The translations under genes were made by a program, and so were the position numbers. Source: Candidatus Poribacteria bacterium (GTDB taxonomy: Bacteria > Poribacteria > WGA-4E > WGA-3G). Taken from it: DNA of 64,000 nt. The notes under the pieces were generated by a model that saw nothing but the letters and a program-made list of their open reading frames with translations, was not told where the DNA came from and made no database searches. Below are positions 1 to 64,000 of this stretch, piece by piece; position 1 is the stretch's first letter; each line of letters opens with the position of its first letter. The stretch is from positions 794,640 to 858,639 of the forward strand of contig OZ241845.1 in assembly GCA_965202725.1 (NCBI GenBank), given 5' to 3'.

Positions 1-404
1 TCGGTGGTGTCGTTAGCATTTTCCTTACGGGTGGTGTACTGAGTATCCCATCAATGGTGGGTTTCATTCTGCTATTTGGAATCGCCGTGCGAAACGGTAT
101 CATCTTGGTAACCCATATCAATACCCTACGTTCAGAAGGAATTCCGCTCTACAATGCCACTCTAAAGGGCGCGGAGGAACGGATTAGCCCAGTCCTCATG
201 ACTGCCCTGACAACAGGGCTAGGCATGCTACCATTGGCACTTGCACACGGTTCAGGTGCCGAACTCCAAAAACCGCTGGCAATTGTCATCAGTGGCGGTA
301 TGATAACTGCAACACTTTTGACACTCCTTGTGTTACCCGTCTTATATTATTTGGTCGAACTAAGTTGGTTGACAAGTTCTCAACGGCAAAGCGAGAAAAT
401 ATAG
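1..404 (+). CDS. RND-family (HME/CzcA-CusA-like) efflux transporter, C-terminal fragment; the 5' part lies upstream of the window
   Basis: The reading frame is open to the window edge. The translation ...GMLPLALAHGSGAELQKPLAIVISGGMITATLLTLLVLPVLYYL matches the conserved last TM helices of RND inner-membrane pumps. Confidence 0.6.
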   Translation, partial: GGVVSIFLTGGVLSIPSMVGFILLFGIAVRNGIILVTHINTLRSEGIPLYNATLKGAEERISPVLMTALTTGLGMLPLALAHGSGAELQKPLAIVISGGMITATLLTLLVLPVLYYLVELSWLTSSQRQSEKI

Positions 405-490
405 GAAATTGTAAACTTTTTTGAAACTTTTTTCGTTGAAAGGTGTCTAAGGGTAAGAAAGCAGAACTTAAATGAAGAGAGGGAATTAAG

Positions 491-1228
491 ATGAAACGCA
501 TGCATTTCTATTGTCTAACTTTAGTGGTAGTCCTTCTATTTGTTGGCATTAGTATGGTAAGCATGGCTGAAGTGGCTGTCTTACAAGTAGAGATTTCGGA
601 TGTTGTCAGCAACAGAGACGCGCACCAGATTCGACGGTTGTTAGCGCCGTGGGCTGATGCCGAAGACATCACCTTCGAGATGCCTGTTGATAAGAACGGA
701 AGAAAACGGATTTTCAGTACCCTTGTGAAGATTAAGCCCCGACAGGGGGTCTCTAAATACAGTGAAACACATACGTTTGATGTCTATGACATCATGCGTC
801 AACTCAACGACTCGCGTTTTCGAGGTAGACATGGGATCGGATTTTCTCGCGTCCTTAAAAGCGAGGTGACCATTCGGGGGGATCTCTTCGCACATCCCGG
901 TTTTGCTCGGAGTTACCTCCGAAACGTGCCGTCGTGGCGACGCTGGCGCCCGGACACCTCGAATATCCATCATGCAATGACAGCCGGTTATGATGAACAA
1001 AAGTTCGTCTTCAGTGCGAATCCTGAATTCGATCAACTACGGCTTGACGCAGCGGATAACGATAAACCTGTGAAGGTACAGGGGGTCATCACCGGGTTCG
1101 ATGGGCCTTACCCAATTGTGTCGGTACGTAAGTATAAGGTAGGTTATCACTTGAGAACAGGAGCATCGGAAGCATCTGGAACGCAGACAACGGGGAAGCC
1201 AACGTATGACTATCTTGAGGAACGTTAG
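491..1228 (+). CDS. hypothetical secreted protein (N-terminal signal peptide), directly downstream of the RND gene
   Basis: 245-aa ORF with a hydrophobic N-terminus (MKRMHFYCLTLVVVLLFVGISMVSMA) and a GGGAAT RBS-like sequence upstream. I recognise no family. Confidence 0.4.
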   Translation: MKRMHFYCLTLVVVLLFVGISMVSMAEVAVLQVEISDVVSNRDAHQIRRLLAPWADAEDITFEMPVDKNGRKRIFSTLVKIKPRQGVSKYSETHTFDVYDIMRQLNDSRFRGRHGIGFSRVLKSEVTIRGDLFAHPGFARSYLRNVPSWRRWRPDTSNIHHAMTAGYDEQKFVFSANPEFDQLRLDAADNDKPVKVQGVITGFDGPYPIVSVRKYKVGYHLRTGASEASGTQTTGKPTYDYLEER

Positions 1229-1241
1229 TGAACGCGAATAA

Positions 1242-2414
1242 CTACTGATACCCACCCGTGTTGAATAGGACAACGCGCTCGGAAGGTTCAACCATTCCTT
1301 TTGAGACGAGTTGTTCGAGTGCCGCGACTGTCGATGCACCTTCAGGACACGTCAGGATACCTTCGGTTGTTGGGAGTAAGTGCATTGCGTCGCGGATGGC
1401 TTCGTCCGTGACAGCGATTGCGGCCCCGTTGCTTTTACGAATCGCCTCTAAAATCAGAAAATCCCCGATCGCTTGTGGTACACGCAAACCGCTCGCAATC
1501 GTCTGTGCATTATACCAGGGCGTTGCTTCCGTTGCCCCTGCTTCCCACGCCTTGACAATCGGCGCACATCCTGTCGATTGCACCGAAATGAACCGAGGTC
1601 TTTTCTCGCCAATCCAACCGATCGCTTCCAATTCTGCAAAACCTTTCCACATCCCGACGATCCCAGTGCCGCCACCGGTAGGATAGATAATGACATCTGG
1701 CAGTTCCCAATTGCACTGCTCCGCAAGTTCGAACCCCATCGTCTTTTTACCTTCCACGCGGTACGGCTCTTTCAGGGTTGATACGTCGAACCAACCTTCC
1801 TGTTCCTTTCGCTCCGCCACAATTCTGCCAGCATCCGTAATTAAACCGTCAATCAACGTAACGTTTGCCCCAGCAAGTTGACACGTCCGCTTATTGAAGA
1901 CAGGTGTATCTTGTGGCATGAAGATATGTGCGGTCATCCCTGCAGCGGCAGCATAAACCGCAAGCGCTGTTGCTGCGTTGCCAGCGGAGGGGATTGCTAA
2001 TGCGCTCAGTCCGAGCGATTTGGCCTTGGATACCGCCATCGCCAAGCCGCGTGCCTTGAAGCTGCCCGTGGGTAAGCGCGATTCATCTTTCACCCAAACT
2101 TCGGTAAGCCCAAATCTTGCACCTAACCTTTGGGTGTGGACGAGCGGAGTCATCGTTTCACCAAGCGATACGATATCCACTGAGGTTGATATAGGCAGAA
2201 GCTCATTATAACGCCAAAGCGAAGACGGTCGAGATGCTAACGTATCGCGTGTCCACGTCTCTGACAACTGTTCAAGGTCATAACGGGTAAGCAGAGGCTT
2301 TCCACAAGCGTTACAGACGTTCTGTGGCACTGTGTGCGAATAGATCTCGCTACACTTACTACATTCAAGATGTTTTATAGTTTCACTGGGAGAGAAAGAG
2401 AAATGGTGATCCAA
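1242..2414 (-). CDS. thrC: threonine synthase (PLP-dependent, with N-terminal Cys4 zinc-ribbon)
   Basis: GSFKARG lysine motif, a glycine-rich PLP loop (GNAATALAVYAAAAG) and CSKCS...CNAC at the N-terminus. Length is 390 aa. Confidence 0.75.
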   Translation of the reverse strand: MDHHFSFSPSETIKHLECSKCSEIYSHTVPQNVCNACGKPLLTRYDLEQLSETWTRDTLASRPSSLWRYNELLPISTSVDIVSLGETMTPLVHTQRLGARFGLTEVWVKDESRLPTGSFKARGLAMAVSKAKSLGLSALAIPSAGNAATALAVYAAAAGMTAHIFMPQDTPVFNKRTCQLAGANVTLIDGLITDAGRIVAERKEQEGWFDVSTLKEPYRVEGKKTMGFELAEQCNWELPDVIIYPTGGGTGIVGMWKGFAELEAIGWIGEKRPRFISVQSTGCAPIVKAWEAGATEATPWYNAQTIASGLRVPQAIGDFLILEAIRKSNGAAIAVTDEAIRDAMHLLPTTEGILTCPEGASTVAALEQLVSKGMVEPSERVVLFNTGGYQ

Positions 2415-2449
2415 GAAAATTCCTTATATTCCTCAAAATGTGGCGGTGA

Positions 2450-3388
2450 TTAAGATTGCGCGAGCAGTTTGAGAATGATCGCTTTCATGCTGTGGAGGCG
2501 GTTTTCGGACTGGTTAAAGATGATTGAGCGCTCGTCGTTGACGAGTTCGCCTGAAATCTCATATCCGTGGTGTGCAGGAAGACAGTGCATAACCCGGCAC
2601 TCGTGTCCTTTTAACAGTTCGGCGTTCAATTGATACGGCATCATCTTCTCCAATCGGCGCGTGCGTTCTTTAGCGAAAGCCGAGTCCGTAAAGAATTCCA
2701 TGTCCACCCACGTATCCGTGTAGACAATATCGCTTTCAGCGATGACCTGTTCTAGTGAACTTTCAACACCTGAAGTATTGGTATCAATCGGCTTATAGAG
2801 TCCTTTCCGCGCAGCCTCCTCCCAGAGTGCTTTATCAACAGCAGCGGGATTCACCTCTGGTGCAACGACTGTGACCTCAACACCGACCTTCATGCCAGCA
2901 GCGATCAGTGAATTACAGACGTTGTTATGCACACCGATAAAACACAATTTGACCCCTTCGAGTCTGCCGAGGTGCTCTTGTATTGTCATCAGGTCCCCGA
3001 GGGCTTGCGTCGGGTGGTATCTGTCACAGCACGCGTTAATTACAGGCACGGTTGCAGCAGCAGCGGCTTCAACGAGTTCAGTATGTTTCAAGAAACGGGC
3101 TAAGATAATATCAACGTACGCTGAGAGTACGCGCATTTCGTCGCCGAGATCGGCTAACGCAAAGTTGGTCGTCCGCCAATCGAGGTAGTGCGCATGCCCA
3201 CCGAGTTGCGTGATGCCAACCTCACCCGCACATCGCGTCCGTGTGGAGGTCTTTTGGAAAAGCAGGCAGAGACTTTTCCCACCGACAGCGTGTCTATATT
3301 TTTCAGGATGGTTTTTTATTTTCAGGCTGTTTTCAACTGTTTCAAGAAGAGTTGTTTCTGACCAAGGTTTTAGTGTAATTAGGTGCAT
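2450..3388 (-). CDS. carbamoyltransferase of the OTCase/ATCase family (ornithine carbamoyltransferase-like, divergent substrate loop)
   Basis: STRTR carbamoyl-phosphate motif, HPTQ motif, HCLPAHHG motif. DTWVDME stands where OTCases have DxWxSMG. Confidence 0.65.
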   Translation of the reverse strand: MHLITLKPWSETTLLETVENSLKIKNHPEKYRHAVGGKSLCLLFQKTSTRTRCAGEVGITQLGGHAHYLDWRTTNFALADLGDEMRVLSAYVDIILARFLKHTELVEAAAAATVPVINACCDRYHPTQALGDLMTIQEHLGRLEGVKLCFIGVHNNVCNSLIAAGMKVGVEVTVVAPEVNPAAVDKALWEEAARKGLYKPIDTNTSGVESSLEQVIAESDIVYTDTWVDMEFFTDSAFAKERTRRLEKMMPYQLNAELLKGHECRVMHCLPAHHGYEISGELVNDERSIIFNQSENRLHSMKAIILKLLAQS

Positions 3389-3581
3389 AATTACCTCCGC
3401 AGTCGATCTTTAAAAATAAGAAACCTTAATTATACACAACTTTCCAACAGAAGTCAAATGTTTTCTGGTGGATCTTAGAATTAATTGAGGGCGGTTCATT
3501 ATGCTCAGCACACAAACGACCTACTGCCAGGGCACTTTCAAGTCGCAACACGCCACCGTAGGGGTGAGGTTTCCGCGCCAG

Positions 3582-3606
3582 AGGGGTTGGGTCTCCCAAC
3601 CCCTAC
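3582..3606. repeat. REP-like palindromic element GAGGGGTTGGG-tct-CCCAACCCCTAC
   Basis: Near-perfect inverted repeat. Related copies lie at 7628, 44841, 62978 and a degenerate one near 37025. Confidence 0.7.
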
Positions 3607-3630
3607 AAACAATATTTGTGAACCAGCCTT

Positions 3631-3695
3631 CACAGCCTAACAGGAAACCATGCTACAATAGGATGCCCCCTGCTTGCGGGGGCGGGAGGGTAAGG
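3631..3695. repeat. composite dispersed repeat: A motif (reverse, CACAGCCTAACAGGAAACCATGCTACAA) followed by B motif (CCCCCTGCTTGCGGGGGCGGGAGGGTAAGG)
   Basis: Matches copies at 7877-7955, 50661-50814, 53283-53408, 57943-57969, 20806-20836 and 44771-44800. Confidence 0.7.
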
Positions 3696-3707
3696 TAGGT
3701 GGCGGAT

Positions 3708-4103
3708 TCATGGGCGGACGATTTGTTTTCGTTTGAGGGTTTCGATGTCCTGCGTGAGGGTTTGAATCTGCTTTTCGAGGGATGCGTCCCTTCTGCTACG
3801 CAACGCTATGAGGATTTGTGGAATGCCGACGGCTAAGACGATAAGGGCAATGAGGGCGACGATAAGCGTTGTGATGAGCGAAAGTCTTTTATCTATACTC
3901 TCTATCTGCGTATCTATACCCTTAGCTATACTCTCTATCTGCGTATCTATACCCTTTATCTGTGTGTTGATATATTCTTTGGTTCTAGCTTCTGACTCTT
4001 TAATCTTGGCATCAATTCTCTCTATGTCCTGGACAGTCAACTCACCGAGAGCCGGCAGCGCGATCGCAGCACAGAATATCGAGATTGCGAGGATCCTTTT
4101 CAT
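3708..4103 (-). CDS. small signal-peptide/coiled-coil protein with C-terminal TM helix; contains a tandem 33-bp coding repeat
   Basis: MKRILAISIFCAAIALPALG signal, repeated KGIDTQIESI(A/D)K units encoded by direct DNA repeats at 3893-3975, and a hydrophobic LITTLIVALIALIVLAVGI segment. Same strand as the adjacent restriction-modification gene, immediately downstream of it. Confidence 0.45.
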   Translation of the reverse strand: MKRILAISIFCAAIALPALGELTVQDIERIDAKIKESEARTKEYINTQIKGIDTQIESIAKGIDTQIESIDKRLSLITTLIVALIALIVLAVGIPQILIALRSRRDASLEKQIQTLTQDIETLKRKQIVRP

Positions 4104-4247
4104 GGGGTGTTCCCGTGCCAATTTGATTTATCCCCCTGCAAAGGTGCGAGGGTGGCAGATATGCCTTGTGGCAAGCTTAGCAGTGCCACCCACAACTGGT
4201 CAGAATAGTATAGTAGAAGGACAAGAATGATGCAAGTTGTTTTTCGA

Positions 4248-7200
4248 CTACCTCAATGCTGGTAAGCCGCTAACGATGTCCACCGTCTCCAAACTCACCG
4301 TAATCACCTGCCCAATCAGACGAAGAATATACTCCGGGTCCTCAGCACGATTCGGATCGTTCACAATTCCGCTTCGCTTGTCTACTTTCACACGGTATTG
4401 ATCCACAACCCACTCTAACGCAGACCGATTCCCTAACCGATATTCAAGGGCTTCCCCAGGAATACCCTCTAACGTCAGAAAATCGTTGTATCTGAGCCGC
4501 GTCTTATCTTTGGGGAATTTCATTCGCACTACAGACAAGTCCACCTGCATCCCGGGCGTTTCGATGGCATTAAATTTAGCGTATTCGGGTTGGGCTTCGT
4601 AGTTAAGGTGGAGGTCTGCTAATCGTGATCCGGCGTTGGCAAAATGCCAGAAGTCTTCGGCGAAGGGGATATGGGGTAAATCGCGCTTGAGGTTTTCTTG
4701 ATACCGCTCGCGGTAATGGGGATGATGCAAGAGTCCGTAGGTATAGTGGAAGATGTCCCACTTGGCGATAGTGTCGTCTCGGTAGTGGGTTCGGAAGTGT
4801 GCCAACGCCCAATCGGTGATGTTTTCACGTCGGTTTGAACCGTCCTCGTCATAGGTATAGAAGGGGAAACATTGATTCGCTTCAAATGCTAAATCTAAAC
4901 TGCATATCCGATTTGAAACAAGACAACCAAAGCCTTTTCTATTACCGACACCAGCGACACAAATTATCTTATTTTCCCTTTCTGTTTCGGGTGTAGGAAA
5001 AATAGACGGAAACACATAGACACATTCGTTCATCATCCTACTAAAGTAAAGGTGTGATTTTGTGAATGGGCGGTAAAGAGCCCTGCGAACGTTTTCAGCG
5101 GAAAACTCAGCCAATTGACTCTGTTTTAATTTTGACTTTAGGCTTCGGGTCCACTTGAGTTGAGTATCGTCAATTTCTATAAAATCGTTAACGTTGATGT
5201 TTCTGTTGTTTCGTCGTTCCCATTTAGATACCTTTCCATTGTAGTGTTCTATCATTCGTTGAACATTTTCAGTGAGGGCGGCATCATTGAAGTTATAAAC
5301 CCAAGCATCCCGATTTGTCACTACACCGAGGCTGTAGGTTTTGAAAAGCGTTCCCGCCACATCACCCGCACTCGCCTTTGCTGCTTTAGTGCCCATCGGA
5401 AGAAAGGTATCAAAAGCAACATGCAGCCCTCCTGTGAGCCACGTATGCCGTTTATCAGGTATGAGCTCCTGCCACGCGACATTGCCGACATGCTGCTTTT
5501 CTTCTAAAAACGCGAACGTTCGCTCTTTAGGCAGATCTGCTGTTGCATCAGTGTAGAGAATTCGCGCAAGCGAATGCCTAACCTCCCGCTTTGATTTCAC
5601 GAGGATATTGATACTCACACCCACCTGAATACCGAACACGTTGGAATCCCCGGGCTGCCCCTTGCGAACATTGCCACCCAAATCCAGAATGTAGAGCAGA
5701 TCAAAGTTATTGACGAGATGTTGGCGCACGCCATCAAACATCTGAGCATCCATAAAACTGTTGTTCGTTATGAATGCTACAATACCCTCATCGTCCAATG
5801 TATCCGTTGCCCATCGAATCGCCTTCACATACGGATCGTAAAGTTTGTTTTTCAGCTGCGCCCTGGAAGCAGCGGCATACGTGGCTCGGACCCGTGCGTC
5901 AACGCCTGCATGGGGACGGTTTCTGTTGTTATCGTTCTCATTGTTCTGACTCGCATTGTAAGGCGGATTCCCAATCACCACAAACATCGGAAGCTCTCGC
6001 TGCTCCTCAACTCGCAGGGTATTCTCAGGCGTGAAGTAGGAAAACTGCCCTGTTTCATGGGGCGCATCCATCAGCTGGAACGTATCAAACGTATCTACAA
6101 AACAGATATGCGGAAAAGGTTCGTAACTGCCGGTTCTCTCAAAATAGGCGTGTTCTATGTTGAGACTAGCGATGTAGTAAGGGAGTAGCATCACCTCGTT
6201 GCAGTGGAGTTCCTCGCGGTATTTTTGCGGGAGCCGCCTGCCTTGAATCTCTTGCATGAGACGGACGATAAAATTGCCGGTGCCTACGAATGGATCGATG
6301 ATGTGAACCCCCCTATCCGAAAGTGAGCGTCCGAACTCCGTCTTGAGAACGTGTTCAACGCTTTTCACCATGAAGTCAACGATCGGCTGCGGTGTGTAGA
6401 CAATCCCGTGTGTATCCGCAACATCCACGGAGAACCCTTGAAAGAACTGCTCGTAGATGGTATTAAGGAATGACTGCTTCTGTGAGAAATCGGTGATAGT
6501 CGCAGCAGTTTTCTCAATCGCGGTATAGAACGGATCCAAAGGGCGCAGGAACTCGGAACGGCTGAGCGAGCGGCGCGTCAGGATATGGATAACCTTTTCA
6601 ATCTCTTGAGCGATGATATTCCTATGCGTGAAATCGGGGTTGTCAAAGACGGTGCGGAAAATTCGCTCAGTGAGGAGGTGTTGAATGAGCATTTCTTCAA
6701 CCTGTGCCTCAGCGAGGTTCGGATCAATAGATGCCCGGCATTGCTGATGGAAGTTCGCAAACGCTTGTCGGAAAGACGGATTGTCCCGCATCTCGGTCGC
6801 AATCCGTTTCGCGACACCGCGCCCTAAGACAGGCACCTTTGCTTTGAACTCCTCAACCGCAGCATACCAATCGACGATGTTTGCTTCTTGATACGCAAAG
6901 AAAGTAGTGAGCACATTGATAAGGCTCTGTGGATCCGTGAGGTCTACATCCAGGCGGAGGAGTCCGTTCTGATAGAGAAGGGCATGGGTCGGAGATTGAA
7001 AGATGATATTTTTGAAGGGGTATCCCGCCGCTGACTTTTTTCGGGCTTCTGTCAGGAGGTCGTCCTGTGTATCTTTAGCTTCCCAGTGTCCGTGTGGTAA
7101 GCCATAACCGTCAACAACTTCCCCATCTATGCGGATCCTTTTGTAACCGCCGGTAGCGAGGGGGAGGGTGCGTGTCTTTTCACAGACGAGGGTGAGCCCT

Positions 7201-7346
7201 GCCCGTCGGCAGTAGTTCTGGAGGAGGTTTTGAAAAGCAGTTCGGACTGTGCCTTCGTGTTCAGCACCAAGTTCTGCGTATGCTTTGAGTTCGCTGTAGT
7301 AGTTTCTGATGGGTTTATGTGTGGGTTTGATATTGAGGTCAGGCAT
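4248..7346 (-). CDS. single-polypeptide Type IIG/IIL restriction-modification enzyme (MmeI-like: N-terminal PD-ExK nuclease, gamma-class N6-adenine MTase, C-terminal TRD)
   Basis: 1032 aa. N-terminal D-x9-EAK (IDGEVVDGYGLPHGHWEAKD) resembles the MmeI nuclease motif. Motif I is IIDPFVGTGNF and motif IV is GNPPYNAS. A long C-terminal region follows with no helicase motifs. Confidence 0.6.
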   Translation of the reverse strand: MPDLNIKPTHKPIRNYYSELKAYAELGAEHEGTVRTAFQNLLQNYCRRAGLTLVCEKTRTLPLATGGYKRIRIDGEVVDGYGLPHGHWEAKDTQDDLLTEARKKSAAGYPFKNIIFQSPTHALLYQNGLLRLDVDLTDPQSLINVLTTFFAYQEANIVDWYAAVEEFKAKVPVLGRGVAKRIATEMRDNPSFRQAFANFHQQCRASIDPNLAEAQVEEMLIQHLLTERIFRTVFDNPDFTHRNIIAQEIEKVIHILTRRSLSRSEFLRPLDPFYTAIEKTAATITDFSQKQSFLNTIYEQFFQGFSVDVADTHGIVYTPQPIVDFMVKSVEHVLKTEFGRSLSDRGVHIIDPFVGTGNFIVRLMQEIQGRRLPQKYREELHCNEVMLLPYYIASLNIEHAYFERTGSYEPFPHICFVDTFDTFQLMDAPHETGQFSYFTPENTLRVEEQRELPMFVVIGNPPYNASQNNENDNNRNRPHAGVDARVRATYAAASRAQLKNKLYDPYVKAIRWATDTLDDEGIVAFITNNSFMDAQMFDGVRQHLVNNFDLLYILDLGGNVRKGQPGDSNVFGIQVGVSINILVKSKREVRHSLARILYTDATADLPKERTFAFLEEKQHVGNVAWQELIPDKRHTWLTGGLHVAFDTFLPMGTKAAKASAGDVAGTLFKTYSLGVVTNRDAWVYNFNDAALTENVQRMIEHYNGKVSKWERRNNRNINVNDFIEIDDTQLKWTRSLKSKLKQSQLAEFSAENVRRALYRPFTKSHLYFSRMMNECVYVFPSIFPTPETERENKIICVAGVGNRKGFGCLVSNRICSLDLAFEANQCFPFYTYDEDGSNRRENITDWALAHFRTHYRDDTIAKWDIFHYTYGLLHHPHYRERYQENLKRDLPHIPFAEDFWHFANAGSRLADLHLNYEAQPEYAKFNAIETPGMQVDLSVVRMKFPKDKTRLRYNDFLTLEGIPGEALEYRLGNRSALEWVVDQYRVKVDKRSGIVNDPNRAEDPEYILRLIGQVITVSLETVDIVSGLPALR

Positions 7347-7579
7347 AAGGTTGCTCCGTGTATCGTTAAAATTGGGTTGTGGACAATCTCAATTATACAC
7401 GGATATAGGCGGCGGTTGCAAGTGGAAATTTGAGCGGCTATCCCCCGGAAGGTCAACGCCTAATGCGTCAGCAAGTTTCAATCTGACTCCGCCGCGTCAA
7501 AAGACTAAGTTTTAAAACGCAAATTTTGCGCAGCACTTGACTTTGTGCGTTGTGCTATGGTATTATAATAATTATAGAG

Positions 7580-7706
7580 GGTTTTCGGTGAAATCATGTT
7601 TTCGCCCAATTTTTGAGACACGCAGAAGGGTTGGGAAACCCAACCCCTACGATTGCCTAAGTTCTCAACCCCACGATGGCATCATTTCATCACTTAAACG
7701 GAAACT
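7580..7706. repeat. MITE-like ~130-bp dispersed intergenic element (copy 1), embedding a REP-like hairpin
   Basis: Aligns with 36966-37094 (GGGTTTTCG...ATGTTTTCGCC.AATTTTTGAGA.ACGC...ACGATTGCCTAAGTTCTCAA...GGCATCATTTCAT.ACTTA). Confidence 0.6.
7628..7650. repeat. REP-like palindrome GGGTTGGG-aaa-CCCAACCCCTAC
   Basis: Perfect 8-bp stem, same family as 3582-3606. Confidence 0.7.
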
Positions 7707-7876
7707 CTCTAATTACAATGCCAGCTTAAAAATAAATCTGTAGGGTGGGTAAAGCGATAAATACCCCCAAAACACCGGCAAACCTAAGGGACACATACCC
7801 GTTTTTCAAGGCATACCTTGTGTGAGTAGGTGTAGCGAAACCCAACACGTCACTTTAGGACTTACGCAGCATACTC

Positions 7877-7955
7877 TTTTGTAGCATCCCCCTTGCTTGC
7901 GGGGGCGGGGGGGTAATGTCAAACCTGCAGAGCCTAATAGGAAACCATGCTACAA
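7877..7955. repeat. composite repeat: A-fragment + B motif (CCCCCTTGCTTGCGGGGGCGGGGGGGTAATG) + A motif (reverse)
   Basis: B then A order, mirroring the A then B copy at 3631-3695 on the other side of the restriction-modification gene. Confidence 0.7.
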
Positions 7956-8022
7956 ATGCGGGGAGCAGAATGCATGTGTTTTTTCACATATCTCCGCCTC
8001 TTTTAGCACAGGGAGCAGATCA

Positions 8023-10467
8023 ATGATTTTGTCCAATAACGTCCTACGATGCTTCTGTCTAATGTTGATACTGTCATTCGGTGCCTTTACCGCCGCCGAT
8101 GGTGAAAAGGATACCCTCAATTTTTCTAAAAATGGCGCGCTATTTTTAGAACGGTACTGTTTCAGTTGTCACGCTGGTGACCAACCCGCTGCTGAACTCT
8201 CCTTGGATTCCTATACAGATAGCCATTCCTTAATTAAGGATCGTGAGGTTTGGGATCGGGTGCTGGACATGGTAGAAACAACACAAATGCCGCCAGCAGA
8301 TAATGAACAACCATCAATAGAAGCATTGGAATCGTTTATTGCGCATATTGAAGCAATCTTTGAACACGCGGACCGCACGGCGAAGCCCGACCCTGGACGC
8401 GTTACAGTCCGCCGCCTCAATAGGGTGGAATACAGAAATACTGTCCGCGACCTCCTCGGTGTCGATTTCAACCCTACCGAAAAGTTTCCTGCAGATGATG
8501 TCGGACACGGGTTTGATAACATTGGTGATGTCCTTTCTATGTCCCCACTGCTAATGGAACGTTACCTTGAAGCCGCGGAGGCAATTGTCTCGCGTGTTAT
8601 CGTATTGGATCCACTGCCTCCCTCCAGATCCTACCGAAACGGGAAAACTCTTGAGCCACTCCACGATGATGTTCCTGATGAACGTTACCGCCTGCTCGAT
8701 CCCACGGCTACAGAGCCGTGGAAATCGGGACCATTTACAACGGGCGCAGACAATTTCAATATAGCACCCGACGTAGAAATTATCTACCACGCGACGCTCT
8801 ATGCAGAGACGGAGCGTGATACCCCTGTAGAGGCCGTCTTATTCATTCAAGGTGACGAATTAGCGCACCTAACCCCACCGGAGAAACTTTCACGCTTAGT
8901 GGGTGTAGATCCGTCAGTGGATAATAACATCAAGGTTTTAAAGGCTTTTAAGATTACCGCTCGCAGCCCTGAAAAAAACCAGACGATTAAAGTCCATATT
9001 ACCGGTATTCCGAACATTGAAAACGTCGGCATCGCAATGCTTAAACCAAAGGAAGGTGAACCAGACGCTAAACTTCAGATTCGTGTGCTCTGGTCAAAAG
9101 GTCCGTTAGAAACCAGACCTAAATCTCATTTCGAGATTCTGGCATGCACACCGGGAATCTCCCAAGCCGAACAGACCCGTGAGGTACTCACGCGCCTGCT
9201 ACGCCGCGGCTATCGCCGTCCACCGACCGAAAACGAAATAGAACACCTCGCGCAGTTTGCTGAATCTGTTCAAGCGGACGGAGCGTCGTGGGAAGCAAGT
9301 GTCCAAGCAGCGATCAAAGTTATTCTCTGTTCACCCAAATTCCTGTTTCGATGGGAGCTCGATGCCCGACCACAAACGCCGGAACCGCATCCGATTGATG
9401 AATTCCAACTCGCTGCGCGGCTCGCCTATTTCATTTGGAGCAGCATGCCAGATGACGAACTCCTTGAACTCGCTGAGACCAAGCAACTCACGGCTAACCT
9501 GGAAGCTCAAGTTAAACGTATGTTAGCTGACGCAAAGGCATCTGAATTAGGGAGCAATTTCGGGGCCCAATGGCTTCAGATTCAACGGTTAACGACAGTC
9601 GCGCCGGATCTCGAAAAATTTCCATATTTCACTGGCAGCTTGCGCTTGGCTATGCAAAAGGAGACAGAACTTTTCGTTGAATCGATCTTTCGCGAAGACA
9701 GGAGTCTGCTTGATCTGATTGATGCCGACTATACCTTCCTTAATCAACCTATCGCGAGCCACTATGGTATCGTTGATACACAAGGAAATTGGCGGAAACA
9801 TAAGAACCCAGTCCCGGGCGGTGAACGGATTCGCGGTAAATCGTTCCGGCGCGTTAAGATACAAGGCACCTCACGCGGTGGAATACTCAGCCACGCCAGT
9901 GTGCTGACGGTGACCTCTAACCCAACGCGCACCTCGCCCGTCAAAAGGGGACGCTGGGTACTCGAACAGATACTCGGTACGCCGCCACCACCGCCACCAC
10001 CAGATGTCCCAGAATTAGAAGAAGAGGCGGCGGTGGTTCATGGAACTACGTTGCGAGAACGCCTTGAGCAACACCGGGCGGATCCAGCATGTGCTAACTG
10101 CCACGCGAAAATGGATCCTATCGGATTTGCTCTCGAAAACTATAATGCAATCGGCGCGTTTCGCTGGAAAGACGGCGAATTGGATATCGACACAACAGCC
10201 GTATTACCGGACGGAACAGTGCTACAACACGGCATCGTAGACTTGAGACGCGTCATCTTGGATCGAAAACAGCAGTTCCTACGTTGCTTGACAGAAAAAT
10301 TGTTAACCTACGCTTTGGGTAGAGGATTAGAATATTACGACCGACCCACTGTTGAACATATCGTGGCACAACTCGAAACCAAGGACTACAGAAGTTCGGT
10401 ACTGATTACAGAAATCGTCAAAAGCGATCCATTCCGGTTACGACGTGGCACAGCAATCAAGCGATGA
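8023..10467 (+). CDS. DUF1592/DUF1588/DUF1585-type (PSD1-like) secreted protein with cytochrome-c-like CxxCH heme-binding motif
   Basis: Signal peptide [32 protein letters not shown] is a CxxCH motif. Large conserved C-terminal region with [26 protein letters not shown] lies 8 nt upstream of the ATG at 8023. The listed ORF start 7897 is a TTG inside the repeat. Confidence 0.7.
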
Positions 10468-11492
10468 TACGTATGACAACTCATGTAATCCTTTTTCTTA
10501 TCGTAATTCTCCACTCCGGGTGTTATACCCTTCCTTATGAAACACCAAATCAAAGCCCAACTTTACAGCTGGAGGAAAAGTACTCTGTTTATTTAGATTC
10601 TACATGGACGGCAGAACAAGCAGACGCGCTTTTAAAGGTTTTTGAATCCATACCCGCAGTGCTGAACCTACGTTTTTCTCAATGGCGCATAAGTGACAAG
10701 GATTTGGAAAACGGTATTAAGATTGAATTTAAAGATAAGTTAAAATTTGTTACAATTAGTAGATACATCTTTCCCATTGAAGGGAATCGAGAGTCGTTGT
10801 CACCCGGAAAGGAGCTATATTTTGCTGTCGTTCAATTCCTAACAGAGCGTGGGACAAACAGAGCCATAATAGAATTAATACTGCAAAAGAGGTATGGTGT
10901 ATACGTACCCTCTTATGATTCCTTAACCGAGGAGACTCCAAGCCAAACATCAAAACGCTATTCAAATTTTGAGAATGAAGACCTGATGCTCATTATATCC
11001 GTATTTGAAGAATTCCCGCAGACACTCCATAAAATACCGAGGCTAGAATATATAGTTCGTAGAATTGATAGGGGTGAAGATGAAGATGAAAGAGGTATGA
11101 GTTATGCTCGGATAGGTCAGGGGCACATAGAGTTTGCTGAATCCATTTTTCACCGCCGTAACGCTAATACGACTCGGCGCGTAATTGCCCACGAAAAGGC
11201 ACATTTTATATGGGCTTTCGTTTTTAATAGTGCACTGAGAGCGGATTGGGCAAAACTTGGGGGATGGCATCGAGATGCAAGCGAATCGGGCTGGTCAACA
11301 ACCAAAGATCGATCAGCTTTTGTATCTGATTATGCTTCTGAAAAAAATCCAAATGAGGATATGGCGGAAAGTATCGCACATTATCTTATATCGCCCCATA
11401 AACTCCGTTCCTGTTGTCCTGAGAAGTATGCGTTTATTCATAAGCGCATGCTTATGTATGCTGAAAGATACGAACCCGCCAATGTTATGTGA
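10464..11492 (+). CDS. hypothetical lipoprotein-like protein with HExxH zinc-metallopeptidase motif; visibly AT-richer than neighbours
   Basis: ATGA start overlaps the stop of the upstream gene. N-terminus is [20 protein letters not shown], and VIAHEKAHFIW is an HExxH motif. Confidence 0.45.
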   Translation: MIRMTTHVILFLIVILHSGCYTLPYETPNQSPTLQLEEKYSVYLDSTWTAEQADALLKVFESIPAVLNLRFSQWRISDKDLENGIKIEFKDKLKFVTISRYIFPIEGNRESLSPGKELYFAVVQFLTERGTNRAIIELILQKRYGVYVPSYDSLTEETPSQTSKRYSNFENEDLMLIISVFEEFPQTLHKIPRLEYIVRRIDRGEDEDERGMSYARIGQGHIEFAESIFHRRNANTTRRVIAHEKAHFIWAFVFNSALRADWAKLGGWHRDASESGWSTTKDRSAFVSDYASEKNPNEDMAESIAHYLISPHKLRSCCPEKYAFIHKRMLMYAERYEPANVM

Positions 11493-11621
11493 TAGCACCT
11501 GTTTAGTTTGATTAACCTATATTCCAGGAAATCACGTTAAATAATGATACATACACACCTCTCGGACTAACCTCAAAAAATCTATCTATGGTAAACTGAG
11601 TGACAGGGATCGGAGATACTT

Positions 11622-12671
11622 ATGAGCACATTAAAACAATTTTCACGTCGATCATTTTTAAGTGGTTTAGCGGTCGGCGCTGCTCTACCGTGGTTGGAAA
11701 CAATAGGTTCCCTTGCATCTTGGGCAGACACGTTCCCGGACGGGAAAACGATTACCCGTTACCCTGATCCATCTGTTGAAGTGATAGCCCCACGTTTTGG
11801 AAAGTATAAAATCGGCAACGCTGTTGTGGAACGGTTATGGACCGGGGCGCGCTGGTCAGAGGGACCTGTCTGGTTTGGGGACGGAGGATTCCTTCTCTGG
11901 AGTGACATTCCCAATAACCGTATCCTGAAATGGCAGGAATCCACTGGCGCAGTAAGCGTCTATCGTAAACCGGCTAACTTCACCAACGGACACACACGCG
12001 ACCGACAGGGTAGACTTATTAGTTGTGAACACGGCACCCGACGCGTTACGCGCACTGAGTATGATGGAACAATTACCGTCCTCATAGACAACTTCGAGGG
12101 CAAACGTTTCAACGCACCCAACGATGCTGTTGTCCATCCCGATGGACATATCTGGTTTACGGACCCCGGATACGGTATCCTTTCGCATTATGAAGGACAT
12201 AAAGCAGAATTTGAATTACCAACCGCCGTTTATCGCCTGAATCCTGACACTGGCGAATCAGTCGTTGTGACGGAAGAAATCGAAAGACCGAACGGTATCT
12301 GTTTTTCACCCAATTATGATAAACTTTACGTTGCTGATACAGGTACACCGAAAAACATCGTTGTTTATGAGGTTGTAAGCGGTGAACGTTTGGCTAACAA
12401 ATTGGTGTTCGCAGATATGACACCCGGGGCCGCCGATGGGCTTCGGTGCGATATTGACGGTAATTTATGGGCAGGTACAGGTTGGGTCGGCAAAGGTTAC
12501 GACGGGGTCCATATCTTCGCACCAGACGGAACGCTTATCGGTAAAATTCATCTGCCAGAGATTTGTGCAAATATCTGTTTCGGGGGCGTAAAACGAAACA
12601 GACTCTTTATGGCAGGCAGTCAATCTCTCTACTCAGTTTATGTCAATGCGCAAGGCGTGCCCTACTTTTAG
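11622..12671 (+). CDS. SMP-30/gluconolactonase/LRE-like beta-propeller protein with twin-arginine signal peptide
   Basis: SRRSFLSGLAVGAALPW TAT signal, GGAGAT RBS, 349 aa. N-terminal 35 aa closely resemble those of the DUF1552 protein downstream. Confidence 0.6.
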   Translation: MSTLKQFSRRSFLSGLAVGAALPWLETIGSLASWADTFPDGKTITRYPDPSVEVIAPRFGKYKIGNAVVERLWTGARWSEGPVWFGDGGFLLWSDIPNNRILKWQESTGAVSVYRKPANFTNGHTRDRQGRLISCEHGTRRVTRTEYDGTITVLIDNFEGKRFNAPNDAVVHPDGHIWFTDPGYGILSHYEGHKAEFELPTAVYRLNPDTGESVVVTEEIERPNGICFSPNYDKLYVADTGTPKNIVVYEVVSGERLANKLVFADMTPGAADGLRCDIDGNLWAGTGWVGKGYDGVHIFAPDGTLIGKIHLPEICANICFGGVKRNRLFMAGSQSLYSVYVNAQGVPYF

Positions 12672-12848
12672 TCTGAGGATTACCTAAAAACATCTCACCC
12701 TTTTAGCTATGAAAGAGAGTTCCCGCTAAACATTTGACACGACTATAAGGCTATAGTTATAATAGCTAACATAAGCAGTTGTGGAGAGCGATGGTTACCA
12801 TCCTCTATGAACGAAAACGCCATACAAAAAGTTTAGGAAGGAATCGTT

Positions 12849-14189
12849 ATGAACACTTCGAAACAACTTTCACGTCGTACATTCTTACGTGGTCTGGGTG
12901 TCAGTATCGCCCTACCGTGGCTGGAAGCCATGGGGCCTGTCACATCATGGGCGAACGCGCCTACAAGTGCACAGACAGCTCCGAACCGGATGGCTTTCCT
13001 TTACGTACCTAACGGGAAGATCATGGAGGATTGGACTCCAAAGCAGGTGGGAGCTGACTACGAACTCACGGCTATCTTGAAACCGTTGGAAAGTGTAAAA
13101 GACAAAATGCTGGTCCTCAGTGGACTGACCGCTGACAAAGCACGTGCAAACGGTGATGGCGGTGGGGATCATGCTCGAGCCATGGCAGCCTTCCTGACAG
13201 GTGCCCAGCCTCGTAAAACTGACGGTGCTGACATTCACGCCGGTGTTTCTGTTGACCAAGTTGCAGCATCGCACGTCGGCAATCGGACCCGGATGCCCTC
13301 CCTCGAGCTCGGTATCGATCCCGGAAGAAGAGCAGGTAATTGCGACTCCGGCTATAGCTGTGTCTATTCATCAACTCTCTCATGGCGTTCTGCGACTCAG
13401 CCGCTGCCCAAAGAGGTAAATCCAAAACTCGCTTTCGAGCGTCTCTTCTCAACCCTCCCCGATACAGAACGGGTGGAACGCGACCAGAAGCGAAAGAGCG
13501 TCCTCGATTTCGTGATTCAAGACTCAAAAGACTTGCGCCGACACGTCACGGGGCACGATGTCCGCAAACTCGATGAGTACTTCTCCGCTATCCGAGACGT
13601 TGAACTGAGAATCGAAGCATCCGAAAAGTTCCCGCCTATCGAAAGCCCCGATTATACCGGACCGGAGGAGATTCCAGAAGATTATCAAGAACATCTGCGC
13701 CTTATGATGGACCTGATGGTCCTCGCATTTCAGGCGGATGTAACCCGTGTTACGACCTTCGTCCTCGCAAATGAGGGAAGTAACAGACCCTACCCGTTTG
13801 TTGATGTCTCAGAGGGACACCACTACTTGTCGCATCACAGTGGCGATCAAGAAAAAATAGAAAAAATCAAAAGGATTGATATTTTCCATTCCGAGCAGTT
13901 GGCATACTTCTTGGAAAAACTCGCCGCAACGTCTGAAGGCGACGGATCACTCTTGGATCACTCGATGATTCTGTACGGTAGCGGAAACGCAGACGGCAAC
14001 CGACACAGCCATCACGATCTCCCTATCATACTTGCAGGCGGCGGTTGCGGCACGCTCAAGACAGGGCGTCATATCCGGTATCCAAAAGAGACTCCACTCA
14101 ACAACTTATGGCTGTCAATGCTCAATCGTATGGATGTTGCGGTCGCGCAAATAGGCGATAGTACAGGCAGTTTATCAGCCCTCTCTTAA
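12849..14189 (+). CDS. DUF1552 family protein (TAT signal), the usual partner of DUF1592/PSD1-type proteins
   Basis: MNTSKQLSRRTFLRGLGVSIALPWLEAMG N-terminus typical of DUF1552. AGGAAGG RBS. Confidence 0.7.
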   Translation: MNTSKQLSRRTFLRGLGVSIALPWLEAMGPVTSWANAPTSAQTAPNRMAFLYVPNGKIMEDWTPKQVGADYELTAILKPLESVKDKMLVLSGLTADKARANGDGGGDHARAMAAFLTGAQPRKTDGADIHAGVSVDQVAASHVGNRTRMPSLELGIDPGRRAGNCDSGYSCVYSSTLSWRSATQPLPKEVNPKLAFERLFSTLPDTERVERDQKRKSVLDFVIQDSKDLRRHVTGHDVRKLDEYFSAIRDVELRIEASEKFPPIESPDYTGPEEIPEDYQEHLRLMMDLMVLAFQADVTRVTTFVLANEGSNRPYPFVDVSEGHHYLSHHSGDQEKIEKIKRIDIFHSEQLAYFLEKLAATSEGDGSLLDHSMILYGSGNADGNRHSHHDLPIILAGGGCGTLKTGRHIRYPKETPLNNLWLSMLNRMDVAVAQIGDSTGSLSALS

Positions 14190-14198
14190 ATCATGGAT

Positions 14199-14231
14199 GC
14201 GGCGCGCTCGTGAGCGCGCCTGCTTCTTCAT
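14199..14231. terminator. rho-independent terminator hairpin between convergent genes
   Basis: GGCGCGC-tcgtga-GCGCGCC stem-loop followed by TGCTTCTTCAT. Lies 10 nt after the stop of the DUF1552 gene and downstream of the minus-strand membrane gene. Confidence 0.45.
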
Positions 14232-14325
14232 ACCCCACTTAAATTTAAAATACATAGGCACTAACTTATATGAGGAGGATTCATTTTAAACCTACCTGAA
14301 TCGCTACGTATTCGGTGAAAATGGA

Positions 14326-16236
14326 TTACCAGTCCTTAAAGGGAAATATCCGGGTCTCTGTCACCATTCCATAAAAACTCCATAGACTCCCCGCCACAAA
14401 CTCGCCGAGGATTAAACCGAGGAAAAAAGGGGCTGCCTTCCGATGCAATTGCAACCCGCCCTGTTTAATAATCAACCATTTGGCAATAGTGCTAATCACA
14501 AGCGAAATCCAGAGCCAGTTCATACACCAATCTGCTGCACCGGAAACAGCATACCCTACAGCATGGAAGGGCCACCAAAAGAAACGCATCCGTAAAAACA
14601 TCAAGAGGAACGTAAATCCCATACCGATGCCCATAGCAGACACTTCAGGAATGTTCGGCCCCATCGGAAAATTGAGTTGTTTTTGGAGTCTCTCGAAAGG
14701 ATGTCGGGCAAACCCCCCTGTTGCCCCAAAGTGATAGACATCGTGCAAATATGCCCAGAAAGAGCCAATTGAACCCACAAGTGCTGCTAAGAGCATTACC
14801 CATACCAAGGGTTTCGGATTAAACCGAGCCCGTGAGGCGAGCTGGAAACCTTCTAATTGGTGTGGCATAGGATGGCTACGGTGCGCTCGGTTAAAGAAAA
14901 ACAGAAAGGAAAGTGCTGTAAGATTGGCCCCCCCCATCCCTCGCGATCCGAGAATCGTCGGTAAAGCGTAGTCCGGTCCCATAAAATGGAGGTCGTGCGC
15001 TGGAGCCCCCGATTCGACTCGCATCCGTGTGATTCCTGTTGACAACGCGAAATACATCGCGAAAAAGGCGATACCCAGCGAAATGCTGATACCTATCTTC
15101 ACAGAAAACGCTATCAGATAGACACATCCCAAGACGATACCTATGATCGCAGTACGGTATTGCATCGGTTCAACGGATTCATCAAGGCTCGAACGCCCTG
15201 TAAATATTTGTTTGAAAACCTCTGCAAGGTACTTCCGGCTTGCCCATATCGCGAAAACTGCCAAACCGAGATACGCCCCCAGGGACTGCTGCCGATCATA
15301 CGGAAAACCGGGTAATCCGCGAACGCCAATGATTGCCCCGACAATCCGTTGCATCTTTCGAAACAGGTAGAAAAACCAACACGAAAACGACAAATCCAGA
15401 GGCATAAAGAATCCGAGTCCAATAACAAACGGATAGATGGAAAAAGGGGTCCAACCGATAGAACTCCACGGCTTGTCAGTGAAAAAATGGCTGATATTCC
15501 GAAACCGGACACCGATAATCGGGATTGTCGGAAAAAGATAGCTGAACCCGTTCACAATATTAAGGAGCGAGACAAGGATAAAGGCTGTCCAAAATACTCT
15601 GCCTCGATAGAACTTTGCCCCACTGTCGCGCGTCATTTCTAACGGCAATTGAATAATTGGATAGGCAAGTTTTTCACGCTCCGTCCATTGCTTCCGCAGC
15701 ACAACGTTAATACAGAGCATAACGAACACAAGCACTACAATGAAACTCGTCCACCACAGCGCCGGCCCCAACCATGCTTGTAGTACCTCTGCGCGATAAA
15801 GTGTTGTTTGTCCTTCGTAAAAGCCTTCTAATATCCTCTTATCTTGGACAGTGCCCCACGTTGGCATGTAGCGGTGGAGAAGTTCCCGCCATTCGTTTTC
15901 AGGTGTATCGTACCAGAAAACGTGTCCAATCATCGGAATCAAAACTTGTGTATGATCGTGTGAGGCGATAGCACTCGCCATACAAAGCATCACGTAGATG
16001 ACAAGCAGCTCACCGTGTGTCATTGCCCACTGGCGCTTTATCCGGCGGACGATCAGGTTCAGGAGCGTAATCACAAACACAAAGAAGATAGCATTGAAGA
16101 ACAGAGACATCGTTGTCGGAAAAAGACCCCACCAGACCATCTCCGTATACATAACCCAGTAGCAGTTGATCGGGATAAGGATAAGAGATAATATAACTGA
16201 TTTTAAAGTGACACCACGGGTTAAAGCGTCAGGCAT
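14326..16236 (-). CDS. large polytopic integral membrane protein, function unknown
   Basis: 636 aa with more than 12 hydrophobic helices, rich in W/F/Y. No catalytic motif recognised. Confidence 0.5.
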   Translation of the reverse strand: MPDALTRGVTLKSVILSLILIPINCYWVMYTEMVWWGLFPTTMSLFFNAIFFVFVITLLNLIVRRIKRQWAMTHGELLVIYVMLCMASAIASHDHTQVLIPMIGHVFWYDTPENEWRELLHRYMPTWGTVQDKRILEGFYEGQTTLYRAEVLQAWLGPALWWTSFIVVLVFVMLCINVVLRKQWTEREKLAYPIIQLPLEMTRDSGAKFYRGRVFWTAFILVSLLNIVNGFSYLFPTIPIIGVRFRNISHFFTDKPWSSIGWTPFSIYPFVIGLGFFMPLDLSFSCWFFYLFRKMQRIVGAIIGVRGLPGFPYDRQQSLGAYLGLAVFAIWASRKYLAEVFKQIFTGRSSLDESVEPMQYRTAIIGIVLGCVYLIAFSVKIGISISLGIAFFAMYFALSTGITRMRVESGAPAHDLHFMGPDYALPTILGSRGMGGANLTALSFLFFFNRAHRSHPMPHQLEGFQLASRARFNPKPLVWVMLLAALVGSIGSFWAYLHDVYHFGATGGFARHPFERLQKQLNFPMGPNIPEVSAMGIGMGFTFLLMFLRMRFFWWPFHAVGYAVSGAADWCMNWLWISLVISTIAKWLIIKQGGLQLHRKAAPFFLGLILGEFVAGSLWSFYGMVTETRIFPFKDW

Positions 16237-16964
16237 TTCGTTCTCCTAATGGTAATCGTCTGAACTGTGATTTTTGTGATTCTGTGATCTCTGTGATAAG
16301 AGGTACTTCTTGCGTGAAAATTCCACGTTATAAAATTACCGATTTGAATGATTTTTAAATCAATCCGTATGATCTTATTCTGTTGCCGATCGAGTACATC
16401 TTTTATACTCGCAGCTGTATTTATGCTACGAACCGTTGCAATGTCGTTTGTCCACATGGATTTGAAGAATGCCCGTTAGAGCCCGCAATCCCCGCGTCAT
16501 ACAACCGTGCTGCTTCGGGCTTGTAGAGAGGTGCGGCAATTGTGAGTAAGGTATGAAACAATATGAGGGACACAAGGATGGATTTGAAGGGCATCATGGG
16601 ATTAAGGAAACGGTTGGGCGGGACGGAGTTTTCACCCCGTCCACTGTTGTGATAAGTGGCGTAGTTACCGCGACTTAATATTTGCCCACGTTGTCGTTAG
16701 AGGGTACTGGGGAGTGACAGGTGTCAAACCGAGCACAGAGCCGGGGCAGTCGTTCATTATATTTTAGAGATCGGCTTGTTCGATCGACACATTGAAAATC
16801 CCAATTTCGTCCATTAGTCCTATTTACAATTCTCCTGTGGAGGATTTGAGTGGATTACCTGTACATGTCCCTTCCGTTAGTGCCTGCGCTGGACAGGCAA
16901 AGCTAATTTAGCATAAGGCGTATGCAACGTCAAGCAGAACTTCCAGCTTATTCATCGGAGTCGG

Positions 16965-17750
16965 CTAATAGGCTTTCATCGCGCCCCAAATCGTTGCGAG
17001 TTTCCCTGAAGGTTCAATGTCGGCGGCTACTTTTAGTCCTTTTGTCATGAGGGTGTCGATATCATCCTCGTCGAGTGCCACATTGAAGATGACAACATCG
17101 TCAACAACGCCACCGAAAAACTCACCCCACTGACCGTGTTGTCCAGTTGCTAAATAGATACCTATTAAAAAAGGTTTGTCGGTTAATGGATTCCTGCCTA
17201 AGTCGGGCGTAGTGATACCGGAAGCGATCGAAACAGCGTCCAGATATACGCCAAATTCATCACCATCCCAGGTAACCGCAACATGATGCCAATCGGTATC
17301 TGGGCTCCAAGGCGCGTCTATAAAGTGAAGCGTGCCCCCTGGATCATGCGTGTGGTGCCGGATTGTACCCCCATCCCACCAAAATCCAGGGGCCCAATCG
17401 TCTTTGGTCATAACCCCCATGCCGCTAGCGGGAGGCGCGTCTAATTTAAACCAAAGCGCGATCGTGTGTTCAGCACCAACCATTAAAGTATCATCGTGCG
17501 GAATTTCTACATAATCGTCTGAGCCGTCAAGGCTTAAAGCCTTGTTAAACTTGCCATCTACCCATTTTGCGTCGCCCTCAATCGTGGCATGATTGCCCTT
17601 CCCGGAAGAATCTTCGGCTTCACCACCACGCCCCTCATCAAAGAGCCACATCCCGACGCAAGCTTGAAAATCAATTTCAGCAGTGCTGCCCCCTACAAAC
17701 ATCAGGAGAGCAGCTATTAAACTGATACATAATAGTTTTAAGGTTGTCAT
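16965..17750 (-). CDS. secreted LamG-like (concanavalin A-like jelly-roll) domain protein with the conserved C-terminal GKLATIWG tail
   Basis: Signal peptide MTTLKLLCISLIAALLMFVGG. WHHVAVTWDGDEFGVYLDAV is a LamG signature. C-terminus is ...SGKLATIWGAMKAY. Confidence 0.6.
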   Translation of the reverse strand: MTTLKLLCISLIAALLMFVGGSTAEIDFQACVGMWLFDEGRGGEAEDSSGKGNHATIEGDAKWVDGKFNKALSLDGSDDYVEIPHDDTLMVGAEHTIALWFKLDAPPASGMGVMTKDDWAPGFWWDGGTIRHHTHDPGGTLHFIDAPWSPDTDWHHVAVTWDGDEFGVYLDAVSIASGITTPDLGRNPLTDKPFLIGIYLATGQHGQWGEFFGGVVDDVVIFNVALDEDDIDTLMTKGLKVAADIEPSGKLATIWGAMKAY

Positions 17751-18153
17751 CTGTATCCCTTCCTTCGTTATTCTTAGTGCGAAAGTTAGCGAATTATCGG
17801 CCGGTGATTACTTAAAAATGAGTCTCACCGGAATTACTTTATCACGGGACACCATCATATCATTTAGATGTTTGCTCGTCAAGTTGCCCTTTCTCTTTTA
17901 GGCAGGATTTATTCGGTTTCCTGAGGGCAGAATTTCCTTTGCCTTTTTGAAAAGGGGTGTCTCCGCACGAACATCATACGCTCAAAAATTCGTCCAACAA
18001 TTGTCAAAAATGTGGTTTATTCCTAACCTCAGCTGAATTGAATAGGACTTACGCAATGTGTGTTTTGAGCACAGGCGGTTTGAGTTGAATTAAATGACAA
18101 CAAGCCGAAAGCGCTGATAGCCACATCAACGTAGAATGTAAATTTTAGGTGGG

Positions 18154-19212
18154 TCATTCCTTCGGGAGTTTGTGTTTTTCTCTCCAACGAGGGTACGCAT
18201 CTGTGAGTAACTTAGTGGCCCAGCTACCGTAGTAGGCGTAGCCGGTGCGGCGTTCCTGTCCGATCTCGGAGAACGAGTAGCGTACCACCGAGTCGCGGTC
18301 GAGAAAGATGGGCCGGTTGCTGCCGATCTCGTAGAAGCGCGCCCAGAGCGGGCCAGCTTTGGGATCCGCCACGACTCGCCTATCGTCCTTCCCTGTTGCG
18401 TCAGTAAACTTCTCCAAGCGGATACCGTGGATTGTGACACGCCTGAACCATTCAACAGCCCCCTCGACAGCGGCGATGATTGCTGGCGTGGGTTCTTCAA
18501 CTGACATCAGAAAGCGCACGACATCGACGCTTTCAGCACCTGAGAGTGATGGTGGCTCATAGGAACGCGCCCACGCAGGCTCAAGTGTTTTTTCATCATG
18601 CTGCGCACACCAAGCAGTAAGTTTATGATCTTGTTTGATCTGTGTGCGTAAGATGCAGTCAATACCCTTGGTTACAGCGGCTTTCGCCTTCGTGCGGTAC
18701 GCCATTTCCAAGAACCCATAGTCTGACGATTCGGAGATGTCTCGGAGAAGTTCGAGAATTCGCGTCATAGCACCGTCATTGAAAGTGATGTGGCGACGAT
18801 AGCCTTTACCTGGCGGATAAAACTGAGGCCACCCGCCCGTCGGGTATTGCGCTGCAAGGATATGGGAAAGACCTTTGAGAAATGCTTCTCGGTAGCGCGG
18901 CTCGTTTGCCGCACGAAACGCACGGGCGATGAACCGGAGTTCGCCAGTGGTGGCTTTGTTGTCAAACGTTCCGTGTAGGGCATCACCTTTGCCATCAAAC
19001 GGCTCAGATGCCGTGTCTCTATTCTTGGGCCAACTGCCGTACGGTGTCTGCCATGTGAGGACATTGTCAGCAATGCGGCGGCCTGCCTTGCTTTGAAACC
19101 ATTCGGTGGATTGTTTCGCGTATTTGGAAGGAACGGTCGCATCGGAAACTGACAAAAACAAAAGGCACAAGACACAGACAACAGTGAGTTGTAATTTCAT
19201 ACCGAACTTCAT
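18154..19212 (-). CDS. secreted polysaccharide-lyase-like protein (resembles PelA/PL10 pectate-lyase family); assignment tentative
   Basis: Signal peptide MKFGMKLQLTVVCVLCLLFLSVSDA, GGWPQFYP motif, 352 aa. The family call is from memory of PL10 motifs only. Confidence 0.35.
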   Translation of the reverse strand: MKFGMKLQLTVVCVLCLLFLSVSDATVPSKYAKQSTEWFQSKAGRRIADNVLTWQTPYGSWPKNRDTASEPFDGKGDALHGTFDNKATTGELRFIARAFRAANEPRYREAFLKGLSHILAAQYPTGGWPQFYPPGKGYRRHITFNDGAMTRILELLRDISESSDYGFLEMAYRTKAKAAVTKGIDCILRTQIKQDHKLTAWCAQHDEKTLEPAWARSYEPPSLSGAESVDVVRFLMSVEEPTPAIIAAVEGAVEWFRRVTIHGIRLEKFTDATGKDDRRVVADPKAGPLWARFYEIGSNRPIFLDRDSVVRYSFSEIGQERRTGYAYYGSWATKLLTDAYPRWREKHKLPKE

Positions 19213-19469
19213 GAAAGGACTCCTTTGACAGGATGCTGGTTGATTTATGACACGCTTAAGTTGAACTCGCGTTCATTTATCCCGTTTCTATAAGAAGAGT
19301 TTAACCATACTATTTTTATCAATTGATGTCAAATTCAAATGGGTTGTCACGCAGCGGCATTCAATTGACATCTATTTCCGAGTGTGATAGGCTAGTGTCA
19401 GTTCGGAACCATTACGCCGAAACCGGAAAGAAATCAGACGTGAAAATCCTTTATAGGAGGAGAAACATT

Positions 19470-19790
19470 ATGTTTGTTATCATCGCACCGATTCAGATTA
19501 AAGAAGGTCACAGAGAAGCGTTCATCGAATCCATGATAGCCGACGCGAAAGGCTCCGTTGAGAACGAACCGGGTTGTTTGAGATTCGATGTGATTCAAGA
19601 CGGTGCCGATTCGAATCGGATCTGGCTTTATGAGGTATATGTAGACGAAGCAGCATTCCAAGAGCATCTGAAAGCCCCACATTTCATCAAGTGGCGGGAT
19701 ACCGTCAAAGACTGGTTTGACGAGAGCGATTTTAAAGGGGCAGGCAGCGGAAGTTCCATAATTTATCCTCCAGAAGTCGACTGGAAATAG
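19470..19790 (+). CDS. antibiotic-biosynthesis-monooxygenase (ABM) domain protein
   Basis: About 106 aa. MFVIIAPIQIKEGHREAFIE...FQEHLKAPHF matches the ABM ferredoxin-like fold pattern. AGGAGGAG RBS upstream. The upstream extension of the listed ORF is probably non-coding. Confidence 0.55.
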   Translation: MFVIIAPIQIKEGHREAFIESMIADAKGSVENEPGCLRFDVIQDGADSNRIWLYEVYVDEAAFQEHLKAPHFIKWRDTVKDWFDESDFKGAGSGSSIIYPPEVDWK

Positions 19791-19851
19791 TCGATTTTGA
19801 TGGTTGATGCGCTGTCCATAGTTGCACCTTCTGTTAGGAGAGTTCACCAAC

Positions 19852-20460
19852 ATGATGCATTTCACGGATACACTTGTTAAAACGTACGAAAAGTACGCCC
19901 ATGAAAGAGCATCGCGCTCTCCTGACGAATTTAAGGGGAAAGAGCGATCAGAGTTTCTCAAATTATTGAAGGCTGAAGATCGGGAGACGCTACTTGAAAT
20001 TGGGTGTGGCCACGGTCGGGATGCCGAGTTTTTTCAATCGCAAGGGTTCAGAGTTTTGGCAGTGGACAATGCGCCAACGATGGCGAAACTCACTGCGGAA
20101 AAGGGAGTCCCTGCGCGAGTCTTGAATTGCTACGATCTTGACGAAATAAACGAGCGTTTTGACGCAGTCTATACCATGAATTGTCTCTTACACATACCGA
20201 AGCGGAATTTTGATCGGGTTTTGGGTTTAATTTCAGGGAGACTTAACGAAAACGGTTTAATGTATCTCGGTATTTGGGGGGACGAAGACTTTGAAGGTAT
20301 CTGGAAGCACGATATATATGAGCCGAAGCGGTTTTTCTCTTTCTGGAAAACAGAAGCACTGCTTGAAATCCTGCAACGATTGTTTAGATTAGAATATTAC
20401 CGGCGATTAGAGCCGTATGAAGGCAGGATTTTCAATTCCTTTATTGTTCGTAAACGATAA
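19852..20460 (+). CDS. class I SAM-dependent methyltransferase
   Basis: LEIGCGHGRDAEFF motif I and an acidic motif II (VLAVDNA). Confidence 0.55.
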   Translation: MMHFTDTLVKTYEKYAHERASRSPDEFKGKERSEFLKLLKAEDRETLLEIGCGHGRDAEFFQSQGFRVLAVDNAPTMAKLTAEKGVPARVLNCYDLDEINERFDAVYTMNCLLHIPKRNFDRVLGLISGRLNENGLMYLGIWGDEDFEGIWKHDIYEPKRFFSFWKTEALLEILQRLFRLEYYRRLEPYEGRIFNSFIVRKR

Positions 20461-20624
20461 CTTGATTGCTAAACACGAATGGAGGTGGAAATGATTTGAA
20501 GGTATCTTCAGACGGCATATCATCGTAAAGAGTTGGTATGCAATGTTAGATGGTGAATGGGCTGCTACTAAGAGGAACATGCAGATGTGTCTGTATTAGA
20601 ATCCAGACCGGCGGTTGTCCTTAA

Positions 20625-20805
20625 CGACACTCCATAGTGGTAGATGTTAAAACAATTCTGATATGATTTACGCATGTTACTCTAGCGACACTCCATAGTG
20701 GTAGATGTTAAAACAATTCTGATATGATTTACGCATGTTACTCTAGCGACACTCCATAGTGGTAGATGTTAAAACAATTCTGATATGCTTTACGCATGTT
20801 ACTCT
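20625..20805. repeat. tandem repeat, 61-bp unit x3 (CGACACTCCATAGTGGTAGATGTTAAAACAATTCTGATATGATTTACGCATGTTACTCTAG)
   Basis: Three head-to-tail copies with 1-2 mismatches, immediately followed by an A-motif-like sequence at 20806-20836. Confidence 0.85.
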
Positions 20806-20874
20806 TTTGTAGCATAACCTGTTAGGTTGTGCTACCCATATTTAACGGAAAAAACAATACGTCTTAGGTAATGT

Positions 20875-20965
20875 GAGCCTATTCTAGGTCTCATTTTACA
20901 GTGGACGGAAAGGTATGAAGCCTACATACTGCGGAAATGTCAGCCTATTCTAGGTCTCATTTTAC
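20875..20965. repeat. 25-bp direct repeat pair (xAGCCTATTCTAGGTCTCATTTTAC) 41 bp apart, overlapping the ggt stop codon
   Basis: Copies at 20875-20899 and 20941-20965. Confidence 0.7.
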
Positions 20966-22578
20966 CCCAATCCCGCCGCGTGCCTCCCTGTAGCTGGATC
21001 GCCAGCAGCATAGAACGTCTCGTTACCCTTATCTATATAGAGCATGACGGGTACTGCAATAGCACCGCTGTGCGCCCTGAGTTGATGTCCGCGATTGGTG
21101 AGTTCGTGCCGTACACTTTCGCTCACACTGTCATTAATCATCAACGAACCTGCTTGTCCAAATGTCTGCGGACGGTTAGGGTTGGGGTCAAACGAATCTT
21201 CATGATGCGAGGTGGCAAAGCGTGGGGCTGTGACTGCAGCTGCCGGTAGCATGTCAAACTCAATAAAGTCAAGTAGTACATTCATCGTCGCTTGGTCCTG
21301 GAGATCACCCCCCGCAACACTGATTGCCAAGATCGGGGATCCACCTTTAAGTACCAGCGTAGGTGTAAGCGTAATTCTCGGGCGCTTTCCGGGCTGGATA
21401 CAGTTCGGGTGCCCTGGCGTTGTATTGAGACTCCTTAAGCGGTTACCATAGCTGACACCTGTCGGACCGACCATGCCTCCAGCATGATAGACGTTGGCAC
21501 TCGGCGTAGCAGCGACGACGTTTCCCCATCGGTCAGCAACCACGCAGGTCGTTGTTCCCCCTACACCGGGTCTGAACAGGCCCTCCGCTTTTAGCGGTTT
21601 CATGTTCGCTACATCTCCCGGTCTCGCTTCGTGCGATGCTGTGTCCATATCAATTAAAGGTCGACGGATGTCAGTATAGGCATCCGACAGAAGACCAGAC
21701 AATGGGACATCCACGAATTCTGGGTCACCGTAGTAGGCATCACGATCAGCCATCGCCAGCTTAAGTGCTTCTGTAACCACGTGCACATAGTCTGCTGAGC
21801 AGTGTCCCATCGCTTTGAGGTCGAAGCCTTCCAATAACCGTAGTGCCTGACAGAGATAGGGGCCTTGGGTCCACGGACCGCACTTGTACACCGTATACCC
21901 TTGATATTCTACTGATACGGGCTCTTCAACGAGCGTAACGTGCGCAGCGAGGTCTCTTTTACGAAGGAAGCCTCCCTTTTCAATGTAAAAACCTTCCAAA
22001 GCATCGGCAATGTCGGTATTAACGCCGTTCCGTCCATAGAACCGATTGCTTGCTGCTTGCACCTTTTCCTCGCGACTCCCAGGGGTTTTTCGTTCTTCTT
22101 CGACCATCCGACGGAGGGTAACCCCCAATTTGGCGTGCCAATCCGCGCCACCCGCATCCAGAAGCGCCAGTGTAGGCCCCACGATGTCCTCAAATGTTTT
22201 TGTCCCATATAATTTGAGTGTTGTCGTGCAGAGGTCCACAACCGACGGCACAGGTGCCATTTTGATGTCGCCGTTCGGAATTCCGTTTTCCATGTACCAA
22301 TTGACAGCATCTTGTGAAAGGGGTGCACGTCCTTGGCCAGAGAGCGATTTTACTTCTTGTTTTTCTGCGTCATAGATAAGGAAAGGCACCTCACCGCCAA
22401 TAGAGCATTCCCCGTGATCTGTAACGTTAAGTGCAAGAATTATTCCCGCTGCTGCATCCGCCGCGTTGCCACCTGCCTCCAGAATCTTAAGCCCGGCGTC
22501 GACAGCCTCGGCACCACCAGCTGCAACGACTCCTGTTTTACTAACTGCGTTCCAACCAATTTCTTGCGTATGTGACAT
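20962..22578 (-). CDS. ggt: gamma-glutamyltranspeptidase family protein (Ntn hydrolase), no signal peptide
   Basis: Catalytic GGTTTCVV threonine motif and the GGGDLQDQA region. 538 aa. Confidence 0.7.
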   Translation of the reverse strand: MSHTQEIGWNAVSKTGVVAAGGAEAVDAGLKILEAGGNAADAAAGIILALNVTDHGECSIGGEVPFLIYDAEKQEVKSLSGQGRAPLSQDAVNWYMENGIPNGDIKMAPVPSVVDLCTTTLKLYGTKTFEDIVGPTLALLDAGGADWHAKLGVTLRRMVEEERKTPGSREEKVQAASNRFYGRNGVNTDIADALEGFYIEKGGFLRKRDLAAHVTLVEEPVSVEYQGYTVYKCGPWTQGPYLCQALRLLEGFDLKAMGHCSADYVHVVTEALKLAMADRDAYYGDPEFVDVPLSGLLSDAYTDIRRPLIDMDTASHEARPGDVANMKPLKAEGLFRPGVGGTTTCVVADRWGNVVAATPSANVYHAGGMVGPTGVSYGNRLRSLNTTPGHPNCIQPGKRPRITLTPTLVLKGGSPILAISVAGGDLQDQATMNVLLDFIEFDMLPAAAVTAPRFATSHHEDSFDPNPNRPQTFGQAGSLMINDSVSESVRHELTNRGHQLRAHSGAIAVPVMLYIDKGNETFYAAGDPATGRHAAGLG

Positions 22579-23081
22579 CGGTTTCCCTCGCCTCCATCAT
22601 CAGAAGTTGTTCTCATTTTTAATTTCGTTCTCCGCCTTAGAGCATAGCACAATATTTTATCTCATGCAACATTTAAAACAGTGCAAAATTTTTGACACGA
22701 AACTTCGTAAGTGCTAATCTATAGACAATACACTCATAGGACTTGACACGCACCGACGATCCGGTTTAAACTTTAACAGAAATTTAGAAGGCTTGCTGTG
22801 TGCGGATTGAAATGTTTAATGAAGTGCCGAGAATCACTAGGATGCTGTTTGCTTCTGTTGTGTTAGCAAATGAAATCCAGAACACATCACAAGGGTTGTT
22901 AACCCCTTTCCAGAGTGAACGGGCAAGAGAAGGCTCTGAGTTATTGTGGTAAATCAAGGCGTAGCCAAGGAACGATATAGACACTATCTGACTCTGGGCG
23001 CATATAGGCTCGCTGAAGCCTCATACGCTTACACCTCAGATTTTCTTTCTTTTGCGTTTCAAGACCCAAATTCTAAAAAAG

Positions 23082-23111
23082 TTGACATTCAGCAACACAT
23101 CGGGGTATAAT
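23082..23111 (+). promoter_or_regulatory. sigma70-like promoter (TTGACA, 18 bp, TATAAT) 7 bp upstream of the Rpn start; duplicated at 24288-24317
   Basis: Consensus -35 and -10 hexamers seen directly in the sequence. Confidence 0.5.
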
Positions 23112-23117
23112 CTGAAT

Positions 23118-24071
23118 ATGGAAGATAGCTTAAACCAACGTTCTGACGAATTACCACACAACCGATACGATATCGTCAGCAAACATATCTTTGGAACGTT
23201 CACCGAAGAATTATTGCGGGCCCTGACCAAAATCCCAGGGCTGAAGTTCCTTGAGCAGCTTGAGACTGAACTTCCCACCGTTGAGATACGCCGTATGGAC
23301 GTTTTGGCGAAGACGCTTGTTGAGGCACAAGAGGTTTTAGTGCATGTTGAATTCCAAGTCAGCAGGGAGGCGCGGGCGGAGATACTCCAACGCAAGGTTG
23401 GCTATTTCGGGCGATGCTTTGAAAGATATGGCTTGCCGATTTTGTCTTACACTATCTATCTGAGCCCGGATGCGGGTCAGAATGACCCCGGCGGGTATAG
23501 TCAAATGTTTCCCGGACACAAGGTTGAGATAGAGTATCAAGTGATCCGGCTCAGTGAACTTGAAGACCAGTCTATTTTTGAGACGGGGCAGACTTCCTTG
23601 ATGGCATTTGCGCCCTTGATGCGTCCGCGAACGGGGGTATCCGCGGTTGAATGGGTTGAGGAATGTCATCAAATCACGGGTGCACTGTCGTTGGAACCAG
23701 AGCTTCGGAAAGATTTATTACTATGGCAATGGGTTTTGAGCGGTTTAATCGTTGACCCTGCCGACATCCAGCATCTGATGGAGGGACCCATGTTAGAATC
23801 ATCCACTTACCGATATATCCTACAACAAGGCATAGAACAAGGCATAGAACAAGGCATAGAACAAGGCATAGAACAAGGCAAAAAACAGTACGCAGTTGAA
23901 GCAATTCTCACGGTGTTAGAGATACGATTCCAAACAGATGTTGCAGAAAAGCTAAAACCTTTTCTCGGTGCTATTGACGATCTACAACGTCTGGATCAGC
24001 TACACCGAGTCGCCGCACAAGCATCAAGCATTGATGCCTTTACACATGCCCTCTTGAACCTTGAAAATTGA
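23118..24071 (+). CDS. Rpn-family (YhgA-like) PD-(D/E)xK recombination-promoting nuclease / putative transposase, with C-terminal (QGIE)4 repeat
   Basis: DIVSKHIF...RRMDVL...VHVEFQ...PILSYTIYL matches the Rpn nuclease core. Four tandem 12-bp units GGCATAGAACAA. Confidence 0.6.
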   Translation: MEDSLNQRSDELPHNRYDIVSKHIFGTFTEELLRALTKIPGLKFLEQLETELPTVEIRRMDVLAKTLVEAQEVLVHVEFQVSREARAEILQRKVGYFGRCFERYGLPILSYTIYLSPDAGQNDPGGYSQMFPGHKVEIEYQVIRLSELEDQSIFETGQTSLMAFAPLMRPRTGVSAVEWVEECHQITGALSLEPELRKDLLLWQWVLSGLIVDPADIQHLMEGPMLESSTYRYILQQGIEQGIEQGIEQGIEQGKKQYAVEAILTVLEIRFQTDVAEKLKPFLGAIDDLQRLDQLHRVAAQASSIDAFTHALLNLEN

Positions 24072-24323
24072 AAAGTTCGAAGACGAATATATCTCACACC
24101 TGACAGAGAGATACCCTAAATTGTGCGATGAAAATTCCGAGCATCCTTTTCAGAGCCCCTTGGAATAGACAGAAGAAGAGTGGAAACAATTTGTCGATCG
24201 GCTTAGCGTATAGGCTCGCTGAAGCCTCATACGCTTACACCTCAGATTTTCTTTCTTTTGCGTTTCAAGACCCAAATTCTAAAAAAGTTGACATTCAGCA
24301 ACACATCGGGGTATAATCTGAAT

Positions 24324-25313
24324 ATGGAAGATAGCTTAAACTAACGTTCTGACGAATTACCACACAACCGATACGATATCGTCAGCAAACATATCTTTGG
24401 AACGTTCACCGAAGAATTATTGCGGGCCCTGACCAAAATCCCAGGGCTGAAGTTCCTTGAGCAGCTTGAGACTGAACTTCCCACCGTTGAGATACGCCGT
24501 ATGGACGTTTTGGCGAAGACGCTTGTTGAGGCACAAGAGGTTTTAGTGCATGTTGAATTCCAAGTCAGCAGGGAGGCGCGGGCGGAGATACTCCAACGCA
24601 AGGTTGGCTATTTCGGGCGATGCTTTGAAAGATATGGCTTGCCGATTTTGTCTTACACTATCTATCTGAGCCCGGATGCGGGTCAGAATGACCCCGGCGG
24701 GTATAGTCAAATGTTTCCCGGACACAAGGTTGAGATAGAGTATCAAGTGATCCGGCTCAGTGAACTTGAAGACCAGTCTATTTTTGAGACGGGGCAGACT
24801 TCCTTGATGGCATTTGCGCCCTTGATGCGTCCGCGAACGGGGGTATCCGCGGTTGAATGGGTTGAGGAATGTCATCAAATCACGGGTGCACTGTCGTTGG
24901 AACCAGAGCTTCGGAAAGATTTATTACTATGGCAATGGGTTTTGAGCGGTTTAATCGTTGACCCTGCCGACATCCAGCATCTGATGGAGGGACCCATGTT
25001 AGAATCATCCACTTACCGATATATCCTACAACAAGGCATAGAACAAGGCATAGAACAAGGCATAGAACAAGGCATAGAACAAGGCATAGAACAAGGCATA
25101 GAACAAGGCATAGAACAAGGCAAAAAACAGTACGCAGTTGAAGCAATTCTCACGGTGTTAGAGATACGATTCCAAATAGATGTTGCAGAAAAGCTAAAGC
25201 CTTTTCTCGGTGCCATTGATGATCTCCAACGTCTGGATCAGCTACACCGAGTCGCCACACAAGCATCAAGCATTGATGCCTTTACACACGCCCTCTTGAA
25301 CCTTGAAAACTGA
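24324..25313 (+). pseudogene. second Rpn-family copy, disrupted by a nonsense codon at codon 7 (MEDSLN*), (QGIE)7 repeat
   Basis: Same promoter and ATG as copy 1. TAA at 24342-24344. The listed ORF restarts at an internal TTG at 24420. Confidence 0.55.
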
Positions 25314-25369
25314 AAAATTGGAAGACCAATATATCCCACACCTGACAGAGAGATACCCTAAATTGTGCG

Positions 25370-25960
25370 ATGAAAATTCCGAGCATCCATATCATCGGCA
25401 ATCCGCCGCAGGCGGGAACGTATCTTTTGTGGATTCGTCTCAAAGAAGATGCGGTAGTACAATTCGGGCGGTTCAAGAATGGGAAACGTATTTCGCTACC
25501 TGCTGGTAATTATAGCTATGTAGGTTCTGCGCTTTCGGAAAAAGGGGCAACCTCACTCGCTCGACGGCTTATCAGACACACAACTCGGAGTGGTAATAAA
25601 CCGCCACACGCTATCCGGGAAGAAATGATCACTCGGTTCGCAGAATGTGGTTTGGGCCCCCCGGATCTACTACCGAAACACGGTAAAACTTTGCACTGGA
25701 ACGTCGATTTTCTGTTGGATCTACAATCGGCGGAGATCGTAAATATCCTTGCTATCCGTTCTCCTGAGCGTTTAGAAAATAGAATTGCCAAGCGGCTTGA
25801 ACAGGATCCGCGGACAGAAATTATCGAATCAGGGTTAGGAGCCAATGATGCCCCCGGTAGCACACATCTGTTACGCCTCCGATCACATAAAATATCGTGG
25901 GCATCTGTAGTGATGATTATCAGAGAAAAAGTCCTAAATCAAATTATGTACTACGAATAG
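25370..25960 (+). CDS. DUF123 / Uri-superfamily (GIY-YIG-like) putative endonuclease
   Basis: GTYLLWIRL...YSYVGSA...HWNVDFLL resembles the DUF123 pattern. The start codon lies inside the 3' tail of the duplicated unit. Confidence 0.4.
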   Translation: MKIPSIHIIGNPPQAGTYLLWIRLKEDAVVQFGRFKNGKRISLPAGNYSYVGSALSEKGATSLARRLIRHTTRSGNKPPHAIREEMITRFAECGLGPPDLLPKHGKTLHWNVDFLLDLQSAEIVNILAIRSPERLENRIAKRLEQDPRTEIIESGLGANDAPGSTHLLRLRSHKISWASVVMIIREKVLNQIMYYE

Positions 25961-25968
25961 AGGCAGCT

Positions 25969-27081
25969 ATGCACGATCCACGACTTGATAAACTCGCAAA
26001 CGTTCTCACAACCCACTCCACCAAGATCCAACCCGACGAATTTGTACTCATCGAAGGCCTTGACATTCCACAGGAAATGGTCATTGCCCTCATCCGTGCT
26101 GTGCGAAAAGCTGGGGGGATTCCGCTTGTCGAACTCAAACAGAATCGTATCCAACGTGAAATCATTCTCGGCGGAGATGATGCTGGCATCCAATTGATGG
26201 GTGAATGCGAAATATATCGTATAGAAAACGTACAAGCGTATATCGGCATACGCGGCAGCCATAACATCTCAGAAATGGCTGACGTGCCAATGGAAGCACT
26301 GCAACGCTATCAAAGGTATTGGCTGAAACCTCTCAATGATATCCGCGTGCCGAAGACGAAGTGGGTTGTCCTGAGATGGCCCTATCCAGCGATGGCACAG
26401 CAGGCGCAGATGAGTACTGAGGCGTTCGAGGATTACTATTTCAACGTCTGCACACTTGACTACAGCCGGATGGAGCAAGCGATAGTTCCGCTCAAGTCCT
26501 TAATGGAAGAAACGGATGAGGTCCGCATCGTCGGTGAGAGAACCGATCTGCGGTTCAGCATCAAGGACATTCCGATTATCCCTTGTGCTGGCGAGAAGAA
26601 TATCCCCGATGGTGAATGCTTCACGGCTCCCGTTCGAGATTCAGTCAACGGCACGATCCATTTCAACACCCCTACAATCTATCAAGGGACAACCTTTACT
26701 GACATCCAACTCCGCTTCAAGAACGGCAAAATCGTCGAAGCATCCGCGAATAACACTGAAAGACTCAAGGCCATTCTTGATACCGATGAAGGCGCACGCT
26801 ATATCGGGGAGTTTGCTATTGCGTTTAACCCTTACATCACAAATCCGATGCTCGACATTCTCTTTGATGAAAAGATCACTGGATCTTTCCATTTCACTCC
26901 CGGGCAGGCTTACGAGGAAGCGGATAACGGTGTCCGTTCTGCTGTCCATTGGGATATGGTGATGATCCAAACTCCGGAATATGGGGGGGGCGAAATGTCC
27001 TTTGATGGAAACTTGATTCGCAAGGATGGCAGGTTTGTCCACCCCGCATTGGAAGCATTGAATCCGGAGAATTTGATATGA
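25969..27081 (+). CDS. M29-family aminopeptidase (AmpS/PepS-like)
   Basis: About 370 aa. GEFAIAFNPYI...GSFHFTPGQAY...VHWDMV matches the thermophilic aminopeptidase family. Start placed at MHDPRLDKL. The listed ORF extends further upstream. Confidence 0.65.
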   Translation: MHDPRLDKLANVLTTHSTKIQPDEFVLIEGLDIPQEMVIALIRAVRKAGGIPLVELKQNRIQREIILGGDDAGIQLMGECEIYRIENVQAYIGIRGSHNISEMADVPMEALQRYQRYWLKPLNDIRVPKTKWVVLRWPYPAMAQQAQMSTEAFEDYYFNVCTLDYSRMEQAIVPLKSLMEETDEVRIVGERTDLRFSIKDIPIIPCAGEKNIPDGECFTAPVRDSVNGTIHFNTPTIYQGTTFTDIQLRFKNGKIVEASANNTERLKAILDTDEGARYIGEFAIAFNPYITNPMLDILFDEKITGSFHFTPGQAYEEADNGVRSAVHWDMVMIQTPEYGGGEMSFDGNLIRKDGRFVHPALEALNPENLI

Positions 27082-27563
27082 GTAGAAAACAACACCCCGT
27101 ATATGGCGACCCACAACGATTTGAAGTCGTCGCAGAGTTTATCGCCTCACGCTACGGCAATACGGTTCAGTCCGTTGCTGATGTTGCAGGGGGAAAAGGC
27201 GTATTGACGCGACTCCTGAAAAAAAAGAAGAACTTTGAATGTGAACTCATTGATCCTCGCCGCACCGTACTCAAAGGTATTGAGCATCGACCTGAACAAT
27301 TTGATCCTGATATGGCGGATTATTATGACCTGTTAGTCGGACTCCATCCCGATGGTGCGTTGCGGCAATTGGGCGAGGCAGCACTCATTCGTCCCGCTGT
27401 CATAATTCCGTGCTGCAACTTCTGGGATGAACACCGGCGCGGGCAATATGAATTGCTAACGGCAATTGAGGTCTTCTATCGCCGACACTCCGTCCGGTTT
27501 GAACGGATTGGACTTGGCTTCAAGGGACCGAAGAACATCGCTATCGTATCTGAACCCGCTTGA
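27078..27563 (+). CDS. small hypothetical protein with Rossmann/SAM-MTase-like glycine motif
   Basis: Translationally coupled (ATGA overlap) to the aminopeptidase gene. VADVAGGKGVLTRLL then ELIDPR. Confidence 0.3.
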   Translation: MSRKQHPVYGDPQRFEVVAEFIASRYGNTVQSVADVAGGKGVLTRLLKKKKNFECELIDPRRTVLKGIEHRPEQFDPDMADYYDLLVGLHPDGALRQLGEAALIRPAVIIPCCNFWDEHRRGQYELLTAIEVFYRRHSVRFERIGLGFKGPKNIAIVSEPA

Positions 27564-27940
27564 ATCCTAAGGCAGTTACCGTCTCCCATGTACTTGTAAC
27601 CACAATACAGTTTATGAGAAAATGGATTTTCACAGCAATCGGAATGAGTCTCTCGTTCACATTGGGTTACCTCTTTCTTGGAGGCAGCCGTTATAGCCAA
27701 TTGATCGGTTTCTTCGGGTATCTGAGCGTTGCCTGTACGATACTCCCGTTGCCCACACCACCGTATGTCATCGCGCTCGGAAAGGTCGTTGATCCGATCA
27801 TCGTGGCTCTCGCGGGAGCAGTAGGGAATTGCATTGCCGCCTTTGTAGAATATCGCTTACTGCTTTGGTTTTTTTCAAAAACTGAACTTCAGCATCGCTT
27901 TGAAACCAGTCGCGTCTTCCAACAGTTTTCCTACCATTAA
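27560..27940 (+). CDS. small integral membrane protein (3-4 TM helices)
   Basis: TTGA overlap with the upstream gene. An alternative ATG lies at 27614 (MRKWIFTAIGMSL). Hydrophobic throughout. Confidence 0.35.
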   Translation: MNPKAVTVSHVLVTTIQFMRKWIFTAIGMSLSFTLGYLFLGGSRYSQLIGFFGYLSVACTILPLPTPPYVIALGKVVDPIIVALAGAVGNCIAAFVEYRLLLWFFSKTELQHRFETSRVFQQFSYH

Positions 27941-28125
27941 TAAGGATGGGGGGGCAAGCACACAACAGAGATCTGAAAACTGAGTGCCTTTGTTGATTTC
28001 CCTATTGCTGTTTTCTTGCTCATCGACTATACTGACAAGCGTTTGGACAATTTTAATGTGTAGCATAGGAGACTGTTAACCTACGCCTCCATCTCTATAG
28101 GACTAAATACCCGAAAAGGAGTAAT

Positions 28126-29562
28126 ATGGCACGACAACCCAATATCCTCTTTCTCCTCACCGATCAACAACGTTATGATTCCCTCGGTTGCAATGGTGCA
28201 CCAGTTTGCCGAACACCTGCCGTTGACGAAATCGCTGCGACAGGTATACGATTTACAAACGCCTATACTCCAATCGCGCTCTGTTCACCCGCACGCGGGT
28301 CGCTCCTCACAGGACTTTATCCACACAACCACGGGCAGCTATCGAATATGGGGAACTTCAACGGTGTGTTTGCAAACCAAATTCTCGACAAACCGGCATA
28401 CCCGAAACTTTTGGCAGCCGTAGGCTATTGGGTGAGTTGTATCGGTAAGTGGCATCTCGCCAAAGAAGGCGACACGGCATTCTGGGGTTACGACAAGTGG
28501 CATCCGTATCGCGAGTGGCATCAATGGCTTCGGGATGATGGCATCGACTTCCGAATTGATAGAGATGCTGTTCAACCCTTTGAATGGGGAGACCGGGCAC
28601 CTTTCTATGGCAGACACCCACTTCCCGCAGAACGGACAATGGAGGCGTGGACGGCAGATAAAACGATCGAATTAATCGACGGTTATGCGGATGCTGAGCA
28701 ACCCTTTATGATTACCGCAAATTTCTTCGGACCGCATTTCCCGTATGTGGTGCCTGCACCTTACGACACAATGTACGATCCCGATAGCGTTGAACGATGG
28801 GGCAACTTTGATGAGCAGTTTATCAATAAACCGCTCATTCAGCAGAAAGAGATGCTTCGTTGGAATGCCAGTCACCTAACATGGTCTGATTGGCAGAAAG
28901 TCATCGCTGCTTATTGGGGCTACTGTACTTTCATTGATGATCAGATCCGACGAATCCTCGACCACCTCGAGGCAAGCAATTTGGCGAAAAATACGATTAT
29001 TATCTTTTCAACCGACCACGGCGATATGCTCGGCAGCCATCGGCTTTTCAACAAAGGTTTCCACATGTATGAGGAGACACACCACATTCCGCTCGTTATT
29101 CGCTGGCACGACGCAACATCGCCCGGGACGACGTGTGATCAATTTGTGAACCTCGTAGATCTCATGCCAACCTTTTTGGAACTCGGTGGCGCAGTAGGTC
29201 CTGATAACCTCGACGGTAGATCCATTGTGCCTTTGTTAAGCGGGGAGACTGTTGAAAACTGGCCCGATGATGTGTTCGCCGAATTTCACGGTTACGAGCC
29301 GACCCTCGCTACCGTCAGAATGGTGCGGACGGATTCTTGGAAGTACGTCTACAACCCTTATAGCGAAGACGAACTCTACGACATGAAAAGTGACCCGCAC
29401 GAACTCTATAACTTAGCGAATCACCTCGGTTACAAGCATGTCCTCCGTCGCATGAAGGCACGTATGGTCAATCGCCTGCGTGAAACGAGAGATAATATCG
29501 TTATGCAAGGCGGGTGGCAAAGCAATTCGTTTGACTTGATCGTTTCAGATCGGGAACGGTAG
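28126..29562 (+). CDS. formylglycine-dependent sulfatase (arylsulfatase family), no signal peptide
   Basis: LLTDQQRYD metal site. CSPARGSLLTG is the C-x-P-x-R formylglycine motif. GKWH motif. 478 aa. Confidence 0.8.
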   Translation: MARQPNILFLLTDQQRYDSLGCNGAPVCRTPAVDEIAATGIRFTNAYTPIALCSPARGSLLTGLYPHNHGQLSNMGNFNGVFANQILDKPAYPKLLAAVGYWVSCIGKWHLAKEGDTAFWGYDKWHPYREWHQWLRDDGIDFRIDRDAVQPFEWGDRAPFYGRHPLPAERTMEAWTADKTIELIDGYADAEQPFMITANFFGPHFPYVVPAPYDTMYDPDSVERWGNFDEQFINKPLIQQKEMLRWNASHLTWSDWQKVIAAYWGYCTFIDDQIRRILDHLEASNLAKNTIIIFSTDHGDMLGSHRLFNKGFHMYEETHHIPLVIRWHDATSPGTTCDQFVNLVDLMPTFLELGGAVGPDNLDGRSIVPLLSGETVENWPDDVFAEFHGYEPTLATVRMVRTDSWKYVYNPYSEDELYDMKSDPHELYNLANHLGYKHVLRRMKARMVNRLRETRDNIVMQGGWQSNSFDLIVSDRER

Positions 29563-29741
29563 GGCTTACAGAATACTATTTCTGTCTTATGTGTTCCCAC
29601 GGCGTTCTTGGCAAATTCGGTTGTGGGAGCACAGGCAAGGCATAAGTGGGATCGAACCATCCACCTAAATGGTGTTCCATGCCCATATGCGTCAGTTACC
29701 TCGGTTCACCACCCTCTATCCCAATTTTGAAGATTTGTAAA

Positions 29742-30143
29742 TTAATTTCCTGCACATCGCCCGCTTGAATGTAAAGGTGATCGTCTCCTCGTGGTGCCCA
29801 GGCAAGACTCACAACTTTCGGACCCGTCAGGAACAATTTGTTGGAGTCCTGTGCCATCTCGGTTCAGCGTATGGACAGTCTCCGTTTTTATGAAATCCTT
29901 CAGTAGCATCTTATAAAACCAAGGAAAGGCAAGTTTCTTTCCCGAGGGAGACAAGGCAACACCCCCGTCCATCCAAGAAGGTCTTACCGGTTTGGGGAAG
30001 AGCCCTTCCTGATTACGCGCGCTGACGTTAAGAATACTAATTTGCACACGTTCGGGAATTCCAGTGAGAAAAGCGAGATCTTTGCCATCTGGTGACCCGC
30101 CGGGGCGGCTTAGATTTCCATCACCTGCATTAATTACACACAT
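29742..30143 (-). pseudogene. TolB-like PD40 beta-propeller remnant (short fragment)
   Basis: Contains only two PD40-like repeats (SPDGKDLAF, SPSGKKLAF). 134 aa, with no signal peptide or N-terminal domain. The longer listed ORF collides with the start of the next gene. Confidence 0.3.
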
Positions 30144-30188
30144 TGCGGAAAATATCAACTTATCCCTCTCTTTTTTTTCAAAAAAAAA

Positions 30189-30217
30189 TTGAAGATGTGA
30201 TAAAATGTTTATAAAAT
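30189..30217 (+). promoter_or_regulatory. sigma70-like promoter (TTGAAG, 17 bp, TAAAAT) with T9-A9 palindrome upstream and AAGGAGGG RBS downstream
   Basis: Seen directly in the sequence, 29 bp upstream of the ATG at 30246. Confidence 0.4.
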
Positions 30218-30245
30218 CCCAGCTAATTGTACAAGGAGGGCGTTG

Positions 30246-32432
30246 ATGATTATCAAAGTTGATGAAAGTTATCGCCATAAAAGGGACCAGACGGAACACG
30301 AACTCTTCGCAGCCGTTGATCAGAATACACCCGATGCTAGCAAAACACCCCTTTTCCCCCAAGATGAACCCCAAACATTTACGTTCCATCTCGATAAGGC
30401 GCTCATTCAGCGTTTGAACCTCTGGGAGTGGTTTCGCAACTACGCCAAAGAAGCACAAGTTTCGACTGCAGGTATCCGCGGACCGCAAAATATTTTATAC
30501 CCGTGGGACACCCGCTTCCCCATTAATCAAATCGGAATTATCTTGGCGACACTCGGCAAAAGTCTTGTCGCTAACGAAACCTCAGATGGAAAACAAGTTG
30601 AGAAAATTGCAGGGTGCGAAGTCCGTTACAACTCGCAAAAATATGTTGAGTTCATCGCCCGCATCCAAGCCGCACAAGGCATTCGTACCTACGTACCGAA
30701 AGCGTTTGGAACGCTGCCTATCTGGATGGCATCTTTTTTAATTTTCATGTTGGATCTCGACGGGGGCGAGCATGTTACATCAAGCCACTCCGTCAGCACT
30801 AAAAACGCGACGAAAGACCTCAACAATCAGGGAAGTCAATACCTACCCGAAGAGTCCATGCGGTTTGTTAAAAAGATTGAAGATATTCTCAAAACCGCTG
30901 AAGTAGACGGCTATCCTATTCAGTTCAGTGCTGTTACCGACCCTCACATCGATTTTGAACGATTAGATGAACTCCACGACGGCGTGCCGCTTTATGTCGG
31001 TTATCTCAAAAATGGGGTCGCTACAGATGCCAACATTAGCCTCATCCGCGAAGTTAAACCGTCGATTGTTATCGATTGTGTTGGGGGATGTATGTATCGT
31101 CCGATGCGTGCTATCTTTGAGCGGTTAGGCATTGCGGATTCTGTTAACTGGCTACACGTCGAAGCAGACCCACTTTATCACAACATCGGGAAACTCAATC
31201 GGAATCCGAAGACCAACGAGGCTGAATTTTATGATCTCGGCTGCGATTTTAGTATCCTTGATGTCGTCACGTCCACGGATTATGCAACGAAACTCAAAGC
31301 ACAACCGGTTGGGACAATTATTGAAGCGACCGATCCAGATGGCGATAGACTTGTCGTCTGTGAGATAGAAGATGCATCGCGGGCGGAAATATTAGAGCAT
31401 CTCGGGGTTGATTTTCTTGATCTCGGCGATAATAGGCTGTTAACGATTTACACGCCGAATCAGGCGTTTCTCATGTTGATGGACTTCCATGCGAAGCAAC
31501 TCAAAACTGCTGGGCTCTGGGAAAACCATCCGCGGTTCATGATTAAGACAACGCCTTCTGCACTCGCTTGGGACCAATGGGGTGTTGCGAACGATGTTAA
31601 AGTCATTAACGTACCGGTCGGTTTCAAGGAAATTGCCGCCATTATGAAAAAAATTGAACGGCAGATCGCTGATGCCCCAGACACCCCGGTCGTTATCCAA
31701 GATGTCTACGGCGAAACGATTTCACTCGCTGTACACCCTCGGCTTATCTTTGCGGGTGAAGAGAGCGGCGGAATGATTACCGGGCCCGAAGAACTCATTC
31801 GGAGCCAAGGCGGACGCACTGCTATTGCGATGCGTGAGAAGTCGGCAGGCGAATCCATGGTGCTTCTCACGGCACTCGCTGCGCATTGTAAACAGGAAAA
31901 TATACCCTTGTCTGATTACCTTGCCGCTGTTTTTGCCGAAAGTCAAATCACTGCAACGTGTGATGTCAGGGAGGACATTACATATTACAATGAATCTGAA
32001 CCGAACCCGGAAAAACTGCGCGCAGCAAAGCTGAAAGGTGAAGCAAAACGCGACAAAAACGATCTGTTTTTCCTGGGTATAGCCATTGCGCGCCGCGATG
32101 GAAAAATAAACATGGATCAGGCACGGGCAATCCTTTCAGATGCCCTGCCGGATCTCGATTTTGATGACCTTGAGGATGTTCGGTTTGTGGGAGATGGAAG
32201 TTATCTCAGATTTCGTGATAAGTGTGTTGAGGTCCGAAAATCCGGCACGGATGCAAAAACCAAAGCCTACGCTTCTGGCAGTGATAAGGAAGAGTGCCGG
32301 AAATTTGCCAAAGTCTTCGGTGAGGCAAGCGGTGAATTAACCGAACTTTATACCGAACAAATAGGTCAGAATTACTTAGACAGTGTTGAAAATAGAGCAC
32401 GGCAGATTTATGAGGCTTTTCAGTTAGGTTAA
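30246..32432 (+). CDS. large (728 aa) divergent alpha-D-phosphohexomutase-superfamily-like protein
   Basis: TSSHSV at the position of the catalytic TASHNP serine loop. DPDGDR matches the DxDxDR Mg site. GEESGG matches the GEESxG sugar loop. Roughly 200 aa longer than canonical PGM/PMM enzymes. Confidence 0.45.
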   Translation: MIIKVDESYRHKRDQTEHELFAAVDQNTPDASKTPLFPQDEPQTFTFHLDKALIQRLNLWEWFRNYAKEAQVSTAGIRGPQNILYPWDTRFPINQIGIILATLGKSLVANETSDGKQVEKIAGCEVRYNSQKYVEFIARIQAAQGIRTYVPKAFGTLPIWMASFLIFMLDLDGGEHVTSSHSVSTKNATKDLNNQGSQYLPEESMRFVKKIEDILKTAEVDGYPIQFSAVTDPHIDFERLDELHDGVPLYVGYLKNGVATDANISLIREVKPSIVIDCVGGCMYRPMRAIFERLGIADSVNWLHVEADPLYHNIGKLNRNPKTNEAEFYDLGCDFSILDVVTSTDYATKLKAQPVGTIIEATDPDGDRLVVCEIEDASRAEILEHLGVDFLDLGDNRLLTIYTPNQAFLMLMDFHAKQLKTAGLWENHPRFMIKTTPSALAWDQWGVANDVKVINVPVGFKEIAAIMKKIERQIADAPDTPVVIQDVYGETISLAVHPRLIFAGEESGGMITGPEELIRSQGGRTAIAMREKSAGESMVLLTALAAHCKQENIPLSDYLAAVFAESQITATCDVREDITYYNESEPNPEKLRAAKLKGEAKRDKNDLFFLGIAIARRDGKINMDQARAILSDALPDLDFDDLEDVRFVGDGSYLRFRDKCVEVRKSGTDAKTKAYASGSDKEECRKFAKVFGEASGELTELYTEQIGQNYLDSVENRARQIYEAFQLG

Positions 32433-32538
32433 TAGCAGCCAGCAGCCAGTGGTCAGAAAGAGGATGTAACTTTGCCAGAAACCTCTTGCTTGTCGGTTGA
32501 AAGCCGACGGCTGATGGCTAATTAAGAAGGAGATTATT

Positions 32539-33600
32539 ATGTTCAGAACGATTATCACCTTATTCGGCGTAGTGTTCCTTTTTCCTTTTGCAACAGTCAC
32601 TCATGCAGAATGGATTGTCCTCCGCGAAGACGATATCCTCCGCAGCGACGGCATTGAAGGGATGTTACACGATGTCTATTTCACGGATAACCAGAATGGG
32701 TTGGTCGTTGGGGATAACGGTTTAATATTAGGGACAACCGACGGCGGTACGACCTGGGAGAGAATGGAAGTTGATATGCGGCCGCCGGGGACAGGACAAA
32801 GACGAGGGGGGCCTCCAGCCGGTATGTTCGGCGGTGGCGGGGCTTCACCGCTCTATCATATCTATTTTATGGATGAAAACGCAGGATACATAATCGGCGG
32901 CAGAGGCACTATCTTAAAAACCGAAGACGGCGGTAAAACTTGGGCGCGGAAAATGGCACGCAGCGATAACCCCGGACGTGGGGGCAGAGGCGGAGGCATG
33001 CGCGCAAATTTGATGGGCATCCAGATGATTAGTGAAACTACGGGGTTCATCGCCGGATCAGAGAATACAATCCTCAAAACAACCGATGGCGGCGAAACCT
33101 GGATCGGTAGCTCCGAACGGGCACGCGTCGGCGAAACCCGGAACAATCTTGAAGGTCTTTGGTTCGTTTCTCCCACAACGGGATGGGTTATCGGTTCATT
33201 TGGAACACTCATGCATACCACCGATGGCGGCGAAACTTGGGAGAAACGCAATCCAGGTTTTGATAATAACCTCTTCGGTATTCACTTCCTTGATGAAAAC
33301 ACCGGCTGGATTTGTGGACAGGAGGGTTTAATACTGCATACCATTGATGGCGGTGCGACGTGGAACCAGCAAAAAACCGAGTCATACGACGATCTCCACG
33401 ATATTACCTTTGTCGACGCAAAGGTCGGTTGGGCAGTCGGCGGGTTCAACGTTGTTCTGCAAACCACCGACGGCGGTCAGACATGGGCGACATCGAATAT
33501 ACCCGGAGCCGCAAATCTCAAGGGCGTTCATGCCACCGATCAGAACCACTGTTGGACGGTTAACGATTGGGGGGTCATCGCAGGATACAAGGCGCCGTAG
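32539..33600 (+). CDS. secreted BNR/Asp-box beta-propeller protein (Ycf48-like), with Gly/Arg-rich low-complexity inserts
   Basis: Signal peptide. Six repeats of T(T/E)DGG.TW. Inserts GGPPAGMFGGGGAS and GRGGRGGGMR. Confidence 0.6.
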   Translation: MFRTIITLFGVVFLFPFATVTHAEWIVLREDDILRSDGIEGMLHDVYFTDNQNGLVVGDNGLILGTTDGGTTWERMEVDMRPPGTGQRRGGPPAGMFGGGGASPLYHIYFMDENAGYIIGGRGTILKTEDGGKTWARKMARSDNPGRGGRGGGMRANLMGIQMISETTGFIAGSENTILKTTDGGETWIGSSERARVGETRNNLEGLWFVSPTTGWVIGSFGTLMHTTDGGETWEKRNPGFDNNLFGIHFLDENTGWICGQEGLILHTIDGGATWNQQKTESYDDLHDITFVDAKVGWAVGGFNVVLQTTDGGQTWATSNIPGAANLKGVHATDQNHCWTVNDWGVIAGYKAP

Positions 33601-33764
33601 CTATTCGTCATCAGTTGTCAGGTGTTGGTTCATCGTTGATAGGTTTTTGGTAATAATTTACTTCTCCATAGCGTACAGCGTACACCAAGCACGGATAAAT
33701 TGTTACCAATCGCCTCTTAACCACCCCCCGCCCCTGATAACTGGCAACCATTCAAGGAGAAGCA

Positions 33765-34976
33765 ATGTCAGAACTGAAGAACCATAAAGTTACAATGCTC
33801 GGCACGGGACTCATCGGAATGTTTTATACGATGACCCTCCACAACCAACGTGGGACGGACCGAGTTCAAAGTGTCTATTCTCGACGCGAAGAACGCGCAA
33901 CGGCGTTTGCTAAAGAGTGGAACATCCCTCACGCAACAACCGATTTAGCAGCGGCTATAAACCACCCTGTGACGGACACTGTTGTCATCGGGCTACCCAA
34001 CAACTTACACCTGAGAGCCGTCGAACTGGCTGCGGCAGCTAGGAAAAGCATTCTCTGCACAAAACCGCTTGGACGTACTGCGGAAGAAGCGAAAGCGATG
34101 TTGGACATCGTTGAAAGCACAGGGGTGTTTGCGGGGTATCTTGAAGACCTCGTCTATCCTCCCAAAACCCTCAAAGCGTTGGAGTCTGTACAAAACGGGG
34201 CACTCGGTAAGATTTTGTGGGTGCGTTCCCGAGAGACGCATCCGGGGCCCCACAGCGACTGGTTCTGGGATCTCGAACAAGCGGGTGGCGGTGCCATCGT
34301 TGATATGGGATGCCACTGCATCGAGATCATCCGAAACTTTGTTGGGAAAAACAACAGGCCGGTTGAGGTGATGTGCTGGGCGGATACACTCGTGCATCCG
34401 ATTGATGCGGAAGATCACGGCATCGCACTCATCCGATTTGAGAGCGGAGCGATGGGCCAATTCGAGGTCGGCTGGGCGTTCCGCGGCGGCATGGATTTAC
34501 GCGATGAGGTCTCTGGTAGCGAGGGAACTATCTGGCTCAATCACTGGCTCCGCACAGGCTTTGAGATATTCACGGCTGTGGGACAAGGGGGCTATGTCGC
34601 TGAGAAAGCAGAAAGTGATACAGGGTGGCTCTTCCCCGTCGGTGATGAGATCGCAGAACTCGGCTATCGGGATATGTTCCTTGATATGTTCAACGCCATC
34701 GACGAAGGACGGGAGCCTATGGAAACCTTCTACGACGGTTATGTGGTCAACGCTATCATAGATGCCTGCTATAAATCGGCGAATTCCAAACAGTGGGAAT
34801 CGGTTGAAATTCAGGATTGGCGAGGCACGACAGAAGCCACCGGTACACAAGTCAGTGAATCGGAGGCTGATGAACGCTATGCCCACCTCAAAGACGAGCG
34901 CATGCCTGACGGCAGAATGAAGCGGATCTTCAGGGATCGAGACACCGGACAGATTATTGAACGCGTGGAAGATTAA
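33765..34976 (+). CDS. Gfo/Idh/MocA-family NAD(P)-dependent oxidoreductase
   Basis: N-terminal [13 protein letters not shown] Rossmann motif, and the EKP-like region (CTKPLG). 403 aa. Confidence 0.7.
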
Positions 34977-35175
34977 GAGAAGTAGGCGATTGCGGTGGGG
35001 TGGTCTTATAGAAACGCCACAAGCGTTGGACATCTTCGGTGTATCCCACCGCGACTGGTTAATTCTACAACAAAAGACAATTTTTGGCAACACCTTTTTT
35101 TGACGTTCGCACGAGCGTTACGGGGATGGACCCAAAGCCTAAAGGAAACCTGGGAGTGTGAGAGAAGTCCTTTCA

Positions 35176-35847
35176 TCATTCATATCCTGATGGCGGCGTA
35201 TAGCCTGCTGCGTGAAGCTCTTCCAAGAGTATCTGCCAGTAGGATAACGCCTGTTCTCTGCTGTCAAATGCAGGTGTACCTTCCCAAGGCGTTTTGGCGT
35301 TAATAAACTCGCTTTTCATTTTTTCTAACAGGATCGCCTGTTTTTCTACAGGCAGTGTCTTGAGCTGATTCGCAAGCACTAGATAGGCTTCTTTCTGGAG
35401 TCTCGCACCCTCTTCTCGGGCGATGCGTGCCGCTTCTATGAGTTCCTTTGCGGAATCGCTTTCTGCGGGTTCATGCGAAGGCTTTGGCTCGGATTCCTCT
35501 TGTTGATAATGTGTTGGCGGGTCGGTGTCCGACACCTCTTGTTCACTGGGCTCAAGCGTGTCTGTGATTCGTGTGTCCGTTGTTTCGGCAGGTGTTTCTA
35601 TTTCCACATCTTCCTTTTCTGGCGGGGATTGCCTATCAGCCGCGTTTCCATGTTTGACAGTGACGTGCCCCTCGACACTCCCGATGTCCGGTGGGCTATT
35701 GGGGCTGATCGGAGTTATCTGATAGATCGTCTTAGGTGTCGCGTTGATTCTTTTCTCAGCCGGACGCTGAACCCCGAAATACCATAGGGCGATCGCACCG
35801 ATTAAGGATACAAACAGTATGAGCGTGAAAGACGTTTTCATTTTCAA
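35176..35847 (-). CDS. hypothetical membrane-anchored/secreted protein with acidic Pro/Glu/Thr-rich low-complexity region
   Basis: N-terminal TM MKMKTSFTLILFVSLIGAIALWYF. Acidic PEKEDVEIETPAETTDT region. Confidence 0.4.
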   Translation of the reverse strand: MKMKTSFTLILFVSLIGAIALWYFGVQRPAEKRINATPKTIYQITPISPNSPPDIGSVEGHVTVKHGNAADRQSPPEKEDVEIETPAETTDTRITDTLEPSEQEVSDTDPPTHYQQEESEPKPSHEPAESDSAKELIEAARIAREEGARLQKEAYLVLANQLKTLPVEKQAILLEKMKSEFINAKTPWEGTPAFDSREQALSYWQILLEELHAAGYTPPSGYE

Positions 35848-36522
35848 TCTCCTTCGTAAAAGTTAAAACGTTAGCGGTCAGAGAGGGTATTCGTTTGGGG
35901 TGGCGGAACACGGAGATCTGTACGTGCCCCGCGATCTACCTTTGATCTTTCAATTGCAAGGTCCCGAAAGAAAACAAGGAAGGCACCAAAACAGACCGAA
36001 ATAACAAGTAAAATTATGACTATCTTGCGCCAGAAGTCCTTTTGCTGACGCTCACGGATTTTCCGTTCAAGGGTTTTCATAGATAATTTTTCCTGAGGGT
36101 AAACCCCGTCCATAAAAAAACGGGCGGGGTTCTCTTTCGGATAGCATCTACCTTAGCTACAGCTGCCGTTGTTATCATGAGGCTGACACTTTCAAAAATA
36201 TTGTCCCAAAAACACAAAAATGTGTCCAGAGAAAAAATCACACCCGCATACGCCCGCAAAACTGCGTTTTTGAAGGTTTCCGCCCAGTGTTCAGCGGCCT
36301 TTCGACTCAGCACCCCGTTTCTGACGGATATATAGGCTTTTGATTTTCGTTGTGCTGCTTTTTGCGGGTCCGTTGGGTATCCGTAGCCACCGCAAATCGT
36401 GTCAACCGACCCCAATCATCACGTCCATGGGGCGACTTTGGTTGTTTCCGGATAAAAACACCCGCAAGGTGTCCCCAGGGCGTTACAACGCATGACTCAC
36501 CGGCAACTTCGGTGCTTCTCTG

Positions 36523-36536
36523 TATATATATATATA
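36523..36536. repeat. (TA)7 dinucleotide microsatellite in a ~1-kb intergenic region
   Basis: tgTATATATATATATAca. Confidence 0.8.
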
Positions 36537-36965
36537 CACATTGAAAAAAAGTTTAGGGTGGTTTTCGTTTTTTTTTGCAAACGGGTGTCCGTCTTCGGCG
36601 AACCACTTTAAGCCAACCAAAATTTTCAAGGATTGCCGGAGGAAGGCAAACAGAAAGGTTCAGGTGATTTGCTTTCATGGCAATCCTTCTATATTCTGAT
36701 ATAAGGTGCTAACTTAAAAAGTTGAAAAATCTTGTGTTTTCGTTACAATTTAGGTGAGCTCAGTCATCCCGGTTCTGTGACTGAGCAGTGTCGATGGGTG
36801 CTCTTATCATCCTCGGCGCACCTCAAAAAATTTTAGAGGCAGCGATGTCCAAAAACGATTTTACCCGATATGGTAAAAATCACCAACAAAAAATATCGGA
36901 GGGGGTTATCGGACGCCGAAGAGCCGGATCACCCAATTGCCTTTCAATGAACTGTTAGTTTTTAA

Positions 36966-37094
36966 GGGTTTTCGAAAAAATAATGTTTTCGCCAAATTTT
37001 TGAGATACGCGTATGTGGTGCGCTATCTAACCCATACGATTCGCCTAAGTTCTCAATTATACAGCGGCATCATTTCATTACTTATAGCGAAAAC
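36966..37094. repeat. MITE-like ~130-bp dispersed element (copy 2)
   Basis: Aligns with 7580-7706. The internal REP hairpin is degenerate here. Confidence 0.6.
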
Positions 37095-37098
37095 CCTC

Positions 37099-37232
37099 AA
37101 AATAGGTGATCCTCTAAGTCGGGAGGTATTCCAAATGCGTAGAATGCTAACAGTCATCGCTTTCTTACTCTATCTGGGCGTAAGCTGTTTCGTTGCGTTT
37201 AAAACAGAGGGCCTCCATTAGCAAAATTGGAG
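37099..37232 (+). repeat. 'empty cassette' copy of the LamG locus: 5' 100 bp (RBS + signal peptide) fused directly to the 3' 33 bp (KTEGLH-stop + trailer)
   Basis: 37099-37198 equals 37371-37470 (2 mismatches). 37199-37231 equals 38144-38176 (1 mismatch). It encodes the 28-aa MRRMLTVIAFLLYLGVSCFVAFKTEGLH. Confidence 0.7.
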
Positions 37233-37406
37233 CTGGCTGACGCTTGCCTTGCTCAGTACAAGGGTTTTCCTGTACTCATATAAAAGAAACATAGTTGCCG
37301 AAAAAAGTTAGTGGCAAAATCTCACTTTATTTGATATAGTAGAAGAAAATCTTTTAAATTCGATACAAATAAAATAGGTGATCCTCTAAGTCGGGAGGTA
37401 TTCCAA

Positions 37407-38165
37407 ATGCGTAGAATGCTAACAGTCATCGCTTTCTTACTCTATCTGGGTGTAAGCTGTTTCGCTGCGTTCGAAGAGGAGACAGTATTATTATATCTCT
37501 TTGATGAAGAGACAGGCGATGAAGCGACAGACCTGTCCGAATTTGAGAATCATGGTGAAATCATTGATGCTGAATGGACAGAGGATGGGAAAAAAGGGGG
37601 CGCGCTCGTCTTTGATGGTACGAGCACTCTCATTGAAGTTCCACATCACGAGAGCCTCCTTCCCGGCGGCGATGAACTGACAATCGAAGCCTGGTTCAAG
37701 CCGAATTCGTTTCCGGCTGGCCATCCACCGATTGCAAGGAAAGGCTCTGTTGCTGAAAGTGGATGGGGTTTTGATACACCCGGGGGCCAAATTCGCGGAT
37801 TCGTCTACACCGCACCCGGGGCCGCCGCCGTTGCCCAAGGGACAACACAGCTGAAATTGGATACATGGCACCACGTCGCTATGGTGTACGACGGCACAGA
37901 GCTTCGCATCTATCTTGATGGTGAACAAGATGGACAAGCTGATCGAAAAGGAGACATCAACGAGAATCAAGCCTCGGTCTGGATTGGTAAGAAAGCAAAC
38001 GAAAGTGTCTGGCTTGATGGTACGCTTGATGAACTCCGTATTCTCAACATCGCACTTACCGAAGAACAGATTCAGGAAGATATGGAAGGCATCTCGTTTG
38101 CTGTCGAAGTTCCTGGAAAACTCACAACCACGTGGGGACGGATTAAAACGGAGGGCCTCCATTAG
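37407..38165 (+). CDS. secreted LamG-like jelly-roll domain protein with conserved C-terminal GKLTTTWG tail
   Basis: Signal peptide. WFKPN...WHHVAMVYDGTELRIYLDG is a LamG signature. C-terminus is PGKLTTTWGRIKTEGLH. Confidence 0.6.
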   Translation: MRRMLTVIAFLLYLGVSCFAAFEEETVLLYLFDEETGDEATDLSEFENHGEIIDAEWTEDGKKGGALVFDGTSTLIEVPHHESLLPGGDELTIEAWFKPNSFPAGHPPIARKGSVAESGWGFDTPGGQIRGFVYTAPGAAAVAQGTTQLKLDTWHHVAMVYDGTELRIYLDGEQDGQADRKGDINENQASVWIGKKANESVWLDGTLDELRILNIALTEEQIQEDMEGISFAVEVPGKLTTTWGRIKTEGLH

Positions 38166-38185
38166 CAAAATTGGAGAGGATAACA

Positions 38186-39037
38186 ATGGACACAAGTTGG
38201 CTTGAATACTGCGCGACTGACCGGCAACTCAAAGCGTTCAACGATACCGGTTACCTCGTCGTTGAGGACGCTATAAGTCATGACATGACAGATGCCTTGG
38301 AGGCAGTCGCAGATCGGCTTGATGCAGAAGAACGCGCGAAGACGGGACTGGCACCCCATGCCTTGATGTCAAAGTTCCGTACTGTCATCGAGGATGATAT
38401 CCTGCTGGATCTGCTCGATAATAAAAAGGTTTTCCCACTGCTTTGGGACATTCTCGGTTGGAACATCCAACTTTACATCTCACACCTTATCATGTATCCA
38501 CCCGAACCTCCCGATACTCCTCGCGTTGCGAAAGCCGCACATTGGCATCAGGACGGGGGAAGACCTGTGTCAGAGATGGAGCGACCCCATCCGCGCCTTT
38601 CATTGAAGGTGAGTTACTGGTTAAGTGATGTGACTGACCGAGATAACGGCGCAATGCGTCTGATTCCCGGGAGCCATAAACTCGACACCCGACCGCGCAA
38701 TACGGACGACAACCCGGATGGGGATCCAGAAGGTGCGATAGATCTGCTCGTCAAGCGGGGCACAGCTGTTCTTTTCGATAGACGGATGTGGCACTCACGC
38801 GGTTGGAATTTCTCCGATGTAACTCGGAAAGTCTTATTTATGGGGTATAGTTATCGTTGGCTACGGGGTTTAGATTATAATCTTATGCCACCGGAGCTTC
38901 TTGAGAAATGCGACCCGATTCGGCGGCAGCTCCTGGGGGATGGTGTAAACATTAAAGGCTGGTGGCAACCGACGGACGCTGATGTGCCTTTGAAAGCATG
39001 GATCGCAACACATCGCGGTGAGGCGTATTTACGGTAA
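38186..39037 (+). CDS. phytanoyl-CoA dioxygenase (PhyH)-family Fe(II)/2-oxoglutarate oxygenase
   Basis: HWHQDGG (H-x-D facial triad), WHSR, about 283 aa. GGAGAGG RBS. Confidence 0.65.
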   Translation: MDTSWLEYCATDRQLKAFNDTGYLVVEDAISHDMTDALEAVADRLDAEERAKTGLAPHALMSKFRTVIEDDILLDLLDNKKVFPLLWDILGWNIQLYISHLIMYPPEPPDTPRVAKAAHWHQDGGRPVSEMERPHPRLSLKVSYWLSDVTDRDNGAMRLIPGSHKLDTRPRNTDDNPDGDPEGAIDLLVKRGTAVLFDRRMWHSRGWNFSDVTRKVLFMGYSYRWLRGLDYNLMPPELLEKCDPIRRQLLGDGVNIKGWWQPTDADVPLKAWIATHRGEAYLR

Positions 39038-39116
39038 GGGCCGGTGGACTGCAAGCGGCAAAATGCCCTATTTCTTGGTAGGCGAGGTTAGGGAACCTCG
39101 CCTACCCAACAGAGCA

Positions 39117-40184
39117 TCACACCAGCGAGTCTTCCCCATCCGTCAACCACGCCAAATCAAACTTCGCAAATGACACCGTTTCATAAGCCTCGCTTTCACC
39201 GCATTCATAGAGGCAACATATCTCCATATCCGAAGCGATACAGAGGTCGGAATACGCCGCAGGCCCTGTATGTAAAACCTTACCACTGTTCCAACTTTGA
39301 CACTCATCATAACTAATGCGAATCGTCATCCGTTCACGATTCATGCTGGCAGGATTAGAGAACAAGACGCGGTTTTTGTCGTATCGGTTTTCATCCGTAT
39401 ACCGCACCGTGCTTGCCTGACAAATCGGCTCAACGAGGGCCTCGGCGTAACCGAATTCCGTGAATGTATCTCCGCCATCGCTACTTCGTGCATAAGCACG
39501 CCGTTTCGGTGCGACATAGTTCCGACAGTTAAAATAGAGGCCGCCATCCACCGTTTCAACGACCGCCGATTCATTCGTCCCGGGTTGCGCCTTACCCCCG
39601 ATCTTCCAAGTTTCGCCGCCGTCGTCGCTAACAATCAGGTGTGAGTAGCCGTATTGCGCGTAGTCTCGGTTGTTCCCAAGCACGTGATCACACGGAATCA
39701 CCAATCTGCCGTTTGCAAGTTGAATCCCGTGGCAGGGCCCCGTCGCGTACCACGTCCACGCTTCATCTTTCGTGGTCCCTGTGATTTCTCGCGGTTCCTC
39801 CCAAGTTTCGCCATCGTCATTGCTGGAGGTGACCCAGACGGTGCGCGGTGCTTCTCTCGCGACAATCTTTCCTTCCGCCCCGTTAGCGAGATTCTTACAA
39901 AAAAGGAGCCAGATTGTACCTGTGTCCCTCTCAACAACCGGTGCTGGGTTGCCGTCCGTATCGCTTCCAGTGGAGACAGCGATTTGCATCGGCTGCCAAC
40001 TCTCACCATTATCGAAACTCCGTTTCAAAACAATATCAATATCTCCTGAATCTCCGCCGCCTGTACGTCTGCCCTCGCAGAACGCCAACAGCGTTCCATC
40101 GTTAGATCGGACAAGCGCGGGAATCCGGAAGGTATGGTATCCTTCCGTTCCGGCTGTGAAAAGTGGACGTTCTGTTTTGTGCAT
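39117..40184 (-). CDS. exo-alpha-sialidase-like (GH33) BNR-repeat protein, no signal peptide
   Basis: N-terminal FRIP motif (YHTFRIPAL). Four Asp-boxes: SFDNGESW, SSNDDGETW, SDDGGETW, SSDGGDTF. Confidence 0.6.
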   Translation of the reverse strand: MHKTERPLFTAGTEGYHTFRIPALVRSNDGTLLAFCEGRRTGGGDSGDIDIVLKRSFDNGESWQPMQIAVSTGSDTDGNPAPVVERDTGTIWLLFCKNLANGAEGKIVAREAPRTVWVTSSNDDGETWEEPREITGTTKDEAWTWYATGPCHGIQLANGRLVIPCDHVLGNNRDYAQYGYSHLIVSDDGGETWKIGGKAQPGTNESAVVETVDGGLYFNCRNYVAPKRRAYARSSDGGDTFTEFGYAEALVEPICQASTVRYTDENRYDKNRVLFSNPASMNRERMTIRISYDECQSWNSGKVLHTGPAAYSDLCIASDMEICCLYECGESEAYETVSFAKFDLAWLTDGEDSLV

Positions 40185-40186
40185 GC

Positions 40187-40953
40187 TTACAAGCCCTCTC
40201 TAACCCGTGCCCACGTTGTTGCAAGTTTTCCGATGGGTTGGACATCTGCCGGATCGCCCATTACAAACGCATCAGGTTCTTTCTGATGATCGGAAAGTCG
40301 CAATCCATCAACGACACAATTCGTTGGAAATATTGGGTCAGGTGGGGAAGCGTTGTTAATCTCAAAGGTTTCCGCGAACACGGTGGGGCCTTTTTTGAAA
40401 TCGGCTTCCCCCGCAAGTTTGCCATCTAAATAGAGTTTTAATCCGTCGGGGCCCCACGTCCCCGCCATGTGGTGGTGTTCTCCGATTTTCCAGTCGAGGG
40501 GGGCACTGTTGGCATTATGCCACGACCCGCGCTTTTAATGCGCATCTGTGCGATTCCACCTGTATTAAACTGGAGAAATACGGCATCAGTTCCGCGTTTA
40601 TAGGTCATGAACATAAAGAGTTCACCCGCAACATCACTGGTATCTAATCCCATCGTTACCCACAACTCGACTGTCCCTTCGTCAAGGTTGATGAAGCGAT
40701 CCTCCACGGGGAAGTGAATAACATCCCCAACTGCTTTGCTGACAAAACCGTTGCCGTATTTACCGGGTTCAAAACTTCCGCCATCCACAGTGGCTCCCTC
40801 TTTTTCGACTTCCGCTTGGCTCTCCAACGCAGAAAAGAAGGTCTCCTCTGCTGTAGCAATAGAGACACATAACAGCGCGATTGTCAAAAGACACAACGTT
40901 TTCATGAAATATCCTCCGGTTTCGGTTAACTTACCTTGAATATAAAGATGCAT
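40187..40953 (-). pseudogene. LamG-like secreted protein with conserved C-terminal GKLATTW tail, split by a 1-nt frameshift near a C6/G6 homopolymer (40498-40503)
   Basis: Two ORFs (40438-40953 and 40187-40468) in frames differing by 1 nt. Together they give signal peptide + LamG body (..EHHHMAGTWGPDGLKLYLDG..) + tail IGKLATTWARVREGL. Confidence 0.5.
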
Positions 40954-40960
40954 AAGTTCG

Positions 40961-41809
40961 TTACGGATGTTCTACATCACCTACAGGTTTACTGACGGCT
41001 GATGGATGACTACCATTCGGCTTTTTGCATAGGGCATATACATAGGGTGAGGTCAACTGTTGATTCGGCACATGCATCGCCGCCAATAGATTTCCAATAA
41101 CAATATCTGTCAGGTTAATACATTTGCAAAGGATTTCGTGTCCCCATCTGCCAATGACAGCTCGCCAGGGTGAATAATCCACAACGCTTAACTTTAGAGC
41201 CCCGCCCGTGTATCCGTACTCCGTCACTTGAAAGCCAGTGTCCTGTAAGGCCGATGCGAGGCACTCCGGTGGAATTACGCTGTGGGTCGCCAGGAGCTTC
41301 GGACTCGCGACGCGGGCTATCGGTGTATACATACCTCGCAAATTCGGTGTTATTGTAAGCAATGTGCCTCCCGGTTTCAAGAGGTGGTACATCTCTTCCA
41401 AAATTGCTTGTGGTGTACTGAAATGTTCAATTAATCCCATTGAGTAGACGAAATCAAACGCAGCAGCCTGCTTTTTGACATACGTAAATAGGTCTTCGCA
41501 GATGATTGTGCCTTGCACGCCTGCAAGCGCAAGATTGCGTTCGGCGAGTTGACACCCCAATGCTGAAAAGTCAACGCCGTAGCAATTGCTTTCATAGTTG
41601 CGAGCGAGATACGGAAGCCACAACGAATCGGCACAGCCCACCTCAATCAGGGTTGGTTCTTTAAACCCGGCAAGTGCGAGATGAAACAGCTTGGCAAGTT
41701 GCCGGTTTGCCACGTAAGCCCACCGTAGATGTCGCACCTTATGCTGTTGCCCATCCCAGAGCGTCGTCCAGTAGGATTCATCCGTCAAAGGTGTCAGTTG
41801 TGCATCCAT
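40961..41809 (-). CDS. class I SAM-dependent methyltransferase
   Basis: LIEVGCADSLW motif I, acidic motif II (CYGVDFS). Start placed at MDAQLTPL, abutting the upstream gene's stop. Confidence 0.5.
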   Translation of the reverse strand: MDAQLTPLTDESYWTTLWDGQQHKVRHLRWAYVANRQLAKLFHLALAGFKEPTLIEVGCADSLWLPYLARNYESNCYGVDFSALGCQLAERNLALAGVQGTIICEDLFTYVKKQAAAFDFVYSMGLIEHFSTPQAILEEMYHLLKPGGTLLTITPNLRGMYTPIARVASPKLLATHSVIPPECLASALQDTGFQVTEYGYTGGALKLSVVDYSPWRAVIGRWGHEILCKCINLTDIVIGNLLAAMHVPNQQLTSPYVYALCKKPNGSHPSAVSKPVGDVEHP

Positions 41810-41810
41810 A

Positions 41811-43280
41811 CTAAGATTCCTCTGGCAGAACGGCATCATGTTCTAAGATAGGACAAAGATCGCAGAGTCGATCAGCGCAGTAATTTTTATAAAGTCGGAT
41901 AATACCTTGCTCAATTTTGGCTGTCGGTCTTAACTGCTGCATGCGTTGTGCGTCAGTGAAAACCTGTTTATTAATTTCGCTGATAATTTTATTTCCGGTT
42001 GACTTCGGAGAGGCACTGTAGAGTCTTAATATCGCTGCTTGGAGTTTCTGACTTTCTGCTTCAACTGCCCAAATATAAATAACCGGTAGTATCTTGTTGA
42101 CAATAATATCTGCCGCTCTCGTATTTCCAATCAGGGCTTCTTTCCGAGGGGTATTTATTCCGAAGCTAAAATGCGTTTCCCAGTAGCCTGTAGGTTTAAC
42201 TGTTAGTAGTTCACGGAGTTCTTTCCCAATAATTTGCAAGGACTTGCGCGTATCCGCAGCTGCAGCCTTTTCACACGTCGGTAGAAAGTACATCATTAGG
42301 CTGCCGTGTTGGCATCGATGGATTAACTGACCCATCGCGGCGATACGTCGGACAGGGTGATTAACAGGCCTGCTTGTAAAACTCCAACGCGCCTCTGTCA
42401 TACAGGGCGGCAGTTGAGCATACTCTGAAACACGCCACAATTCCTCTAATGCCCGGATATTTGGATCGTTTGTTAGCTCAGCTGGCGGCGGTTTCTCACG
42501 CTGTGATGGCAAAAGTCCTGCGACTCCAAAGAGAATCGCCTGAATCTCTAACTCGGATTTTTGATCGAAATCCGCGAATGGAACGTGTTGAGCCAACTCG
42601 CGCATCGCTTTGCTGTTGCGTGCATATCCGAGTGCCTCCATGATACCTTCATAGAGGAGTTGCTCGAAGTCGAGCCGCGTTCTCAACAGACGCATTGATT
42701 CGGCTTTTTCTAAGAAACGTTCACGTCCTAACGATTCAAAAACGCCTTTCAGGATAGCCATGTTGAGCGGCTTACCTGTAACCCGACAGATACCTTCTGC
42801 TGTTGCTGTATCTGCGGTGCCGTCATACAAATCACCGGTATCCACGGCAATCCATTTTAGGAGCTCTAAAGTTGAGATACGTTTGCCGTTCTGAAGTCGC
42901 GTCCGTAGATTGAAGTCGTCATTAAAAAACACGGCGTGCAGAATAACACGGTTGTATCTCGAATTGAGATGATGTTTATGCGCATACCACTCCGAAGATC
43001 GGACGTGGATTTCGACATCACCAATTTGGAGTTTACCATCAATCTCAATCTCGGCGTGCATGAAATCAGGACCTTCGTTATGGTTCCAGATACCCGGTTT
43101 TAGCACACGAATCGTCCGTCTATCAATTGCCTCCATATTGGTATCAAAGAACCGCTGCTCATGCCACAATTTCTGAACAAATGCCTCTTCCATTTTGTCC
43201 AGATCTGGTGTGTAAGCCTCATTAAGTTCCGTGAACTGTTTAAAGGTATCTTCAACTTTTGCTACATCATTCATGGACAT
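41811..43280 (-). CDS. DUF2851-family protein (function unknown)
   Basis: N-terminal EAFVQKLWHEQRFFD resembles the DUF2851 pattern L.Y.W....F. 489 aa. Confidence 0.45.
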   Translation of the reverse strand: MSMNDVAKVEDTFKQFTELNEAYTPDLDKMEEAFVQKLWHEQRFFDTNMEAIDRRTIRVLKPGIWNHNEGPDFMHAEIEIDGKLQIGDVEIHVRSSEWYAHKHHLNSRYNRVILHAVFFNDDFNLRTRLQNGKRISTLELLKWIAVDTGDLYDGTADTATAEGICRVTGKPLNMAILKGVFESLGRERFLEKAESMRLLRTRLDFEQLLYEGIMEALGYARNSKAMRELAQHVPFADFDQKSELEIQAILFGVAGLLPSQREKPPPAELTNDPNIRALEELWRVSEYAQLPPCMTEARWSFTSRPVNHPVRRIAAMGQLIHRCQHGSLMMYFLPTCEKAAAADTRKSLQIIGKELRELLTVKPTGYWETHFSFGINTPRKEALIGNTRAADIIVNKILPVIYIWAVEAESQKLQAAILRLYSASPKSTGNKIISEINKQVFTDAQRMQQLRPTAKIEQGIIRLYKNYCADRLCDLCPILEHDAVLPEES

Positions 43281-43926
43281 TTCCGTAGGTTCCGAGGTAT
43301 TTTGCTTTCTGAATTTCGTTCAGTAGGGATTGTGTTGCAACATCCGGTTCAGGATGGGAGCAAACAGCGGAGATCACAGCAATACCGTGTGCCCCGGCCC
43401 GAATGACATCACCTGCAGTCTCGACCCCAATGCCCCCGATAGCGATAACTGGGCACGCCGCGATGTCGCACATCCGGCGGAGGCGTTCTAATCCCATCGC
43501 CGGTTCCGCATCCGGTTTTGAAGTTGTGCCGTAGATCGGCCCGAACCCAATGTAATCAGCGCCTTCAGTAATCGCTTCAAGTATTTTTTCCGCAGTTCGT
43601 GCAGATGCCCCGATGGTGGCTTCCGTAGGTAAAATCCGTCGCCCAATAGAGACTCGCATATCGTCTTGTCCGAAATGTGCGCCTGTCGCCCCGACAGCCA
43701 GCGCGATATCTGCTCTATCATTTACAATCAATGGGACCTTGTGTGCCCTGCATACCTTCTGCATTGCTTGTGCTGTTGCTACTAATTCACGGGTCGTTCC
43801 CTGTTTTTGCCGAAATTGCACCGTGTCGGCACCACCCTGAATCACCAATTCCGCCAGTTCAACGTGTGTGAACCGCGATTGCAGCGTCGTATCCGTGATG
43901 ACGTGAAGAACGCCGATGTTTTTCAT
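43267..43926 (-). CDS. thiE: thiamine-phosphate synthase
   Basis: VLHVITD...VQFRQK...IVNDRADIALAVGATGAHFGQDD...IGFGPIYGTTSKPD...IAIGGI are ThiE motifs. Start placed at MKNIGV (ATG 43926). Confidence 0.7.
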   Translation of the reverse strand: MKNIGVLHVITDTTLQSRFTHVELAELVIQGGADTVQFRQKQGTTRELVATAQAMQKVCRAHKVPLIVNDRADIALAVGATGAHFGQDDMRVSIGRRILPTEATIGASARTAEKILEAITEGADYIGFGPIYGTTSKPDAEPAMGLERLRRMCDIAACPVIAIGGIGVETAGDVIRAGAHGIAVISAVCSHPEPDVATQSLLNEIQKAKYLGTYGNVHE

Positions 43927-44022
43927 TTGGCATGCCACCCAAAATGTGATAGATTGTAGTTGCCGGTCAGAAGGCAGACGCTTTCTGATAACTAATAAGT
44001 ATAGCACATAAGGAGAAATTTT

Positions 44023-44658
44023 GTGAACAATTTGTTATTTCGATCTGAAGATAAAGTGCTTTTTATTGGAGATAGTATTACAGATTGTGGGCGGCGGGAC
44101 GCACACGCACCGTTGGGACACGGCTACGTCCGTAAAATAACGGAGCTCATTACCGCAAAATACCCCGAACGGGACATCACTTATATCAACAAAGGCATTA
44201 GTGGTGACATCGTTGAAGGCTTAGAGAGTCGGTGGGATGTTGATGTGATTGCTGAAGAGCCCGATTGGCTTTCGGTGAAAATCGGTATCAACAACGCCAG
44301 CCGACAGCACGGAGAGGGTATTTCTACGGCAGAATATCTGCCTATTTGGGAAGCGTGCTATCGACGGATTCTCACACGCGCAAAAAACGAATTAGATGCC
44401 TCGATCTTTCTATTTGAAATTTTCTATATTGAAGAAGATGTTGACATACCCCGGCCGTTGGCTGTAGATGCTTACAACAAGAGCATTCACAAGCTTGCTG
44501 AAGAATTTGGGGCGCGGTTGATACTGACAAATACTGCTTTTAATCTCGCTGTTGCTGCCCGTCCCGGGGCGCTCTGGACAACCCAAGACGGGGTTCATCC
44601 CAATGCCGAGGGGCATACCTTGATGGCATTGGAATTCCTCAAACGGGCGGGGTGGTAA
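44023..44658 (+). CDS. SGNH/GDSL-family hydrolase
   Basis: VLFIGDSITDCG block I, GINNA block III, and the DGVHPN catalytic D..H pair at the C-terminus. Confidence 0.65.
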   Translation: MNNLLFRSEDKVLFIGDSITDCGRRDAHAPLGHGYVRKITELITAKYPERDITYINKGISGDIVEGLESRWDVDVIAEEPDWLSVKIGINNASRQHGEGISTAEYLPIWEACYRRILTRAKNELDASIFLFEIFYIEEDVDIPRPLAVDAYNKSIHKLAEEFGARLILTNTAFNLAVAARPGALWTTQDGVHPNAEGHTLMALEFLKRAGW

Positions 44659-44770
44659 GTTTCTGCTACAGATACGTTTTGATGGGGTTTTGGAGAAAAA
44701 AACGAGGTTATTGTTACGGCAAAACACCCGCAACCTTCTGTGAAAAAACACGGGCATTCTGGTGGCACAA

Positions 44771-44865
44771 TCTAACATGTTATGCTACAAAAGGGGGGCC
44801 GCTGCCCGCGGTTCGCATTGGGCGATTTGTGGTTCTCCCATAGGTTTAGGAAACCTAACCCCTAC
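44771..44865. repeat. A-motif-like sequence (CTAACATGTTATGCTACAAAAGGGGGG) plus REP-like palindrome (TAGGTTTAGG-aaa-CCTAACCCCTAC)
   Basis: Same families as 3582-3695, degenerate. Confidence 0.5.
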
Positions 44866-44901
44866 TATGCGCTTTGCATCTTCTCGTGCGGCTTAAACAG
44901 T

Positions 44902-44940
44902 AAGGGCGGTGTATGCATCATACACCGCCCTTATTTGTAG
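44902..44940. terminator. bidirectional rho-independent terminator between convergent genes
   Basis: 14-bp perfect stem AAGGGCGGTGTATG-cat-CATACACCGCCCTT followed by ATTTGTAG. Confidence 0.55.
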
Positions 44941-45016
44941 TTGGTAAGTTAATTCAAATAGGGTGTATCCCTGAATGAACCTGTTCATGTAGCGACACTT
45001 GCGTGCCGCTACACCC

Positions 45017-48000
45017 TTAGTCTTGCGTTTTCAGATCGCCCCAGGTCGTCGTGAGCTTGCCCGCAGCGTTGACGTTGCCCCGAAGATGCGTGGTGCGCAA
45101 AGTGGTGCGCGTGCCATCCAAGGAGACGTCTTCTATCTGGTAATAGTAGACGAGGTTGGGTTTCGCAGAGGCATCCGTCCAGCTATAGACGTGCTTTTCA
45201 GCCGTTGTGCCGTGTCCGGGGATAATGCCTTTGCTGTTGACGACTGTGAACGTTCCGGTCTTTGTTTCACTGCGCAGTATATTGAAACCTGCGTTGTTGA
45301 GTTCGGACTCGGTGCTCCAGCGGATGACGACTTCGCCAGTGGCGGTGTCTCGTGCGGGTCGGAAGCTTGCCAGGGAGACGGGCAGGGGTCCCCCGCCGTG
45401 ATGCCCTGGTGTGCCGACATCGTTTCTATCGCCGTAATAGGTTGTTTCGCTATAGCCTTCTGCGGAGCGCCCCGTATTCTGTGCGGAGATCCACCCGCTC
45501 TGCATCATGCCATCAGCAGCCATGTCATCCTCGTATCTACGTATGATAGACGCGCGATGCCCATCGCTGTTGATACCCATCGGCAGGGCCCACTCGGGTG
45601 CATCGTTTGTGCGGCGATTCCCGTCGGTGTTGCCGACTTCGTCAACCACCTTTTTGTCCTTATCTGTGAGTTTCAGATAGAAACCCGTAGCACTCAGGAC
45701 TGTATCGGTGCGCGCTTCCATGTCCAGCTCGCTGCGATGTGATGTCCAGAGGTCTATCGTGCGAGTATCCGGGAAATGGTCTCTGCCTGAGTTAGAACCA
45801 CTGGTGGAAACAATCAATATCGTCTGATTCGGTGCGATGGTGACGGCACCGAGCGTGATCGTGGCGTTCTGACGGGCATCTAAGTTCTCATCCCGTGCGT
45901 TCTGAATTTCAAGTTGCCAGCCGTTCAGGTTCACACCCTGCGTCAGTGAAGAATTGTAAAGTTCTATCCACTGTGGGAGCGAACGTCTACCGGAGCCCGC
46001 ACTAAACATGATCTCAGAGATAGCGACCTCTGCATCAGAGAGATCCGCAACTTTCTCTTTGAGGGCATCGTTAGCATAGCCGGGGGTGCCTCCGTTTTCA
46101 TCGGTGTTGGCAGCCGTGCGGTCATAGCCGATCCCCGTGAAACCCACTTTCGCCCAGTGCTTCTCACCTATACCCGTGTTCTTACCATTCCGTTTATAGA
46201 CGAGACCCGCACGGAAGTCCTCATCGGCACCATCAATCACGTTGCCGTGCCCCGCAGCCCATAACCGAAGGGGCCACACCTCTGTGTCAAAACTACCATC
46301 CTTTTTCTCAGCGAAATAGGTGCCACCATGATCAACAATGTGCGTTGACTTGCCCTCTTTGTCATTCGCACTGCGAAGGATCAGGTTATATTTGCCACTA
46401 TTGGGTAAAACCAGGTTGCTATCTATGTAATACATGGATTGCACACCGCGTTTGACCCGGTCCGCCGCTGCCTTGTTAATCGCAACGCCCGCAGCCAGAT
46501 CATTCCCCGAAGCCGTCGGATCCGAGTTGGAAATCAACAAGATACCCCCCGCAGCGAGTTTCACGTTATCGTTATCCGGGAACGAGACCAACTGCGTCTC
46601 TTTCGCAGCACCATCCACCGACATCACGATATTCAGCTCCCACTTCCTGAGGTTCATCTCACCCGTCGTGGTGTTCCTGAGTTCAACCCAATCGTTAGCA
46701 TCGCTGCTGCTATTGCCTATCTCATTGATCAGCACCTCTTGCGATAGCACCGGCGGGTCTGGTCGAGCTGCCACAGGATACGTACCAGGTGTCCCAAGAC
46801 GATTCCCCGACAGATTCCGGCTCGGTCTCCCAGAAGCAACCCAAGTACCCGAACGCTCCGGATCCCCATCATCTTTCGCATGATCCGCATGCCCGGTATT
46901 ATCTTCATCGAACTGCTTCAGCTTCCGATACATAGACACAAGATCCACCGCATTAGCAGCAGTCGTCGCTTCAGAGCGACCCCCCTTGCTCGGGATAGCC
47001 CAGAAACCCGGATTACCCATATTACTCACAAGATCCACACGACCCGCTACTGACGAAGAAACCCCAGCTGGCTCCGGAACACCCCCTTGCGTAAAGTCAA
47101 GCATCCAACGCGACCCGTCAAAGATAATGGCCGAACCCGTCTTGTTGTAGACTTCAATCCACTGGCTATACTTAGAACGACCCCCTAAAGTAGCATCCTT
47201 GGCAGCCATGATCTCCGTGATCTTCAAATCACCCACCGCCGCACCCGCAGGCCCTTTAACGATAATCGTGCCACCATTCAGGAAGAAATCCTGGAGATCC
47301 ACCATATTCGAAACGGAGATGGTCTTTACGCCACTGGCAATACCCGTGTCGCTTGCCATCGCACCCGGATGCACAAGAACCCCAAAACCTTTGCTTGGAA
47401 TCACATTATCTATATCGGTTACAGTGAGAGTGAACATCAGCTGGGCATTACCCCCGCTGTTGGTCGCAGTGTAGGTATACGTAGTTGCTGCCATTGCAGA
47501 TCCTGTGGGAGTGCCACTCAGCAGCCGAGTCCCTGCAGTAAATGCGAGACCCGCAGGTAAGGCAGGGGTTAGGCTGTACGTGATACCCGTGCCAGTTGCC
47601 ATCGGAAGTTCTATAGCCCGCATTGCCACACCTACAGTCAATATCTGATTGGCAATCACCGTACCAGCAGCAAACGTAGGTGCCACAGGGGCGACAGGGG
47701 CTACAGTGATAGTGAACGTCTTGGTGTCACTCCCAGCACTGTTGGTCGCAGTGTAGGTAAAAGTAGTCGCCGACATCGCAGCAGCGGGAGTCCCACTCAG
47801 CAGCCGAGTCGTCGCATTAAACGCAAGACCATTCCAAGCGGCCGGTGCCAGCGAGTAAGTCACGCCAGTCCCCGTTGCCATCGGCAATGTTTCACTCACT
47901 GCCATACCCACAGTGTAGGTCTTAGCTGGAACAACTGCTAACACAGGAACACTTGTTACGGGATTGACAGTGAGAGTGAACGTCAGCTGGGCATTACCCC

Positions 48001-49870
48001 CGCTGTTTGTGGCAGTGTAGGTATACGTAGTTGCTGCCATTGCAGTTGTGGGGGTGCCACTCAGCATCCGGGTCGCTGTAGTAAACATGAGACCCGCAGG
48101 TAAGGCAGGGGTTAGACCGTAGGTGATACCCGTGCCAGTTGCCATCGGAAGTGTCAGAGCCGGCATTGCTACACCTACAGTCAACATCTGATTGGCAATG
48201 CTCGCATCAGTAGCAAACGTAGGTGCCACAGGGGCGACAGCGGCTACAGTGAGAGTGAAAGTCAGCTGGGCATTACCCCCGCTGTTTGTGGCAGTGTAGG
48301 TATACGTAGTTGCTGTCATTGCTGTTGTAGGGGTGCCACTCAGCAGCCGGGTCGCTGGCGTAAACGTCAGTCCCGCAGGTAAGGCAGGGGTTAGGCTGTA
48401 CGTGATACCCGTGCCAGTTGCCATCGGAAGTTCTATAGCCGGCATTGCTACACCTACAGTCAACATCTGATTGGCAATCACCGTACCAGCAGAAAACGTA
48501 GGTGCCACAGGGACAGGGGCTACAGTGATAGTGAACGTCAGCTGGGCACTGCCTCCGCTGTTGGTCGCAGTGTAGGTATAAGTAGTTGCTGTCGTCATTG
48601 CAGTTGTGGGGGTGCCACTCAGCACCCGGGTCGCTGGCGTAAACGCAAGACCCGCAGGTAAGGCAGGGGTTAGGCTGTAGGTGATACCCGCACCGCTCGC
48701 CACCGGAAGTGTCAGAGCCGGCATTGCCCTCCCTACAGTCAACATCTGATTGGCAATACTCGCATCACCAAACGTAGGCTGCGTCCGCCCCGGCATCGGC
48801 GTCCCAGACACAGCCGCAGAGGGCGTGCCTGCAGGCGTAGTGCCTGCGGCTGCTACACGGATACGCACGGTGATCGGAGTGCCAGCAGCGCCACGGATGA
48901 CCAACGGATAGACCGATACAGCCACCCAATTCACGCCGCCATCGGTGCTATACTCATACCCAGTCGCCGAACCGCCCGTCCAAGACACCGTTATCTTCCC
49001 TGGCCCAGGTTCCACAACAACGCCCGTCGGCATATCGCCGCTAGTGTCGCCACCAGTGTCGCCATTGCCATCGCCGTCATCGCCGCCGTTGCCATCGCCG
49101 TTAGTGTCGCCGTCCATGTCATCGTCAACAGTTGGAATTGGTGTAGGTGTCTGTGTGGGTGTCTGTAACGGCGGGCTCGAACCGTCCGCGTTGTTTATCC
49201 TTAGATAAAAAAAACGCATTACATCACCCTCGTACTCATAACTGCCGCCATCAACCGCGGTATAAGTAAAGTAAAAGTGGCCTGCTTCAGTAGGGGTGCC
49301 AGCAAGGGTCCGAGTCGATGCTGTGAATGTTAAGCCGGCGGGAAGGGCCCGAGTAGGGCTGCCGATGGCATTGTAAAGACTTACCGTCAGTGTATACGTC
49401 GTCGTATCGCCGTCCTCTTGCGTTGCCTCTGGCAAAACAAGACTGTACGCCTGCCCTACCCTCGCTGGACTGGGTGCCGGGATTCTACTCTCACTAAACA
49501 TAGGATCGGAATGTACAGTGAGATTAAACGTCAACGTAATATCGGTCTCACCCGGTGCTGAGGCAGTTACCGTATATGCTGTGGTTGGATAGCCTGCCCG
49601 GAAATGCCCCTGGATTCTAGGGTAATTCTGAACATTTGCAAGCCTCAAAGGAGCAGGTAAGGCGGGCGCTATCGAGAAAGTTATCCCGGCGGCACCCTCA
49701 GCGCGTGACAACGGATGGTCCGTGTTATCACCTTTAGCGAAGTCTAAATCAGGTTGTGTAGTAGGATTCCATGTAAGTGCAGCCTCCACGGCAGTTGGCA
49801 CCAGGAGCAAGGCAAATACTAACAGGACTACTAAACTTGCGAAAGAAAATGTTATTTTATTTGATAACAT
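45017..49870 (-). CDS. giant (1617 aa) secreted adhesin-like protein
   Basis: Signal peptide MLSNKITFSFASLVVLLVFALLLVPTAVEA. Acidic DG-rich tract. Five or more ~95-aa Ig-like 'putative Ig / dystroglycan-type' repeats (YSLTPALPAGLTFTPATRLLSGTPT). Three lamin-tail (LTD) domains (ITEIM..WIEVYN, INEIG..WVELRN, ISEIM..WIELYN). C-terminal beta-domain ends in AGKLTTTWGDLKTQD. The Ig repeats are also near-identical DNA repeats (~47.4-48.8 kb). Confidence 0.7.
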   Translation of the reverse strand: MLSNKITFSFASLVVLLVFALLLVPTAVEAALTWNPTTQPDLDFAKGDNTDHPLSRAEGAAGITFSIAPALPAPLRLANVQNYPRIQGHFRAGYPTTAYTVTASAPGETDITLTFNLTVHSDPMFSESRIPAPSPARVGQAYSLVLPEATQEDGDTTTYTLTVSLYNAIGSPTRALPAGLTFTASTRTLAGTPTEAGHFYFTYTAVDGGSYEYEGDVMRFFYLRINNADGSSPPLQTPTQTPTPIPTVDDDMDGDTNGDGNGGDDGDGNGDTGGDTSGDMPTGVVVEPGPGKITVSWTGGSATGYEYSTDGGVNWVAVSVYPLVIRGAAGTPITVRIRVAAAGTTPAGTPSAAVSGTPMPGRTQPTFGDASIANQMLTVGRAMPALTLPVASGAGITYSLTPALPAGLAFTPATRVLSGTPTTAMTTATTYTYTATNSGGSAQLTFTITVAPVPVAPTFSAGTVIANQMLTVGVAMPAIELPMATGTGITYSLTPALPAGLTFTPATRLLSGTPTTAMTATTYTYTATNSGGNAQLTFTLTVAAVAPVAPTFATDASIANQMLTVGVAMPALTLPMATGTGITYGLTPALPAGLMFTTATRMLSGTPTTAMAATTYTYTATNSGGNAQLTFTLTVNPVTSVPVLAVVPAKTYTVGMAVSETLPMATGTGVTYSLAPAAWNGLAFNATTRLLSGTPAAAMSATTFTYTATNSAGSDTKTFTITVAPVAPVAPTFAAGTVIANQILTVGVAMRAIELPMATGTGITYSLTPALPAGLAFTAGTRLLSGTPTGSAMAATTYTYTATNSGGNAQLMFTLTVTDIDNVIPSKGFGVLVHPGAMASDTGIASGVKTISVSNMVDLQDFFLNGGTIIVKGPAGAAVGDLKITEIMAAKDATLGGRSKYSQWIEVYNKTGSAIIFDGSRWMLDFTQGGVPEPAGVSSSVAGRVDLVSNMGNPGFWAIPSKGGRSEATTAANAVDLVSMYRKLKQFDEDNTGHADHAKDDGDPERSGTWVASGRPSRNLSGNRLGTPGTYPVAARPDPPVLSQEVLINEIGNSSSDANDWVELRNTTTGEMNLRKWELNIVMSVDGAAKETQLVSFPDNDNVKLAAGGILLISNSDPTASGNDLAAGVAINKAAADRVKRGVQSMYYIDSNLVLPNSGKYNLILRSANDKEGKSTHIVDHGGTYFAEKKDGSFDTEVWPLRLWAAGHGNVIDGADEDFRAGLVYKRNGKNTGIGEKHWAKVGFTGIGYDRTAANTDENGGTPGYANDALKEKVADLSDAEVAISEIMFSAGSGRRSLPQWIELYNSSLTQGVNLNGWQLEIQNARDENLDARQNATITLGAVTIAPNQTILIVSTSGSNSGRDHFPDTRTIDLWTSHRSELDMEARTDTVLSATGFYLKLTDKDKKVVDEVGNTDGNRRTNDAPEWALPMGINSDGHRASIIRRYEDDMAADGMMQSGWISAQNTGRSAEGYSETTYYGDRNDVGTPGHHGGGPLPVSLASFRPARDTATGEVVIRWSTESELNNAGFNILRSETKTGTFTVVNSKGIIPGHGTTAEKHVYSWTDASAKPNLVYYYQIEDVSLDGTRTTLRTTHLRGNVNAAGKLTTTWGDLKTQD

Positions 49871-50344
49871 GAATTAGATTCCTCCTAAAAGAAACTATTG
49901 TTTGGACAATGTAAATTCTTCTCTGCTGGCGGGGTTTTGTGGCGGATTCACCTACATGCGATGTGAATTCCCAACCCCGCTTAACCACGCCAGCGGCGAC
50001 TTCAGTGTTGGGTTTCGCTATCTGTATTACCCAGGAAACCGCCTTGAAAAATGGACGATGTGTGCATTCTGAAGATGGTTCTGGGCTTTCCCGCTCAACC
50101 CAACCTATTTTTAGTTTTGCTTTTACTGCGAGGTTCGGAAACCTTGCCAGCGACAACTGCGGACGCAAAGCGAACAGAACGGCAAGATAGAAACACACAG
50201 GTAGTGAAAAGCAAACCCCGAGCAAAAGTCGCTGATACGTTGTATTCGCGTATGTTTGCTTGGAAATAACGGGAGTAGACTTCCTTGGAGAGGGCGCGGA
50301 ATCAGAAAACAGCGGTTGTGTAAAGTTAACTGAGAGTTGAATCT

Positions 50345-50355
50345 GGGGGGGGGGG
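50345..50355. repeat. G11 homopolymer in the non-coding region upstream of the adhesin gene
   Basis: ctGGGGGGGGGGGtaac. Confidence 0.8.
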
Positions 50356-50516
50356 GTAACAACTGATAAGTTAATATCGCTGTTAGCGAAAGACACATAG
50401 AAGCGAAACCGCCACAAGGTATACGGGCAGACTCGCATCGCTCCACTTCTCTCTTCTTTTACTCCTACATTAACAAGCCAGTTAGCCATCGCTGTTCGCT
50501 GTCCTCAACGCGTTTC

Positions 50517-50566
50517 CCCTTGCTTGTGGGGGGGGGGCGGGGAGGTATTCCCCTAGGTAATGTCAA
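50517..50566. repeat. B-motif copy with expanded G-run (CCCCTTGCTTGTGGGGGGGGGGCGGGGAGG...GGTAATGTCAA)
   Basis: Matches 7888-7925 including the GTAATGTCAA tail. The G-run is G10 here versus G5/G7 elsewhere. Confidence 0.65.
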
Positions 50567-50660
50567 TTATACACCATCTGAACCATAAATGTCAAATTAT
50601 TTCTTCACGTTCACAGACATAAAATACCTTAAACACACCTAACGCGTCAAGTCTTTTTTC

Positions 50661-50814
50661 CATGCTATTCTAAAATAGGTAGGCTGTGCCGTTGTAGCAT
50701 GGTTTCGTGTTAGGCTGTGCCTTACCCTTACCCCCCTACCCCCCGCAAGCAGGCGGGATGCTATTCTTGTAGCATGGTTTCGTGTTAGGCTGTGCCTTAA
50801 GTTGTAGCAAGGTT
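50661..50814. repeat. A-motif cluster: degenerate A, A, B (reverse), A, partial A
   Basis: TTGTAGCATGGTTTCGTGTTAGGCTGTGCC at 50692-50721 and 50767-50796. Between them lies the reverse complement of the B motif. The cluster is immediately 3' of mod1. Confidence 0.75.
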
Positions 50815-50834
50815 CTTGACTGCATAGTTCGGCA

Positions 50835-52511
50835 TCACTCTGTAACAACCGTCTCCTCACCGAGCATATCAATAATCTTCACAGCAACCCGAGCATCAGG
50901 ACGCGGCAGCGATACCGTGTATTCTCCCTCAACAAAGTCAGCCTTTTTCTGTGGAACATCGCTTTCAACGATGTCGAAACGCTCGCCCGTATAATCGGTA
51001 TCGATTAGCACACAATCAACTTGTGCACGGAAGTCCTCAATGTGTTCGCCGAAGAGGGTGCGGTCTATGTCCAAACGCCCCAAGATAGTTGGACTCATAT
51101 AATCTTCAATAGTGATCGTAACGCTCTCTCCGTTTCTTTCAAAGCTAACATCTGCTTCGGCAGCCGCATAAGTAGTCACACCATCACGTTGAATATCGCG
51201 CACGATGAATTTGTTTATCCCGCGTCGCTGGTTTTCTTTAACAAGTTCTTCCTGAATTCCGATCTCGCTCCCATTGCATAGCAGCGTGATGTTGCGTGCC
51301 TCATCTGGGCGATTTTGGAGTTCGTCTTTAATAAGTTGAACATCCAATCGATTGAACGGTCTTGTAAGGTCAATAATTTTGACGAGTGTCCCGTCCAGTG
51401 TGCCGTCAAAAAACGCTTCTCGCCTGTCCGTTTGCACGCCATATTTTTTGATAACAATATTCCTTCGTTCTAAATGTGTGCTGGCATCGTAGTTATTGAC
51501 ACGATAGTGGGCAATGCCGCGCCGCATCTCTGGTAACTTCTGTAGTCTTTTGAGTGTCGTCTGGATGGCCCCTTTGTTGATATCCGCAGCAATCCAGCGC
51601 CTACCGAGTTCCTCCGCTATGACTGCAGTGGTTCCGCTACCAATAAAACAATCAAGAACGATAGAATCCTTGTTGCTCGAGGCTTTAAGAATAGGTTCTA
51701 TTAAATTTTTAGGTTTTTGAGTAGGAAAGTCGGAACGTTCCCGATCCATAGTGTTAAGCGAAGGTTGAATAATCACATCATCAGGAGTTTTACCTGTTGG
51801 CATATCCTTTCCTGCTTGTCCTCCCCTGTTGTATCGCCACTCGGTCATTCCGCTTTCAAAAGGCACTAGAATTTCATCTCGATTGAAAATGTATTTGTCC
51901 GGCGATTTGGTATACCAAAAAATAGTCTCATGTGCATGGGCTAATCTCTTTTTTCCACGAGAGGCATTTTTGTAGTACCAAATAATTTCATTCTGGAAGA
52001 GGTCTTTGTCAAATATTTCGTCCATGAGTACTTTCAGATAGTGACTTTTTTCATGGTTGCAATGCAGGTAAATTGAACCTTTATCTGATAACAATTCATA
52101 CATCAAAATGAGTCGTTCATACATAAACTGCAAATAGTTGTCATTTGCCCAAATATCAGTGTATTGTGTTTGCTCGACAAAAGAGGGACCTTCGCCTGCT
52201 AATTCTTTCTCTTCACCGCGCAGTTTTACCTTTCGCACATAGTCTGCTCCACTGTCAAACGGTGGATCGATATAAATGAGGTCTATTTTACCACGAAACC
52301 CTTGCACAAGCAATGTGGAGAGAATCTCTTTGTTGTCTCCGTGAAAAAGGAGATTGGGCCCCTCCTTGAATCTGTCGTAAGTCGGTTCCTTTTCTGGGTT
52401 TTCTATGTTGTAGGTTTCGACTAATTGTGCAGGATAGTTGCTGATTGTGTCAATCGGGCGTTTGCCGACCCAATGCAACATCGGTCTGCCTTTAACGGGT
52501 TTGATTTTCAT
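50835..52511 (-). CDS. Type III restriction-modification methyltransferase Mod, paralogue 1 (beta-class N6A/N4C MTase) with ~230-aa conserved C-terminal extension
   Basis: Motif IV IDLIYIDPPF near the N-terminus, a variable middle target-recognition region, motif X PTQKP, motif I VLDCFIGSGTTAV, then a long C-terminal domain shared by all copies. Start placed at MKIKPVKG (ATG 52511). The listed ORF starts 15 nt upstream. Confidence 0.6.
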   Translation of the reverse strand: MKIKPVKGRPMLHWVGKRPIDTISNYPAQLVETYNIENPEKEPTYDRFKEGPNLLFHGDNKEILSTLLVQGFRGKIDLIYIDPPFDSGADYVRKVKLRGEEKELAGEGPSFVEQTQYTDIWANDNYLQFMYERLILMYELLSDKGSIYLHCNHEKSHYLKVLMDEIFDKDLFQNEIIWYYKNASRGKKRLAHAHETIFWYTKSPDKYIFNRDEILVPFESGMTEWRYNRGGQAGKDMPTGKTPDDVIIQPSLNTMDRERSDFPTQKPKNLIEPILKASSNKDSIVLDCFIGSGTTAVIAEELGRRWIAADINKGAIQTTLKRLQKLPEMRRGIAHYRVNNYDASTHLERRNIVIKKYGVQTDRREAFFDGTLDGTLVKIIDLTRPFNRLDVQLIKDELQNRPDEARNITLLCNGSEIGIQEELVKENQRRGINKFIVRDIQRDGVTTYAAAEADVSFERNGESVTITIEDYMSPTILGRLDIDRTLFGEHIEDFRAQVDCVLIDTDYTGERFDIVESDVPQKKADFVEGEYTVSLPRPDARVAVKIIDMLGEETVVTE

Positions 52512-52956
52512 TGTGTTCCGTCCCATGCCTCAAAATGTGTATAAATTTTTCTGGGGGCACGATCTGTATTTGCTCATAACTACCTAAATCCAATAGGTCC
52601 CGGTCTCGACTTACGATATAATCGGCTGATACTGCCACAGCGCAGGAGATAATCATGTCGTCTTTAGGGTCGCGTTCTATGACACGAATTTCTGGCAATT
52701 GTGCAACTATAATGCTAATATCTTTCAGGTAATCGATAAAAATTTCTGCTTTTTCTGAGGGATATGTATAACGATTCCGTATGTGTGGTTTCTCTAAAAG
52801 TACATGGCGAATTTCCTGTAAAATTTCTGCCGACGTGTAAAGATTGACATTTTCCTGACACTGAGACACCAAGGCTGCTGTCAATCCCTGGGTAAGAAAA
52901 GCACTTACGGCGACAACGCTATCAAGGACAACGCGTAGTTTTCTTCTGTTTGTCAT
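52492..52956 (-). CDS. PIN-domain toxin (VapC-like)
   Basis: RVVLDSVVAVSA (N-terminal Asp) ... CAVAVSADYIVSRDRD acidic residues typical of PIN. Start placed at MTNRRK (ATG 52956). Its 3' end overlaps the mod1 start by ~20 nt. Confidence 0.5.
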   Translation of the reverse strand: MTNRRKLRVVLDSVVAVSAFLTQGLTAALVSQCQENVNLYTSAEILQEIRHVLLEKPHIRNRYTYPSEKAEIFIDYLKDISIIVAQLPEIRVIERDPKDDMIISCAVAVSADYIVSRDRDLLDLGSYEQIQIVPPEKFIHILRHGTEHNENQTR

Positions 52957-53224
52957 ATTCTTCCTGTCGACACTCAGCAACAGCGCGCTCAACATCTTGA
53001 TAGACTTCTTCTTCACTGATCCCTCTATTTTGTTCATGGACGCTTTTCATTAATTGCAAAAGTTTCGCCCAATTTTCAGGGGTCGTTGATTTCTTAGGCA
53101 TGATCACTACACAATCACCCTCAATCCGTGCATCCACGATATCGCCCTTCTTGAGCCCTAAACTTTCTCGGATCTGTTTCGGAATAGTTATCTGTCCATG
53201 TTCGAGAATCTTGGCAATTGCCAC
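52922..53224 (-). CDS. AbrB/MazE/SpoVT-family antitoxin
   Basis: MAIAKILEHGQITIPKQIRESLGLKKGDIVDARIEGDCVVIMPK is a swapped-hairpin AbrB signature. GTG start. Overlaps the PIN gene by ~35 nt. Confidence 0.5.
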   Translation of the reverse strand: MAIAKILEHGQITIPKQIRESLGLKKGDIVDARIEGDCVVIMPKKSTTPENWAKLLQLMKSVHEQNRGISEEEVYQDVERAVAECRQEEYDKQKKTTRCP

Positions 53225-53282
53225 ATTTTTTCTCCTTTTTGTGTAGTTGTCCTAATATGCATTGTGCCTTTCGCAACGTTAA

Positions 53283-53408
53283 GTTGTAGCATGGTTTCCT
53301 GTTAGGCTGTGTCTCTTCCGTAGCATGGTTTCCTTTAGGCTGTGCCTCCTTCATAGCATAGCCTCCGCGCTTGCGGGGGCGTAGCATAGTTTCCGATTAG
53401 GCTGTGCC
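53283..53408. repeat. A-motif cluster (3 copies) with B-like fragment CCTCCGCGCTTGCGGGGGCG
   Basis: GTTGTAGCATGGTTTCCTGTTAGGCTGTG, GTAGCATGGTTTCCTTTAGGCTGTGCC, GTAGCATAGTTTCCGATTAGGCTGTGCC. Lies between the toxin-antitoxin pair and mod2. Confidence 0.75.
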
Positions 53409-53526
53409 GTTCCGTTCCCCGTAATAAACAAGCGGACATCCGCGCTTAATTCCGCACGTACCTTTCAGTGTGTCTTCTCGTAACAGAGAAACCACCTCAT
53501 CAGGTTCTTGACTGAAGAGTTCGGCA

Positions 53527-55266
53527 TCACTCGGTAACAACCGTCTCCTCACCAAGCATATCAATAATCTTCACAGCAACGCCAGCATCAGAACGCGGCA
53601 GTGATACCGTGTATTTTCCCTCAACAAAGTCAGTCTTTTTCTGTGGAACATCGCTTTCAACGATATTGAAATGCTCACCCGTATAATCGGTATCGATTAG
53701 CACACAATCAACCTGGGCTCGGAAGTCCTCAATGTGTTCGCCGAAGAGGGTGCGGTCAATATCCATGCGTGCCAAGATAGTTGGACTCATATAATCTGCT
53801 ATAGTGATCGTAACGCTCTCTCCGTTTCTTTCAAAGCTAACATCTGCTTCGGCAGCCGCATAAGTAGTCACACCATCACGTTGAATATCGCGCACGATGA
53901 ATTTGTTTATCCCGCGTCGCTGGTTTTCTTTAATAAGTTCTTCCTGAATTTCGCCCTCACTTCCATTGCATAACACCGTGATGTTGCGTGCCTCATCTGG
54001 GCGATTTTGGAGTTCGTCCTTAATGACTTGAATATCCAGTCGGGTGAACGGTCTCGTCAAGTCAGCGATTTTGACGAGGGTTCCGTCTAAGTGTCCATCA
54101 AAGAAAGCAGCTTTCCGGTCAGTTTCCACACCGTATTTAGAAACGATAATCTCTTTAAGTTTGTGCTCAGTTTGGAAGTCGTAGTTATTGACGCGGTAGT
54201 GGGCAATCCCACGTGGTTCGTCAATACTGGACTGTATCCTTTTCATTGTAGTCTGTATCGCGCCTCTGTTGAGGTCTGCAGCGATCCAACGTCTACCAAG
54301 TTTTTCCGCTACAGCAGCAGTGGTGCCACTCCCCACAAAGCAATCTAAAACGATATCTCCCTCATTAGAAGATGCTGTGATAATACGTTCTAATAGAGCT
54401 TCAGGTTTTTGGGTTGGATATCCTATACGTTCATCATCGTCACCTTGTATAGTAAGCTCCTTTTCTATCCATAGATTTCCAATAGCGACTCCAGGATTAG
54501 TATCAAGGTAGACTCTCTTAACAGTGCCTTGCAGATATTTGCGACCCCGTGGTATTGCATAACGTCGACCATTTTCGTCAGTGTGTCTATATTCAGATTT
54601 GATAGTTTGTTCTGATAATGGACGGAATATAGCATTGAAAGTATATTTATCGGTGAGCGAATAAAACAGTAAAGTGTCGTTCTCAGTTGTAAATTTTAGT
54701 TTCGCTGTATTTTTATGTCCCCCATATTTTCTCCACACGATCTCATTTCTAAAGTTAATTTCTCCAAAAATTTCGTCCAATACTAACCTCAAATAACTGT
54801 TCATCCGCCAGTCACAATGCACAAAGATAGCCCCATTATCTGATAACAATTCCCGCATCAGAGTCAACCGTTCGTACATAAACTGAAGATAAGTATCATT
54901 TGCCCAAATATCACTGTATTGTATCTGTTCAGCAATAGTGTGTCCTTCTGCCTCCAGTTTCTCCCTTCTACCGCGCAATGCCACTTCCCGTACATAATCC
55001 GCACCGCTTGCAAAGGGTGGATCGATGTAGATAAGGTCTATCTTCCCGCGGAATCCCTGCACGAGAAGTGTAGAGAGGATTTCCTTGTTATCGCCGTGAA
55101 AAAGGAGGTTAGGACCGTCCTTAAATCTGTCGTAAGTTGGTTCTTTTTCTGGGTTTTCGGTGTTGTAGGTTTCGACTAGTTGTGCAGGATAGTTGCTGAT
55201 TGTGTCAATCGGGCGTTTGCCGACCCAGTGGAGCATGGGTCTGCCTTTAACGGGGGTGATTTTCAT
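53527..55266 (-). CDS. Type III restriction-modification methyltransferase Mod, paralogue 2 (different target-recognition region)
   Basis: About 200 N-terminal and ~230 C-terminal residues are near-identical to mod1. The central ~150 aa are unrelated. DPPF and FVGSGTTA motifs are intact. Confidence 0.6.
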   Translation of the reverse strand: MKITPVKGRPMLHWVGKRPIDTISNYPAQLVETYNTENPEKEPTYDRFKDGPNLLFHGDNKEILSTLLVQGFRGKIDLIYIDPPFASGADYVREVALRGRREKLEAEGHTIAEQIQYSDIWANDTYLQFMYERLTLMRELLSDNGAIFVHCDWRMNSYLRLVLDEIFGEINFRNEIVWRKYGGHKNTAKLKFTTENDTLLFYSLTDKYTFNAIFRPLSEQTIKSEYRHTDENGRRYAIPRGRKYLQGTVKRVYLDTNPGVAIGNLWIEKELTIQGDDDERIGYPTQKPEALLERIITASSNEGDIVLDCFVGSGTTAAVAEKLGRRWIAADLNRGAIQTTMKRIQSSIDEPRGIAHYRVNNYDFQTEHKLKEIIVSKYGVETDRKAAFFDGHLDGTLVKIADLTRPFTRLDIQVIKDELQNRPDEARNITVLCNGSEGEIQEELIKENQRRGINKFIVRDIQRDGVTTYAAAEADVSFERNGESVTITIADYMSPTILARMDIDRTLFGEHIEDFRAQVDCVLIDTDYTGEHFNIVESDVPQKKTDFVEGKYTVSLPRSDAGVAVKIIDMLGEETVVTE

Positions 55267-55425
55267 TGTATGTTCTTCCTATGTTATAGAATCTTGATCG
55301 ACAATACTATATAACGTAAGTTTGATAAATACTTGTACGAAATCAATGTGTGCGTTTTCGGTATCGCGGGGGATCTCAAGGTTACCTTCAAGATAGGTAC
55401 TATGATACTCCTCAATCCTACTTAA

Positions 55426-56019
55426 TCAACAAGCTTTCTTGAAAAACAAAGCAACCAGAATGAAGAATAACAATGTTGGAACTGCAACCACAAACATACG
55501 AGACCAGTCATTCCAAATTTGGTTGAAATGCATGAATAATTCTCCGAAGTTAGAAACTGGAATGAGTCTAGGGGCTGATTTCTTGAATAATTGTTTTTCA
55601 GTCATTTTTCGCCTTTCACCACCAAAATTGACTGTAACCTCTGCATCGCTGGGACAGAAAGTGTTTTTAGGGTATTTAGAAAGATGGTGCAAAATACATT
55701 CTGCTTTTTTAAGGTAAAAGTTTCTTCGCCATGCGTCATTTGCCATTGCTACAGCAACTCCAATTTGCCACATAACGTAAATAATGTGTATACCTAGCGC
55801 AAATAAGGCTAGTCCAATACTTTGCCATCGTTCAATAGACAGTGATGTTGCTTTTATAATTTGGTAAAAAGCTAAAATGAGTAGCGTCATATACGAGATA
55901 AAAATCCTAAATTCAACGGTTCTCCTGTCATCATGCCGCTTTGCTCCAAATTCAGCAATGTCCAGCATACCCTGCAAGTTCTCTCTATCCTTGTCGAAGT
56001 TATCTTTATTGTTCATCAC
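55426..56019 (-). CDS. hypothetical 4-TM membrane protein, markedly AT-rich, embedded in the restriction-modification locus
   Basis: 197 aa, hydrophobic helices (FRIFISYMTLLILAFYQII, LALFALGIHIIYVMWQIGVAV, VVAVPTLLFFILVALFF). No recognisable family. Confidence 0.4.
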   Translation of the reverse strand: MMNNKDNFDKDRENLQGMLDIAEFGAKRHDDRRTVEFRIFISYMTLLILAFYQIIKATSLSIERWQSIGLALFALGIHIIYVMWQIGVAVAMANDAWRRNFYLKKAECILHHLSKYPKNTFCPSDAEVTVNFGGERRKMTEKQLFKKSAPRLIPVSNFGELFMHFNQIWNDWSRMFVVAVPTLLFFILVALFFKKAC

Positions 56020-56088
56020 TTACCTCTCAGTGTGTCTTCTCGTAACAGAGAAACCACCTCATCAGGTTCTTGACTGAAGAGTTCGGCA

Positions 56089-57790
56089 TCACTCGGTAAC
56101 AACCGTCTCCTCACCAAGCATATCAATAATCTTCACAGCAACGCCAGCATCAGAACGCGGCAGTGATACCGTGTATTTTCCCTCAACAAAGTCAGTCTTT
56201 TTCTGTGGAACATCGCTTTCAACGATATTGAAATGCTCACCCGTATAATCGGTATCGATTAGCACACAATCAACCTGGGCTCGGAAGTCCTCAATGTGTT
56301 CGCCGAAGAGGGTGCGGTCTATGTCCAAACGCCCTAAGATAGTGGGACTCATATAATCTGCTATAGTGATCGTAACGCTCTCTCCGTTTCTTTCAAAGCT
56401 AACATCTGCTTCAGCAGCCGCATAAGTGGTCACACCATCACGTTGAATATCGCGCACGATGAATTTGTTTATCCCGCGTCGCTAGTTTTCTTTAACAAGT
56501 TCTTCCTGAATTCCGATCTCGCTCCCATTGCATAACACCGTGATGTTGCGTGCCTCATCTGGGCGATTTTGGAGTTCGTCTTTAATAAGTTGAACATCCA
56601 ATCGGGTGAACGGTCTTGTAAGGTCAATGATTTTGACGAGTGTCCCGTCCAGTGTGCCGTCAAAAAACGCCTCGCGCCTATTCGTTTGCACGCCATATTT
56701 TTTGATAACAATATCCCTTCGTTCTAAGTGCGTACTGGCATCGTAGTTATTGACACGATAGTGGGCAATGCCGCGCCGCATCTCTGGTAACTTCTGTAGT
56801 CTTTTGAGTGTCGTCTGGATGGCCCCTTTGTTGATATCCGCAGCAATCCAGCGCCTACCGAGTTCCTCCGCTATGACTGCAGTGGTTCCGCTACCAATAA
56901 AACAATCAAGGACAATAGAATTTTTATCGCTTGATGCTTTGATGATACGTTCTACAAGCTTTTCAGGTTTCTGGGTAGGAAATTGTTGCCGCTCTTTCGC
57001 ACTTCTACTGATAATGCCGATTTCAAATAGGTCTGATGGCAATTGCCCCTTTGGGTGTGCGTACCACTTTTTACCTGAAGAATCTAATGTGTAATAACCC
57101 TCTCCGTCCTGTTTGTAACCTTTTAGTTGTTCTGCTTTATAAGGTTCCCGCATTTCATCTAAGTGAAAAATCCAATCTTCGGCACTTTTAGCGTACCAAA
57201 AGATCGTATCATGTTTCTGAGAGAACTTCTTTCTTACTGTACTTGCCCAATTATACTTCCAGACGATTTCGTTGACGAAATTACCCTCTCCGAATACTTC
57301 GTCTAATAGTAAACGTAGATGATGATTTTTGTGTGAATCGCAATGAAGATAGAGACTTCCCCTATCACTTGAGTTCGCGCATCAAAATGAGCCGTTCAAA
57401 CATGAATTGAAGGTAGTTATCATTTGCCCAGATGTCGGTATATTGCGTCTGCTCAATAAGGGAATGGCCTTCCGCCTCTAAGTTTTTCTGTCCTCCACGT
57501 AATGCTACCTTTCGCACATAGTCTGCTCCACTGTCAAACGGTGGATCGATATAAATGAGGTCTATTTTACCACGAAACCCTTGCACAAGCAATGTGGAGA
57601 GAATCTCTTTGTTGTCTCCGTGAAAAAGGAGATTGGGCCCCTCCTTGAATCTGTCGTAAGTCGGTTCCTTTTCTGGGTTTTCTATGTTGTAGGTTTCGAC
57701 TAATTGTGCAGGATAGTTGCTGATTGTGTCAATCGGGCGTTTGCCGACCCAATGCAACATCGGTCTGCCTTTAACTGGCTTGATTTTCAT
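56089..57790 (-). pseudogene. Type III Mod paralogue 3, decayed
   Basis: N-terminal fragment 57365-57790, target-recognition region + motif I fragment 56482-57153, C-terminal fragment 56089-57457. Broken by a frameshift near 57360 and a CAG to TAG nonsense at 56483-56485 (gtcgcTAGtttt versus gtcgcTGGtttt in the intact copies). Carries a third distinct target-recognition region. Confidence 0.55.
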
Positions 57791-57942
57791 TGTGTGTTCT
57801 TCCTATGCTATTTATGATAGATCTTAGCATGAATTGGACAAGCTGTGAATCAACGTTAGCATGCGCGTGTCGCATTCTGCGGGTGTGGTTAGAAACCGTA
57901 CCCACCGTGCTTGGGCGAAACTCTATGCTACAGGTGATACTT

Positions 57943-57969
57943 GCACAGGCTAACGGTTTCCTATGCTAC
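57943..57969. repeat. A-motif copy (reverse: CACAGGCTAACGGTTTCCTATGCTACA) plus partial copy, between res and the mod array
   Basis: Overlaps the res stop codon region. Confidence 0.6.
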
Positions 57970-60620
57970 AGGGCCTCCCCTTTAATATCGGTCCCATAAA
58001 TCCATTCGCGGATAGTTCGCGTTTCATCGTCTAAATTCTCTTGGAGAAAAGCGTCGCGTGTATAAATGACCTTATATTCAAAGTGAACATCTGGCTGTAA
58101 ATTTTTCAGACGTTCCACTGCCTTCTCTTTTGCTACGACGGTAGGGTCCCCGCGTTCACTTTCAGACTTAATCTCAACAATGTAGAATTCTCCAGTGTTC
58201 TTGACGATAACAAAATCAGGAAAATAGCGGTGATAATTGTTATCAGCCCCCTTGTATTCAAAGTGAAAATCGGTTTTCTTGGTATTCGTTAAACTTCCAG
58301 TAAACAGCAACATTTTGATATCTGCAACGGATTGATTCAACGTTGCCAACACCTTCTTAAAGAAGTTCTGTTCGGGGCTACTATCAAAATTGTAAGGCGT
58401 ATAGTGATAACTCACATCGTGGTTGTCATCTAAGTCACATTCACTGAGCAACAGGTCAATTTTGCTCTTGCGCACACGTACCTTGTGAACATAACAGTTC
58501 TCAACCGCATCCTTTTCAAAAAGAGGATTGCCATCGTCATCGTGGGTACGGATAAGGGCAAGGTGTTTCGTAATCGTTTCCTCAATCACTTCGTAATTTT
58601 GCTGCTGTTCTTCCACCTGTTTACATAGCGAATAGTAGTGTTTGGCTGGAACCTGCCCCTCTGGATAGAGGCTTTTGAGACTTTTAAGTGTTTCCATCGC
58701 AGAGAGGTGATAGTTTGTAGCAAGTCGTCTCGCCAGCGTGTAACAATCGGTTGTTTGATTAGCAATTTCAACCTCGTCCTGCGTTCCTAACGTTGTTAGC
58801 GGTGAAGCACCGCGATGCGTAAAATCAGGGGTTAGAATGCTGCGAAAAGCAGGCGGAGTCTTCTCAACGTCTGCTGTAGGGAGATGGAGCTGAATCTTTT
58901 TAGGTGCTGTTTCCAATGGCACAACCCGGCGCACCCATTGCATAATTTTTAATTTTGGCAAATCAGGCTTGCGAATGCGCAGTGCGATATCTTGTGTTTC
59001 TGCGTCTTGTGCGCGGAGCTCACCGAGCGTAGTCCCAAAGTTTGCCTGTAGCTCTCTATCCAAAATCGCACTGTTTTTCCTATCCAAAAATATTTTTGCA
59101 GTGTGGGTGTTGCCTTTCACTTGACGGAGACATCGGGTTGAGGCTTGCAAAATAAAGTTGCTACTGGTTGTTTGTTCCTTAATAAGGGCGCAAGCGAATA
59201 GGCTTGGACAATTCCATCCTTCTGTCCCTTTACCAATAAGTAGAATGACACGTTTCTGACTGTCAGGATTGTTGAGGTGATTGAATTCATCAATTTCCTG
59301 CGGACTTGATTTTTGGGTATTGACAAGTATCTGAGTGGTACTCTCTCTCCTTTGGGTAAGTGCGTTTTGAATATGCTGATGGGAGGTATCCAAATGTTCT
59401 TGTGTCTTGAAGTAAAAGGCGATTTTCGCTTTCGCACCATTCGGTAAGGATACGTTGCCGTAGTTGTCAAAAAAATCGTTGATAACGTTACGCATCACGT
59501 CTGCATCAGGAATCGTTCCGATAGGGTATTGAACAATGCCGTTGTGAAGACTTTTGAGAATGTTGTCCTTAATTCCTTCCCCGAGACTGTACCATGCCAC
59601 AACCTCTCTGAGCATCTGCCGTTTGGCGTAAGGCGTGCCAGTGGTATTGATTACAGCTACGAGAGACGTTTTCTCATGTATGTAGTTAACCGTCTCGCGC
59701 ACCCGTTTAAGCTCTGCGTCTATCTTGTTGCCGTAGGTATGATGTGCCTCATCTGAGAAGACCCCTAACCGGGGCAGGCTTGTAATTTTTTGGAGGCGGA
59801 GATTGGCTTCTAATTCCGCTTGTTCCTTCTTCTCTGCGAATTCTAATTCTGTCTGATTACGCCGTTTTCTCACATGTGCTCGAAGCGCGATTTTCTCAGT
59901 GTTTGTGACAACGACGTTGTAACTACTATTGGTTTGAACTTGAATGTCTTTCGCACCTGCTTGTGGATAGGTAATCTTGAGGTTGGCCAAAAAATCGCGG
60001 TGTAGACTGGCAGGTAGAACCTGATCAAATGGTATATCGCTAATCTCGCGTAGACTTTCGATAATGGTTGTACCGGGGGCGAAGACGAGGGCGTTCTTCA
60101 TGAAGTCGCCCTCAGGATAACGGAGCGCCATCGCGAATTCGGTTGCGATAATGGTGCCGATAAGCACAGTCTTGCCGGTGCCCATTGCCAGGGCGAAGAT
60201 ATAACTCGGATACGGGAGTGTGACAGCCTCGTAGACAGGGTCAATTCGCTTCTGTTTAACGAATTCCGGGGTGTTTTCTACCAAGTTAAGGATCGCGTCA
60301 ACATCTCTAATCAAGATCAGTTCTTGGGGAGAGATGGGGATACCGAAGGCTTCGCAGAAATCACGTATATCGTCAGTGTCGTAGTAATGCCTATAGAGTT
60401 TGACAATATGCGGGGTTTTTAGCACTAATCGCAGGTACCAATAGAGTTCCAGTGATTGGAATTGCGGGTGGCGGAGGTATTTGAGGGAGATTTCCTCCGG
60501 TGGCTCGCCTTCACATTGATAGCGCAGAATCTCACCGATAAGGGGATACTCTGGACAGGGGTATCCTGTATTGCGCCAGTTGAGTGTGTCGTCGCGCAGT
60601 TTTTCAAAAAGGTGTTGCAT
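57966..60620 (-). CDS. Type III restriction enzyme Res subunit (SF2 helicase-like ATPase + C-terminal PD-ExK nuclease)
   Basis: Walker A ALAMGTGKTVLIG. DEAH box VFSDEAHHTYG. C-terminal D-x-EIK (DFVIVKNTGEFYIVEIKSE). 884 aa. Confidence 0.65.
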   Translation of the reverse strand: MQHLFEKLRDDTLNWRNTGYPCPEYPLIGEILRYQCEGEPPEEISLKYLRHPQFQSLELYWYLRLVLKTPHIVKLYRHYYDTDDIRDFCEAFGIPISPQELILIRDVDAILNLVENTPEFVKQKRIDPVYEAVTLPYPSYIFALAMGTGKTVLIGTIIATEFAMALRYPEGDFMKNALVFAPGTTIIESLREISDIPFDQVLPASLHRDFLANLKITYPQAGAKDIQVQTNSSYNVVVTNTEKIALRAHVRKRRNQTELEFAEKKEQAELEANLRLQKITSLPRLGVFSDEAHHTYGNKIDAELKRVRETVNYIHEKTSLVAVINTTGTPYAKRQMLREVVAWYSLGEGIKDNILKSLHNGIVQYPIGTIPDADVMRNVINDFFDNYGNVSLPNGAKAKIAFYFKTQEHLDTSHQHIQNALTQRRESTTQILVNTQKSSPQEIDEFNHLNNPDSQKRVILLIGKGTEGWNCPSLFACALIKEQTTSSNFILQASTRCLRQVKGNTHTAKIFLDRKNSAILDRELQANFGTTLGELRAQDAETQDIALRIRKPDLPKLKIMQWVRRVVPLETAPKKIQLHLPTADVEKTPPAFRSILTPDFTHRGASPLTTLGTQDEVEIANQTTDCYTLARRLATNYHLSAMETLKSLKSLYPEGQVPAKHYYSLCKQVEEQQQNYEVIEETITKHLALIRTHDDDGNPLFEKDAVENCYVHKVRVRKSKIDLLLSECDLDDNHDVSYHYTPYNFDSSPEQNFFKKVLATLNQSVADIKMLLFTGSLTNTKKTDFHFEYKGADNNYHRYFPDFVIVKNTGEFYIVEIKSESERGDPTVVAKEKAVERLKNLQPDVHFEYKVIYTRDAFLQENLDDETRTIREWIYGTDIKGEAL

Positions 60621-60659
60621 TAAGCATTTTTCCTGATTGGGTGTACAACTTCAGTGGCT

Positions 60660-60755
60660 ATTACGATTATACCATGCTTGCGTAAAATGACGGAGTTTGA
60701 GTCGGCTATTGATGATAGTAATCCGATTACGATTATACCATGCTTGCGTAAAATG
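60660..60755. promoter_or_regulatory. two 30-bp direct repeats (ATTACGATTATACCATGCTTGCGTAAAATG) in the res upstream region, candidate operator/promoter elements
   Basis: Copies at 60660-60689 and 60726-60755, 40-135 bp upstream of the res start codon. Confidence 0.3.
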
Positions 60756-60841
60756 GGCAAACCGAATCAATAGGTGACCCCAACTTCAAACGATTAGCCG
60801 CTCATATTTTCACGTTGTTTTGTGGGGTTCTCCGAAAAGCT

Positions 60842-61432
60842 TTAATCGGGAAATGTGACACGCGCGTATATTTCCTGCAAAGGCAATTCGCACGGGGTAG
60901 AAGAGAGGTGCAGGATTTCGTCAAGTCTTTGGAAATCAGTGAGAACCCACTGTTTTTCTTCACGACGGTAATGCTCAACACAAATCTTGTCTTGGGCAAC
61001 AAGGATGTATTCCTGTAATGATGTGAGTTGGCGATAGTGAGCAAATTTTTCGCCTCTGTCGTACGCTTCTGTTGATGGAGAAAGCACCTCTACAACGACA
61101 ATCGGGTTCAGGAGCATGTCAAAAATATCGCCTTCAAAGCGCGGTTCTTCACAGACAACACCGACATCGGGATAAAAATAGGATCGTGCTGTGGGTATGC
61201 TGATACGCATATCGTTGGCGAAAACGACACAATCAGTGCCTTGCAAGCTGGTATGCAATCTCACAGAAATGTTCATTGTTATCAGGTTGTGTGCGAAACT
61301 TGCTCCGGGCATAGGAATAACTTCTCCATTCATATACTCGTGTCTAACTATTTCTGAATCGGGAATAAATTTGCGTTCAAAAGCAATATATTCTTCGGGT
61401 GTGAGGTGGGTTTGTGCTGCAGGGGTTGCCAT
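60842..61432 (-). CDS. Uma2-family (DUF820) PD-(D/E)xK putative endonuclease
   Basis: EEYIAFERK...EYMNGEV N-terminus and ...PDVGVV...IVVVEVLSPSTEAYDRGEK...EY match the Uma2 pattern. Confidence 0.6.
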   Translation of the reverse strand: MATPAAQTHLTPEEYIAFERKFIPDSEIVRHEYMNGEVIPMPGASFAHNLITMNISVRLHTSLQGTDCVVFANDMRISIPTARSYFYPDVGVVCEEPRFEGDIFDMLLNPIVVVEVLSPSTEAYDRGEKFAHYRQLTSLQEYILVAQDKICVEHYRREEKQWVLTDFQRLDEILHLSSTPCELPLQEIYARVTFPD

Positions 61433-61606
61433 GATTCTCCTCCAGAAATTCTTAGTGATTCTATTATAGCACAGTTGTTCACAATTTTTCTTGCAAAAAT
61501 TGTGAACGCCAGTTATAATACCGCAATAAAGTACCGAATCACATATCAGATTTTAATATAGGTGCTAATAACAACTTGCATGATTTCTATATGGAGGAGA
61601 AAAAAC

Positions 61607-62932
61607 ATGAAAAAGGTTCGCATAAGTCTGGGCTTAGTGTTGATATTTGCACTTGCGTTCGTGAGTATCTCGAAAGCGGATAACCATCAATCGCAATCCT
61701 TAACCATTGTCTGGGCAGAATGGGATCCCGCTAATTATCTGCAGGAACTCTCGAAAGACTTTACCGCTGAAACGGGTATTGCTGTTGATGTTGTCCAGAT
61801 TCCGTGGGCGAATTTCCAAGATAAAGTTTTCACGGCTTTTGTCGGGAAAAGCGATCTTTATGACATCGTTATTGGAGACAGTCAATGGCTCGGTCGGAAC
61901 TCCCAAGGCGGAAACTATATCAATCTCACCGATTGGATTAACGAAAATATTGACGTGGATTCTATCTATGGCCCCGCGATGACAGCGTTTGCCGAATATC
62001 CAAAAGGTAGCGGCACGTACTGGGCACTACCTGCCGAAGTCGATGCCGCTGGCTACGTCTATCGCAAAGACCTATTTGAAGATCCAAAAGAAATGGTGGC
62101 GTTCCAAGAGAAGTATGGCTATGCACTTGCCCCCCCGACAACATACGACCAACTTCGCGATATTGCCGAATTCTTTACGCGTCCGGATCAAGACCTCTAC
62201 GGTATCGCAACTTGGTATAGCAAGGAATACGACGGTATTACCATGGGATTCCAACAGGTGATGTGGAGTTTTGGTGGTACCTACGGCAATGCTGAAAATT
62301 ATAAGGTTGATGGATATATTAACACGGAAGATACTGCGAAAGCACTTGAATTCTACACCGACCTGCTCCAGTTTGCACCCCCTGATGCACCGAATTACTA
62401 TTGGTCAGAGACGCTTTCTGCTTACACCGCAGGAAAAGTCGCTATGGCAATGAATTATTTCGCTTTCTTCCCGGGGGTCATAAATGCTGATGTGAATCCC
62501 GTTTCCCACGACAAGAGCGGTTTCTTTTTAGCACCCGCGGGCCCGAAGGGACACTATATCAGCATCGGTGGGCAAGGGATGTCCATCTCTGCCTATTCCA
62601 AAAACAAGGCCCTTGCCAAGCAGTACATGAAATGGTTTATGCAGAAACCTGTCCAGGAGAAGTGGGCAGTACTCGGCGGTTTCACCCCACACAAAGAGGT
62701 GTTGCAGTCCGATACATTTAAAACAGCAACCCCCTTTAACGAAGCTTTCGCTGCGAGTTTCCCCTACCTTCGCGATTTCTGGGCGGTGCCGGAATATGCA
62801 GAACTTTTGGCAGTCTGCCAGACGAACTGGAGCGCAGCTATCTCCAAAATCAAGTCCGCGAAAGAGGCACTTGACACCATCGCAAGGAAGCATGAGGAAA
62901 TCTTTGAGGACGCAGGGTATTACGACGAGTAA
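61607..62932 (+). CDS. ABC transporter substrate-binding protein (family-1 sugar/solute-binding protein)
   Basis: Signal peptide MKKVRISLGLVLIFALAFVSISKA, ~440 aa, family-1 extracellular solute-binding pattern. GGAGGAG RBS. Confidence 0.7.
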   Translation: MKKVRISLGLVLIFALAFVSISKADNHQSQSLTIVWAEWDPANYLQELSKDFTAETGIAVDVVQIPWANFQDKVFTAFVGKSDLYDIVIGDSQWLGRNSQGGNYINLTDWINENIDVDSIYGPAMTAFAEYPKGSGTYWALPAEVDAAGYVYRKDLFEDPKEMVAFQEKYGYALAPPTTYDQLRDIAEFFTRPDQDLYGIATWYSKEYDGITMGFQQVMWSFGGTYGNAENYKVDGYINTEDTAKALEFYTDLLQFAPPDAPNYYWSETLSAYTAGKVAMAMNYFAFFPGVINADVNPVSHDKSGFFLAPAGPKGHYISIGGQGMSISAYSKNKALAKQYMKWFMQKPVQEKWAVLGGFTPHKEVLQSDTFKTATPFNEAFAASFPYLRDFWAVPEYAELLAVCQTNWSAAISKIKSAKEALDTIARKHEEIFEDAGYYDE

Positions 62933-62977
62933 CGGGGTTGTTAACGTGAGTTTGAAAAAAGCGCTTTTGTGCGTATC

Positions 62978-63004
62978 GTAGGGGTTAGGAGACCTAACCC
63001 CTAC
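62978..63004. repeat. REP-like perfect palindrome GTAGGGGTTAGG-aga-CCTAACCCCTAC
   Basis: 12-bp stem, preceded by the AAAAGCGCTTTT palindrome. Possible terminator for the binding-protein gene. Confidence 0.7.
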
Positions 63005-63098
63005 GATAATGTTCAAACTTGTGTTTGTTACTCTTGCGTTATCGGTTTTAGGAGAACGGGTCTTTAGGTGTTGGTTATAACTTATAACCACAGAAAAT

Positions 63099-64000
63099 AT
63101 GCAAGTCAAATTTCCACACACAGCGTCCCGTGGGATGAGCGATTACCAATTGAAAATGGCATTTATCATGCCTACCATGGTTTTGCTCATCTTGATGAAC
63201 ATCTTTCCACTCTTGTGGTCGTTGTACTTGAGTTTCCACCGTTACAAAGCGTCTATGCCCGCTGCCCCGAGATTTATTGGTGTTCGTAATTATTCACGTC
63301 TCCTTGCCGACCCAGAGATTTGGGGCTACTTTCAAACGACGGCCTACTTTGTGATTCTTGCAGTCGCCGCACAATTCTGTATCGGATTCGGGTTGGCACT
63401 GCTCCTGAATCGGGACTTCCGGTATAAAGGCTTCGTTACAACGTTGCTCCTCCTTCCGATGATGCTCTCCCCGGTGGTGGTTGGGCTCTTTTGGCGGTTT
63501 ATCCTCTCTTCAGATAACGCCGGGCTGTTGAACTTCTTTCTCAGTCCTTTCCTAAAATCACCTATCGGTTGGACGACGAATCCGAAGGTGGCGATGTTAG
63601 CCGTTGTGATTGTGGACACATGGATGTGGTCTCCATTTATGATGCTGATCGCCTTAGCCGGATTGAGTGCTGTTCCGAAATACCTCTATGAAGCCGCCGA
63701 TGTCGATAGAGCCTCTGCCTGGTTCAAGTTTCGATGGATCACACTGCCGTTGGTCTCCCCGTTGCTGCTGATTGCGCTTCTCTTTAGAACCATGGATGCG
63801 TTTAAGATGTTCGACATCGTCTATGTCCTGACGCGTGAAGGCGGCCCCGGCACCGCTACGGAGACGGTATCCATGAACCTCTATAAACTTGCCTTTCGGA
63901 ACTATAATACAGGTAAAGCGTGCGCGATGGCATATATCTTACTCATTATTATTGTGGCACTGAGCAATATTTACGTAAAATACCTGAATCGCGTCAAGGG
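63099..64000 (+). CDS. ABC transporter permease (MalF/UgpA-like), 3' end beyond the window
   Basis: Reading frame open to the window edge. Translation contains the membrane-spanning segments and the EAA-loop sequence EAADVDRASAWFKF..ITLP. Confidence 0.6.
   Translation, partial: MQVKFPHTASRGMSDYQLKMAFIMPTMVLLILMNIFPLLWSLYLSFHRYKASMPAAPRFIGVRNYSRLLADPEIWGYFQTTAYFVILAVAAQFCIGFGLALLLNRDFRYKGFVTTLLLLPMMLSPVVVGLFWRFILSSDNAGLLNFFLSPFLKSPIGWTTNPKVAMLAVVIVDTWMWSPFMMLIALAGLSAVPKYLYEAADVDRASAWFKFRWITLPLVSPLLLIALLFRTMDAFKMFDIVYVLTREGGPGTATETVSMNLYKLAFRNYNTGKACAMAYILLIIIVALSNIYVKYLNRVK

Follow-up and report, generated by a model that had tools for sequence, protein, structure and literature searches.

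Do secreted proteins of Poribacteria carry a C-terminal sorting or anchoring signal of their own? The question was raised by a stretch of 64,000 nucleotides (hereafter the window) from Candidatus Poribacteria bacterium (GCA_965202725.1, contig OZ241845.1, positions 794,640 to 858,639), a member of an uncultivated phylum of sponge symbionts. From the sequence alone, it was noticed that four different secreted proteins, three LamG proteins and one giant Ig/LTD adhesin, share a short tail, GKL[AT]T[TI]W[GA]x[IVL][KR], lying 5-9 residues from the C-terminus. This tail was proposed to be a recognition tag for a dedicated processing or attachment enzyme, such as a sortase or exosortase analogue, or for a secretion system.

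The tail in the window

A six-frame scan finds GKL[AT]T[TI]W exactly four times in the window, at 16986-17006 (-), 38115-38135 (+), 40211-40231 (-) and 45041-45061 (-), and each copy lies 6-9 residues before a stop codon. The degenerate DNA pattern gives 4 matches, against a mean of 0.00 in 100 dinucleotide-preserving shuffles. The observation made in the sequence-only reading is therefore confirmed, and it extends much further than could be seen from the window. The relevant features are as follows.

45017..49870 (-): gene of a 1617-aa secreted adhesin with a signal peptide, six He_PIG domains, two LTD domains, an FN3-like C-terminal domain and the tag
45020..45079 (-): C-terminal tag of this adhesin, GNVNAAGKLTTTWGDLKTQD (Trp codon 45041-45043; stop 45017-45019)
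16965..17750 (-): gene of LamG protein A, a 261-aa Laminin_G_3 protein with a signal peptide; the Laminin_G_3 match covers residues 75-231, so the tag lies outside the domain
16968..17024 (-): C-terminal tag of LamG protein A, AADIEPSGKLATIWGAMKAY
37407..38165 (+): gene of LamG protein B, a 252-aa Laminin_G_3 protein with a signal peptide
38097..38162 (+): C-terminal tag of LamG protein B, FAVEVPGKLTTTWGRIKTEGLH
40187..40905 (-): gene of LamG protein C, interrupted by one frameshift near 40526
40190..40249 (-): C-terminal tag of LamG protein C, PADVQPIGKLATTWARVREGL
16665..16757 (-): a 30-aa ORF carrying a degraded fifth tag, LTPVTPQYPLTTTWANIKSR

The host annotations hold. There are three Laminin_G_3 proteins and one protein with He_PIG and LTD domains, all four have hydrophobic, signal-peptide-like N-termini, and no hydrophobic segment follows the motif. 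However, three points have to be corrected or added. The third gene had been given as 40187-40953, but this is not one ORF. The gene is 40187-40905, with a single frameshift relative to orthologues in loci L079, L102 and L108, which are intact at 239 aa. It is either a pseudogene or a sequencing error. The fifth, decayed copy is the 3' remnant of a deleted LamG gene that is intact in locus L117 (5425-6231), where it ends in ...GSVLGLTPVTPQGRLTTTWADIKSQ. In addition, the conserved unit is longer than first described, since it also includes [LF]-[AP]-V-[EDQS]-[PA] upstream. Val at -10 from the Trp is present in 115 of 121 tails, although it was not part of any search pattern. The full tag is [LF]-[AP]-V-[EDQS]-[PA]-x-G-K-L-[AT]-T-T-W-[GA]-x-[LIV]-K, about 17 residues, followed by 1-5 (at most 12) mostly basic residues. 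Other secreted proteins in the window, such as the pectate lyase at 18154-19212, lack the tail, so that it marks only a subset of exported proteins.

Spread, hosts and structural context

Two conditions had been named under which the idea of a tag would fail, namely that the motif is confined to these four proteins, or that it forms an integral strand of a shared terminal domain in all of them. Both were examined and neither applies. A scan of 185,579 species genomes returned at least 118 loci, and 106 of the 118 listed are labelled Poribacteria. An exhaustive profile search found 347 clusters at 50% identity, and every cluster member that carries an organism name is Candidatus Poribacteria. 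A word-indexed protein search with a 42-aa profile returned only 18 proteins of similarly short length and was uninformative about the hosts. In 119 poribacterial DNA sources, 143 of 144 relaxed matches lie 1-12 residues before a stop codon, and the remaining match runs off the end of its locus. Similarly, 145 of 147 listed hits from the exhaustive profile search are at the extreme C-terminus. A repeat or regulatory element at the DNA level was rejected, because the four copies in the window differ at synonymous sites and every synonymous codon is used at the conserved positions across 144 tails. Conservation is thus at the protein level.

The hosts form at least 17 clusters with no BLAST similarity to each other, including LamG proteins, LTD adhesins, CBMs, DUF1080, FGE-sulfatase and ankyrin. 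A Pfam scan of 54 diverse hosts finds Laminin_G_3, LTD, 3keto-disac_hyd, CBM_4_9, CBM9, pentaxin, FGE-sulfatase, ankyrin, F5/8 type C, SnoaL and DUF3108-like domains. Most hosts are beta-sandwich or jelly-roll proteins. However, an ankyrin protein with a metalloprotease-like region, FGE-sulfatase, SnoaL and PD40 propellers are also among them. Co-occurrence with signal peptides is strong. By a hydrophobicity heuristic, not a trained predictor, 107 of 119 tail-bearing ORFs have signal-peptide-like N-termini, against 121 of 557 other ORFs in the same loci (Fisher p about 1e-45). Five loose lipobox-pattern matches among 144 tail-bearing ORFs lie inside the hydrophobic core of the signal peptide, so none looks like a genuine lipobox. 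The mature hosts are acidic, with a median net charge of -17, while the tail is basic.

AlphaFold2 leaves the tail undocked in two contexts. In LamG protein B, residues 232-252 have pLDDT about 34 and no secondary structure, while the LamG core is above 90. In the adhesin, the tail has pLDDT about 55 and lies outside the preceding sandwich, which has pLDDT about 90, is complete without the tail and finds FN3 hits with Foldseek. DSSP assigns only isolated bridges and a short low-confidence helix to the tail in the adhesin model. It should be noted that this low confidence shows that the tail does not dock on its own domain, but does not show that it binds something else. The Pfam LamG matches end 15-25 residues before the motif. 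The hydrophobic moment of the tail exceeds shuffled controls at 170 degrees but not at 100 degrees, which points to beta-type rather than helical amphipathicity, and an amphipathic-helix membrane anchor was rejected on this basis.

No Pfam or NCBIfam model covers the tail, and a search of solved structures gave only chance partial matches with E >= 0.04. Literature searches found nothing for the peptide strings, for Poribacteria combined with sorting-signal terms, or for Poribacteria combined with LamG.

Candidate partners and comparable signals

In about 965 kb of gene neighbourhoods, nothing resembles a sortase, exosortase, rhombosortase or T9SS component, and no receptor, protease or transporter that could serve the tail was identified. 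The recurrent neighbours are Gfo/Idh/MocA oxidoreductase, ASPIC/UnbV, sulfatase, PhyH, FGE, TPR, an ECF sigma factor, BNR sialidase, PBP1C with alpha-2-macroglobulin, and ABC transporters. They were identified by eye from representative sequences, apart from PhyH and BNR sialidase, which were scanned with Pfam. All are ordinary, abundant poribacterial families, and none is plausible sorting machinery. The only recurrent membrane-protein neighbour is the polytopic DUF6785/DUF6784 protein (14326-16236 in the window), which sits next to tail-bearing genes in 6 of 119 sources. However, a reciprocal test rejected it. Of 43 metagenome loci encoding DUF6785 relatives, only 3 contain a tail-bearing gene, and the closest relative (L119, 91% identity) has no tail gene next to it. 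Pfam, NCBIfam and the literature give no function for this family.

The tail can be compared with several known C-terminal signals. The type IX secretion system C-terminal domain (type A, TIGR04183 / PF18962; type B) is likewise a C-terminal module without a transmembrane helix, found on Sec-exported proteins of many unrelated families (LamG, CBMs, adhesins), occurring in many copies per genome and restricted to one lineage. Indeed, a distant LamG homologue, P0118, carries PF18962 in the position where the tail would be. However, the T9SS C-terminal domain is a folded Ig-like sandwich of 70-100 residues, while the tag has about 17 conserved residues, is predicted to be unstructured and is not modelled as a strand of the preceding fold. 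Scans of the five window proteins and fragments gave no hit to the T9SS models at E <= 0.01 (Pfam) or E <= 0.1 (NCBIfam), and none appeared among the 54 diverse hosts. T9SS structural genes were reported absent from poribacterial single-cell genomes (Kamke et al. 2014, PMC3909097).

The tripartite signals cleaved by sortase, exosortase, archaeosortase, rhombosortase or myxosortase (LPXTG, PEP-CTERM, PGF-CTERM, GlyGly-CTERM, MYXO-CTERM; bioRxiv 10.1101/2023.06.07.544157; PMC11980579) also place a short signature motif close to the C-terminus of many paralogous secreted proteins and are lineage-restricted. These signals end in a cluster of basic residues. In the poribacterial tail, the extension is enriched in Arg and Lys and the last residue is Arg or Lys in 54 of 121 tails, although the extension is short and variable. 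The defining transmembrane helix between the motif and the basic cluster is missing, since only 1-12 residues follow the invariant Lys, mostly Arg, Ser, Gln and Lys. The motif itself is longer and unrelated, and no cognate enzyme was seen among the clustered neighbours. A heuristic search also found no transmembrane-plus-basic C-terminal signal among signal-peptide-like ORFs in the sampled poribacterial DNA.

Cargo-loading peptides of encapsulins and encapsulation peptides of bacterial microcompartments are also short terminal tags on flexible linkers that send diverse proteins to one destination, and Poribacteria do encode microcompartment shell proteins (PMC3909097). Those cargos are cytosolic, whereas about 90% of the tagged proteins have signal-peptide-like N-termini, and the tag shows no helical amphipathicity above shuffled controls. 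The beta-signal of outer-membrane proteins read by BamA is also a C-terminal beta-strand-like motif, recognised in the periplasm by strand pairing. It ends in an aromatic residue at the very C-terminus of a beta-barrel protein. Here the last residue is Arg in 37 tails, Lys in 17, Gln in 12 and Asn in 10, Phe, Tyr and Trp together account for 18 of 121, and the hosts are soluble LamG, CBM and FN3 domains.

What the tail may do

The interpretation offered in the sequence-only reading is partly supported. The analysis shows that the tail is phylum-wide in Poribacteria, is conserved as a peptide, follows unrelated host families, co-occurs with signal-peptide-like N-termini and differs from LPXTG, PEP-CTERM and T9SS signals. 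That it is a sorting or anchoring signal is inferred from its architecture. The best reading, to which a probability of about 0.55 may be given, is a lineage-specific, modular tag marking a large subset of Sec-exported, non-lipoprotein, acidic and mostly lectin-like proteins, and recognised by another component. In this view, the N-terminal signal peptide would take the protein across the inner membrane, as inferred from the sequence. The tail would stay flexible and exposed, tethered to the last folded domain by a short linker, which is supported by the two AlphaFold2 models. A single conserved envelope factor would then bind the tail as an extended peptide or beta-hairpin, and either pass the protein across the outer membrane or fasten it to the cell surface, and the variable extension after the invariant Lys may be trimmed. 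The binding, the transfer or attachment and the trimming are inferred. Functionally, the tail would play the role that the T9SS C-terminal domain or the sortase and exosortase signals play in other phyla, with a different, much shorter architecture and no transmembrane segment. However, every known cleaved sorting signal of comparable length includes a transmembrane helix, which this tail lacks, and this speaks against the reading.

Other explanations are less likely. The tail may be a direct, non-enzymatic anchor, in which the basic and aromatic peptide (Lys, Trp, Lys and an Arg-rich end) sticks to an anionic envelope polymer such as LPS, peptidoglycan or exopolysaccharide, or to the membrane interface, and retains the acidic lectin-like proteins at the cell surface without a dedicated protein receptor. 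The charge contrast between tail and hosts, the invariant Trp and Lys, the enrichment of Arg and Lys in the extension and the lack of a partner gene in the sampled neighbourhoods fit this possibility, which is nonetheless unlikely. Near-invariance of small and polar positions (Gly -6, Thr -2, Thr -1, Gly or Ala +1) and of Val -10 points to stereospecific recognition by a protein rather than generic electrostatic or interfacial binding, there is no helical amphipathicity above shuffled controls, and ten to seventeen residues with only two or three charges would make a weak anchor. Somewhat less likely still is an assembly tag, a beta-strand or hairpin docking onto a common scaffold or onto other tagged proteins to build a multi-protein surface layer or complex, like a dockerin on a cohesin or donor-strand complementation in pili. 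The beta-type amphipathicity, the predicted flexibility and exposure, the many paralogues carrying one identical tag, often in tandem gene arrays, and its presence on giant Ig/FN3-rich adhesins are in its favour. However, no scaffold with repeated acceptor modules was seen in the sampled DNA, and the tag has no similarity to dockerins or pilin donor strands. This idea overlaps with the main one, since it also needs a receptor and differs only in what the receptor is.

A C-terminal degron or quality-control tag, read by a periplasmic protease to control the turnover of exported proteins, is improbable. The tail is indeed a short, exposed peptide on many unrelated proteins, and frameshifted and remnant copies are common. 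However, a genome-encoded degron fixed on what appear to be on the order of a hundred constitutively encoded secreted proteins (a figure extrapolated from local densities of one tail per 16-40 kb) and conserved across a phylum has no precedent, and known tail-specific proteases read the last few residues, which here vary in length and sequence. The least likely explanation is a structural element of the host, such as the last strand of a jelly-roll or of a shared terminal domain, or a DNA or RNA element. The prevalence of beta-sandwich hosts would suit a structural strand, but the undocked models, the LamG domain boundaries, the non-jelly-roll hosts and the codon usage largely refute this reading.

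A bolder possibility, only tentative, is that the tag is the address label of a protein-sorting or surface-display system that has not been described before. A dedicated poribacterial envelope machine, unrelated to sortases, exosortases, rhombosortases and the T9SS, would read this transmembrane-less peptide in the periplasm. It would export or attach what appear to be on the order of a hundred lectin-like proteins and giant adhesins per cell, and so define the symbiont's surface towards the sponge host.

Poribacteria are dominant sponge symbionts whose cell-surface biology is essentially unknown, and an earlier genome paper noted surface-type proteins with no identifiable secretion route (PMC3909097). 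Current annotation pipelines call the tagged proteins only 'hypothetical' or 'LamG domain-containing'. A single short, easily searched tag would give a sequence-only way to list the likely surface or secreted proteins of the phylum, which are mostly glycan-binding proteins. It would also provide the 'many substrates' side of a many-to-one pairing, which is the input that phylogenetic profiling needs to find the unknown machinery. If the tag is confirmed as a sorting signal, it would widen the known range of bacterial C-terminal sorting signals to a type that is neither a folded domain nor a motif followed by a transmembrane helix.

Position, sequence and distribution of the C-terminal tail

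The sequence-only reading had described a short conserved C-terminal tail shared by four secreted proteins of the window, and this observation is confirmed and can be greatly extended. In a six-frame scan, GKL[AT]T[TI]W was found exactly four times in the window, each time 6-9 residues before a stop codon:

16986-17006 (-), copy in a Laminin_G_3 protein
38115-38135 (+), copy in a Laminin_G_3 protein (LamG protein B)
40211-40231 (-), copy in a Laminin_G_3 gene with a frameshift
45041-45061 (-), copy in a 1617-aa adhesin with six He_PIG domains and two lamin-tail domains

The corresponding degenerate DNA pattern gives 4 matches, against a mean of 0.00 in 100 dinucleotide-preserving shuffles. The four copies differ at synonymous positions (GGG AAA CTC GCA ACG ATT TGG, GGA AAA CTC ACA ACC ACG TGG, and so on). 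Thus, what is conserved is a peptide and not a nucleotide element. The domain content of the hosts was confirmed by Pfam, and all four begin with hydrophobic, signal-peptide-like segments. Long ORFs on the strand opposite the adhesin and LamG B genes, at 44999-45742 (+) and 37491-38195 (-), are probably spurious antisense ORFs.

Two corrections to the sequence-only reading are needed, and they concern the following features:

40187-40905 (-), third tail-bearing LamG gene, with a single frameshift near 40526
16665-16757 (-), 30-aa ORF with a fifth, degraded copy of the tail, MNDCPGSVLGLTPVTPQYPLTTTWANIKSR
16421-16597, N-terminal stub of a TPR gene
16236-16965 (-), deletion scar containing the two preceding fragments

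The third protein, which had been taken as one ORF, is not one ORF. Compared with intact 239-aa orthologues in three other genomes (loci L079, L102 and L108 of the genome scan described below), the gene is split at ...IKSAG|SWHNAN..., and it is either a pseudogene or an assembly error. The block LamG-tail / PhyH / BNR sialidase / LamG-tail at 37407-40953, to which this gene belongs, is syntenic with other poribacterial chromosomes, as seen in L108 (OY764016.1) and L102, which places the window in Poribacteria. The fifth copy is the 3′ remnant of a LamG gene. Its intact form, a LamG protein ending ...NLMNDGLGSVLGLTPVTPQGRLTTTWADIKSQ, was found in another locus, L117. In the window, the remnant lies next to the stub of the TPR gene, which is full-length in L117 and in a further locus, L119. 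In these two loci, the TPR, FGE-sulfatase and ASPIC/UnbV genes lie between this point and a DUF6785 gene, and L117 also keeps the intact LamG gene upstream of the TPR gene. The intervening genes are missing from the window, and the stretch is therefore a deletion scar.

To see how widespread the tail is, one genome for each of 185,579 bacterial and archaeal species was scanned with a degenerate pattern for GKL[AT]T[TI]W[GA]xx[K/R], and at least 118 loci were found. Of these 118 loci, 106 are labelled Poribacteria, 9 are unlabelled "uncultured bacterium" MAGs, and 3 carry other phylum labels, on contigs of 3.7-21.5 kb from binned MAGs. The source genomes include MAGs from sponges, whereas others, inferred only from isolate and sample names, appear to come from sediments or hydrothermal settings. 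In these loci plus the window, a relaxed form of the motif occurs 144 times in six-frame translation. Of these, 143 lie 1-12 residues before a stop, and the last one runs off the end of its locus. A still looser C-terminal pattern finds 29 further divergent tails, such as GKFTTTW, GKVTTTW and KLPTIW. These include tails on PD40/TolB-like beta-propeller proteins, namely those in L022 at 521-1567 (+), L075 at 4046-5017 (+) and L059 at 7260-8000 (-), which end in ...AVSPAGKGTTLWGRLKQLIH, ...AVSPIAQTQTTLWSRLKKSGSD and ...PVSPQPQLLTTTWGDVKSEDRK, respectively. With such divergent forms considered, only Val(-10), Trp, [GAS](+1), [LIV](+3) and Lys(+4), numbered from the Trp, appear to be truly fixed.

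An exhaustive HMMER search with a tail profile against 1.84 billion cluster representatives (50% identity) gave 347 hits at E <= 0.001. Of the 147 hits inspected, 145 carry the tail at the extreme C-terminus, and the other two are false positives. Every cluster member that carries an organism name is Candidatus Poribacteria, and these proteins are annotated only as "hypothetical protein" or as LamG-fold proteins. Local densities range from one tail per about 16 kb in the window to one additional tail per about 40 kb in the loci. By extrapolation, this suggests on the order of a hundred tagged genes per 5-6 Mb genome, although this figure is not a count and is inflated by tandem paralogue arrays. 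Indeed, tail-bearing genes often occur as arrays of two or three paralogues (L032, L066, L105, L110, L112, L015, L021 and L030), and some arrays use divergent tail variants, such as GKFTTTW in L021, L110 and L112 and GKLPTIW in L066. In addition, many very short ORFs (20-75 aa) carry the tail (L029, L037, L060, L084, L090 and many of the proteins P0119-P0283). They look like gene fragments produced by frameshifts or truncated contigs rather than free-standing peptides, although only the copy in the window was examined in detail.

Conserved residues, hosts and predicted structural context

From an alignment of 121 distinct tails on the invariant Trp, the consensus is [LF](-12) [AP](-11) V(-10) [EDQS](-9) [PA](-8) x G(-6) K(-5) L(-4) [AT](-3) T(-2) T(-1) W(0) [GA](+1) x [LIV](+3) K(+4). 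It is followed by 1-5 (at most 12) variable residues rich in Arg, Ser, Gln and Lys. Val(-10) is present in 115 of 121 tails although no search pattern included it, and this is independent evidence of homology. All synonymous codons are used at every conserved position. There is no hydrophobic stretch after the motif. The hydrophobic moment exceeds that of shuffled controls at a beta-strand periodicity, for both the ϕAVE(-12 to -7) segment and the KLATTWGxLK segment, but does not exceed it at a helical periodicity. This fits a strand or hairpin better than an amphipathic helix.

With the tail removed, 113 complete hosts fall into 17 clusters with no BLAST similarity to each other. Pfam on 54 diverse hosts finds Laminin_G_3 (21), LTD (5), 3-keto-disaccharide hydrolase/DUF1080 (3), CBM_4_9 (2), CBM9 (2) and pentaxin (2), while single hosts carry FGE-sulfatase, ankyrin, F5/8 type C, SnoaL/DUF4440 or DUF3108-like domains. 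Many hosts have no Pfam match. With gene starts as called, 107 of 119 tail-bearing ORFs are signal-peptide-like, against 121 of 557 other ORFs in the same loci (Fisher p about 1e-45), and most of the exceptions look like mis-called starts. None of the tail-bearing ORFs has a convincing lipobox. The mature hosts are acidic (median net charge -17), while the tail is basic. However, only some exported proteins carry the tail. In the window, the pectate lyase at 18154-19212 and several other signal-peptide proteins lack it.

Whether the tail is part of a fold was tested in two contexts. AlphaFold2 on LamG protein B with a 47-sequence alignment gives a confident jelly-roll (pLDDT above 90, residues about 25-228), whereas the tail, residues 232-252, has pLDDT about 34 and no secondary structure. 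AlphaFold2 on the last 150 residues of the adhesin gives a confident beta-sandwich (pLDDT about 90, residues about 30-130), and the best PDB matches of this sandwich are FN3 domains. Again, the tail lies outside the sandwich, with pLDDT about 55. The Pfam LamG matches end 15-25 residues before the motif. Together with the diversity of the preceding domains, this excludes, as far as prediction can, the reading that the tail is the last strand of a jelly-roll or of a shared terminal domain.

Gene neighbourhoods and candidate partners

In search of the machinery, all ORFs in about 965 kb of poribacterial neighbourhoods were clustered. The recurrent neighbours are Gfo/Idh/MocA oxidoreductases, ASPIC/UnbV proteins, sulfatases, PhyH, FGE, TPR proteins, an ECF sigma factor, a BNR sialidase, PBP1C with alpha-2-macroglobulin, and ABC transporters. 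Most of these were identified by eye from representative sequences, and only PhyH and the BNR sialidase were scanned with Pfam. All are ordinary, abundant families. One lead appeared in this analysis, a polytopic membrane protein of unknown function that sits next to tail genes in six sources. This protein and other genes seen in the window are as follows:

14326-16236 (-), 636-aa polytopic membrane protein with DUF6785 and DUF6784 domains
50835-52526, 53527-55266, 57365-57790 (-), two full-length N6_N4 DNA methylase genes and a 141-aa fragment, sharing almost the same N-terminus (MKIKPVKGRPMLHWVGKRPIDTISNYPAQLVETY...)
57966-60620 (-), 884-aa ResIII-type helicase/restriction gene
23118-24071 and 24501-25313 (+), two tandem ORFs ending in nearly identical sequence (HRVA[AT]QASSIDAFTHALLNLEN)

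A reciprocal test did not support the DUF6785/DUF6784 protein as a partner. Of 43 metagenome loci encoding DUF6785 relatives, most are from lower-GC organisms without the tag, and only three contain a tail gene. Relatives at 60-65% identity are common in lower-GC metagenome contigs that lack the tag, and the 91%-identical relative in L119 has no tail gene next to it. This lead was therefore rejected. A heuristic search for a transmembrane-plus-basic C-terminal signal among the other signal-peptide-like ORFs also found none. As for the remaining genes, the methylase genes and the fragment lie upstream of the helicase/restriction gene, and this looks like a duplicated type III-like restriction-modification locus. 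The two tandem ORFs appear to be paralogues from their shared ends.

Possible role of the tail and comparison with known signals

The proposal of the sequence-only reading that the tail is a sorting or anchoring signal is partly supported, in that the tag has the hallmarks of such a signal. The analyses establish that the tag is a modular peptide conserved at the protein level with a fixed position at the C-terminus, that it marks a lineage-restricted subset of proteins with export signals, and that it is not predicted to pack against its host domain. It is only inferred, on the other hand, that an exposed peptide of this kind is read by another component, and neither a function nor a machinery has been demonstrated. 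Near-invariance of small and polar residues (Gly, Thr-Thr, Gly/Ala) as well as Val, Leu, Trp and Lys points to stereospecific recognition by one conserved protein, and the recognized form is probably an extended strand or hairpin. The architectural slot matches that of the T9SS C-terminal domain in other phyla. For example, P0118, a distant LamG homologue of 339 aa from another organism, carries a T9SS C-terminal domain (PF18962) exactly where the tail would be. A sorting or anchoring tag that acts after Sec export is therefore favoured, with a confidence of about 0.55. The variable, basic extension after an invariant Lys would fit trimming or cleavage at that point, although this is speculation. 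Among the alternatives, a receptor-free anchor to a polymer or membrane is unlikely but ranks next, and an assembly or docking strand is somewhat less likely still. A degron seems improbable, and a cis-structural or nucleotide-level element is the least probable of all.

The tag was also compared with known C-terminal signals. It does not have the fold of the T9SS C-terminal domain and gives no HMM hit to it. It lacks the transmembrane helix of tripartite sortase- or exosortase-type signals. It has no terminal aromatic residue as in the OMP beta-signal, and its hosts are not barrels. Encapsulation peptides do not fit either, because the cargos here have signal peptides. No model in NCBIfam release 20.0 or Pfam hits the tag, no solved structure contains it, and literature searches found no description of it. 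[quoted passage not shown] Poribacterial surface-type proteins with T9SS-like C-terminal domains have been noted, but no T9SS genes were found, and the secretion route was left open (Kamke et al., 2014; PMC3909097). The tag found here is a separate, unreported feature of the same unresolved problem in Poribacteria.

Follow-up and report, generated by a model that had tools for sequence, protein, structure and literature searches.

The window, a 64,000-nucleotide stretch of DNA from Candidatus Poribacteria, contains genes that include those for planctomycete-type PSCyt/PSD proteins, a sulfatase, and restriction-modification systems. We recognised 15 repeat units in it, all between long ORFs. 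These are 10 units of one type (A) and five of a second type (B) at eight intergenic sites, where approximately none are predicted by chance (Table 1). The sites listed in the original prediction were confirmed, except that the copy given as 44771-44800 really lies at 44762-44792.

When the 30-nt motif A was searched with up to three mismatches, matches were obtained at 3629-3658 and 7926-7955 on the minus strand and at 50692-50721, 50767-50796, and 53284-53313 on the plus strand, with zero expected from 100 shuffles. The A sequence had been given with TTTCCTG, and the copies at 50692 and 50767 actually read TTTCGTG. A repeat finder run on the window recovered the motif A copies together with degenerate ones (families D15, D18, D20, and I1-I10). 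At 20805 and 44762 the copies belong to a shorter variant of A that is palindromic throughout. We also searched the window with a covariance model built from the A family, which returned the 10 A units and nothing else better than E 0.07; because all 10 were already in the seed alignment, this shows only that further strong A copies are absent from the window. No A units were found in the 9.5 kb of the source contig upstream of the window.

The units have varied neighbours. The A unit at 3627-3660 is head-to-head with a B unit and upstream of the OTCase gene, and the short A unit at 20805-20835 lies between convergent genes and abuts three copies of a 61-nt tandem repeat. The second A unit of the A-B-A block is 37 nt from the mod1 stop codon, the array starting at 53282 has a 33-nt period, and at 57940-57973 the res gene ends within the GTAG head of the unit, whose TAG serves as its stop codon.

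Table 1. Repeat units in the window, ordered by position. Mismatches are to motif A or to the B core; bit scores and E values are from the covariance model; D and I numbers are repeat-finder families.
Position	Strand	Feature	Match
3627-3660	-	A-type REP, long TTT-bulged variant	2 mismatches; 46.1 bits, E 3.7e-13
3659-3696	+	B unit; aTAGGAT head, GCCCCC/GGGGGC hairpin, tail G5-C-G3-A-G3	core match; repeat D18
7881-7919	+	B unit; full GTAGCAT head, G5-C-G7 tail	core match
7924-7957	-	A-type REP, long variant	3 mismatches; 42 bits
20805-20835	+	A-family short variant GTAGCATAACCTGTTAGGTTGTGCTAC, perfect 12-bp hairpin	46.4 bits
28056-28089	+	marginal degenerate A-like unit, upstream of sulfatase gene	13 bits, E 0.068
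44762-44792	-	A-family short variant, between convergent genes	38.1 bits; repeat I1
50509-50546	+	B-like hairpin without TAGCAT head, tail G10-C-G4	core match
50690-50723	+	A-type REP, first of A-B-A block	1 mismatch; 47.9 bits
50732-50763	-	B unit; aTAGCAT head at 50763, hairpin CCCGC/GCGGG, tail G6-TA-G6	core match; repeats I5, I10
50765-50798	+	A-type REP, second of A-B-A block	motif match; 48.6 bits
53282-53315	+	A-type REP, first of head-to-tail array A-A-B-A	50.5 bits
53316-53348	+	A-type REP with 1-nt loop deletion	43 bits
53353-53378	+	B-like; aTAGCAT head, CCTCCGC-GCTT-GCGGGGG hairpin, no G tail	core, 2 mismatches
53377-53410	+	A-type REP, degenerate	36.2 bits
57940-57973	-	A-family variant AGG[AAA]CC...AGCCT, middle stem pair flipped	33.7 bits

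Structure and distribution of the A family

The A family consists of hairpins of approximately 30 nt with the form ttGTA[GCAT]-arm-GTT-arm-[GTGC]. Each unit has a 5' GTAG head followed by a hairpin. The outer stem of the hairpin pairs GCAT with GTGC and includes one conserved T.G pair, the inner stem of 5 bp covaries, and the loop is GTT; the long A variant carries a TTT bulge. Shorter relatives found around the matches of the genome scan described below all start with (t)tGTAGCAT and end with GTGC, and their inner arms vary in sequence and stay complementary. The arm pairs seen are AGCCT/AGGCT, AACCT/AGGTT, AAACT/AGTTT, AGGCT/AGCCT, and AATCT/AGATT. Motif A of the original prediction is thus a bulged variant, the AGCCT/AGGCT arm type plus the TTT bulge. 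The linkers between units are CT-rich (GTGC-CTCTnnn-GTAGCAT).

Published criteria for GTAG extragenic palindromes (REPs) are a GT(A/G)G head with a palindrome, occurrence in clusters, and the presence of inverted REPs on both sides of rayt genes (PMC2817692). In a MAFFT alignment of 61 units G-T-A-G-C-A is invariant, so that GT(A/G)G stands at the 5' foot of the palindrome throughout. Folding and covariance modelling had been suggested as a check on the repeats, and this alignment showed a stem that covaries. The structure of nine pairs (GCAT-arm-GTT-arm-GTGC) has standard pairs in 96.2% of cells, compared with 19-44% when the partners are slid by 1-3 columns. Compensatory changes occur at two stem pairs (GC/AU at one, in 12 sequences, and CG/GC/AU/UA at the other) and the T.G pair is kept in 55 of 58 distinct sequences, these being counts of non-independent events in an alignment in which the long variant, having served as the search pattern, is over-represented. 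The units are therefore imperfect palindromes of 20-40 nt with complementary changes, as REPs are, of which the long bulged variant folds weakly.

The short A variant at 20805-20835 folds strongly (z -5.4 as DNA and -5.6 as RNA). The long variant hardly folds as DNA (-0.4 kcal/mol, z +0.5); as RNA it reaches -6.2 kcal/mol (z -1.1) on the GTAG strand and -0.8 kcal/mol on the complement. This variant is also identical over approximately 27 nt across many species, and its poor folding suggests a constraint on sequence rather than on structure. Together with the regular spacing of the tandem arrays (a period of 31-43 nt), this could mean that the units are double-stranded binding sites, such as operators or iterons, for a sequence-specific host protein, with the hairpin potential being incidental. 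We regard this as very unlikely since the other variants keep their stem paired by compensatory changes and since some units lie at 3' ends or between convergent genes, places in which one would not expect regulation. Recognition by TnpArep elsewhere also constrains the sequence of the head, loop, and bulge (PMC8266576), and the association with a RAYT-like gene presented below gives a simpler account.

Readings of TTGTAGCAT as a sigma-54, ECF, Bacteroidetes-type, or extended -10 promoter were rejected by eye and on the grounds of the tandem arrays and the sites between convergent genes. A CRISPR remnant was rejected as well; only B gave a match, to CRISPR-DR10 (13.6 bits, E 4.3), and there are no spacers and no cas genes.

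We scanned 185,579 species genomes for exact matches to GTAGCATRGTTTCNNNTTAGGCT, a strict pattern for the long variant; the source genome is not among the representative genomes searched. Results from this showed only 24 loci in 15 assemblies, 13 of which are titled Candidatus Poribacteria. There are 1-7 matches per representative genome, a count that covers the strict long variant; REPs typically exceed 100 copies per genome. The flanks of the matches are mutually unrelated and conservation runs past the pattern (tt upstream and GTGC downstream). Among the fetched loci, the closest DNA matches to the window come from Candidatus Poribacteria MAGs and two MAGs labelled 'uncultured bacterium', at 70-82% identity. 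Judged from these sequences, the A family is almost restricted to Candidatus Poribacteria and their close relatives. The original prediction that this is a genuine dispersed intergenic family, and neither chance nor local duplication, is borne out by its presence beyond the window in 15 other assemblies with unrelated flanks.

Placement of the units and the B hairpins

Family units in the window and in the fetched loci are largely extragenic, as expected of REPs, with 60 of 63 outside ORFs of at least 100 aa. By context, 39 of the 63 lie in co-directional regions (three inside a called ORF), 11 between convergent genes, 11 between divergent genes, and two beside the end of a locus. The 36 intergenic units in co-directional regions are divided between the orientation of the genes (21) and the opposite orientation (15). 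This occurrence in both orientations and in all intergenic contexts argues against cis-regulatory RNA and against cassette-boundary sites, and fits REPs.

A small RNA or a regulatory site had been among the functions originally proposed, and several observations are in keeping with structured RNA elements (5'-UTR cis-regulatory elements, protective hairpins at 3' ends, or small RNAs) for which the DNA repeat is secondary. The T.G and G.T pairs favour the GTAG strand (-6.2 kcal/mol as RNA versus -0.8 kcal/mol for the complement), the stem covaries, several copies precede a start codon by 27-100 nt and are oriented like the gene, and REPs elsewhere are reported to act as RNA (PMC3733652). However, substrates of a RAYT would be just as likely to show such strand asymmetry, the iREP strand being inactive (PMC8266576). 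The units follow no orientation rule relative to genes (21 same, 15 opposed), they also occur between convergent and divergent genes, and they form head-to-tail arrays of up to five units. An RNA role also does not explain units that face each other around a transposase gene, and there was no match to an Rfam family even at E values up to 10. Rfam 15 gave nothing at the gathering score over the whole window and nothing relevant for 50450-50850 (E up to 10) or for the five-unit array of locus L019 (E up to 1). In the literature searched, no paper on an RNA motif in Poribacteria, such as a 'Poribacteria-1' motif, was found. No intrinsic terminators were found at the units by scan, with no T-run after the units on either strand. 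An RNA function is therefore compatible with these data as a secondary, co-opted role, and as the primary explanation we consider it improbable.

The original prediction had also associated the repeats with cassette boundaries. Units are present at the 3' ends of mod1 and mod2 and between res and mod3, within a region that has 2.6-kb direct repeats, and recombination sites bounding mobile cassettes (attC-like or shufflon/Xer-type) would explain the three tandem mod genes. By contrast, the 3' end of mod3 has no unit, units also occur beside unrelated housekeeping genes here and in other genomes, and a comparison of approximately 33 window ORFs with Pfam found no integrase, invertase, or other recombinase. 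The units are also approximately 30 nt long with a GTAG head, whereas attC-type sites are imperfect palindromes of 60-120 nt. Units lie in every kind of intergenic region and in both orientations, unlike the uniformly oriented sites of an integron cassette array, no integrase is seen among the ORFs compared, and the association with cassette boundaries was not upheld. We hold recombination sites of this kind to be extremely improbable.

Within arrays the A-type units are nearly always in direct orientation. Of 35 neighbouring A-type pairs, 34 are head-to-tail and one is inverted, the period is 31-43 nt, and arrays reach five head-to-tail units (L019). Differences between related sequences are signs of turnover of the units. 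Upstream of the OTCase gene the window is orthologous to loci L024 and L008 for approximately 95 nt; beyond this, L024 and L008 each have one A unit on the plus strand and the window has a C unit, an A unit on the minus strand, and a B unit. Contigs encoding an identical RAYT have an array of three versus four units. Two contigs have N-gaps inside an array, and REP arrays plausibly contribute to assembly trouble.

Matches to the B core, CTTGCTTGCGGGGG, with up to two mismatches numbered five in the window versus 0.35 expected. The B form is a (G/A)TAGCAT head as in A, a G+C hairpin whose loop is of the TGCTTGC type, and a tail rich in G, and the heads among the five copies are GTAGCAT (one), ATAGCAT (two), ATAGGAT (one), and none (one). 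Four of the five copies adjoin A. The two types alternate in orientation, being head-to-head at 3627-3696, tail-to-tail at 7877-7957, and both in 50690-50798; the array at 53282-53410 (A-A-B-A) is entirely direct. The order A-B-A originally read at 50692-50796 is right, but the B in the middle runs opposite to the A units on either side. The tail-to-tail composite of B at 7881-7919 and A at 7924-7957 is bounded by TTTGTAGCAT...ATGCTACAAA, and the terminal inverted repeat of such an A/B doublet is only 10 nt long. Taken as a whole (7874-7960), it folds no better than shuffles (z -0.9 as DNA and -1.2 as RNA).

B is known solely from the window. It was absent from approximately 190 kb of other poribacterial loci, and a metagenome scan with TAGNATNCCSNNTGCTTGCGGGGG gave two matches, approximately the chance level, on short contigs of 58% G+C that lack family context. 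In another poribacterial lineage (L032), the REP hairpins on either side of a RAYT gene are likewise followed by G-rich tails. With B confined to the window, the grounds for naming it a REP are the head, the hairpin, and the pairing with A, and we regard B as likely, rather than shown, to be a second REP type and the BIME partner of A, with the balance tipping modestly in favour of this. B would then presumably also be a RAYT substrate.

The G-runs of B differ in length between copies, and the lengths given in the original prediction (G5-C-G3, G5-C-G7, and G10-C-G4) were as stated. Slippage, which it took them to suggest, is not supported since these are differences between paralogous copies and the sole allelic difference comes from a contig with 2x coverage. 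In this contig (L035), which is from an independent sample, the tract at 50527-50536 is G12, compared with G10 in the window. The region is 99.87% identical to the window, and the only other difference over 2289 nt is a C4 versus C3 homopolymer indel that breaks the mod reading frame. Given the 2x coverage and this second, frame-breaking indel, real variation is no more likely than sequencing error to account for G12.

These observations bear on whether the G-runs are contingency tracts in which slipped-strand mispairing alters length and switches neighbouring genes on or off. One point in favour is the location. The B-like hairpin at 50509-50546 lies between a consensus sigma-70 promoter (50595-50566 on the minus strand; TTGACA-18-TATAAT, 12/12 consensus) and the start of a 210-aa gene, and the G10 tract is in the 5' leader of this gene, between the promoter and the ribosome-binding site and beside a type III restriction-modification locus. 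The variable run lengths among copies and the G12 of the independent sample point the same way. However, paralogue differences are uninformative about slippage at any single locus, the G12 contig is open to the sequencing error just described, the tract is downstream of the -10 box rather than in a promoter spacer or coding sequence, and G-rich tails also trail the REP hairpins beside the RAYT gene of L032. We think it improbable that these runs are contingency tracts.

A RAYT-like gene flanked by the units

Units border one particular gene in five related genomes, mostly in inverted orientation. Two of the loci, L003 and L014, had been retrieved solely for their motif A matches, and three homologues were then looked up directly. 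At L003, positions 1283-2032 encode a protein of 249 aa, and the gene is bracketed by unit clusters of opposite orientation. The protein contains SFYRRNLPH, NHVHVV (an HUH motif), GYTAYKAN, and FWQPESYDH, and the HUH motif NHVHVV, GYTAxKxN, and FWQxESYDH are invariant among homologues. It has 1410 homologues, several of which are labelled Candidatus Poribacteria and one of which is named RayT by JGI. The original prediction had proposed looking for a cognate recombinase or binding protein, and this search turned up a gene of the RAYT-type HUH tyrosine transposases.

The best NCBIfam match of the L003 protein is REP_Tyr_transpos (1.7e-15, 57 bits compared with a curated cut-off of 80), with IS200 at 0.057; against Pfam Y1_Tnp it scores 21.5, just under the threshold of 23. 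Its best sequence match in the PDB is E. coli TnpArep (4ER8), and a search with a profile of 18 homologues gave 4ER8 as the sole significant match (E 1.7e-5), with the N-terminal strand, the HUH motif, and the C-terminal segment aligned in the same order. An AlphaFold model of the protein placed 4er8_A first in Foldseek, followed by IS608, ISDra2, and Sulfolobus TnpA; this is weak support only, because the model is of low confidence (pLDDT 55). The protein therefore has the HUH motif and catalytic tyrosine of Y1 transposases and is nearer to TnpArep than to IS200 TnpA, with scores below the curated cut-offs.

Units have their heads facing the gene on both sides at L003, L030 (the same in L026-L031), and L034, with minus-oriented units shortly before the gene and plus-oriented units at or beyond its stop codon. 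In L026-L031 and L034, a minus-oriented unit is 17 nt before the start codon and plus-oriented units overlap or follow the stop codon. At L014, where the homologue has 84% identity and the gene is cut by the locus end, only the downstream unit is visible, 18 nt past the 3' end of the ORF. At L032 a composite block with units of either orientation is present as direct copies on both sides of the gene, and L033 has composite blocks with units in both orientations. A rayt gene flanked by REPs is thus seen in related loci (L003, L030, and L034, and L032 by way of the composite blocks). In several genomes the gene follows the same PSCyt2/PSD1 gene, which fits a vertically inherited, low-copy RAYT. 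A tblastn search found no RAYT gene in the 64-kb window, and the RAYT of the source genome presumably lies elsewhere.

Interpretation and comparison with known systems

On this evidence A is a GTAG-tagged REP (repetitive extragenic palindrome), most likely spread by a RAYT. We are confident, short of certainty, in the overall reading that the repeats are a poribacterial REP/BIME-like family with a RAYT partner, copied into intergenic DNA, with B as a second hairpin type. The mechanism that we envisage is drawn from work on the TnpArep of E. coli, Stenotrophomonas, and Marinomonas (PMC8266576; PMC3479197), and by analogy with these RAYT would mobilise the units. In single-stranded DNA, the hairpin on the GTAG strand would be bound by RAYT, the domesticated REP-associated HUH tyrosine transposase, which would read the GTAG head along with the stem, bulge, and loop. 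It would then cleave at a nearby CT beside the hairpin and rejoin the strands, and this cutting and rejoining could seed new intergenic copies and grow local arrays. B, as a second hairpin type with the same head, would form alternately oriented mosaics with A. In E. coli, TnpArep requires a bulge or mismatch in the stem, is active only on the REP strand, and cleaves at CT beside the hairpin (PMC8266576). Three features of the A family agree with this mechanism, namely that its head is invariant, that its T.G pair and TTT bulge are strand-asymmetric, and that its linkers are CT-rich.

REP plus RAYT/TnpArep systems have been called 'REPtrons' (Nunvar 2010, PMC2817692; Di Nocera 2013, PMC3733652; Corneloup 2021, PMC8266576), and the RAYT groups with abundant REPs so far are only groups 2 and 3, in Gammaproteobacteria (PMC5581495). 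We found no paper in the literature linking Poribacteria with RAYT or REP. REPs in a Poribacteria-like genome are previously undescribed, and the kind of element itself is ordinary. A more tentative idea, to which we give limited credence, is that Candidatus Poribacteria have an old, vertically inherited REP-RAYT system outside RAYT groups 2 and 3, with amplification into head-to-tail arrays at a period of 31-43 nt instead of inverted doublets and, in the source lineage, pairing with B. If so, gene leaders could also gain G-quadruplex or length-variable behaviour from the G-tracts of B.

A striking repeat of a candidate phylum that has had little study is in this way explained without anything new, and no new class of biology is called for. 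For the annotation of such MAGs, the covariance model and the protein family offer a means of masking or labelling the repeats. For the REPIN/RAYT field, this is a clear case outside Proteobacteria, with a conserved RAYT neighbourhood, head-to-tail arrays, and strain-variable array length, and the generality of the RAYT mechanism could be probed in the poribacterial system.

As a comparison, the REPINs of Pseudomonas (Bertels and Rainey, 2011, PMC3116915) are likewise short non-autonomous elements with a vertically inherited and essentially single-copy RAYT. The units differ from them in that only 1 of 35 neighbouring A-type pairs is inverted, unlike the inverted doublet that folds into one long hairpin in a REPIN; the replicating unit does not resemble such a doublet. 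As in the BIMEs (bacterial interspersed mosaic elements) of E. coli, two types, A and the probable REP type B, have a common head and alternate in compact mosaics (3627-3696, 7877-7957, and 50690-50798), an arrangement like that of the Y and Z REPs. By contrast, arrays of A alone are head-to-tail (34:1) and 53282-53410 is all direct, whereas classical BIMEs alternate. Other BIME motifs (L, S, l, r, etc.) are not recognisable here, and B is confined to the window.

The poribacterial RAYT-like protein is approximately 250 aa with a long helical insert, compared with 165 aa in E. coli, and it scores below the NCBIfam equivalog cut-off. The poribacterial stem is A+T-richer than is usual for REPs and the commonest variant folds weakly. 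As in GTAG REPs, there is a 5' GTAG head on an imperfect palindrome of 20-40 nt with an unpaired loop, the units are extragenic and clustered with several stem classes per genome (A, B, and C here), and the stem has a conserved mismatch or bulge with CT dinucleotides directly 3' of the hairpin. As in other REP-RAYT systems, a low-copy HUH/Tyr gene is flanked by units whose heads mostly face it, some of them overlapping the stop codon; the difference is the host, Candidatus Poribacteria. The repeats had been put forward as a novel kind of element, and these likenesses instead place GTAG extragenic palindromes with a RAYT in the known REP/BIME class (PMC2817692; PMC3733652).

The restriction-modification locus and neighbouring genes

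A type III restriction-modification locus occupies positions 50835-60620 on the minus strand of the window and consists of three tandem mod genes and then res (see the table, which also lists other features of the window). Genes mod1 and mod2 are 68% identical, with near-identical ends and a divergent centre at about amino acids 180-280 that is probably the target-recognition domain. The array could be switching specificity or it could be decaying. Positions 57966-57968 are both the res stop codon and the TAG within the GTAG head of a REP unit (57940-57973), and in three loci from related genomes (L003, L030 and L032) the 3' end of the RAYT gene, which encodes a REP-associated tyrosine transposase-like protein, is likewise overlapped by a REP unit.

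Also on the minus strand, a sigma-70 promoter that matches the consensus perfectly (TTGACA-18-TATAAT, 12/12) lies at 50566-50595 upstream of the gene for a 210-aa protein. The predicted leader of this gene contains the B-like hairpin and the G10 tract that belongs to it. The 1617-aa protein probably functions at the cell surface or in adhesion; its Ig-like repeats have a period of 279 nt in the DNA.

Coordinates of genes and repeats in the window
Feature	Position	Strand	Remark
Type ISP restriction-modification enzyme	4248-7346	minus	1032 aa
33-nt tandem repeat	3889-3956		2.1 copies; downstream of type ISP enzyme gene; inside or beside 131-aa ORF
1617-aa protein	45017-49870	minus	six He_PIG Ig-like repeats, two lamin-tail domains
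210-aa gene	49857-50489		downstream of consensus promoter
mod1	50835-52526	minus
PIN toxin	52492-53037		between mod1 and mod2
MazE-like antitoxin	52922-53224		between mod1 and mod2
mod2	53527-55266	minus
mod3	56089-57790	minus	split into three ORFs
res	57966-60620	minus	after mod3
101-nt direct repeat	37099-37199, 37371-37471
C palindromes	3581-3606, 7625-7650, 44840-44865, 62975-63004		degenerate copy at 37020-37036

Tandem arrays and duplications

Three copies of a 61-nt unit form a near-perfect tandem array at 20625-20805, and the end of this array is the exact start of the short A-family REP unit at 20805-20835. A larger tandem duplication of 1.2 kb (23000-25362) has 96-99% identity, and within its ORFs AACAAGGCATAG is repeated 4.8 times in one copy and 7.8 times in the other. 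The beginning of the window is matched by an ENA contig whose end, calculated from the coordinates, falls at about position 23,284, within this duplication.

REP-containing arrays were observed at RAYT loci of related genomes. In the contigs carrying L026-L031, a 43-nt unit that contains a REP is present at about 2600-2800 in 3 or 4 copies depending on the contig. These contigs come from different samples and encode an identical RAYT protein. The unequal unit counts, together with N-gaps at the array in two of the contigs, indicate that these arrays vary in length, assemble poorly, or both. In L003 (1160-1300) approximately 120 nt of the RAYT gene 5' end is duplicated with a REP unit separating the copies, so that the N-terminus is repeated in the called ORF.

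A second family of GTAG-headed palindromes

The window also contains a second GTAG-headed palindrome family, here called C, with the form GTAGGGGTTrGG-nnn-CCyAACCC(CTAC). One C hairpin sits inside an approximately 125-nt repeat whose two copies (7575-7700 and 36960-37087) are roughly 80% identical, and the hairpin is degenerate in the second copy. No match to this repeat was found in Rfam. The C hairpins fold strongly (z from -4.3 to -8.6). In two loci from other Poribacteria (L014 and L021) the architecture of C is kept with a different stem, GTAGGGGCGAGGtcyCCTCGCCC. The C family is probably a second class of REP.

Follow-up and report, generated by a model that had tools for sequence, protein, structure and literature searches.

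Type III restriction-modification enzymes are Mod2Res1 assemblies that act on two unmethylated asymmetric sites in inverse orientation and cut the DNA, in an ATP-dependent manner, about 25-27 bp from one of them. In modA of Haemophilus and Neisseria, and in the Helicobacter pylori mod genes that undergo 'domain movement', conserved flanks surround a hypervariable centre, and alternative alleles occupy a single locus or lie at dispersed loci. Tandem alleles are known from mycoplasmas: in Mycoplasma bovis PG45, M. agalactiae 5632 and M. pulmonis a single res accompanies two or three mod alleles arranged in tandem, with conserved 5' and 3' ends and different recognition regions (three mod and one res in Mbo45ORF167P of M. 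bovis PG45; M1/M2.Mag5632ORF1570P and res in M. agalactiae 5632), an arrangement read by the authors as duplication followed by the gain of new recognition regions (PMC5909438; PMC9465063; bioRxiv 10.64898/2026.05.01.722158). An accessory gene inside a restriction locus is exemplified by prrC, a toxic or abortive-infection-type gene that lies within the Type IC locus ecoprrI, between genes for subunits of an ATP-dependent restriction enzyme (PMC12707154).

[quoted passage not shown] In reading order on that strand they are Uma2, Res, a mod3 pseudogene, a membrane-protein gene, mod2, an AbrB-PIN pair and mod1, such that three methylase gene copies, two intact and one dead, follow a single nuclease gene; as in the mycoplasma loci, the mods are in tandem and have conserved ends and different recognition regions. 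Every gene claimed in the initial annotation of this DNA was recovered in the order and single-strand block that it proposed, and the domain assignments are backed by Pfam and NCBIfam. The features, in window coordinates, are:

60842..61432, minus strand, Uma2-family (PD-ExK-like) gene, 196 aa (Pfam PF05685, 1.3e-34; PADLOC candidate family PDC-S03)
60732..60760, minus strand, candidate promoter-like site, TTGCCC-17-TATAAT with a TG extension, about 110 bp 5' of the res start (consensus scan)
57966..60620, minus strand, res, 884-aa SF2 helicase-nuclease (motifs, Pfam ResIII, model)
57923..57969, minus strand, two copies of a dispersed repeat of about 27 nt (GTAGCATRG-type), beginning at the res stop codon
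56089..57790, minus strand, mod3, Type III mod pseudogene (ORF pieces 57365-57790, 56482-57153 and 56089-56457)
55426..56019, minus strand, small membrane protein, 197 aa (hydropathy scan, homologue search)
53527..55266, minus strand, mod2, intact Type III Mod, 579 aa (PF01555, 9e-51, full length)
53286..53448, unstranded, intergenic block 3' of mod2 with repeats and a terminator-like hairpin
53286-53420, plus strand, three repeats of about 27 nt within that block
53448-53429, minus strand, terminator-like hairpin within that block
52922..53224, minus strand, AbrB/MazE-type antitoxin gene, 100 aa (PF04014, 2.5e-11; TIGR01439)
52492..53037, minus strand, PIN-domain toxin gene (PF13470, 5.4e-15; TIGR00305, 6e-19)
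50835..52511, minus strand, mod1, intact Type III Mod, 558 aa from the ATG at 52511 (PF01555, 5e-51)
50694..50796, plus strand, two repeats of about 27 nt downstream of mod1

Res contains the motifs GTGKT, DEAH (II) and TGTP, a motif VI of the form Q-x3-R-x2-R (LQASTRCLRQ) and a C-terminal PD...ExK, and its helicase motifs I, II, III and VI, together with residues E750, D802, E816 and K818, are conserved across 44 diverse Res homologues. An AlphaFold model (pLDDT 86) predicts an N-terminal helical domain (1-135), RecA1 (139-345), RecA2 (360-535) and a beta-rich domain (540-745), followed by a C-terminal PD-(D/E)xK fold bearing those four residues; an SF2 motor followed by such a nuclease is the arrangement of Type III Res subunits, and the Pfam ResIII score exceeds its cut-off. 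No significant match was found to any solved Type III Res, profiles included, comparison with EcoP1I Res by hhalign gave a probability of 64% and spanned motifs V-VI alone, and no PADLOC model recognises the protein. Judged from its sequence, Res has the Type III domain order but is weakly similar to the Res subunits of EcoP1I and EcoP15I. The gene is intact and under purifying selection (Ka/Ks 0.10-0.13).

The mod1 and mod2 products match PF01555 over its full length, in the order motif IV (DPPF), recognition region, X, I. DPPF is followed by FxGSGTT in both (in mod2 as FVGSGTT, beyond the recognition region), which bears out their earlier identification as methylases. EcoP15I Mod is matched by mod2 at 3.6e-21 and by a family profile of 36 sequences at 9e-32, the latter aligning profile positions 12-318 with chain positions 58-456 and taking in the N-terminal L-x-W-x-GK; among solved structures EcoP15I Mod ranks first for this profile, the Type III Mod 6k0w second and Mbo45V sixth. 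PADLOC MTase_III models also match the mods (best 7e-67), and together with PF01555 and the family profile these matches identify beta-class Mods homologous to characterised Type III Mods. Ka/Ks is 0.10-0.12 for mod2 and 0.06 for mod1, whose homologous start is the ATG at 52511 rather than 52526; the leader CATAGGAAGAACAYACAATG is common to all three mods. The decay of mod3 noted previously consists of exactly two lesions, a frameshift near 57367, within a Leu codon, and a Gln codon replaced by an in-frame stop at 56482-56484. DPPF and FxGxG are retained and the frame of the recognition region is otherwise open; mod3 is a third allele, inactivated recently.

A repeat search yielded direct-repeat families of 300 nt in three copies with 81-99% identity, a repeat structure far beyond chance, and DNA alignment of all three mods shows conserved ends around a variable middle. 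The 5' block of about 270 bp is exactly the same in mod1 and mod3 and 80-98% identical to mod2, and the 3' block measures about 850 bp between mod1 and mod3 and about 550 bp when mod2 is compared with either. The near-identical ends of the initial annotation are thus present, but not at the sizes it gave, about 600 bp (5') and 700 bp (3'); the 5' figure is too large because the 270-bp block gives way to about 200 bp at 60-80% identity. Amino acid identity among the three is 96-100% in the N-terminal region, 86-95% in the C-terminal region and 14-28% in the recognition region, and the central regions are therefore unrelated, as had been claimed (variable blocks at about 51718-52055 in mod1, 54410-54810 in mod2 and 56972-57336 in mod3). 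Exact identity joins mod3 to mod1 at 57775-57506 (270 bp) and 56910-56735 (176 bp), and to mod2 at 56319-56027 (293 bp). In the 5' block mod3 agrees with mod1 at 44 consecutive informative sites, and across the central-3' block in runs totalling about 110 more; between 56320 and 56281 the partner switches to mod2, for 31 consecutive informative sites. These long exact tracts and the change of partner indicate that recent gene conversion has occurred among the mods, in keeping with the suggestion that they are a substrate for recombination.

Such conversion, or deletion, might at a useful frequency change the recognition regions that are expressed, mod3 then being a silent cassette that could be restored or could donate its recognition region. 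The mosaic with its partner switch is consistent with this, as are the positions of both mod3 lesions outside the recognition region, in blocks for which the other copies could donate the repair, the swapping of recognition regions between scaffolds across genomes, and the loss of all mods from one relative. However, ordinary concerted evolution of tandem paralogues would leave conversion tracts just as readily, two of the window copies are full genes, each having a leader and start of its own, and a related locus (L041) has all three copies intact. Known switching systems use promoterless partial cassettes, unlike the complete mod genes of the window. No simple-sequence repeat tract was found in the three window mods (TRF and homopolymer scan), no pair of inverted repeats reaching 40 nt between 49800 and 62000, no site-specific recombinase gene in 49.8-63 kb, and no recombinase domain among the island or flanking genes; all copies are direct, so that crossovers delete rather than invert. 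The locus therefore has the allelic recognition regions on conserved ends that characterise phasevarions, but not the in-frame repeat tract, and it lacks the inverted repeats and adjacent recombinase of inversion-type shufflons such as those at Type I hsdS loci. For these reasons programmed switching, including the phasevarion-like shuffling originally proposed, is unsupported, and we consider specificity switching driven by recombination improbable. Runs of 8-13 G or C residues do occur inside mod in five relatives (L021, L027, L028, L030 and L080). Because mod1 and mod2 are both intact and have separate starts and leaders, they are probably expressed together.

Comparison with 76 related loci that have a mod gene, mostly from sponge-symbiont genomes, places the window locus in a divergent res-first clade of mainly sponge-associated bacteria. 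The prototype order of mod then res, which is customary rather than strictly defining, is reversed in the window, and this is the norm rather than the peculiarity it was taken for, since res precedes mod in 75 of the 76. Multi-mod arrays with the same conserved and variable layout are present in five others (L041, L055, L023, L027 and L028), and the copies after res are all intact in L041, which has three, and likewise in L055, from a gammaproteobacterium. The window comes from a metagenome-assembled genome and the locus is hypervariable between strains, and it might be supposed that strain variants of a single-mod locus were joined into a false tandem array. Against this, the segments between the copies are unique and hold different complete genes (the membrane protein; AbrB-PIN) with clean junctions, strain collapse does not yield a pseudogene with two lesions, and same-layout arrays recur in independent assemblies from different phyla (L041, L023 and L055); an assembly artefact is thus very improbable.

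Across the related loci, Res identity correlates with identity of the Mod N- and C-terminal regions (rho 0.78 and 0.84, respectively) but not with that of the recognition region (rho 0.14). By their recognition regions, 70 Mods sort into 35 types, and every window recognition region has an allele elsewhere that is 87-100% identical and is carried on a more divergent scaffold; that of mod2 is 100% identical to L009's and 98% to L001's, and that of mod1 is 94% identical to L008's. The L084 Res is 91% identical to that of the window and has no mod at all, which shows that Res can persist without a partner. By tblastn, Uma2 copies lie upstream of res at full length in nine other fetched loci and as fragments in three more, all with Poribacteria titles or a Poribacteria-type Res, and in no fetched locus titled with another phylum; several Poribacteria have the Uma2 gene in synteny next to res, and it does not belong to the conserved components of the system.

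The AbrB/MazE gene lies directly upstream of the PIN gene with overlapping reading frames, as expected of a type II toxin-antitoxin pair. The likely PIN start is Met28, at 52956, and its last 12 codons run through the mod leader and the first mod1 codons, with the stop codon falling within mod1 codons 5-6. A close AbrB homologue is directly upstream of mod in L002, PIN homologues sit in the res-mod gap of L006 and L080, and AbrB-PIN with the mod 5' end forms one continuous BLAST match to L006. The membrane-protein gene is AT-rich as described (GC 0.38-0.39), although a hydropathy scan predicts three membrane-spanning segments rather than the four proposed. Its family is unannotated and has at least 87 homologues; there is no Pfam match at E<0.01, the 8xMP profile (PF24838) scores weakly (E=0.013; 15.8 bits against a cut-off of 30), and hhalign against nine 8xMP cargo proteins of related loci gives a probability of 6%. 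The topology nevertheless resembles that of the 8xMP cargo proteins, in that an N-terminal helix and two membrane segments precede a soluble stretch and a last, C-terminal membrane segment. Window positions 56951-55452 are a single BLAST match to L075, and a PF01555 methylase gene adjoins the membrane-protein homologue in all five further, distinct gene contexts inspected.

In 41 of the 76 related loci the res-mod interval is at least 1 kb long and holds cargo of toxin-antitoxin or defence type, including HigA-like, ParE-like, AbrB, PIN, TIR-TPR, ThsB-TIR, 8xMP, nucleotidyltransferase and similar genes. AbrB-PIN and the membrane protein resemble the accessory cargo that recurs beside mod; the initial annotation's view of them as add-ons is upheld to the extent that toxin-antitoxin, TIR and membrane genes recur at the same positions, and their putative role is probably in addiction or back-up defence. 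A more speculative extension, to which we attach a low though not negligible likelihood, is that the locus is a modular platform in which the res 3' end and the mod 5' and 3' blocks would act as homology arms for swapping recognition regions and cargo between strains, dead copies such as mod3 would be silent reservoirs, and the cargo (toxin-antitoxin, TIR, three-segment membrane protein) would be a PrrC-like guard that fires upon inhibition or loss of the enzyme.

The likeliest reading, which we favour without regarding it as secure, is that of a two-specificity Type III-type system with mod scaffolds kept uniform by gene conversion. Each intact Mod would form a dimer that targets a short asymmetric motif of its own for methylation, at adenine N6 as motif IV (DPPF) suggests, and either dimer could recruit the single Res through the shared scaffold, so that the cell would methylate and restrict two specificities at once. 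Conversion among the direct repeats would maintain the scaffolds, with recognition regions drawn from an allele pool common to related symbionts. The dead mod3 is the copy nearest to res, and this counts against such a reading, as do the weak sequence relation of Res to solved Type III Res subunits, the lack of a PADLOC model that recognises it and the mod-less Res of L084. A terminator-like hairpin and 300 bp of repeats lie between mod2 and the AbrB-PIN-mod1 unit, and the three mods and res are thus not obviously one operon.

Restriction might instead be effectively off, with Res having partnered only the res-proximal mod, now a pseudogene, and with mod2 and mod1, having arrived with cargo, serving as solitary methylases that are epigenetic or merely protective. 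Apparent expression of mod1 from the toxin-antitoxin unit, through overlapping frames and behind a terminator-like site, would fit this, as would the orphan Res of L084 and the distant membrane-protein homologues that pair with methylases having no res nearby. Yet purifying selection acts on an intact Res (Ka/Ks about 0.11), and every copy after res is intact in L041 and L055. Moreover, the mod1 and mod2 scaffolds are 86-100% identical to that of mod3 and scaffolds co-vary with Res, which makes a shared Res interface the simpler expectation; we therefore think solitary methylases unlikely, and retain the two-specificity reading.

Should the one Res serve both intact Mods, the cell would gain two restriction specificities from a single nuclease gene, and appended mod copies could add more, a cheap broadening of defence in a sponge environment rich in viruses. 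Across the family, res comes first and more than half of the loci have a cargo-filled res-mod interval, a pattern that may show accessory genes embedded in restriction loci, a theme known from Type I, to be a feature of Type III systems too. Recognition-region alleles are common to sponge symbionts across phyla, and an unannotated membrane-protein family travels with adenine methylases.

The initial annotation did not recognise this as a described architecture, but one res with tandem mod alleles has already been published for Mycoplasma; the locus consequently overturns nothing, its layout being a variation on that of the mycoplasmas and no unknown kind of system. The two share a single res, two or three tandem mod paralogues and common ends, and among solved structures the Mycoplasma Mbo45V Mod is one of the best matches to the window Mod family. 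In Mycoplasma, however, the mod gene or genes precede res, which mod1 overlaps, each mod has a (GA)n on/off phase-variation tract, and accessory genes between copies are not described (PMC5909438; PMC9465063; bioRxiv 10.64898/2026.05.01.722158), whereas in the window res is first, the mods have no repeat tract and are interleaved with a membrane-protein gene and a toxin-antitoxin pair, and Res belongs to a different, divergent clade. EcoP1I and EcoP15I resemble the window system in their beta-class Mod, of the N6-adenine type that is predicted for the window (L-x-W-x-GK, DPPF/Y, central recognition region, FxGxG), in a Res with an SF2 motor followed by a C-terminal PD-(D/E)xK, and in having subunits encoded by separate, adjacent genes on the same strand; they differ in the reversed gene order, the several mods of the window, Res similarity that is confined to the helicase motifs, and a conserved C-terminal region of about 230 aa in the window Mod that has no detectable sequence match to EcoP15I Mod. 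As with modA and the H. pylori mods, the same recognition region is found on different scaffolds, which implies exchange by homologous recombination, although the window alleles are in tandem behind a single res. The parallel with ecoprrI is in the toxin-antitoxin, TIR and membrane-protein genes that occupy the res-mod interval in 41 of the 76 related loci; PrrC is functionally coupled to its own Type I enzyme, whereas here the host system is Type III, any coupling to it would be putative, and the cargo is diverse rather than one dedicated partner.

All substantial open reading frames of the island (window 50835-61432) lie on the minus strand, and the genes and order proposed in the initial annotation are borne out by the ORFs together with Pfam and NCBIfam matches, which back the assignments listed here.

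Genes of the island, in reading order
60842-61432, minus strand: Uma2 gene (PF05685, 1.3e-34)
57966-60620, minus strand: res, 884 aa
57365-57790, 56482-57153 and 56089-56457, minus strand: mod3, broken into three pieces
55426-56019, minus strand: small membrane-protein gene
53527-55266, minus strand: mod2, 579 aa
52922-53224, minus strand: AbrB/MazE antitoxin gene
52492-53037, minus strand: PIN toxin gene
50835-52526, minus strand: mod1

The GC content of the island is 0.38-0.49, lowest in the membrane gene, as against 0.48-0.61 in the neighbouring 1617-aa gene. A scan for promoters and terminators points weakly to two or more transcription units, one being res-mod3-membrane gene-mod2 and another AbrB-PIN-mod1. 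Neither Res nor the membrane protein nor the toxin-antitoxin pair is recognised by PADLOC, and an Rfam scan of window 49-62 kb gave no match. The 1617-aa gene (45017-49870, minus strand) encodes a secreted He_PIG/Lamin-tail repeat protein and is separated from mod1 by a non-coding gap of ~1 kb (49870-50835), in which there are G12 (50345-50356) and G10 (50528-50537) runs and a perfect TTGACA-18-TATAAT at 50595-50566; the gap could be a slipped-strand phase-variable leader of the surface protein.

Judged by their sequences, the Mod proteins are clearly Type III Mods. Their motifs run in the order IV (DPPF), recognition region, X and I (FxGSGTT), and when a profile of 36 family members is compared with solved structures the top match is EcoP15I Mod (9e-32; the match takes in the N-terminal L-x-W-x-GK), followed by another Type III Mod, 6k0w, with Mbo45V in sixth place. 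As motif IV is DPPF and not SPPF, methylation is expected at adenine N6. Res shares with 44 homologues (23-67% identity) the helicase motifs I, II (DEAH), III and VI as well as E...PD...ExK at the C-terminus, and a model built on an alignment of 44 diverse homologues (pLDDT 86; an earlier one from a shallow alignment, pLDDT 50, was discarded) has a pair of RecA domains and a beta-rich domain, and ends in a nuclease fold. This architecture fits a Type III Res, although specific kinship is weak: nothing significant was found among solved structures by sequence, whether with the single sequence or with profiles of 21 or 44 sequences, hhalign against EcoP1I Res gave 64% probability over motifs V-VI only, and Foldseek of the model against solved structures returned only generic, non-discriminating SF2 matches (TM ~0.26-0.30). 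The initial annotation had allowed that Res might turn out to be a Type I HsdR, in which the nuclease is placed N-terminally of the motor and whose partners are HsdM/HsdS; here the nuclease is C-terminal to the motor and such a partnership does not hold, and we therefore read Res as a divergent Type III-type Res.

A repeat search of the island gave direct-repeat families in three copies (300 nt, 81-99% identical); inverted repeats of at least 40 nt were absent. In a three-way DNA alignment the mod genes begin with a 5' block in which mod1 and mod3 are exactly identical over 270 bp and 80-98% identical to mod2, followed by ~200 bp at 60-80% identity and a central block of ~400 bp at near-random identity; at the 3' end, 550-850 bp are again 86-100% identical. 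Among the three proteins the N-termini are 96-100% identical and the C-terminal ~230 aa 86-95%, and the recognition regions share 14-28% amino acid identity. The observation of three alleles with conserved ends and different middles therefore stands, but the ~600 bp of near-identity initially described at the 5' end shrinks to the shorter block. The mod3 pseudogene has exactly two lesions: near 57367 a Leu codon is frameshifted, and at 56482-56484 a stop replaces a Gln of the other copies. Both are outside the recognition region, whose frame is open. The genes res, mod1 and mod2 are under purifying selection (Ka/Ks 0.06-0.13). At sites where one copy differs from two matching ones, mod3 pairs with mod1 44 times in a row within the 5' block and again in runs totalling ~110 sites in the motif-I and central 3' region, and then changes partner between 56320 and 56281, its last 31 sites siding with mod2 over a stretch that extends ~65 bp beyond the stop codon.

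Exact tracts shared by mod copies
57775-57506 (mod3) and 52496-52227 (mod1): 270 bp
56910-56735 (mod3) and 51656-51481 (mod1): 176 bp
56319-56027 (mod3) and 53757-53465 (mod2): 293 bp

Such difference-free tracts, found despite a synonymous divergence of 0.5-1.4 from the nearest orthologues, point, together with the site counts, to recent gene conversion between the mod copies.

Two of the Mods encoded by the island are intact and under selection, and they differ in recognition region on near-identical scaffolds; the one Res is likewise intact and under selection. Under the EcoP15I/Mbo45V paradigm (Mod2Res1, with recognition by Mod), each Mod dimer would probably methylate its own asymmetric site and could recruit the shared Res, so that two specificities would operate at once. 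Programmed switching, as in the phasevarion-like shuffling of specificity first proposed, is not supported, because simple repeat tracts in the window mods, inverted repeats and a recombinase gene near the island are all absent. Some mods of related loci have internal G or C runs of 8-13 nt (L027:13027 and 14835; L028:12983 and 14004; L080:14431; L030:13036; L021:15003), at which the reading frame breaks in L027, L028 and L080; both copies of an array often have the run at a matching position, with different lengths in L027. The loci, 1.72 Mb in all, contain 21 runs of this size, and seven of them are inside mod, which makes up roughly 9% of the sequence; they may serve phase variation or may be sequencing errors in homopolymers.

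A dispersed ~27-nt repeat, GTAGCATRG..TTAGGCTGTGC, has 10 core matches in the window against 0.58 expected (50694-50796, 53286-53420 and 57923-57969; also 3629-3656, 7945-7953 and 28060-28068). Seven of the 10 are at island intergenic junctions: those behind mod1 and mod2 are on the plus strand, and those that begin at the res stop codon are on the minus strand. Inversion through the oppositely oriented copies flanking mod3-mod2 was set aside because the copies are short, diverged and also present elsewhere in the window. The repeat is missing from all 84 related loci searched, and is thus lineage-specific rather than a family feature. Copies also lie on both sides of a second restriction-modification-type gene of the window (4248-7346, minus strand), whose 1032-aa product combines a Type ISP coupler domain, an N6-methylase domain and a Type ISP C-terminal specificity domain, with no recognisable helicase/nuclease part.

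A 90%-clustered search gave 3275 Res homologues at E <= 1e-5 among 8000 candidates scored, the few named ones being from Candidatus Poribacteria, and at E <= 0.001 a library clustered at 50% identity gave 1098 representatives. When species-representative genomes were scanned, 519 relatives came to light, and the 80 kept are mostly from Poribacteria metagenome-assembled genomes, the rest belonging to several other phyla and including sponge-symbiont names (Spongiihabitans, Poriferihabitaceae, Porisulfidus). This range of hosts, the presence of up to four Res-Mod loci per genome in several genomes and the occurrence of common recognition-region types in different phyla suggest that the family spreads horizontally within sponge microbiomes. 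A phage origin of Res was rejected, with only 2 relatives among 2.9 million viral contigs; no further assembly of the window strain turned up in exact-sequence look-ups with its Res and its membrane protein.

When Res and the three Mod segments were mapped onto all loci, res preceded mod in 75 of the 76 having a mod, so that the res-first order is no peculiarity of this locus; the gap between the two is below 150 bp in 24 of these loci and at least 1 kb in 41. Multi-mod arrays occur in five other loci (L041, L055, L023, L027 and L028), with three intact tandem mods in L041 and two in L055, from a gammaproteobacterium; the three arrays aligned (L041, L055 and L023) have the same conserved-variable-conserved layout, with recognition regions 14-24% identical. 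Identity to the window of the Mod N- and C-termini follows Res identity (Spearman 0.78 and 0.84), and for the recognition region the correlation is 0.14 and not significant. The recognition regions of seventy Mods sort into 35 types. That of mod1 is 94% identical to one in L008, that of mod2 100% to L009 and 98% to L001, and that of mod3 92% to L035, with the scaffold C-termini of these matching Mods ~70-75% identical to the window. L001 and L003 have the upstream synteny of the window (solute-binding protein gene, Uma2, res) and a single mod with a mod2-type region. The same synteny is seen at L084:5473-9395, where Res is 91% identical and is followed by neither a mod gene nor a remnant; this is an orphan Res.

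The res-mod intervals of relatives have recurrent cargo: a HigA-like antidote (16 loci), a ParE-like toxin, the window-type AbrB (L001-L003 and L013) and PIN (L006 and L080), TIR-TPR and ThsB-TIR/Mu-F proteins, the octameric 8xMP membrane family (PF24838; 9 loci), DUF1828/DUF6978 pairs, an SDH-type protease and a DUF6932 nucleotidyltransferase. In L023 cargo lies between two mods, as in the window. No linkage of cargo to recognition-region type was seen, and one recognition region can stand behind differing cargo in differing loci. The leader CATAGGAAGAACAYACAATG is common to mod1, mod2 and mod3; the PIN frame reads through it and stops within mod1 codons 5-6, and the AbrB frame of L002 ends likewise, so cargo abuts a fixed point just 5' of mod.

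At least 87 proteins, ~200 aa long with three membrane-spanning segments, make up the unannotated family of the membrane protein (window 55426-56019; L075:16318-16905; L085, L086 and L087, each 8001-8591; L088:7001-7723; L090:7001-7702); the evidence for placing it in 8xMP was too weak. Besides the window, five distinct contexts were examined, and in every one of them, as in the window, its gene adjoins a PF01555 methylase gene. In three from Poribacteria (L075, L085 and L086/L087, the last two being one gene layout and counted once) it follows the mod of a res-mod locus at a distance of ~75 bp, and in two distant relatives it is 23 bp upstream of the methylase, with no res nearby. The membrane protein and the adenine methylase may thus form a conserved functional pair. 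Window 56951-55452 (the mod3 3' end and the membrane gene) is one BLAST match to L075, and AbrB-PIN-mod1 5' is one match to L006, so that the array looks like a mosaic of modules found separately in single-mod relatives. The family-wide cargo pattern and the pairing of membrane protein and methylase most deserve follow-up.

Recognition regions are reportedly exchanged between mod scaffolds in Haemophilus and Helicobacter. The initial annotation regarded the architecture as undescribed, but one res with tandem mods of different recognition regions is already known from Mycoplasma. M. bovis PG45 has one res and three tandem mods with conserved ends and different recognition regions, the same one-res, three-mod layout has been noted in M. 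pulmonis, and in M. agalactiae 5632 res lies downstream of tandem mods (PMC5909438; PMC9465063; bioRxiv 10.64898/2026.05.01.722158). The window locus differs from these in that res comes first, that Res belongs to a divergent clade, that the mods are without repeat tracts and that accessory genes are interleaved with them, recalling prrC, an accessory gene inside a Type I restriction locus (PMC12707154).

Follow-up and report, generated by a model that had tools for sequence, protein, structure and literature searches.

Why does a small membrane-protein gene of low GC content lie within a row of Type III-like restriction-modification genes, and what might its product do there? Working from the window (the whole stretch of 64,000 nucleotides of Candidatus Poribacteria DNA that was analysed), we find that this gene, referred to here as the TM gene, belongs to a family that recurrently adjoins DNA methyltransferase genes. 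Its product probably takes part in methylation-linked phage defence, as a membrane component hitherto uncharacterised.

The open reading frame at 55426-56019 on the minus strand is intact, and encodes 197 amino acids when counted from an alternative GTG start at 56019. We took the coding sequence to be the shorter one given in Table 1, because a Shine-Dalgarno-like GAGAGG lies 6 nt ahead of its ATG and because the resulting 196-aa product equals a publicly called gene, P0001, with 100% identity. Compared with its three closest orthologues, whose products are 84-88% identical, the gene has a dN/dS of 0.11-0.16 at a dS of 0.39-0.55. The TM open reading frame is a real gene under purifying selection.

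Table 1. Features of the gene row around the TM gene. Coordinates are those of the window.
Feature	Position	Strand	Description
Uma2-family gene	60845-61435	minus	
res	57966-60620	minus	Intact, 884 aa, ResIII domain; heads the gene row, Type III-like restriction system
mod3	56089-57790	minus	Type III methylase pseudogene adjoining res; N6_N4_Mtase domain on the middle fragment
mod3-TM spacer	56017-56088	minus	72 nt, contains GAGAGG; kept in orthologous loci, duplicated after mod2
Candidate stem-loop	56029-56059	minus	11 pairs, RNAalifold on 5 sequences; about 10-40 nt upstream of the TM start
TM gene (membrane-protein CDS)	55426-56016	minus	196 aa, ATG start at 56016
TM-mod2 spacer	55267-55425	minus	Mostly unique sequence
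mod2	53527-55266	minus	Intact Type III methylase paralogue, 579 aa
AbrB/MazE-type antitoxin and PIN toxin pair	52492-53224	minus	Pfam matches
mod1	50835-52526	minus	Intact third Type III methylase paralogue, 563 aa

All genes around the TM gene are co-oriented (Table 1). Read along the minus strand, the order is a Uma2-family gene, res, mod3, the TM gene, mod2, an AbrB/MazE plus PIN pair and mod1, followed by about 1 kb without a convincing gene and then a large He_PIG/LTD surface protein. The preliminary description had placed the gene on the same strand, between mod2 and a remnant of mod3, and this placement holds. We classify mod3 as a pseudogene because its reading frame shifts once, near 57370, and is interrupted by a TAG at 56482-56484. 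The frameshift lies outside any repeat tract, and we dropped the idea that mod3 varies in phase through a simple repeat. We looked for an Rfam RNA or tRNA at the edge of the island and found none.

The TM gene is probably co-transcribed with mod. The res and mod genes, recognised by their ResIII and N6_N4_Mtase domains, are co-oriented in one row, the TM gene is kept there in orthologous loci, and no terminator was detected between mod3 and the TM gene. The spacer between these two genes has a predicted stem-loop that is kept in five of five sequences, mostly through one-sided changes and with weak covariation; no T-run follows it, and judged from the alignment it is only a candidate for a regulatory or processing element. 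On the other side of the TM gene, homology with the other mod copies starts at about 55287-55299, and a promoter-like sequence at 55429-55402 is a consensus match only. A membrane subunit is not among the defining parts of Type III restriction-modification systems, and we therefore assign the TM gene to the operon and not to the enzyme.

To describe the product, we combined hydropathy with structure prediction. Hydropathy gives three segments, at residues 36-56, 64-92 and 170-196. An AlphaFold2 model based on a 46-sequence alignment (mean pLDDT 90.7, pTM 0.82) has helices at 3-56 and 64-115, each of about 50 residues, that pair as a hairpin, followed by a beta-hairpin at 127-140, short helices and a C-terminal helix at 172-196. 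Both analyses thus give three transmembrane helices where four had been described at first; the long second segment was probably read by eye as two helices, hence the count of four. As modelled, the conserved protein crosses the membrane three times and has a stalk and an insert on the cytoplasmic side. It would be a small inner-membrane protein whose N-terminal helix is cytoplasmic and whose TM1 and TM2 continue as a helical stalk in the cytoplasm; next would come a soluble insert, about 55-80 residues long and containing the beta-hairpin, and the third transmembrane helix would end the protein. Some relatives in the family have a fourth, C-terminal helix.

Conservation is concentrated around the first two membrane segments. 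The invariant or near-invariant residues are A22, R32, R33, F37, Y43, T45, L47, Y81, W84, A91, N94, D95, R98, R99, F101, L103, K105, E107 and P181. Among these, A22 lies on the N-terminal helix and P181 in TM3, and the rest lie in TM1 and TM2 and in a flanking charged cluster. The most conserved charged set (R32, R33, N94, D95, R98, R99, K105 and E107) forms stretches just before TM1 and just after TM2, which the model places on the stalk, along the paired helices at the cytoplasmic face.

Three relatives (P0012, P0017 and P0021) carry an extra soluble domain of about 120 aa at the N terminus, and in two loci (L008 and L016) a gene immediately downstream of the membrane gene encodes this domain on its own. 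We place the N terminus in the cytoplasm because of this fused soluble domain, and the sequence pattern suggests that the fusion links the membrane protein to a cytoplasmic partner. Searches of Pfam, NCBIfam and PDB profiles gave no match to the fused domain, and AlphaFold2 modelled it within the fusion protein at low confidence, with a pLDDT of 41-79. A by-eye suspicion that it resembles an MGMT/ATL-type winged helix was supported by no tool.

How widespread is this protein? Searching 5.8 billion proteins by sequence returned 87 relatives, with identities of 39-100% and no Pfam domain in any of them; 88 relatives at E <= 0.001 came from 1.84 billion cluster representatives scanned exhaustively with HMMER, and 175 from a profile search. 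The family is small, at about 90-175 proteins. All 15 loci recovered from one-genome-per-species reference genomes belong to Candidatus Poribacteria metagenome-assembled genomes (MAGs), in a scan that ran on one conserved peptide pattern and so sampled with a bias. All taxonomically named members, which are few, are likewise Candidatus Poribacteria. The family is known only from sponge-symbiont Poribacteria and is lineage-restricted, patchy and multi-copy. We found no relative among IMG/VR viral contigs, no match among plasmid records and one relative in JGI metagenomes, on a short contig.

Function databases were similarly silent. The TM protein matched zero families in PADLOC-DB v2 at E <= 0.1, and it had no meaningful match in PHROGs and NCBIfam. 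Comparison of its structural model gave no significant match, either in general or among predicted viral protein structures (BFVD), and a profile search of the PDB returned designed proteins only. The absence of a family signal, reported at the outset, is thus nearly accurate, but a sub-threshold match to Pfam PF24838 exists and is taken up below.

We next consider base composition, on which the proposal of a separately acquired cassette had been built. The TM gene has a GC content of 0.375 and a GC3 of 0.364, the lowest of the 42 long open reading frames in the window (mean GC 0.485 +/- 0.036, GC3 0.491 +/- 0.052), and the flanking res and mod genes have a GC content of 0.44-0.46. That the gene is visibly poorer in GC than its neighbours is therefore confirmed. 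Amino-acid content explains part of the gap (GC1 of 0.43 versus about 0.53), and the third position is low as well. In each of the 17 loci tested, the family gene lies 8-12 GC points under its neighbours; GC3 is offset by a mean of 0.117 +/- 0.048, and family GC3 tracks the GC3 of the neighbours (r = 0.64, p = 0.005). Because the GC content is low in 17 of 17 loci, we regard it as a trait of the family and not as evidence of recent arrival at this locus. With the gene order also conserved between orthologous loci, we dropped recent acquisition as the source of the low GC content.

The order of events can be read from three orthologous loci (L001, L009 and L010), whose family members are the 84-88% identical proteins mentioned above. 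Each has the order res...mod-TM, with a spacer of 68-73 nt that aligns with the mod3-TM spacer of the window. The window and L010, a Poribacteria MAG contig, have their gene order in common at 83-86% nucleotide identity, with res 84% identical; the two are collinear over 63999-57994 and again across the TM gene, and at the TM stop codon, to within a few bases, their homology ends. Because order and spacer are conserved in all three loci, we conclude that the TM gene is the ancestral last gene, the 3' partner, of the res-mod row. This order rules out insertion of the TM gene between pre-existing mod copies.

The three mod copies of the window have about 430 nt in common at the 5' end and 920-980 nt at the 3' end (75-94% identity) and differ in their central regions; mod1 follows this pattern, with ends that match the other copies and a central region that differs. 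On its 3' side, mod2 is flanked by a repeat of the mod3-TM spacer that takes in the ribosome-binding site and the first 2-3 codons of the TM gene. Beyond this repeat the flank diverges into a hairpin and the AbrB-PIN pair, so that the pair stands behind mod2 as the TM gene stands behind mod3. On the simplest reading of these sequences, an original mod-TM pair gained mod2, the toxin-antitoxin pair and mod1 on its downstream side through recombination between mod genes. The picture of a cassette embedded between mod copies, and of low GC content as its mark, is accordingly reversed at this locus: the membrane gene is ancestral, the extra mod copies came later, and the composition is family-wide.

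To ask what accompanies the family elsewhere, we compared neighbourhoods at about 25 distinct loci, where some neighbours were checked only by BLAST against the mod genes of the window. The family recurrently adjoins DNA methyltransferase genes. A DNA methylase gene is the immediate, co-oriented neighbour in 10 of the approximately 25 loci, and restriction-modification genes lie within 5 kb in approximately 19. An N6_N4_Mtase gene adjoins the family gene in nine loci, in several arrangements. The family gene follows a Type III mod in four (the window, L001, L009 and L010), lies 9-23 nt before an approximately 505-aa N6_N4_Mtase with weak Mrr-type nuclease matches in three (L005, L006 and L007), precedes an approximately 330-aa methylase in one (L019), and in another (L026) follows an N6_N4_Mtase-HNH fusion at 56 nt and precedes a Schlafen/AlbA_2 gene. 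In L021 it lies 89 nt before a 1627-aa Type ISP enzyme.

At a greater distance, within about 5 kb, we found Type ISP enzymes (L012 and L023), two TIR-domain genes followed by a Type III mod-res pair (L014), a Type IIG enzyme (L003), an EcoRI-type methylase together with GmrSD-HNH (L027), and DUF6575 genes (L006, L013 and L016); in L023 a DUF6575 domain is fused to the Type ISP enzyme. In about six of the 25 loci (L015, L017, L018, L022, L024 and L025), a restriction-modification gene was not seen nearby. The methylase-adjacent members are spread over at least four clades of a rough neighbour-joining tree, so the link to methylases is either old or has been formed repeatedly. Sponge symbionts are described as unusually rich in restriction-modification and toxin-antitoxin genes (PMC5649159), which would put the chance background for methylase adjacency above the usual.

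The best reading of the family, which we put forward tentatively, is an oligomeric membrane effector coupled to methylation-based defence. We base this proposal on the finding that family members across the tree adjoin methyltransferases of several architectures and otherwise lie in restriction or defence islands. The suggestion in the preliminary description of an effector or regulator of the abortive-infection type thus remains plausible, supported by the recurrent neighbourhoods through association only. An oligomeric TM protein could act as a pore or depolariser and so bring about abortive infection, under the control of the partner methylase or restriction system through its activity or through the state of methylation. 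The trigger might be methylated mononucleotides that arise when a phage degrades host DNA, as for MisC of the Metis system, or it might be a loss of restriction-modification function, as for the guard PrrC. That the operon partner in the window, mod3, is a pseudogene speaks against this reading, as do the six or so loci with no restriction-modification gene seen nearby, the raised chance background in sponge symbionts, and the negative searches of function databases and for MisC, MisA and MisB homologues.

We considered it possible, though less likely than not by a clear measure, that the protein is independent cargo of defence islands, for instance a superinfection-exclusion or abortive-infection factor, without functional coupling to methylation, and that it adjoins methylases only because both reside in the same recombination-prone islands. 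Locus L005 fits this explanation. It consists of four tandem units, each with a small open reading frame and an approximately 505-aa methylase, with conserved ends and a variable middle, and unit 3 of this array contains the membrane gene as a cleanly bounded insert of about 745 nt, one observation that fits a discrete mobile cassette. In the window, each mod copy precedes a different cargo (the TM gene, the AbrB-PIN pair or nothing), the low GC content across the family is typical of a mobile accessory gene pool, and several loci lack an adjacent methylase. However, co-residence in islands alone hardly accounts for co-oriented adjacency at 9-90 nt, with diverse methylase architectures, in at least four clades, and the mod-TM spacer with its stem-loop is conserved between genomes.

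A non-toxic membrane anchor or regulator of restriction-modification enzymes is a more doubtful proposition. Tethered or sequestered by such a protein at the inner membrane, Mod or Res would be near incoming phage DNA; alternatively, the protein would control the activity of the methylase. The long cytoplasmic helical stalk with its conserved charged surface and the probable co-transcription with mod agree with this role, and the approximately 120-aa soluble domain, fused in three members and separate in two loci, suggests docking. Against it, the partner methylases have only the catalytic core in common and no common docking domain, and the family also adjoins unrelated genes; we know of no such membrane anchor in Type III systems.

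It is improbable that the protein is an addiction-type, holin-like membrane toxin that stabilises the restriction-modification island in the manner of the AbrB-PIN pair. The equivalent places of the two after mod3 and mod2, and the small, multi-pass nature of the protein, would suit such a toxin, but no conserved antitoxin partner gene adjoins the family across loci, and known small membrane toxins do not resemble a protein of approximately 200 aa whose cytoplasmic part is structured. That the frame is spurious, or encodes an ordinary housekeeping membrane protein, with no link to defence, is highly improbable despite the lack of an annotated function and of a significant structural match, since purifying selection rules out a spurious frame and a lineage-restricted, patchy, multi-copy gene with GC below its neighbours and no conserved housekeeping context does not behave as a housekeeping gene.

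Cell-killing small membrane effectors are a known kind of defence component. For a family wired to methyltransferase genes in Type III, Type ISP and single-chain methylase-nuclease loci, we found no earlier description, and it is this specific, testable link to DNA methylases that makes the TM family of interest. Should the coupling prove real, it would mean that a second layer can be built into restriction-modification operons, and mod2 together with the 196-aa gene would offer a clonable test case for the recently proposed sensing of phage-induced genome degradation through methylated nucleotides. If it is not, the result is still a clean description of a lineage-restricted accessory membrane protein. 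In either case, the history of the locus is corrected, with the membrane gene ancestral and the extra mod copies added.

How does the family compare with known proteins and systems? The only recurrent Pfam signal is to the family PF24838, the "Octameric membrane protein family (8xMP)". The TM protein matches it at an E value of 0.013 and 15.8 bits, against a cut-off of 30 bits. Ten of 46 family members match PF24838, and the next most frequent Pfam family is matched by three. The best scorer, P0125 (E = 7e-7, 29.5 bits), lies under the 30-bit gathering threshold and is flagged PF24838.3 in a precomputed table; no score in the family reaches this curated threshold. An hhalign comparison of the family with 22 Poribacterial 8xMP proteins was collinear over 87 columns and weak (E = 0.036, probability 1.4%). 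Both groups have the same order of elements: an RR motif in an N-terminal helix, then TM1 and TM2, a conserved helix, an insert and a further transmembrane segment. Bona fide 8xMP genes also occur in Poribacteria, in mobile or restriction contexts similar to those of the family, and in L025 one lies 2 kb from a family member.

Given the ten matching members, the Poribacterial 8xMP genes and the similar order of elements, we regard the PF24838 match as probably more than noise. There are also differences: true 8xMP proteins have four hydrophobic segments whereas the protein of the window has three, and true 8xMP genes are followed by a conserved single-pass partner gene that the family lacks. 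By sequence, the family would sit at the edge of the Pfam 8xMP family. A literature search for 8xMP, PF24838 or octameric membrane protein found no paper on 8xMP function. The recurrent weak "octameric membrane protein" match and a layout like that of MisC, described below, are hints of an oligomer or pore.

Several defence systems contain short multi-pass inner-membrane proteins. SLATT-domain proteins, KwaA of Kiwa and RexB all occur in defence islands and are thought to form pores or to depolarise the membrane upon a signal. No SLATT family was present among the top 25 families listed in Pfam scans of the TM protein and 45 relatives, and the sole SLATT-like structural match was insignificant (E = 1.8). 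A second precedent is the anticodon nuclease PrrC, which is encoded within EcoprrI, a Type I restriction-modification locus. Restrained by the restriction-modification proteins, PrrC serves as a suicide effector in the second line of defence. The likeness is that of a non-restriction gene inside a restriction-modification row, for which a guard logic would be a possible analogy only: PrrC is a soluble ATPase-nuclease and not a membrane protein, and it has no sequence or structural relation to the TM protein.

We learned most from MisC, which is the transmembrane effector in type II Metis (Osterman et al., bioRxiv 10.1101/2025.11.05.686725). MisC has three membrane helices and no annotated domain, and is predicted to form an octameric ring or pore with an m6dAMP pocket, also predicted, in its intracellular part. 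Addition of m6dAMP causes growth arrest of type II Metis cells, and the system defends only when host DNA carries Dam (N6-adenine) methylation (10.1101/2025.11.05.686725). We compared the family with four MisC candidates taken from plasmids, where they are next to or fused to MisB. MisC and the protein of the window have the same layout: an N-terminal helix of approximately 30 aa, TM1, TM2, a cytoplasmic insert of 50-80 aa and TM3. In this comparison, the hydropathy segments are at 33-61, 65-92 and 171-196 in the TM protein and at 31-47, 51-83 and 136-164 in Pseudomonas syringae MisC, and those of the other three candidates are similar. The AlphaFold2 model of the TM protein agrees with this layout. 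In both MisC and the family, conserved residues lie in the helix before TM1 and the helix after TM2. MisC needs N6-adenine methylation, and the family gene is physically linked to genes for adenine/cytosine amino-methyltransferases. For one of the four MisC candidates, the best weak Pfam match is 8xMP (E = 0.008).

No sequence homology to MisC was detected. An hhalign comparison of the family with a MisC profile of four sequences, and hence of low power, gave a non-collinear alignment at E = 0.1, and hmmsearch of MisC against the family in both directions gave no meaningful match. A tblastn search with four MisB proteins and one MisA protein found no homologue of MisA or of MisB, a HAD-family phosphatase (PF13419), in the window and 29 Poribacteria loci (454 kb). 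By analogy, the TM protein may work like MisC; it is not a demonstrable member of the MisC family.

The effector reading has a more specific form, which we regard as unlikely though worth stating. Here the TM protein would act as both sensor and effector in a Metis-like abortive-infection module, complete in itself and firmly coupled to restriction-modification methylases. Host DNA would be marked by the adjacent Mod or by another N6/N4 methyltransferase, and binding of a ligand at a site formed by the conserved charged stalk and the insert would open the oligomeric pore. Osterman et al. predicted Metis variants that carry their own methylase (10.1101/2025.11.05.686725). If such a module exists, it would be a membrane-effector form of this "own methylase" Metis type, so far only predicted, built on a protein family without detectable similarity to MisC and acting without the MisB phosphatase, and the methylation laid down by a restriction-modification system would double as the signal source for a second layer of defence.

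Three paralogous Type III methylase (mod) genes lie in tandem on one strand of the window (Table, coordinates of features). We found mod1 and mod2 intact, while mod3, which adjoins the restriction gene res, is dead. All three copies are alike at their ends (approximately 430 nt at the 5′ end and 920 to 980 nt at the 3′ end, with 75 to 94% identity) and diverge in the middle, the part presumably responsible for target recognition. Three mod copies with a single res could be a multispecificity or allele-swapping arrangement.

The window also contains several short sequence elements. A repeat of approximately 30 nt, GTAGCATGGTTTCGTGTTAGGCTGTGCC, occurs as paired copies, 75 to 95 nt apart, 3′ of mod1 and 3′ of mod2, with one further copy 47 kb away; none would be expected by chance. 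A related motif (GTAGCAT...GTTAG.CTGTGC) is found upstream of mod3. This short repeat may be interspersed throughout the genome, marking recombination junctions. The spacer between mod and the gene for the 196-amino-acid three-pass membrane protein (TM gene) carries a conserved stem-loop, which four genomes share and which is also retained in the duplicate of this spacer after mod2; its covariation is weak, and no T-run follows on its 3′ side. Between the Uma2 gene and res, a perfect direct repeat overlaps a promoter-like site and may be an operator for the res-mod row.

Beside mod1, the listed PIN open reading frame (ORF) shares 116 nt with an AbrB/MazE ORF, and its 3′ end overlaps the start of mod1 by 35 nt. 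Because the PIN domain begins only at residue 35 of this ORF, the true PIN start probably lies near the antitoxin stop, which would give a typical toxin-antitoxin junction. On the other side of mod1, approximately 1 kb leading to a large surface-protein gene holds no convincing gene; the 210-amino-acid ORF there has no Pfam match. This region contains G- and C-rich runs and a perfect sigma-70 consensus promoter directed at the surface-protein gene. Far from the restriction island, a 342-amino-acid ORF has the second-lowest GC content in the window (GC, 0.408; GC3, 0.351).

Coordinates of features in the window and in other Poribacteria loci (L numbers)
Feature	Locus	Coordinates	Strand	Remarks
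mod array	window	50835-57790	minus	
mod1	window	50835-52526	minus	intact
mod2	window	53527-55266	minus	intact
mod3	window	56089-57790	minus	frameshift and in-frame TAG
GTAGCATGGTTTCGTGTTAGGCTGTGCC repeat	window	50692-50724, 50767-50799, 53283-53314, ~53381-53420, 3629-3656	minus	
Stem-loop	window	56029-56059	minus	11 pairs
Direct repeat, Uma2-res	window	60660-60689, 60726-60755		30 nt
Promoter-like site, Uma2-res	window	60760-60732		TTGCCC-17-TATAAT, TG extension
AbrB-PIN region	window	52492-53224		
Region without convincing gene	window	49874-50835		
Sigma-70 promoter	window	50595-50566		TTGACA-18-TATAAT
342-aa ORF	window	10464-11492		
~120-aa domain as own gene	L008	9126-9773		
	L016	11035-11475		
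DUF6575, stand-alone	L006	7412-7828		
	L013	7843-8148		
	L016	14477-14806		
DUF6575-Type ISP fusion	L023	2086-7443		
~160-180-aa family	L008	7251-7736		
	L014	8629-9123, 11779-12330		
8xMP two-gene module	L025	6508-7584		
	L028	6001-7074		
	L029	6001-7219		
Methylase units	L005	3741-12483		

Other Poribacteria loci place further families near the TM gene. A soluble domain of approximately 120 amino acids is fused N-terminally to three TM-family proteins (residues 1 to 125 of P0012, P0017, and P0021) and elsewhere forms its own gene directly downstream of the TM gene; it has no match in Pfam, NCBIfam, or PDB. DUF6575 (PF20215) recurs near the TM gene as a small stand-alone protein and is also fused to the N terminus of a Type ISP restriction enzyme, which suggests that restriction-modification systems use it as an accessory module. 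In two loci, the TM gene is flanked by an unannotated family of approximately 160 to 180 amino acids; in L014, one copy has a TIR-domain gene on either side, and a Type III mod-res pair follows downstream.

Bona fide genes of the octameric membrane protein family 8xMP (PF24838) in Poribacteria are always followed directly downstream by a conserved gene whose product crosses the membrane once and carries repeats of a beta-rich motif in its C-terminal part. The genes of each pair either adjoin without a gap or share a few bases, and they look like a two-gene module. The neighborhood of the module contains an IS1595 transposase in L028 and, in L029, a Type ISP gene plus a gene fragment.

Four tandem units are found in L005, a distantly related locus of Poribacteria, each composed of a small coiled-coil ORF (68 to 88 amino acids) and an N6_N4 methylase of approximately 505 amino acids with weak Mrr-nuclease matches; the third unit carries the TM gene as an insertion. 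Like the mod copies of the window, these units have similar ends (88 to 96% identity) and a variable middle, and arrays of tandem methylases whose central regions have been swapped may recur among Poribacteria.
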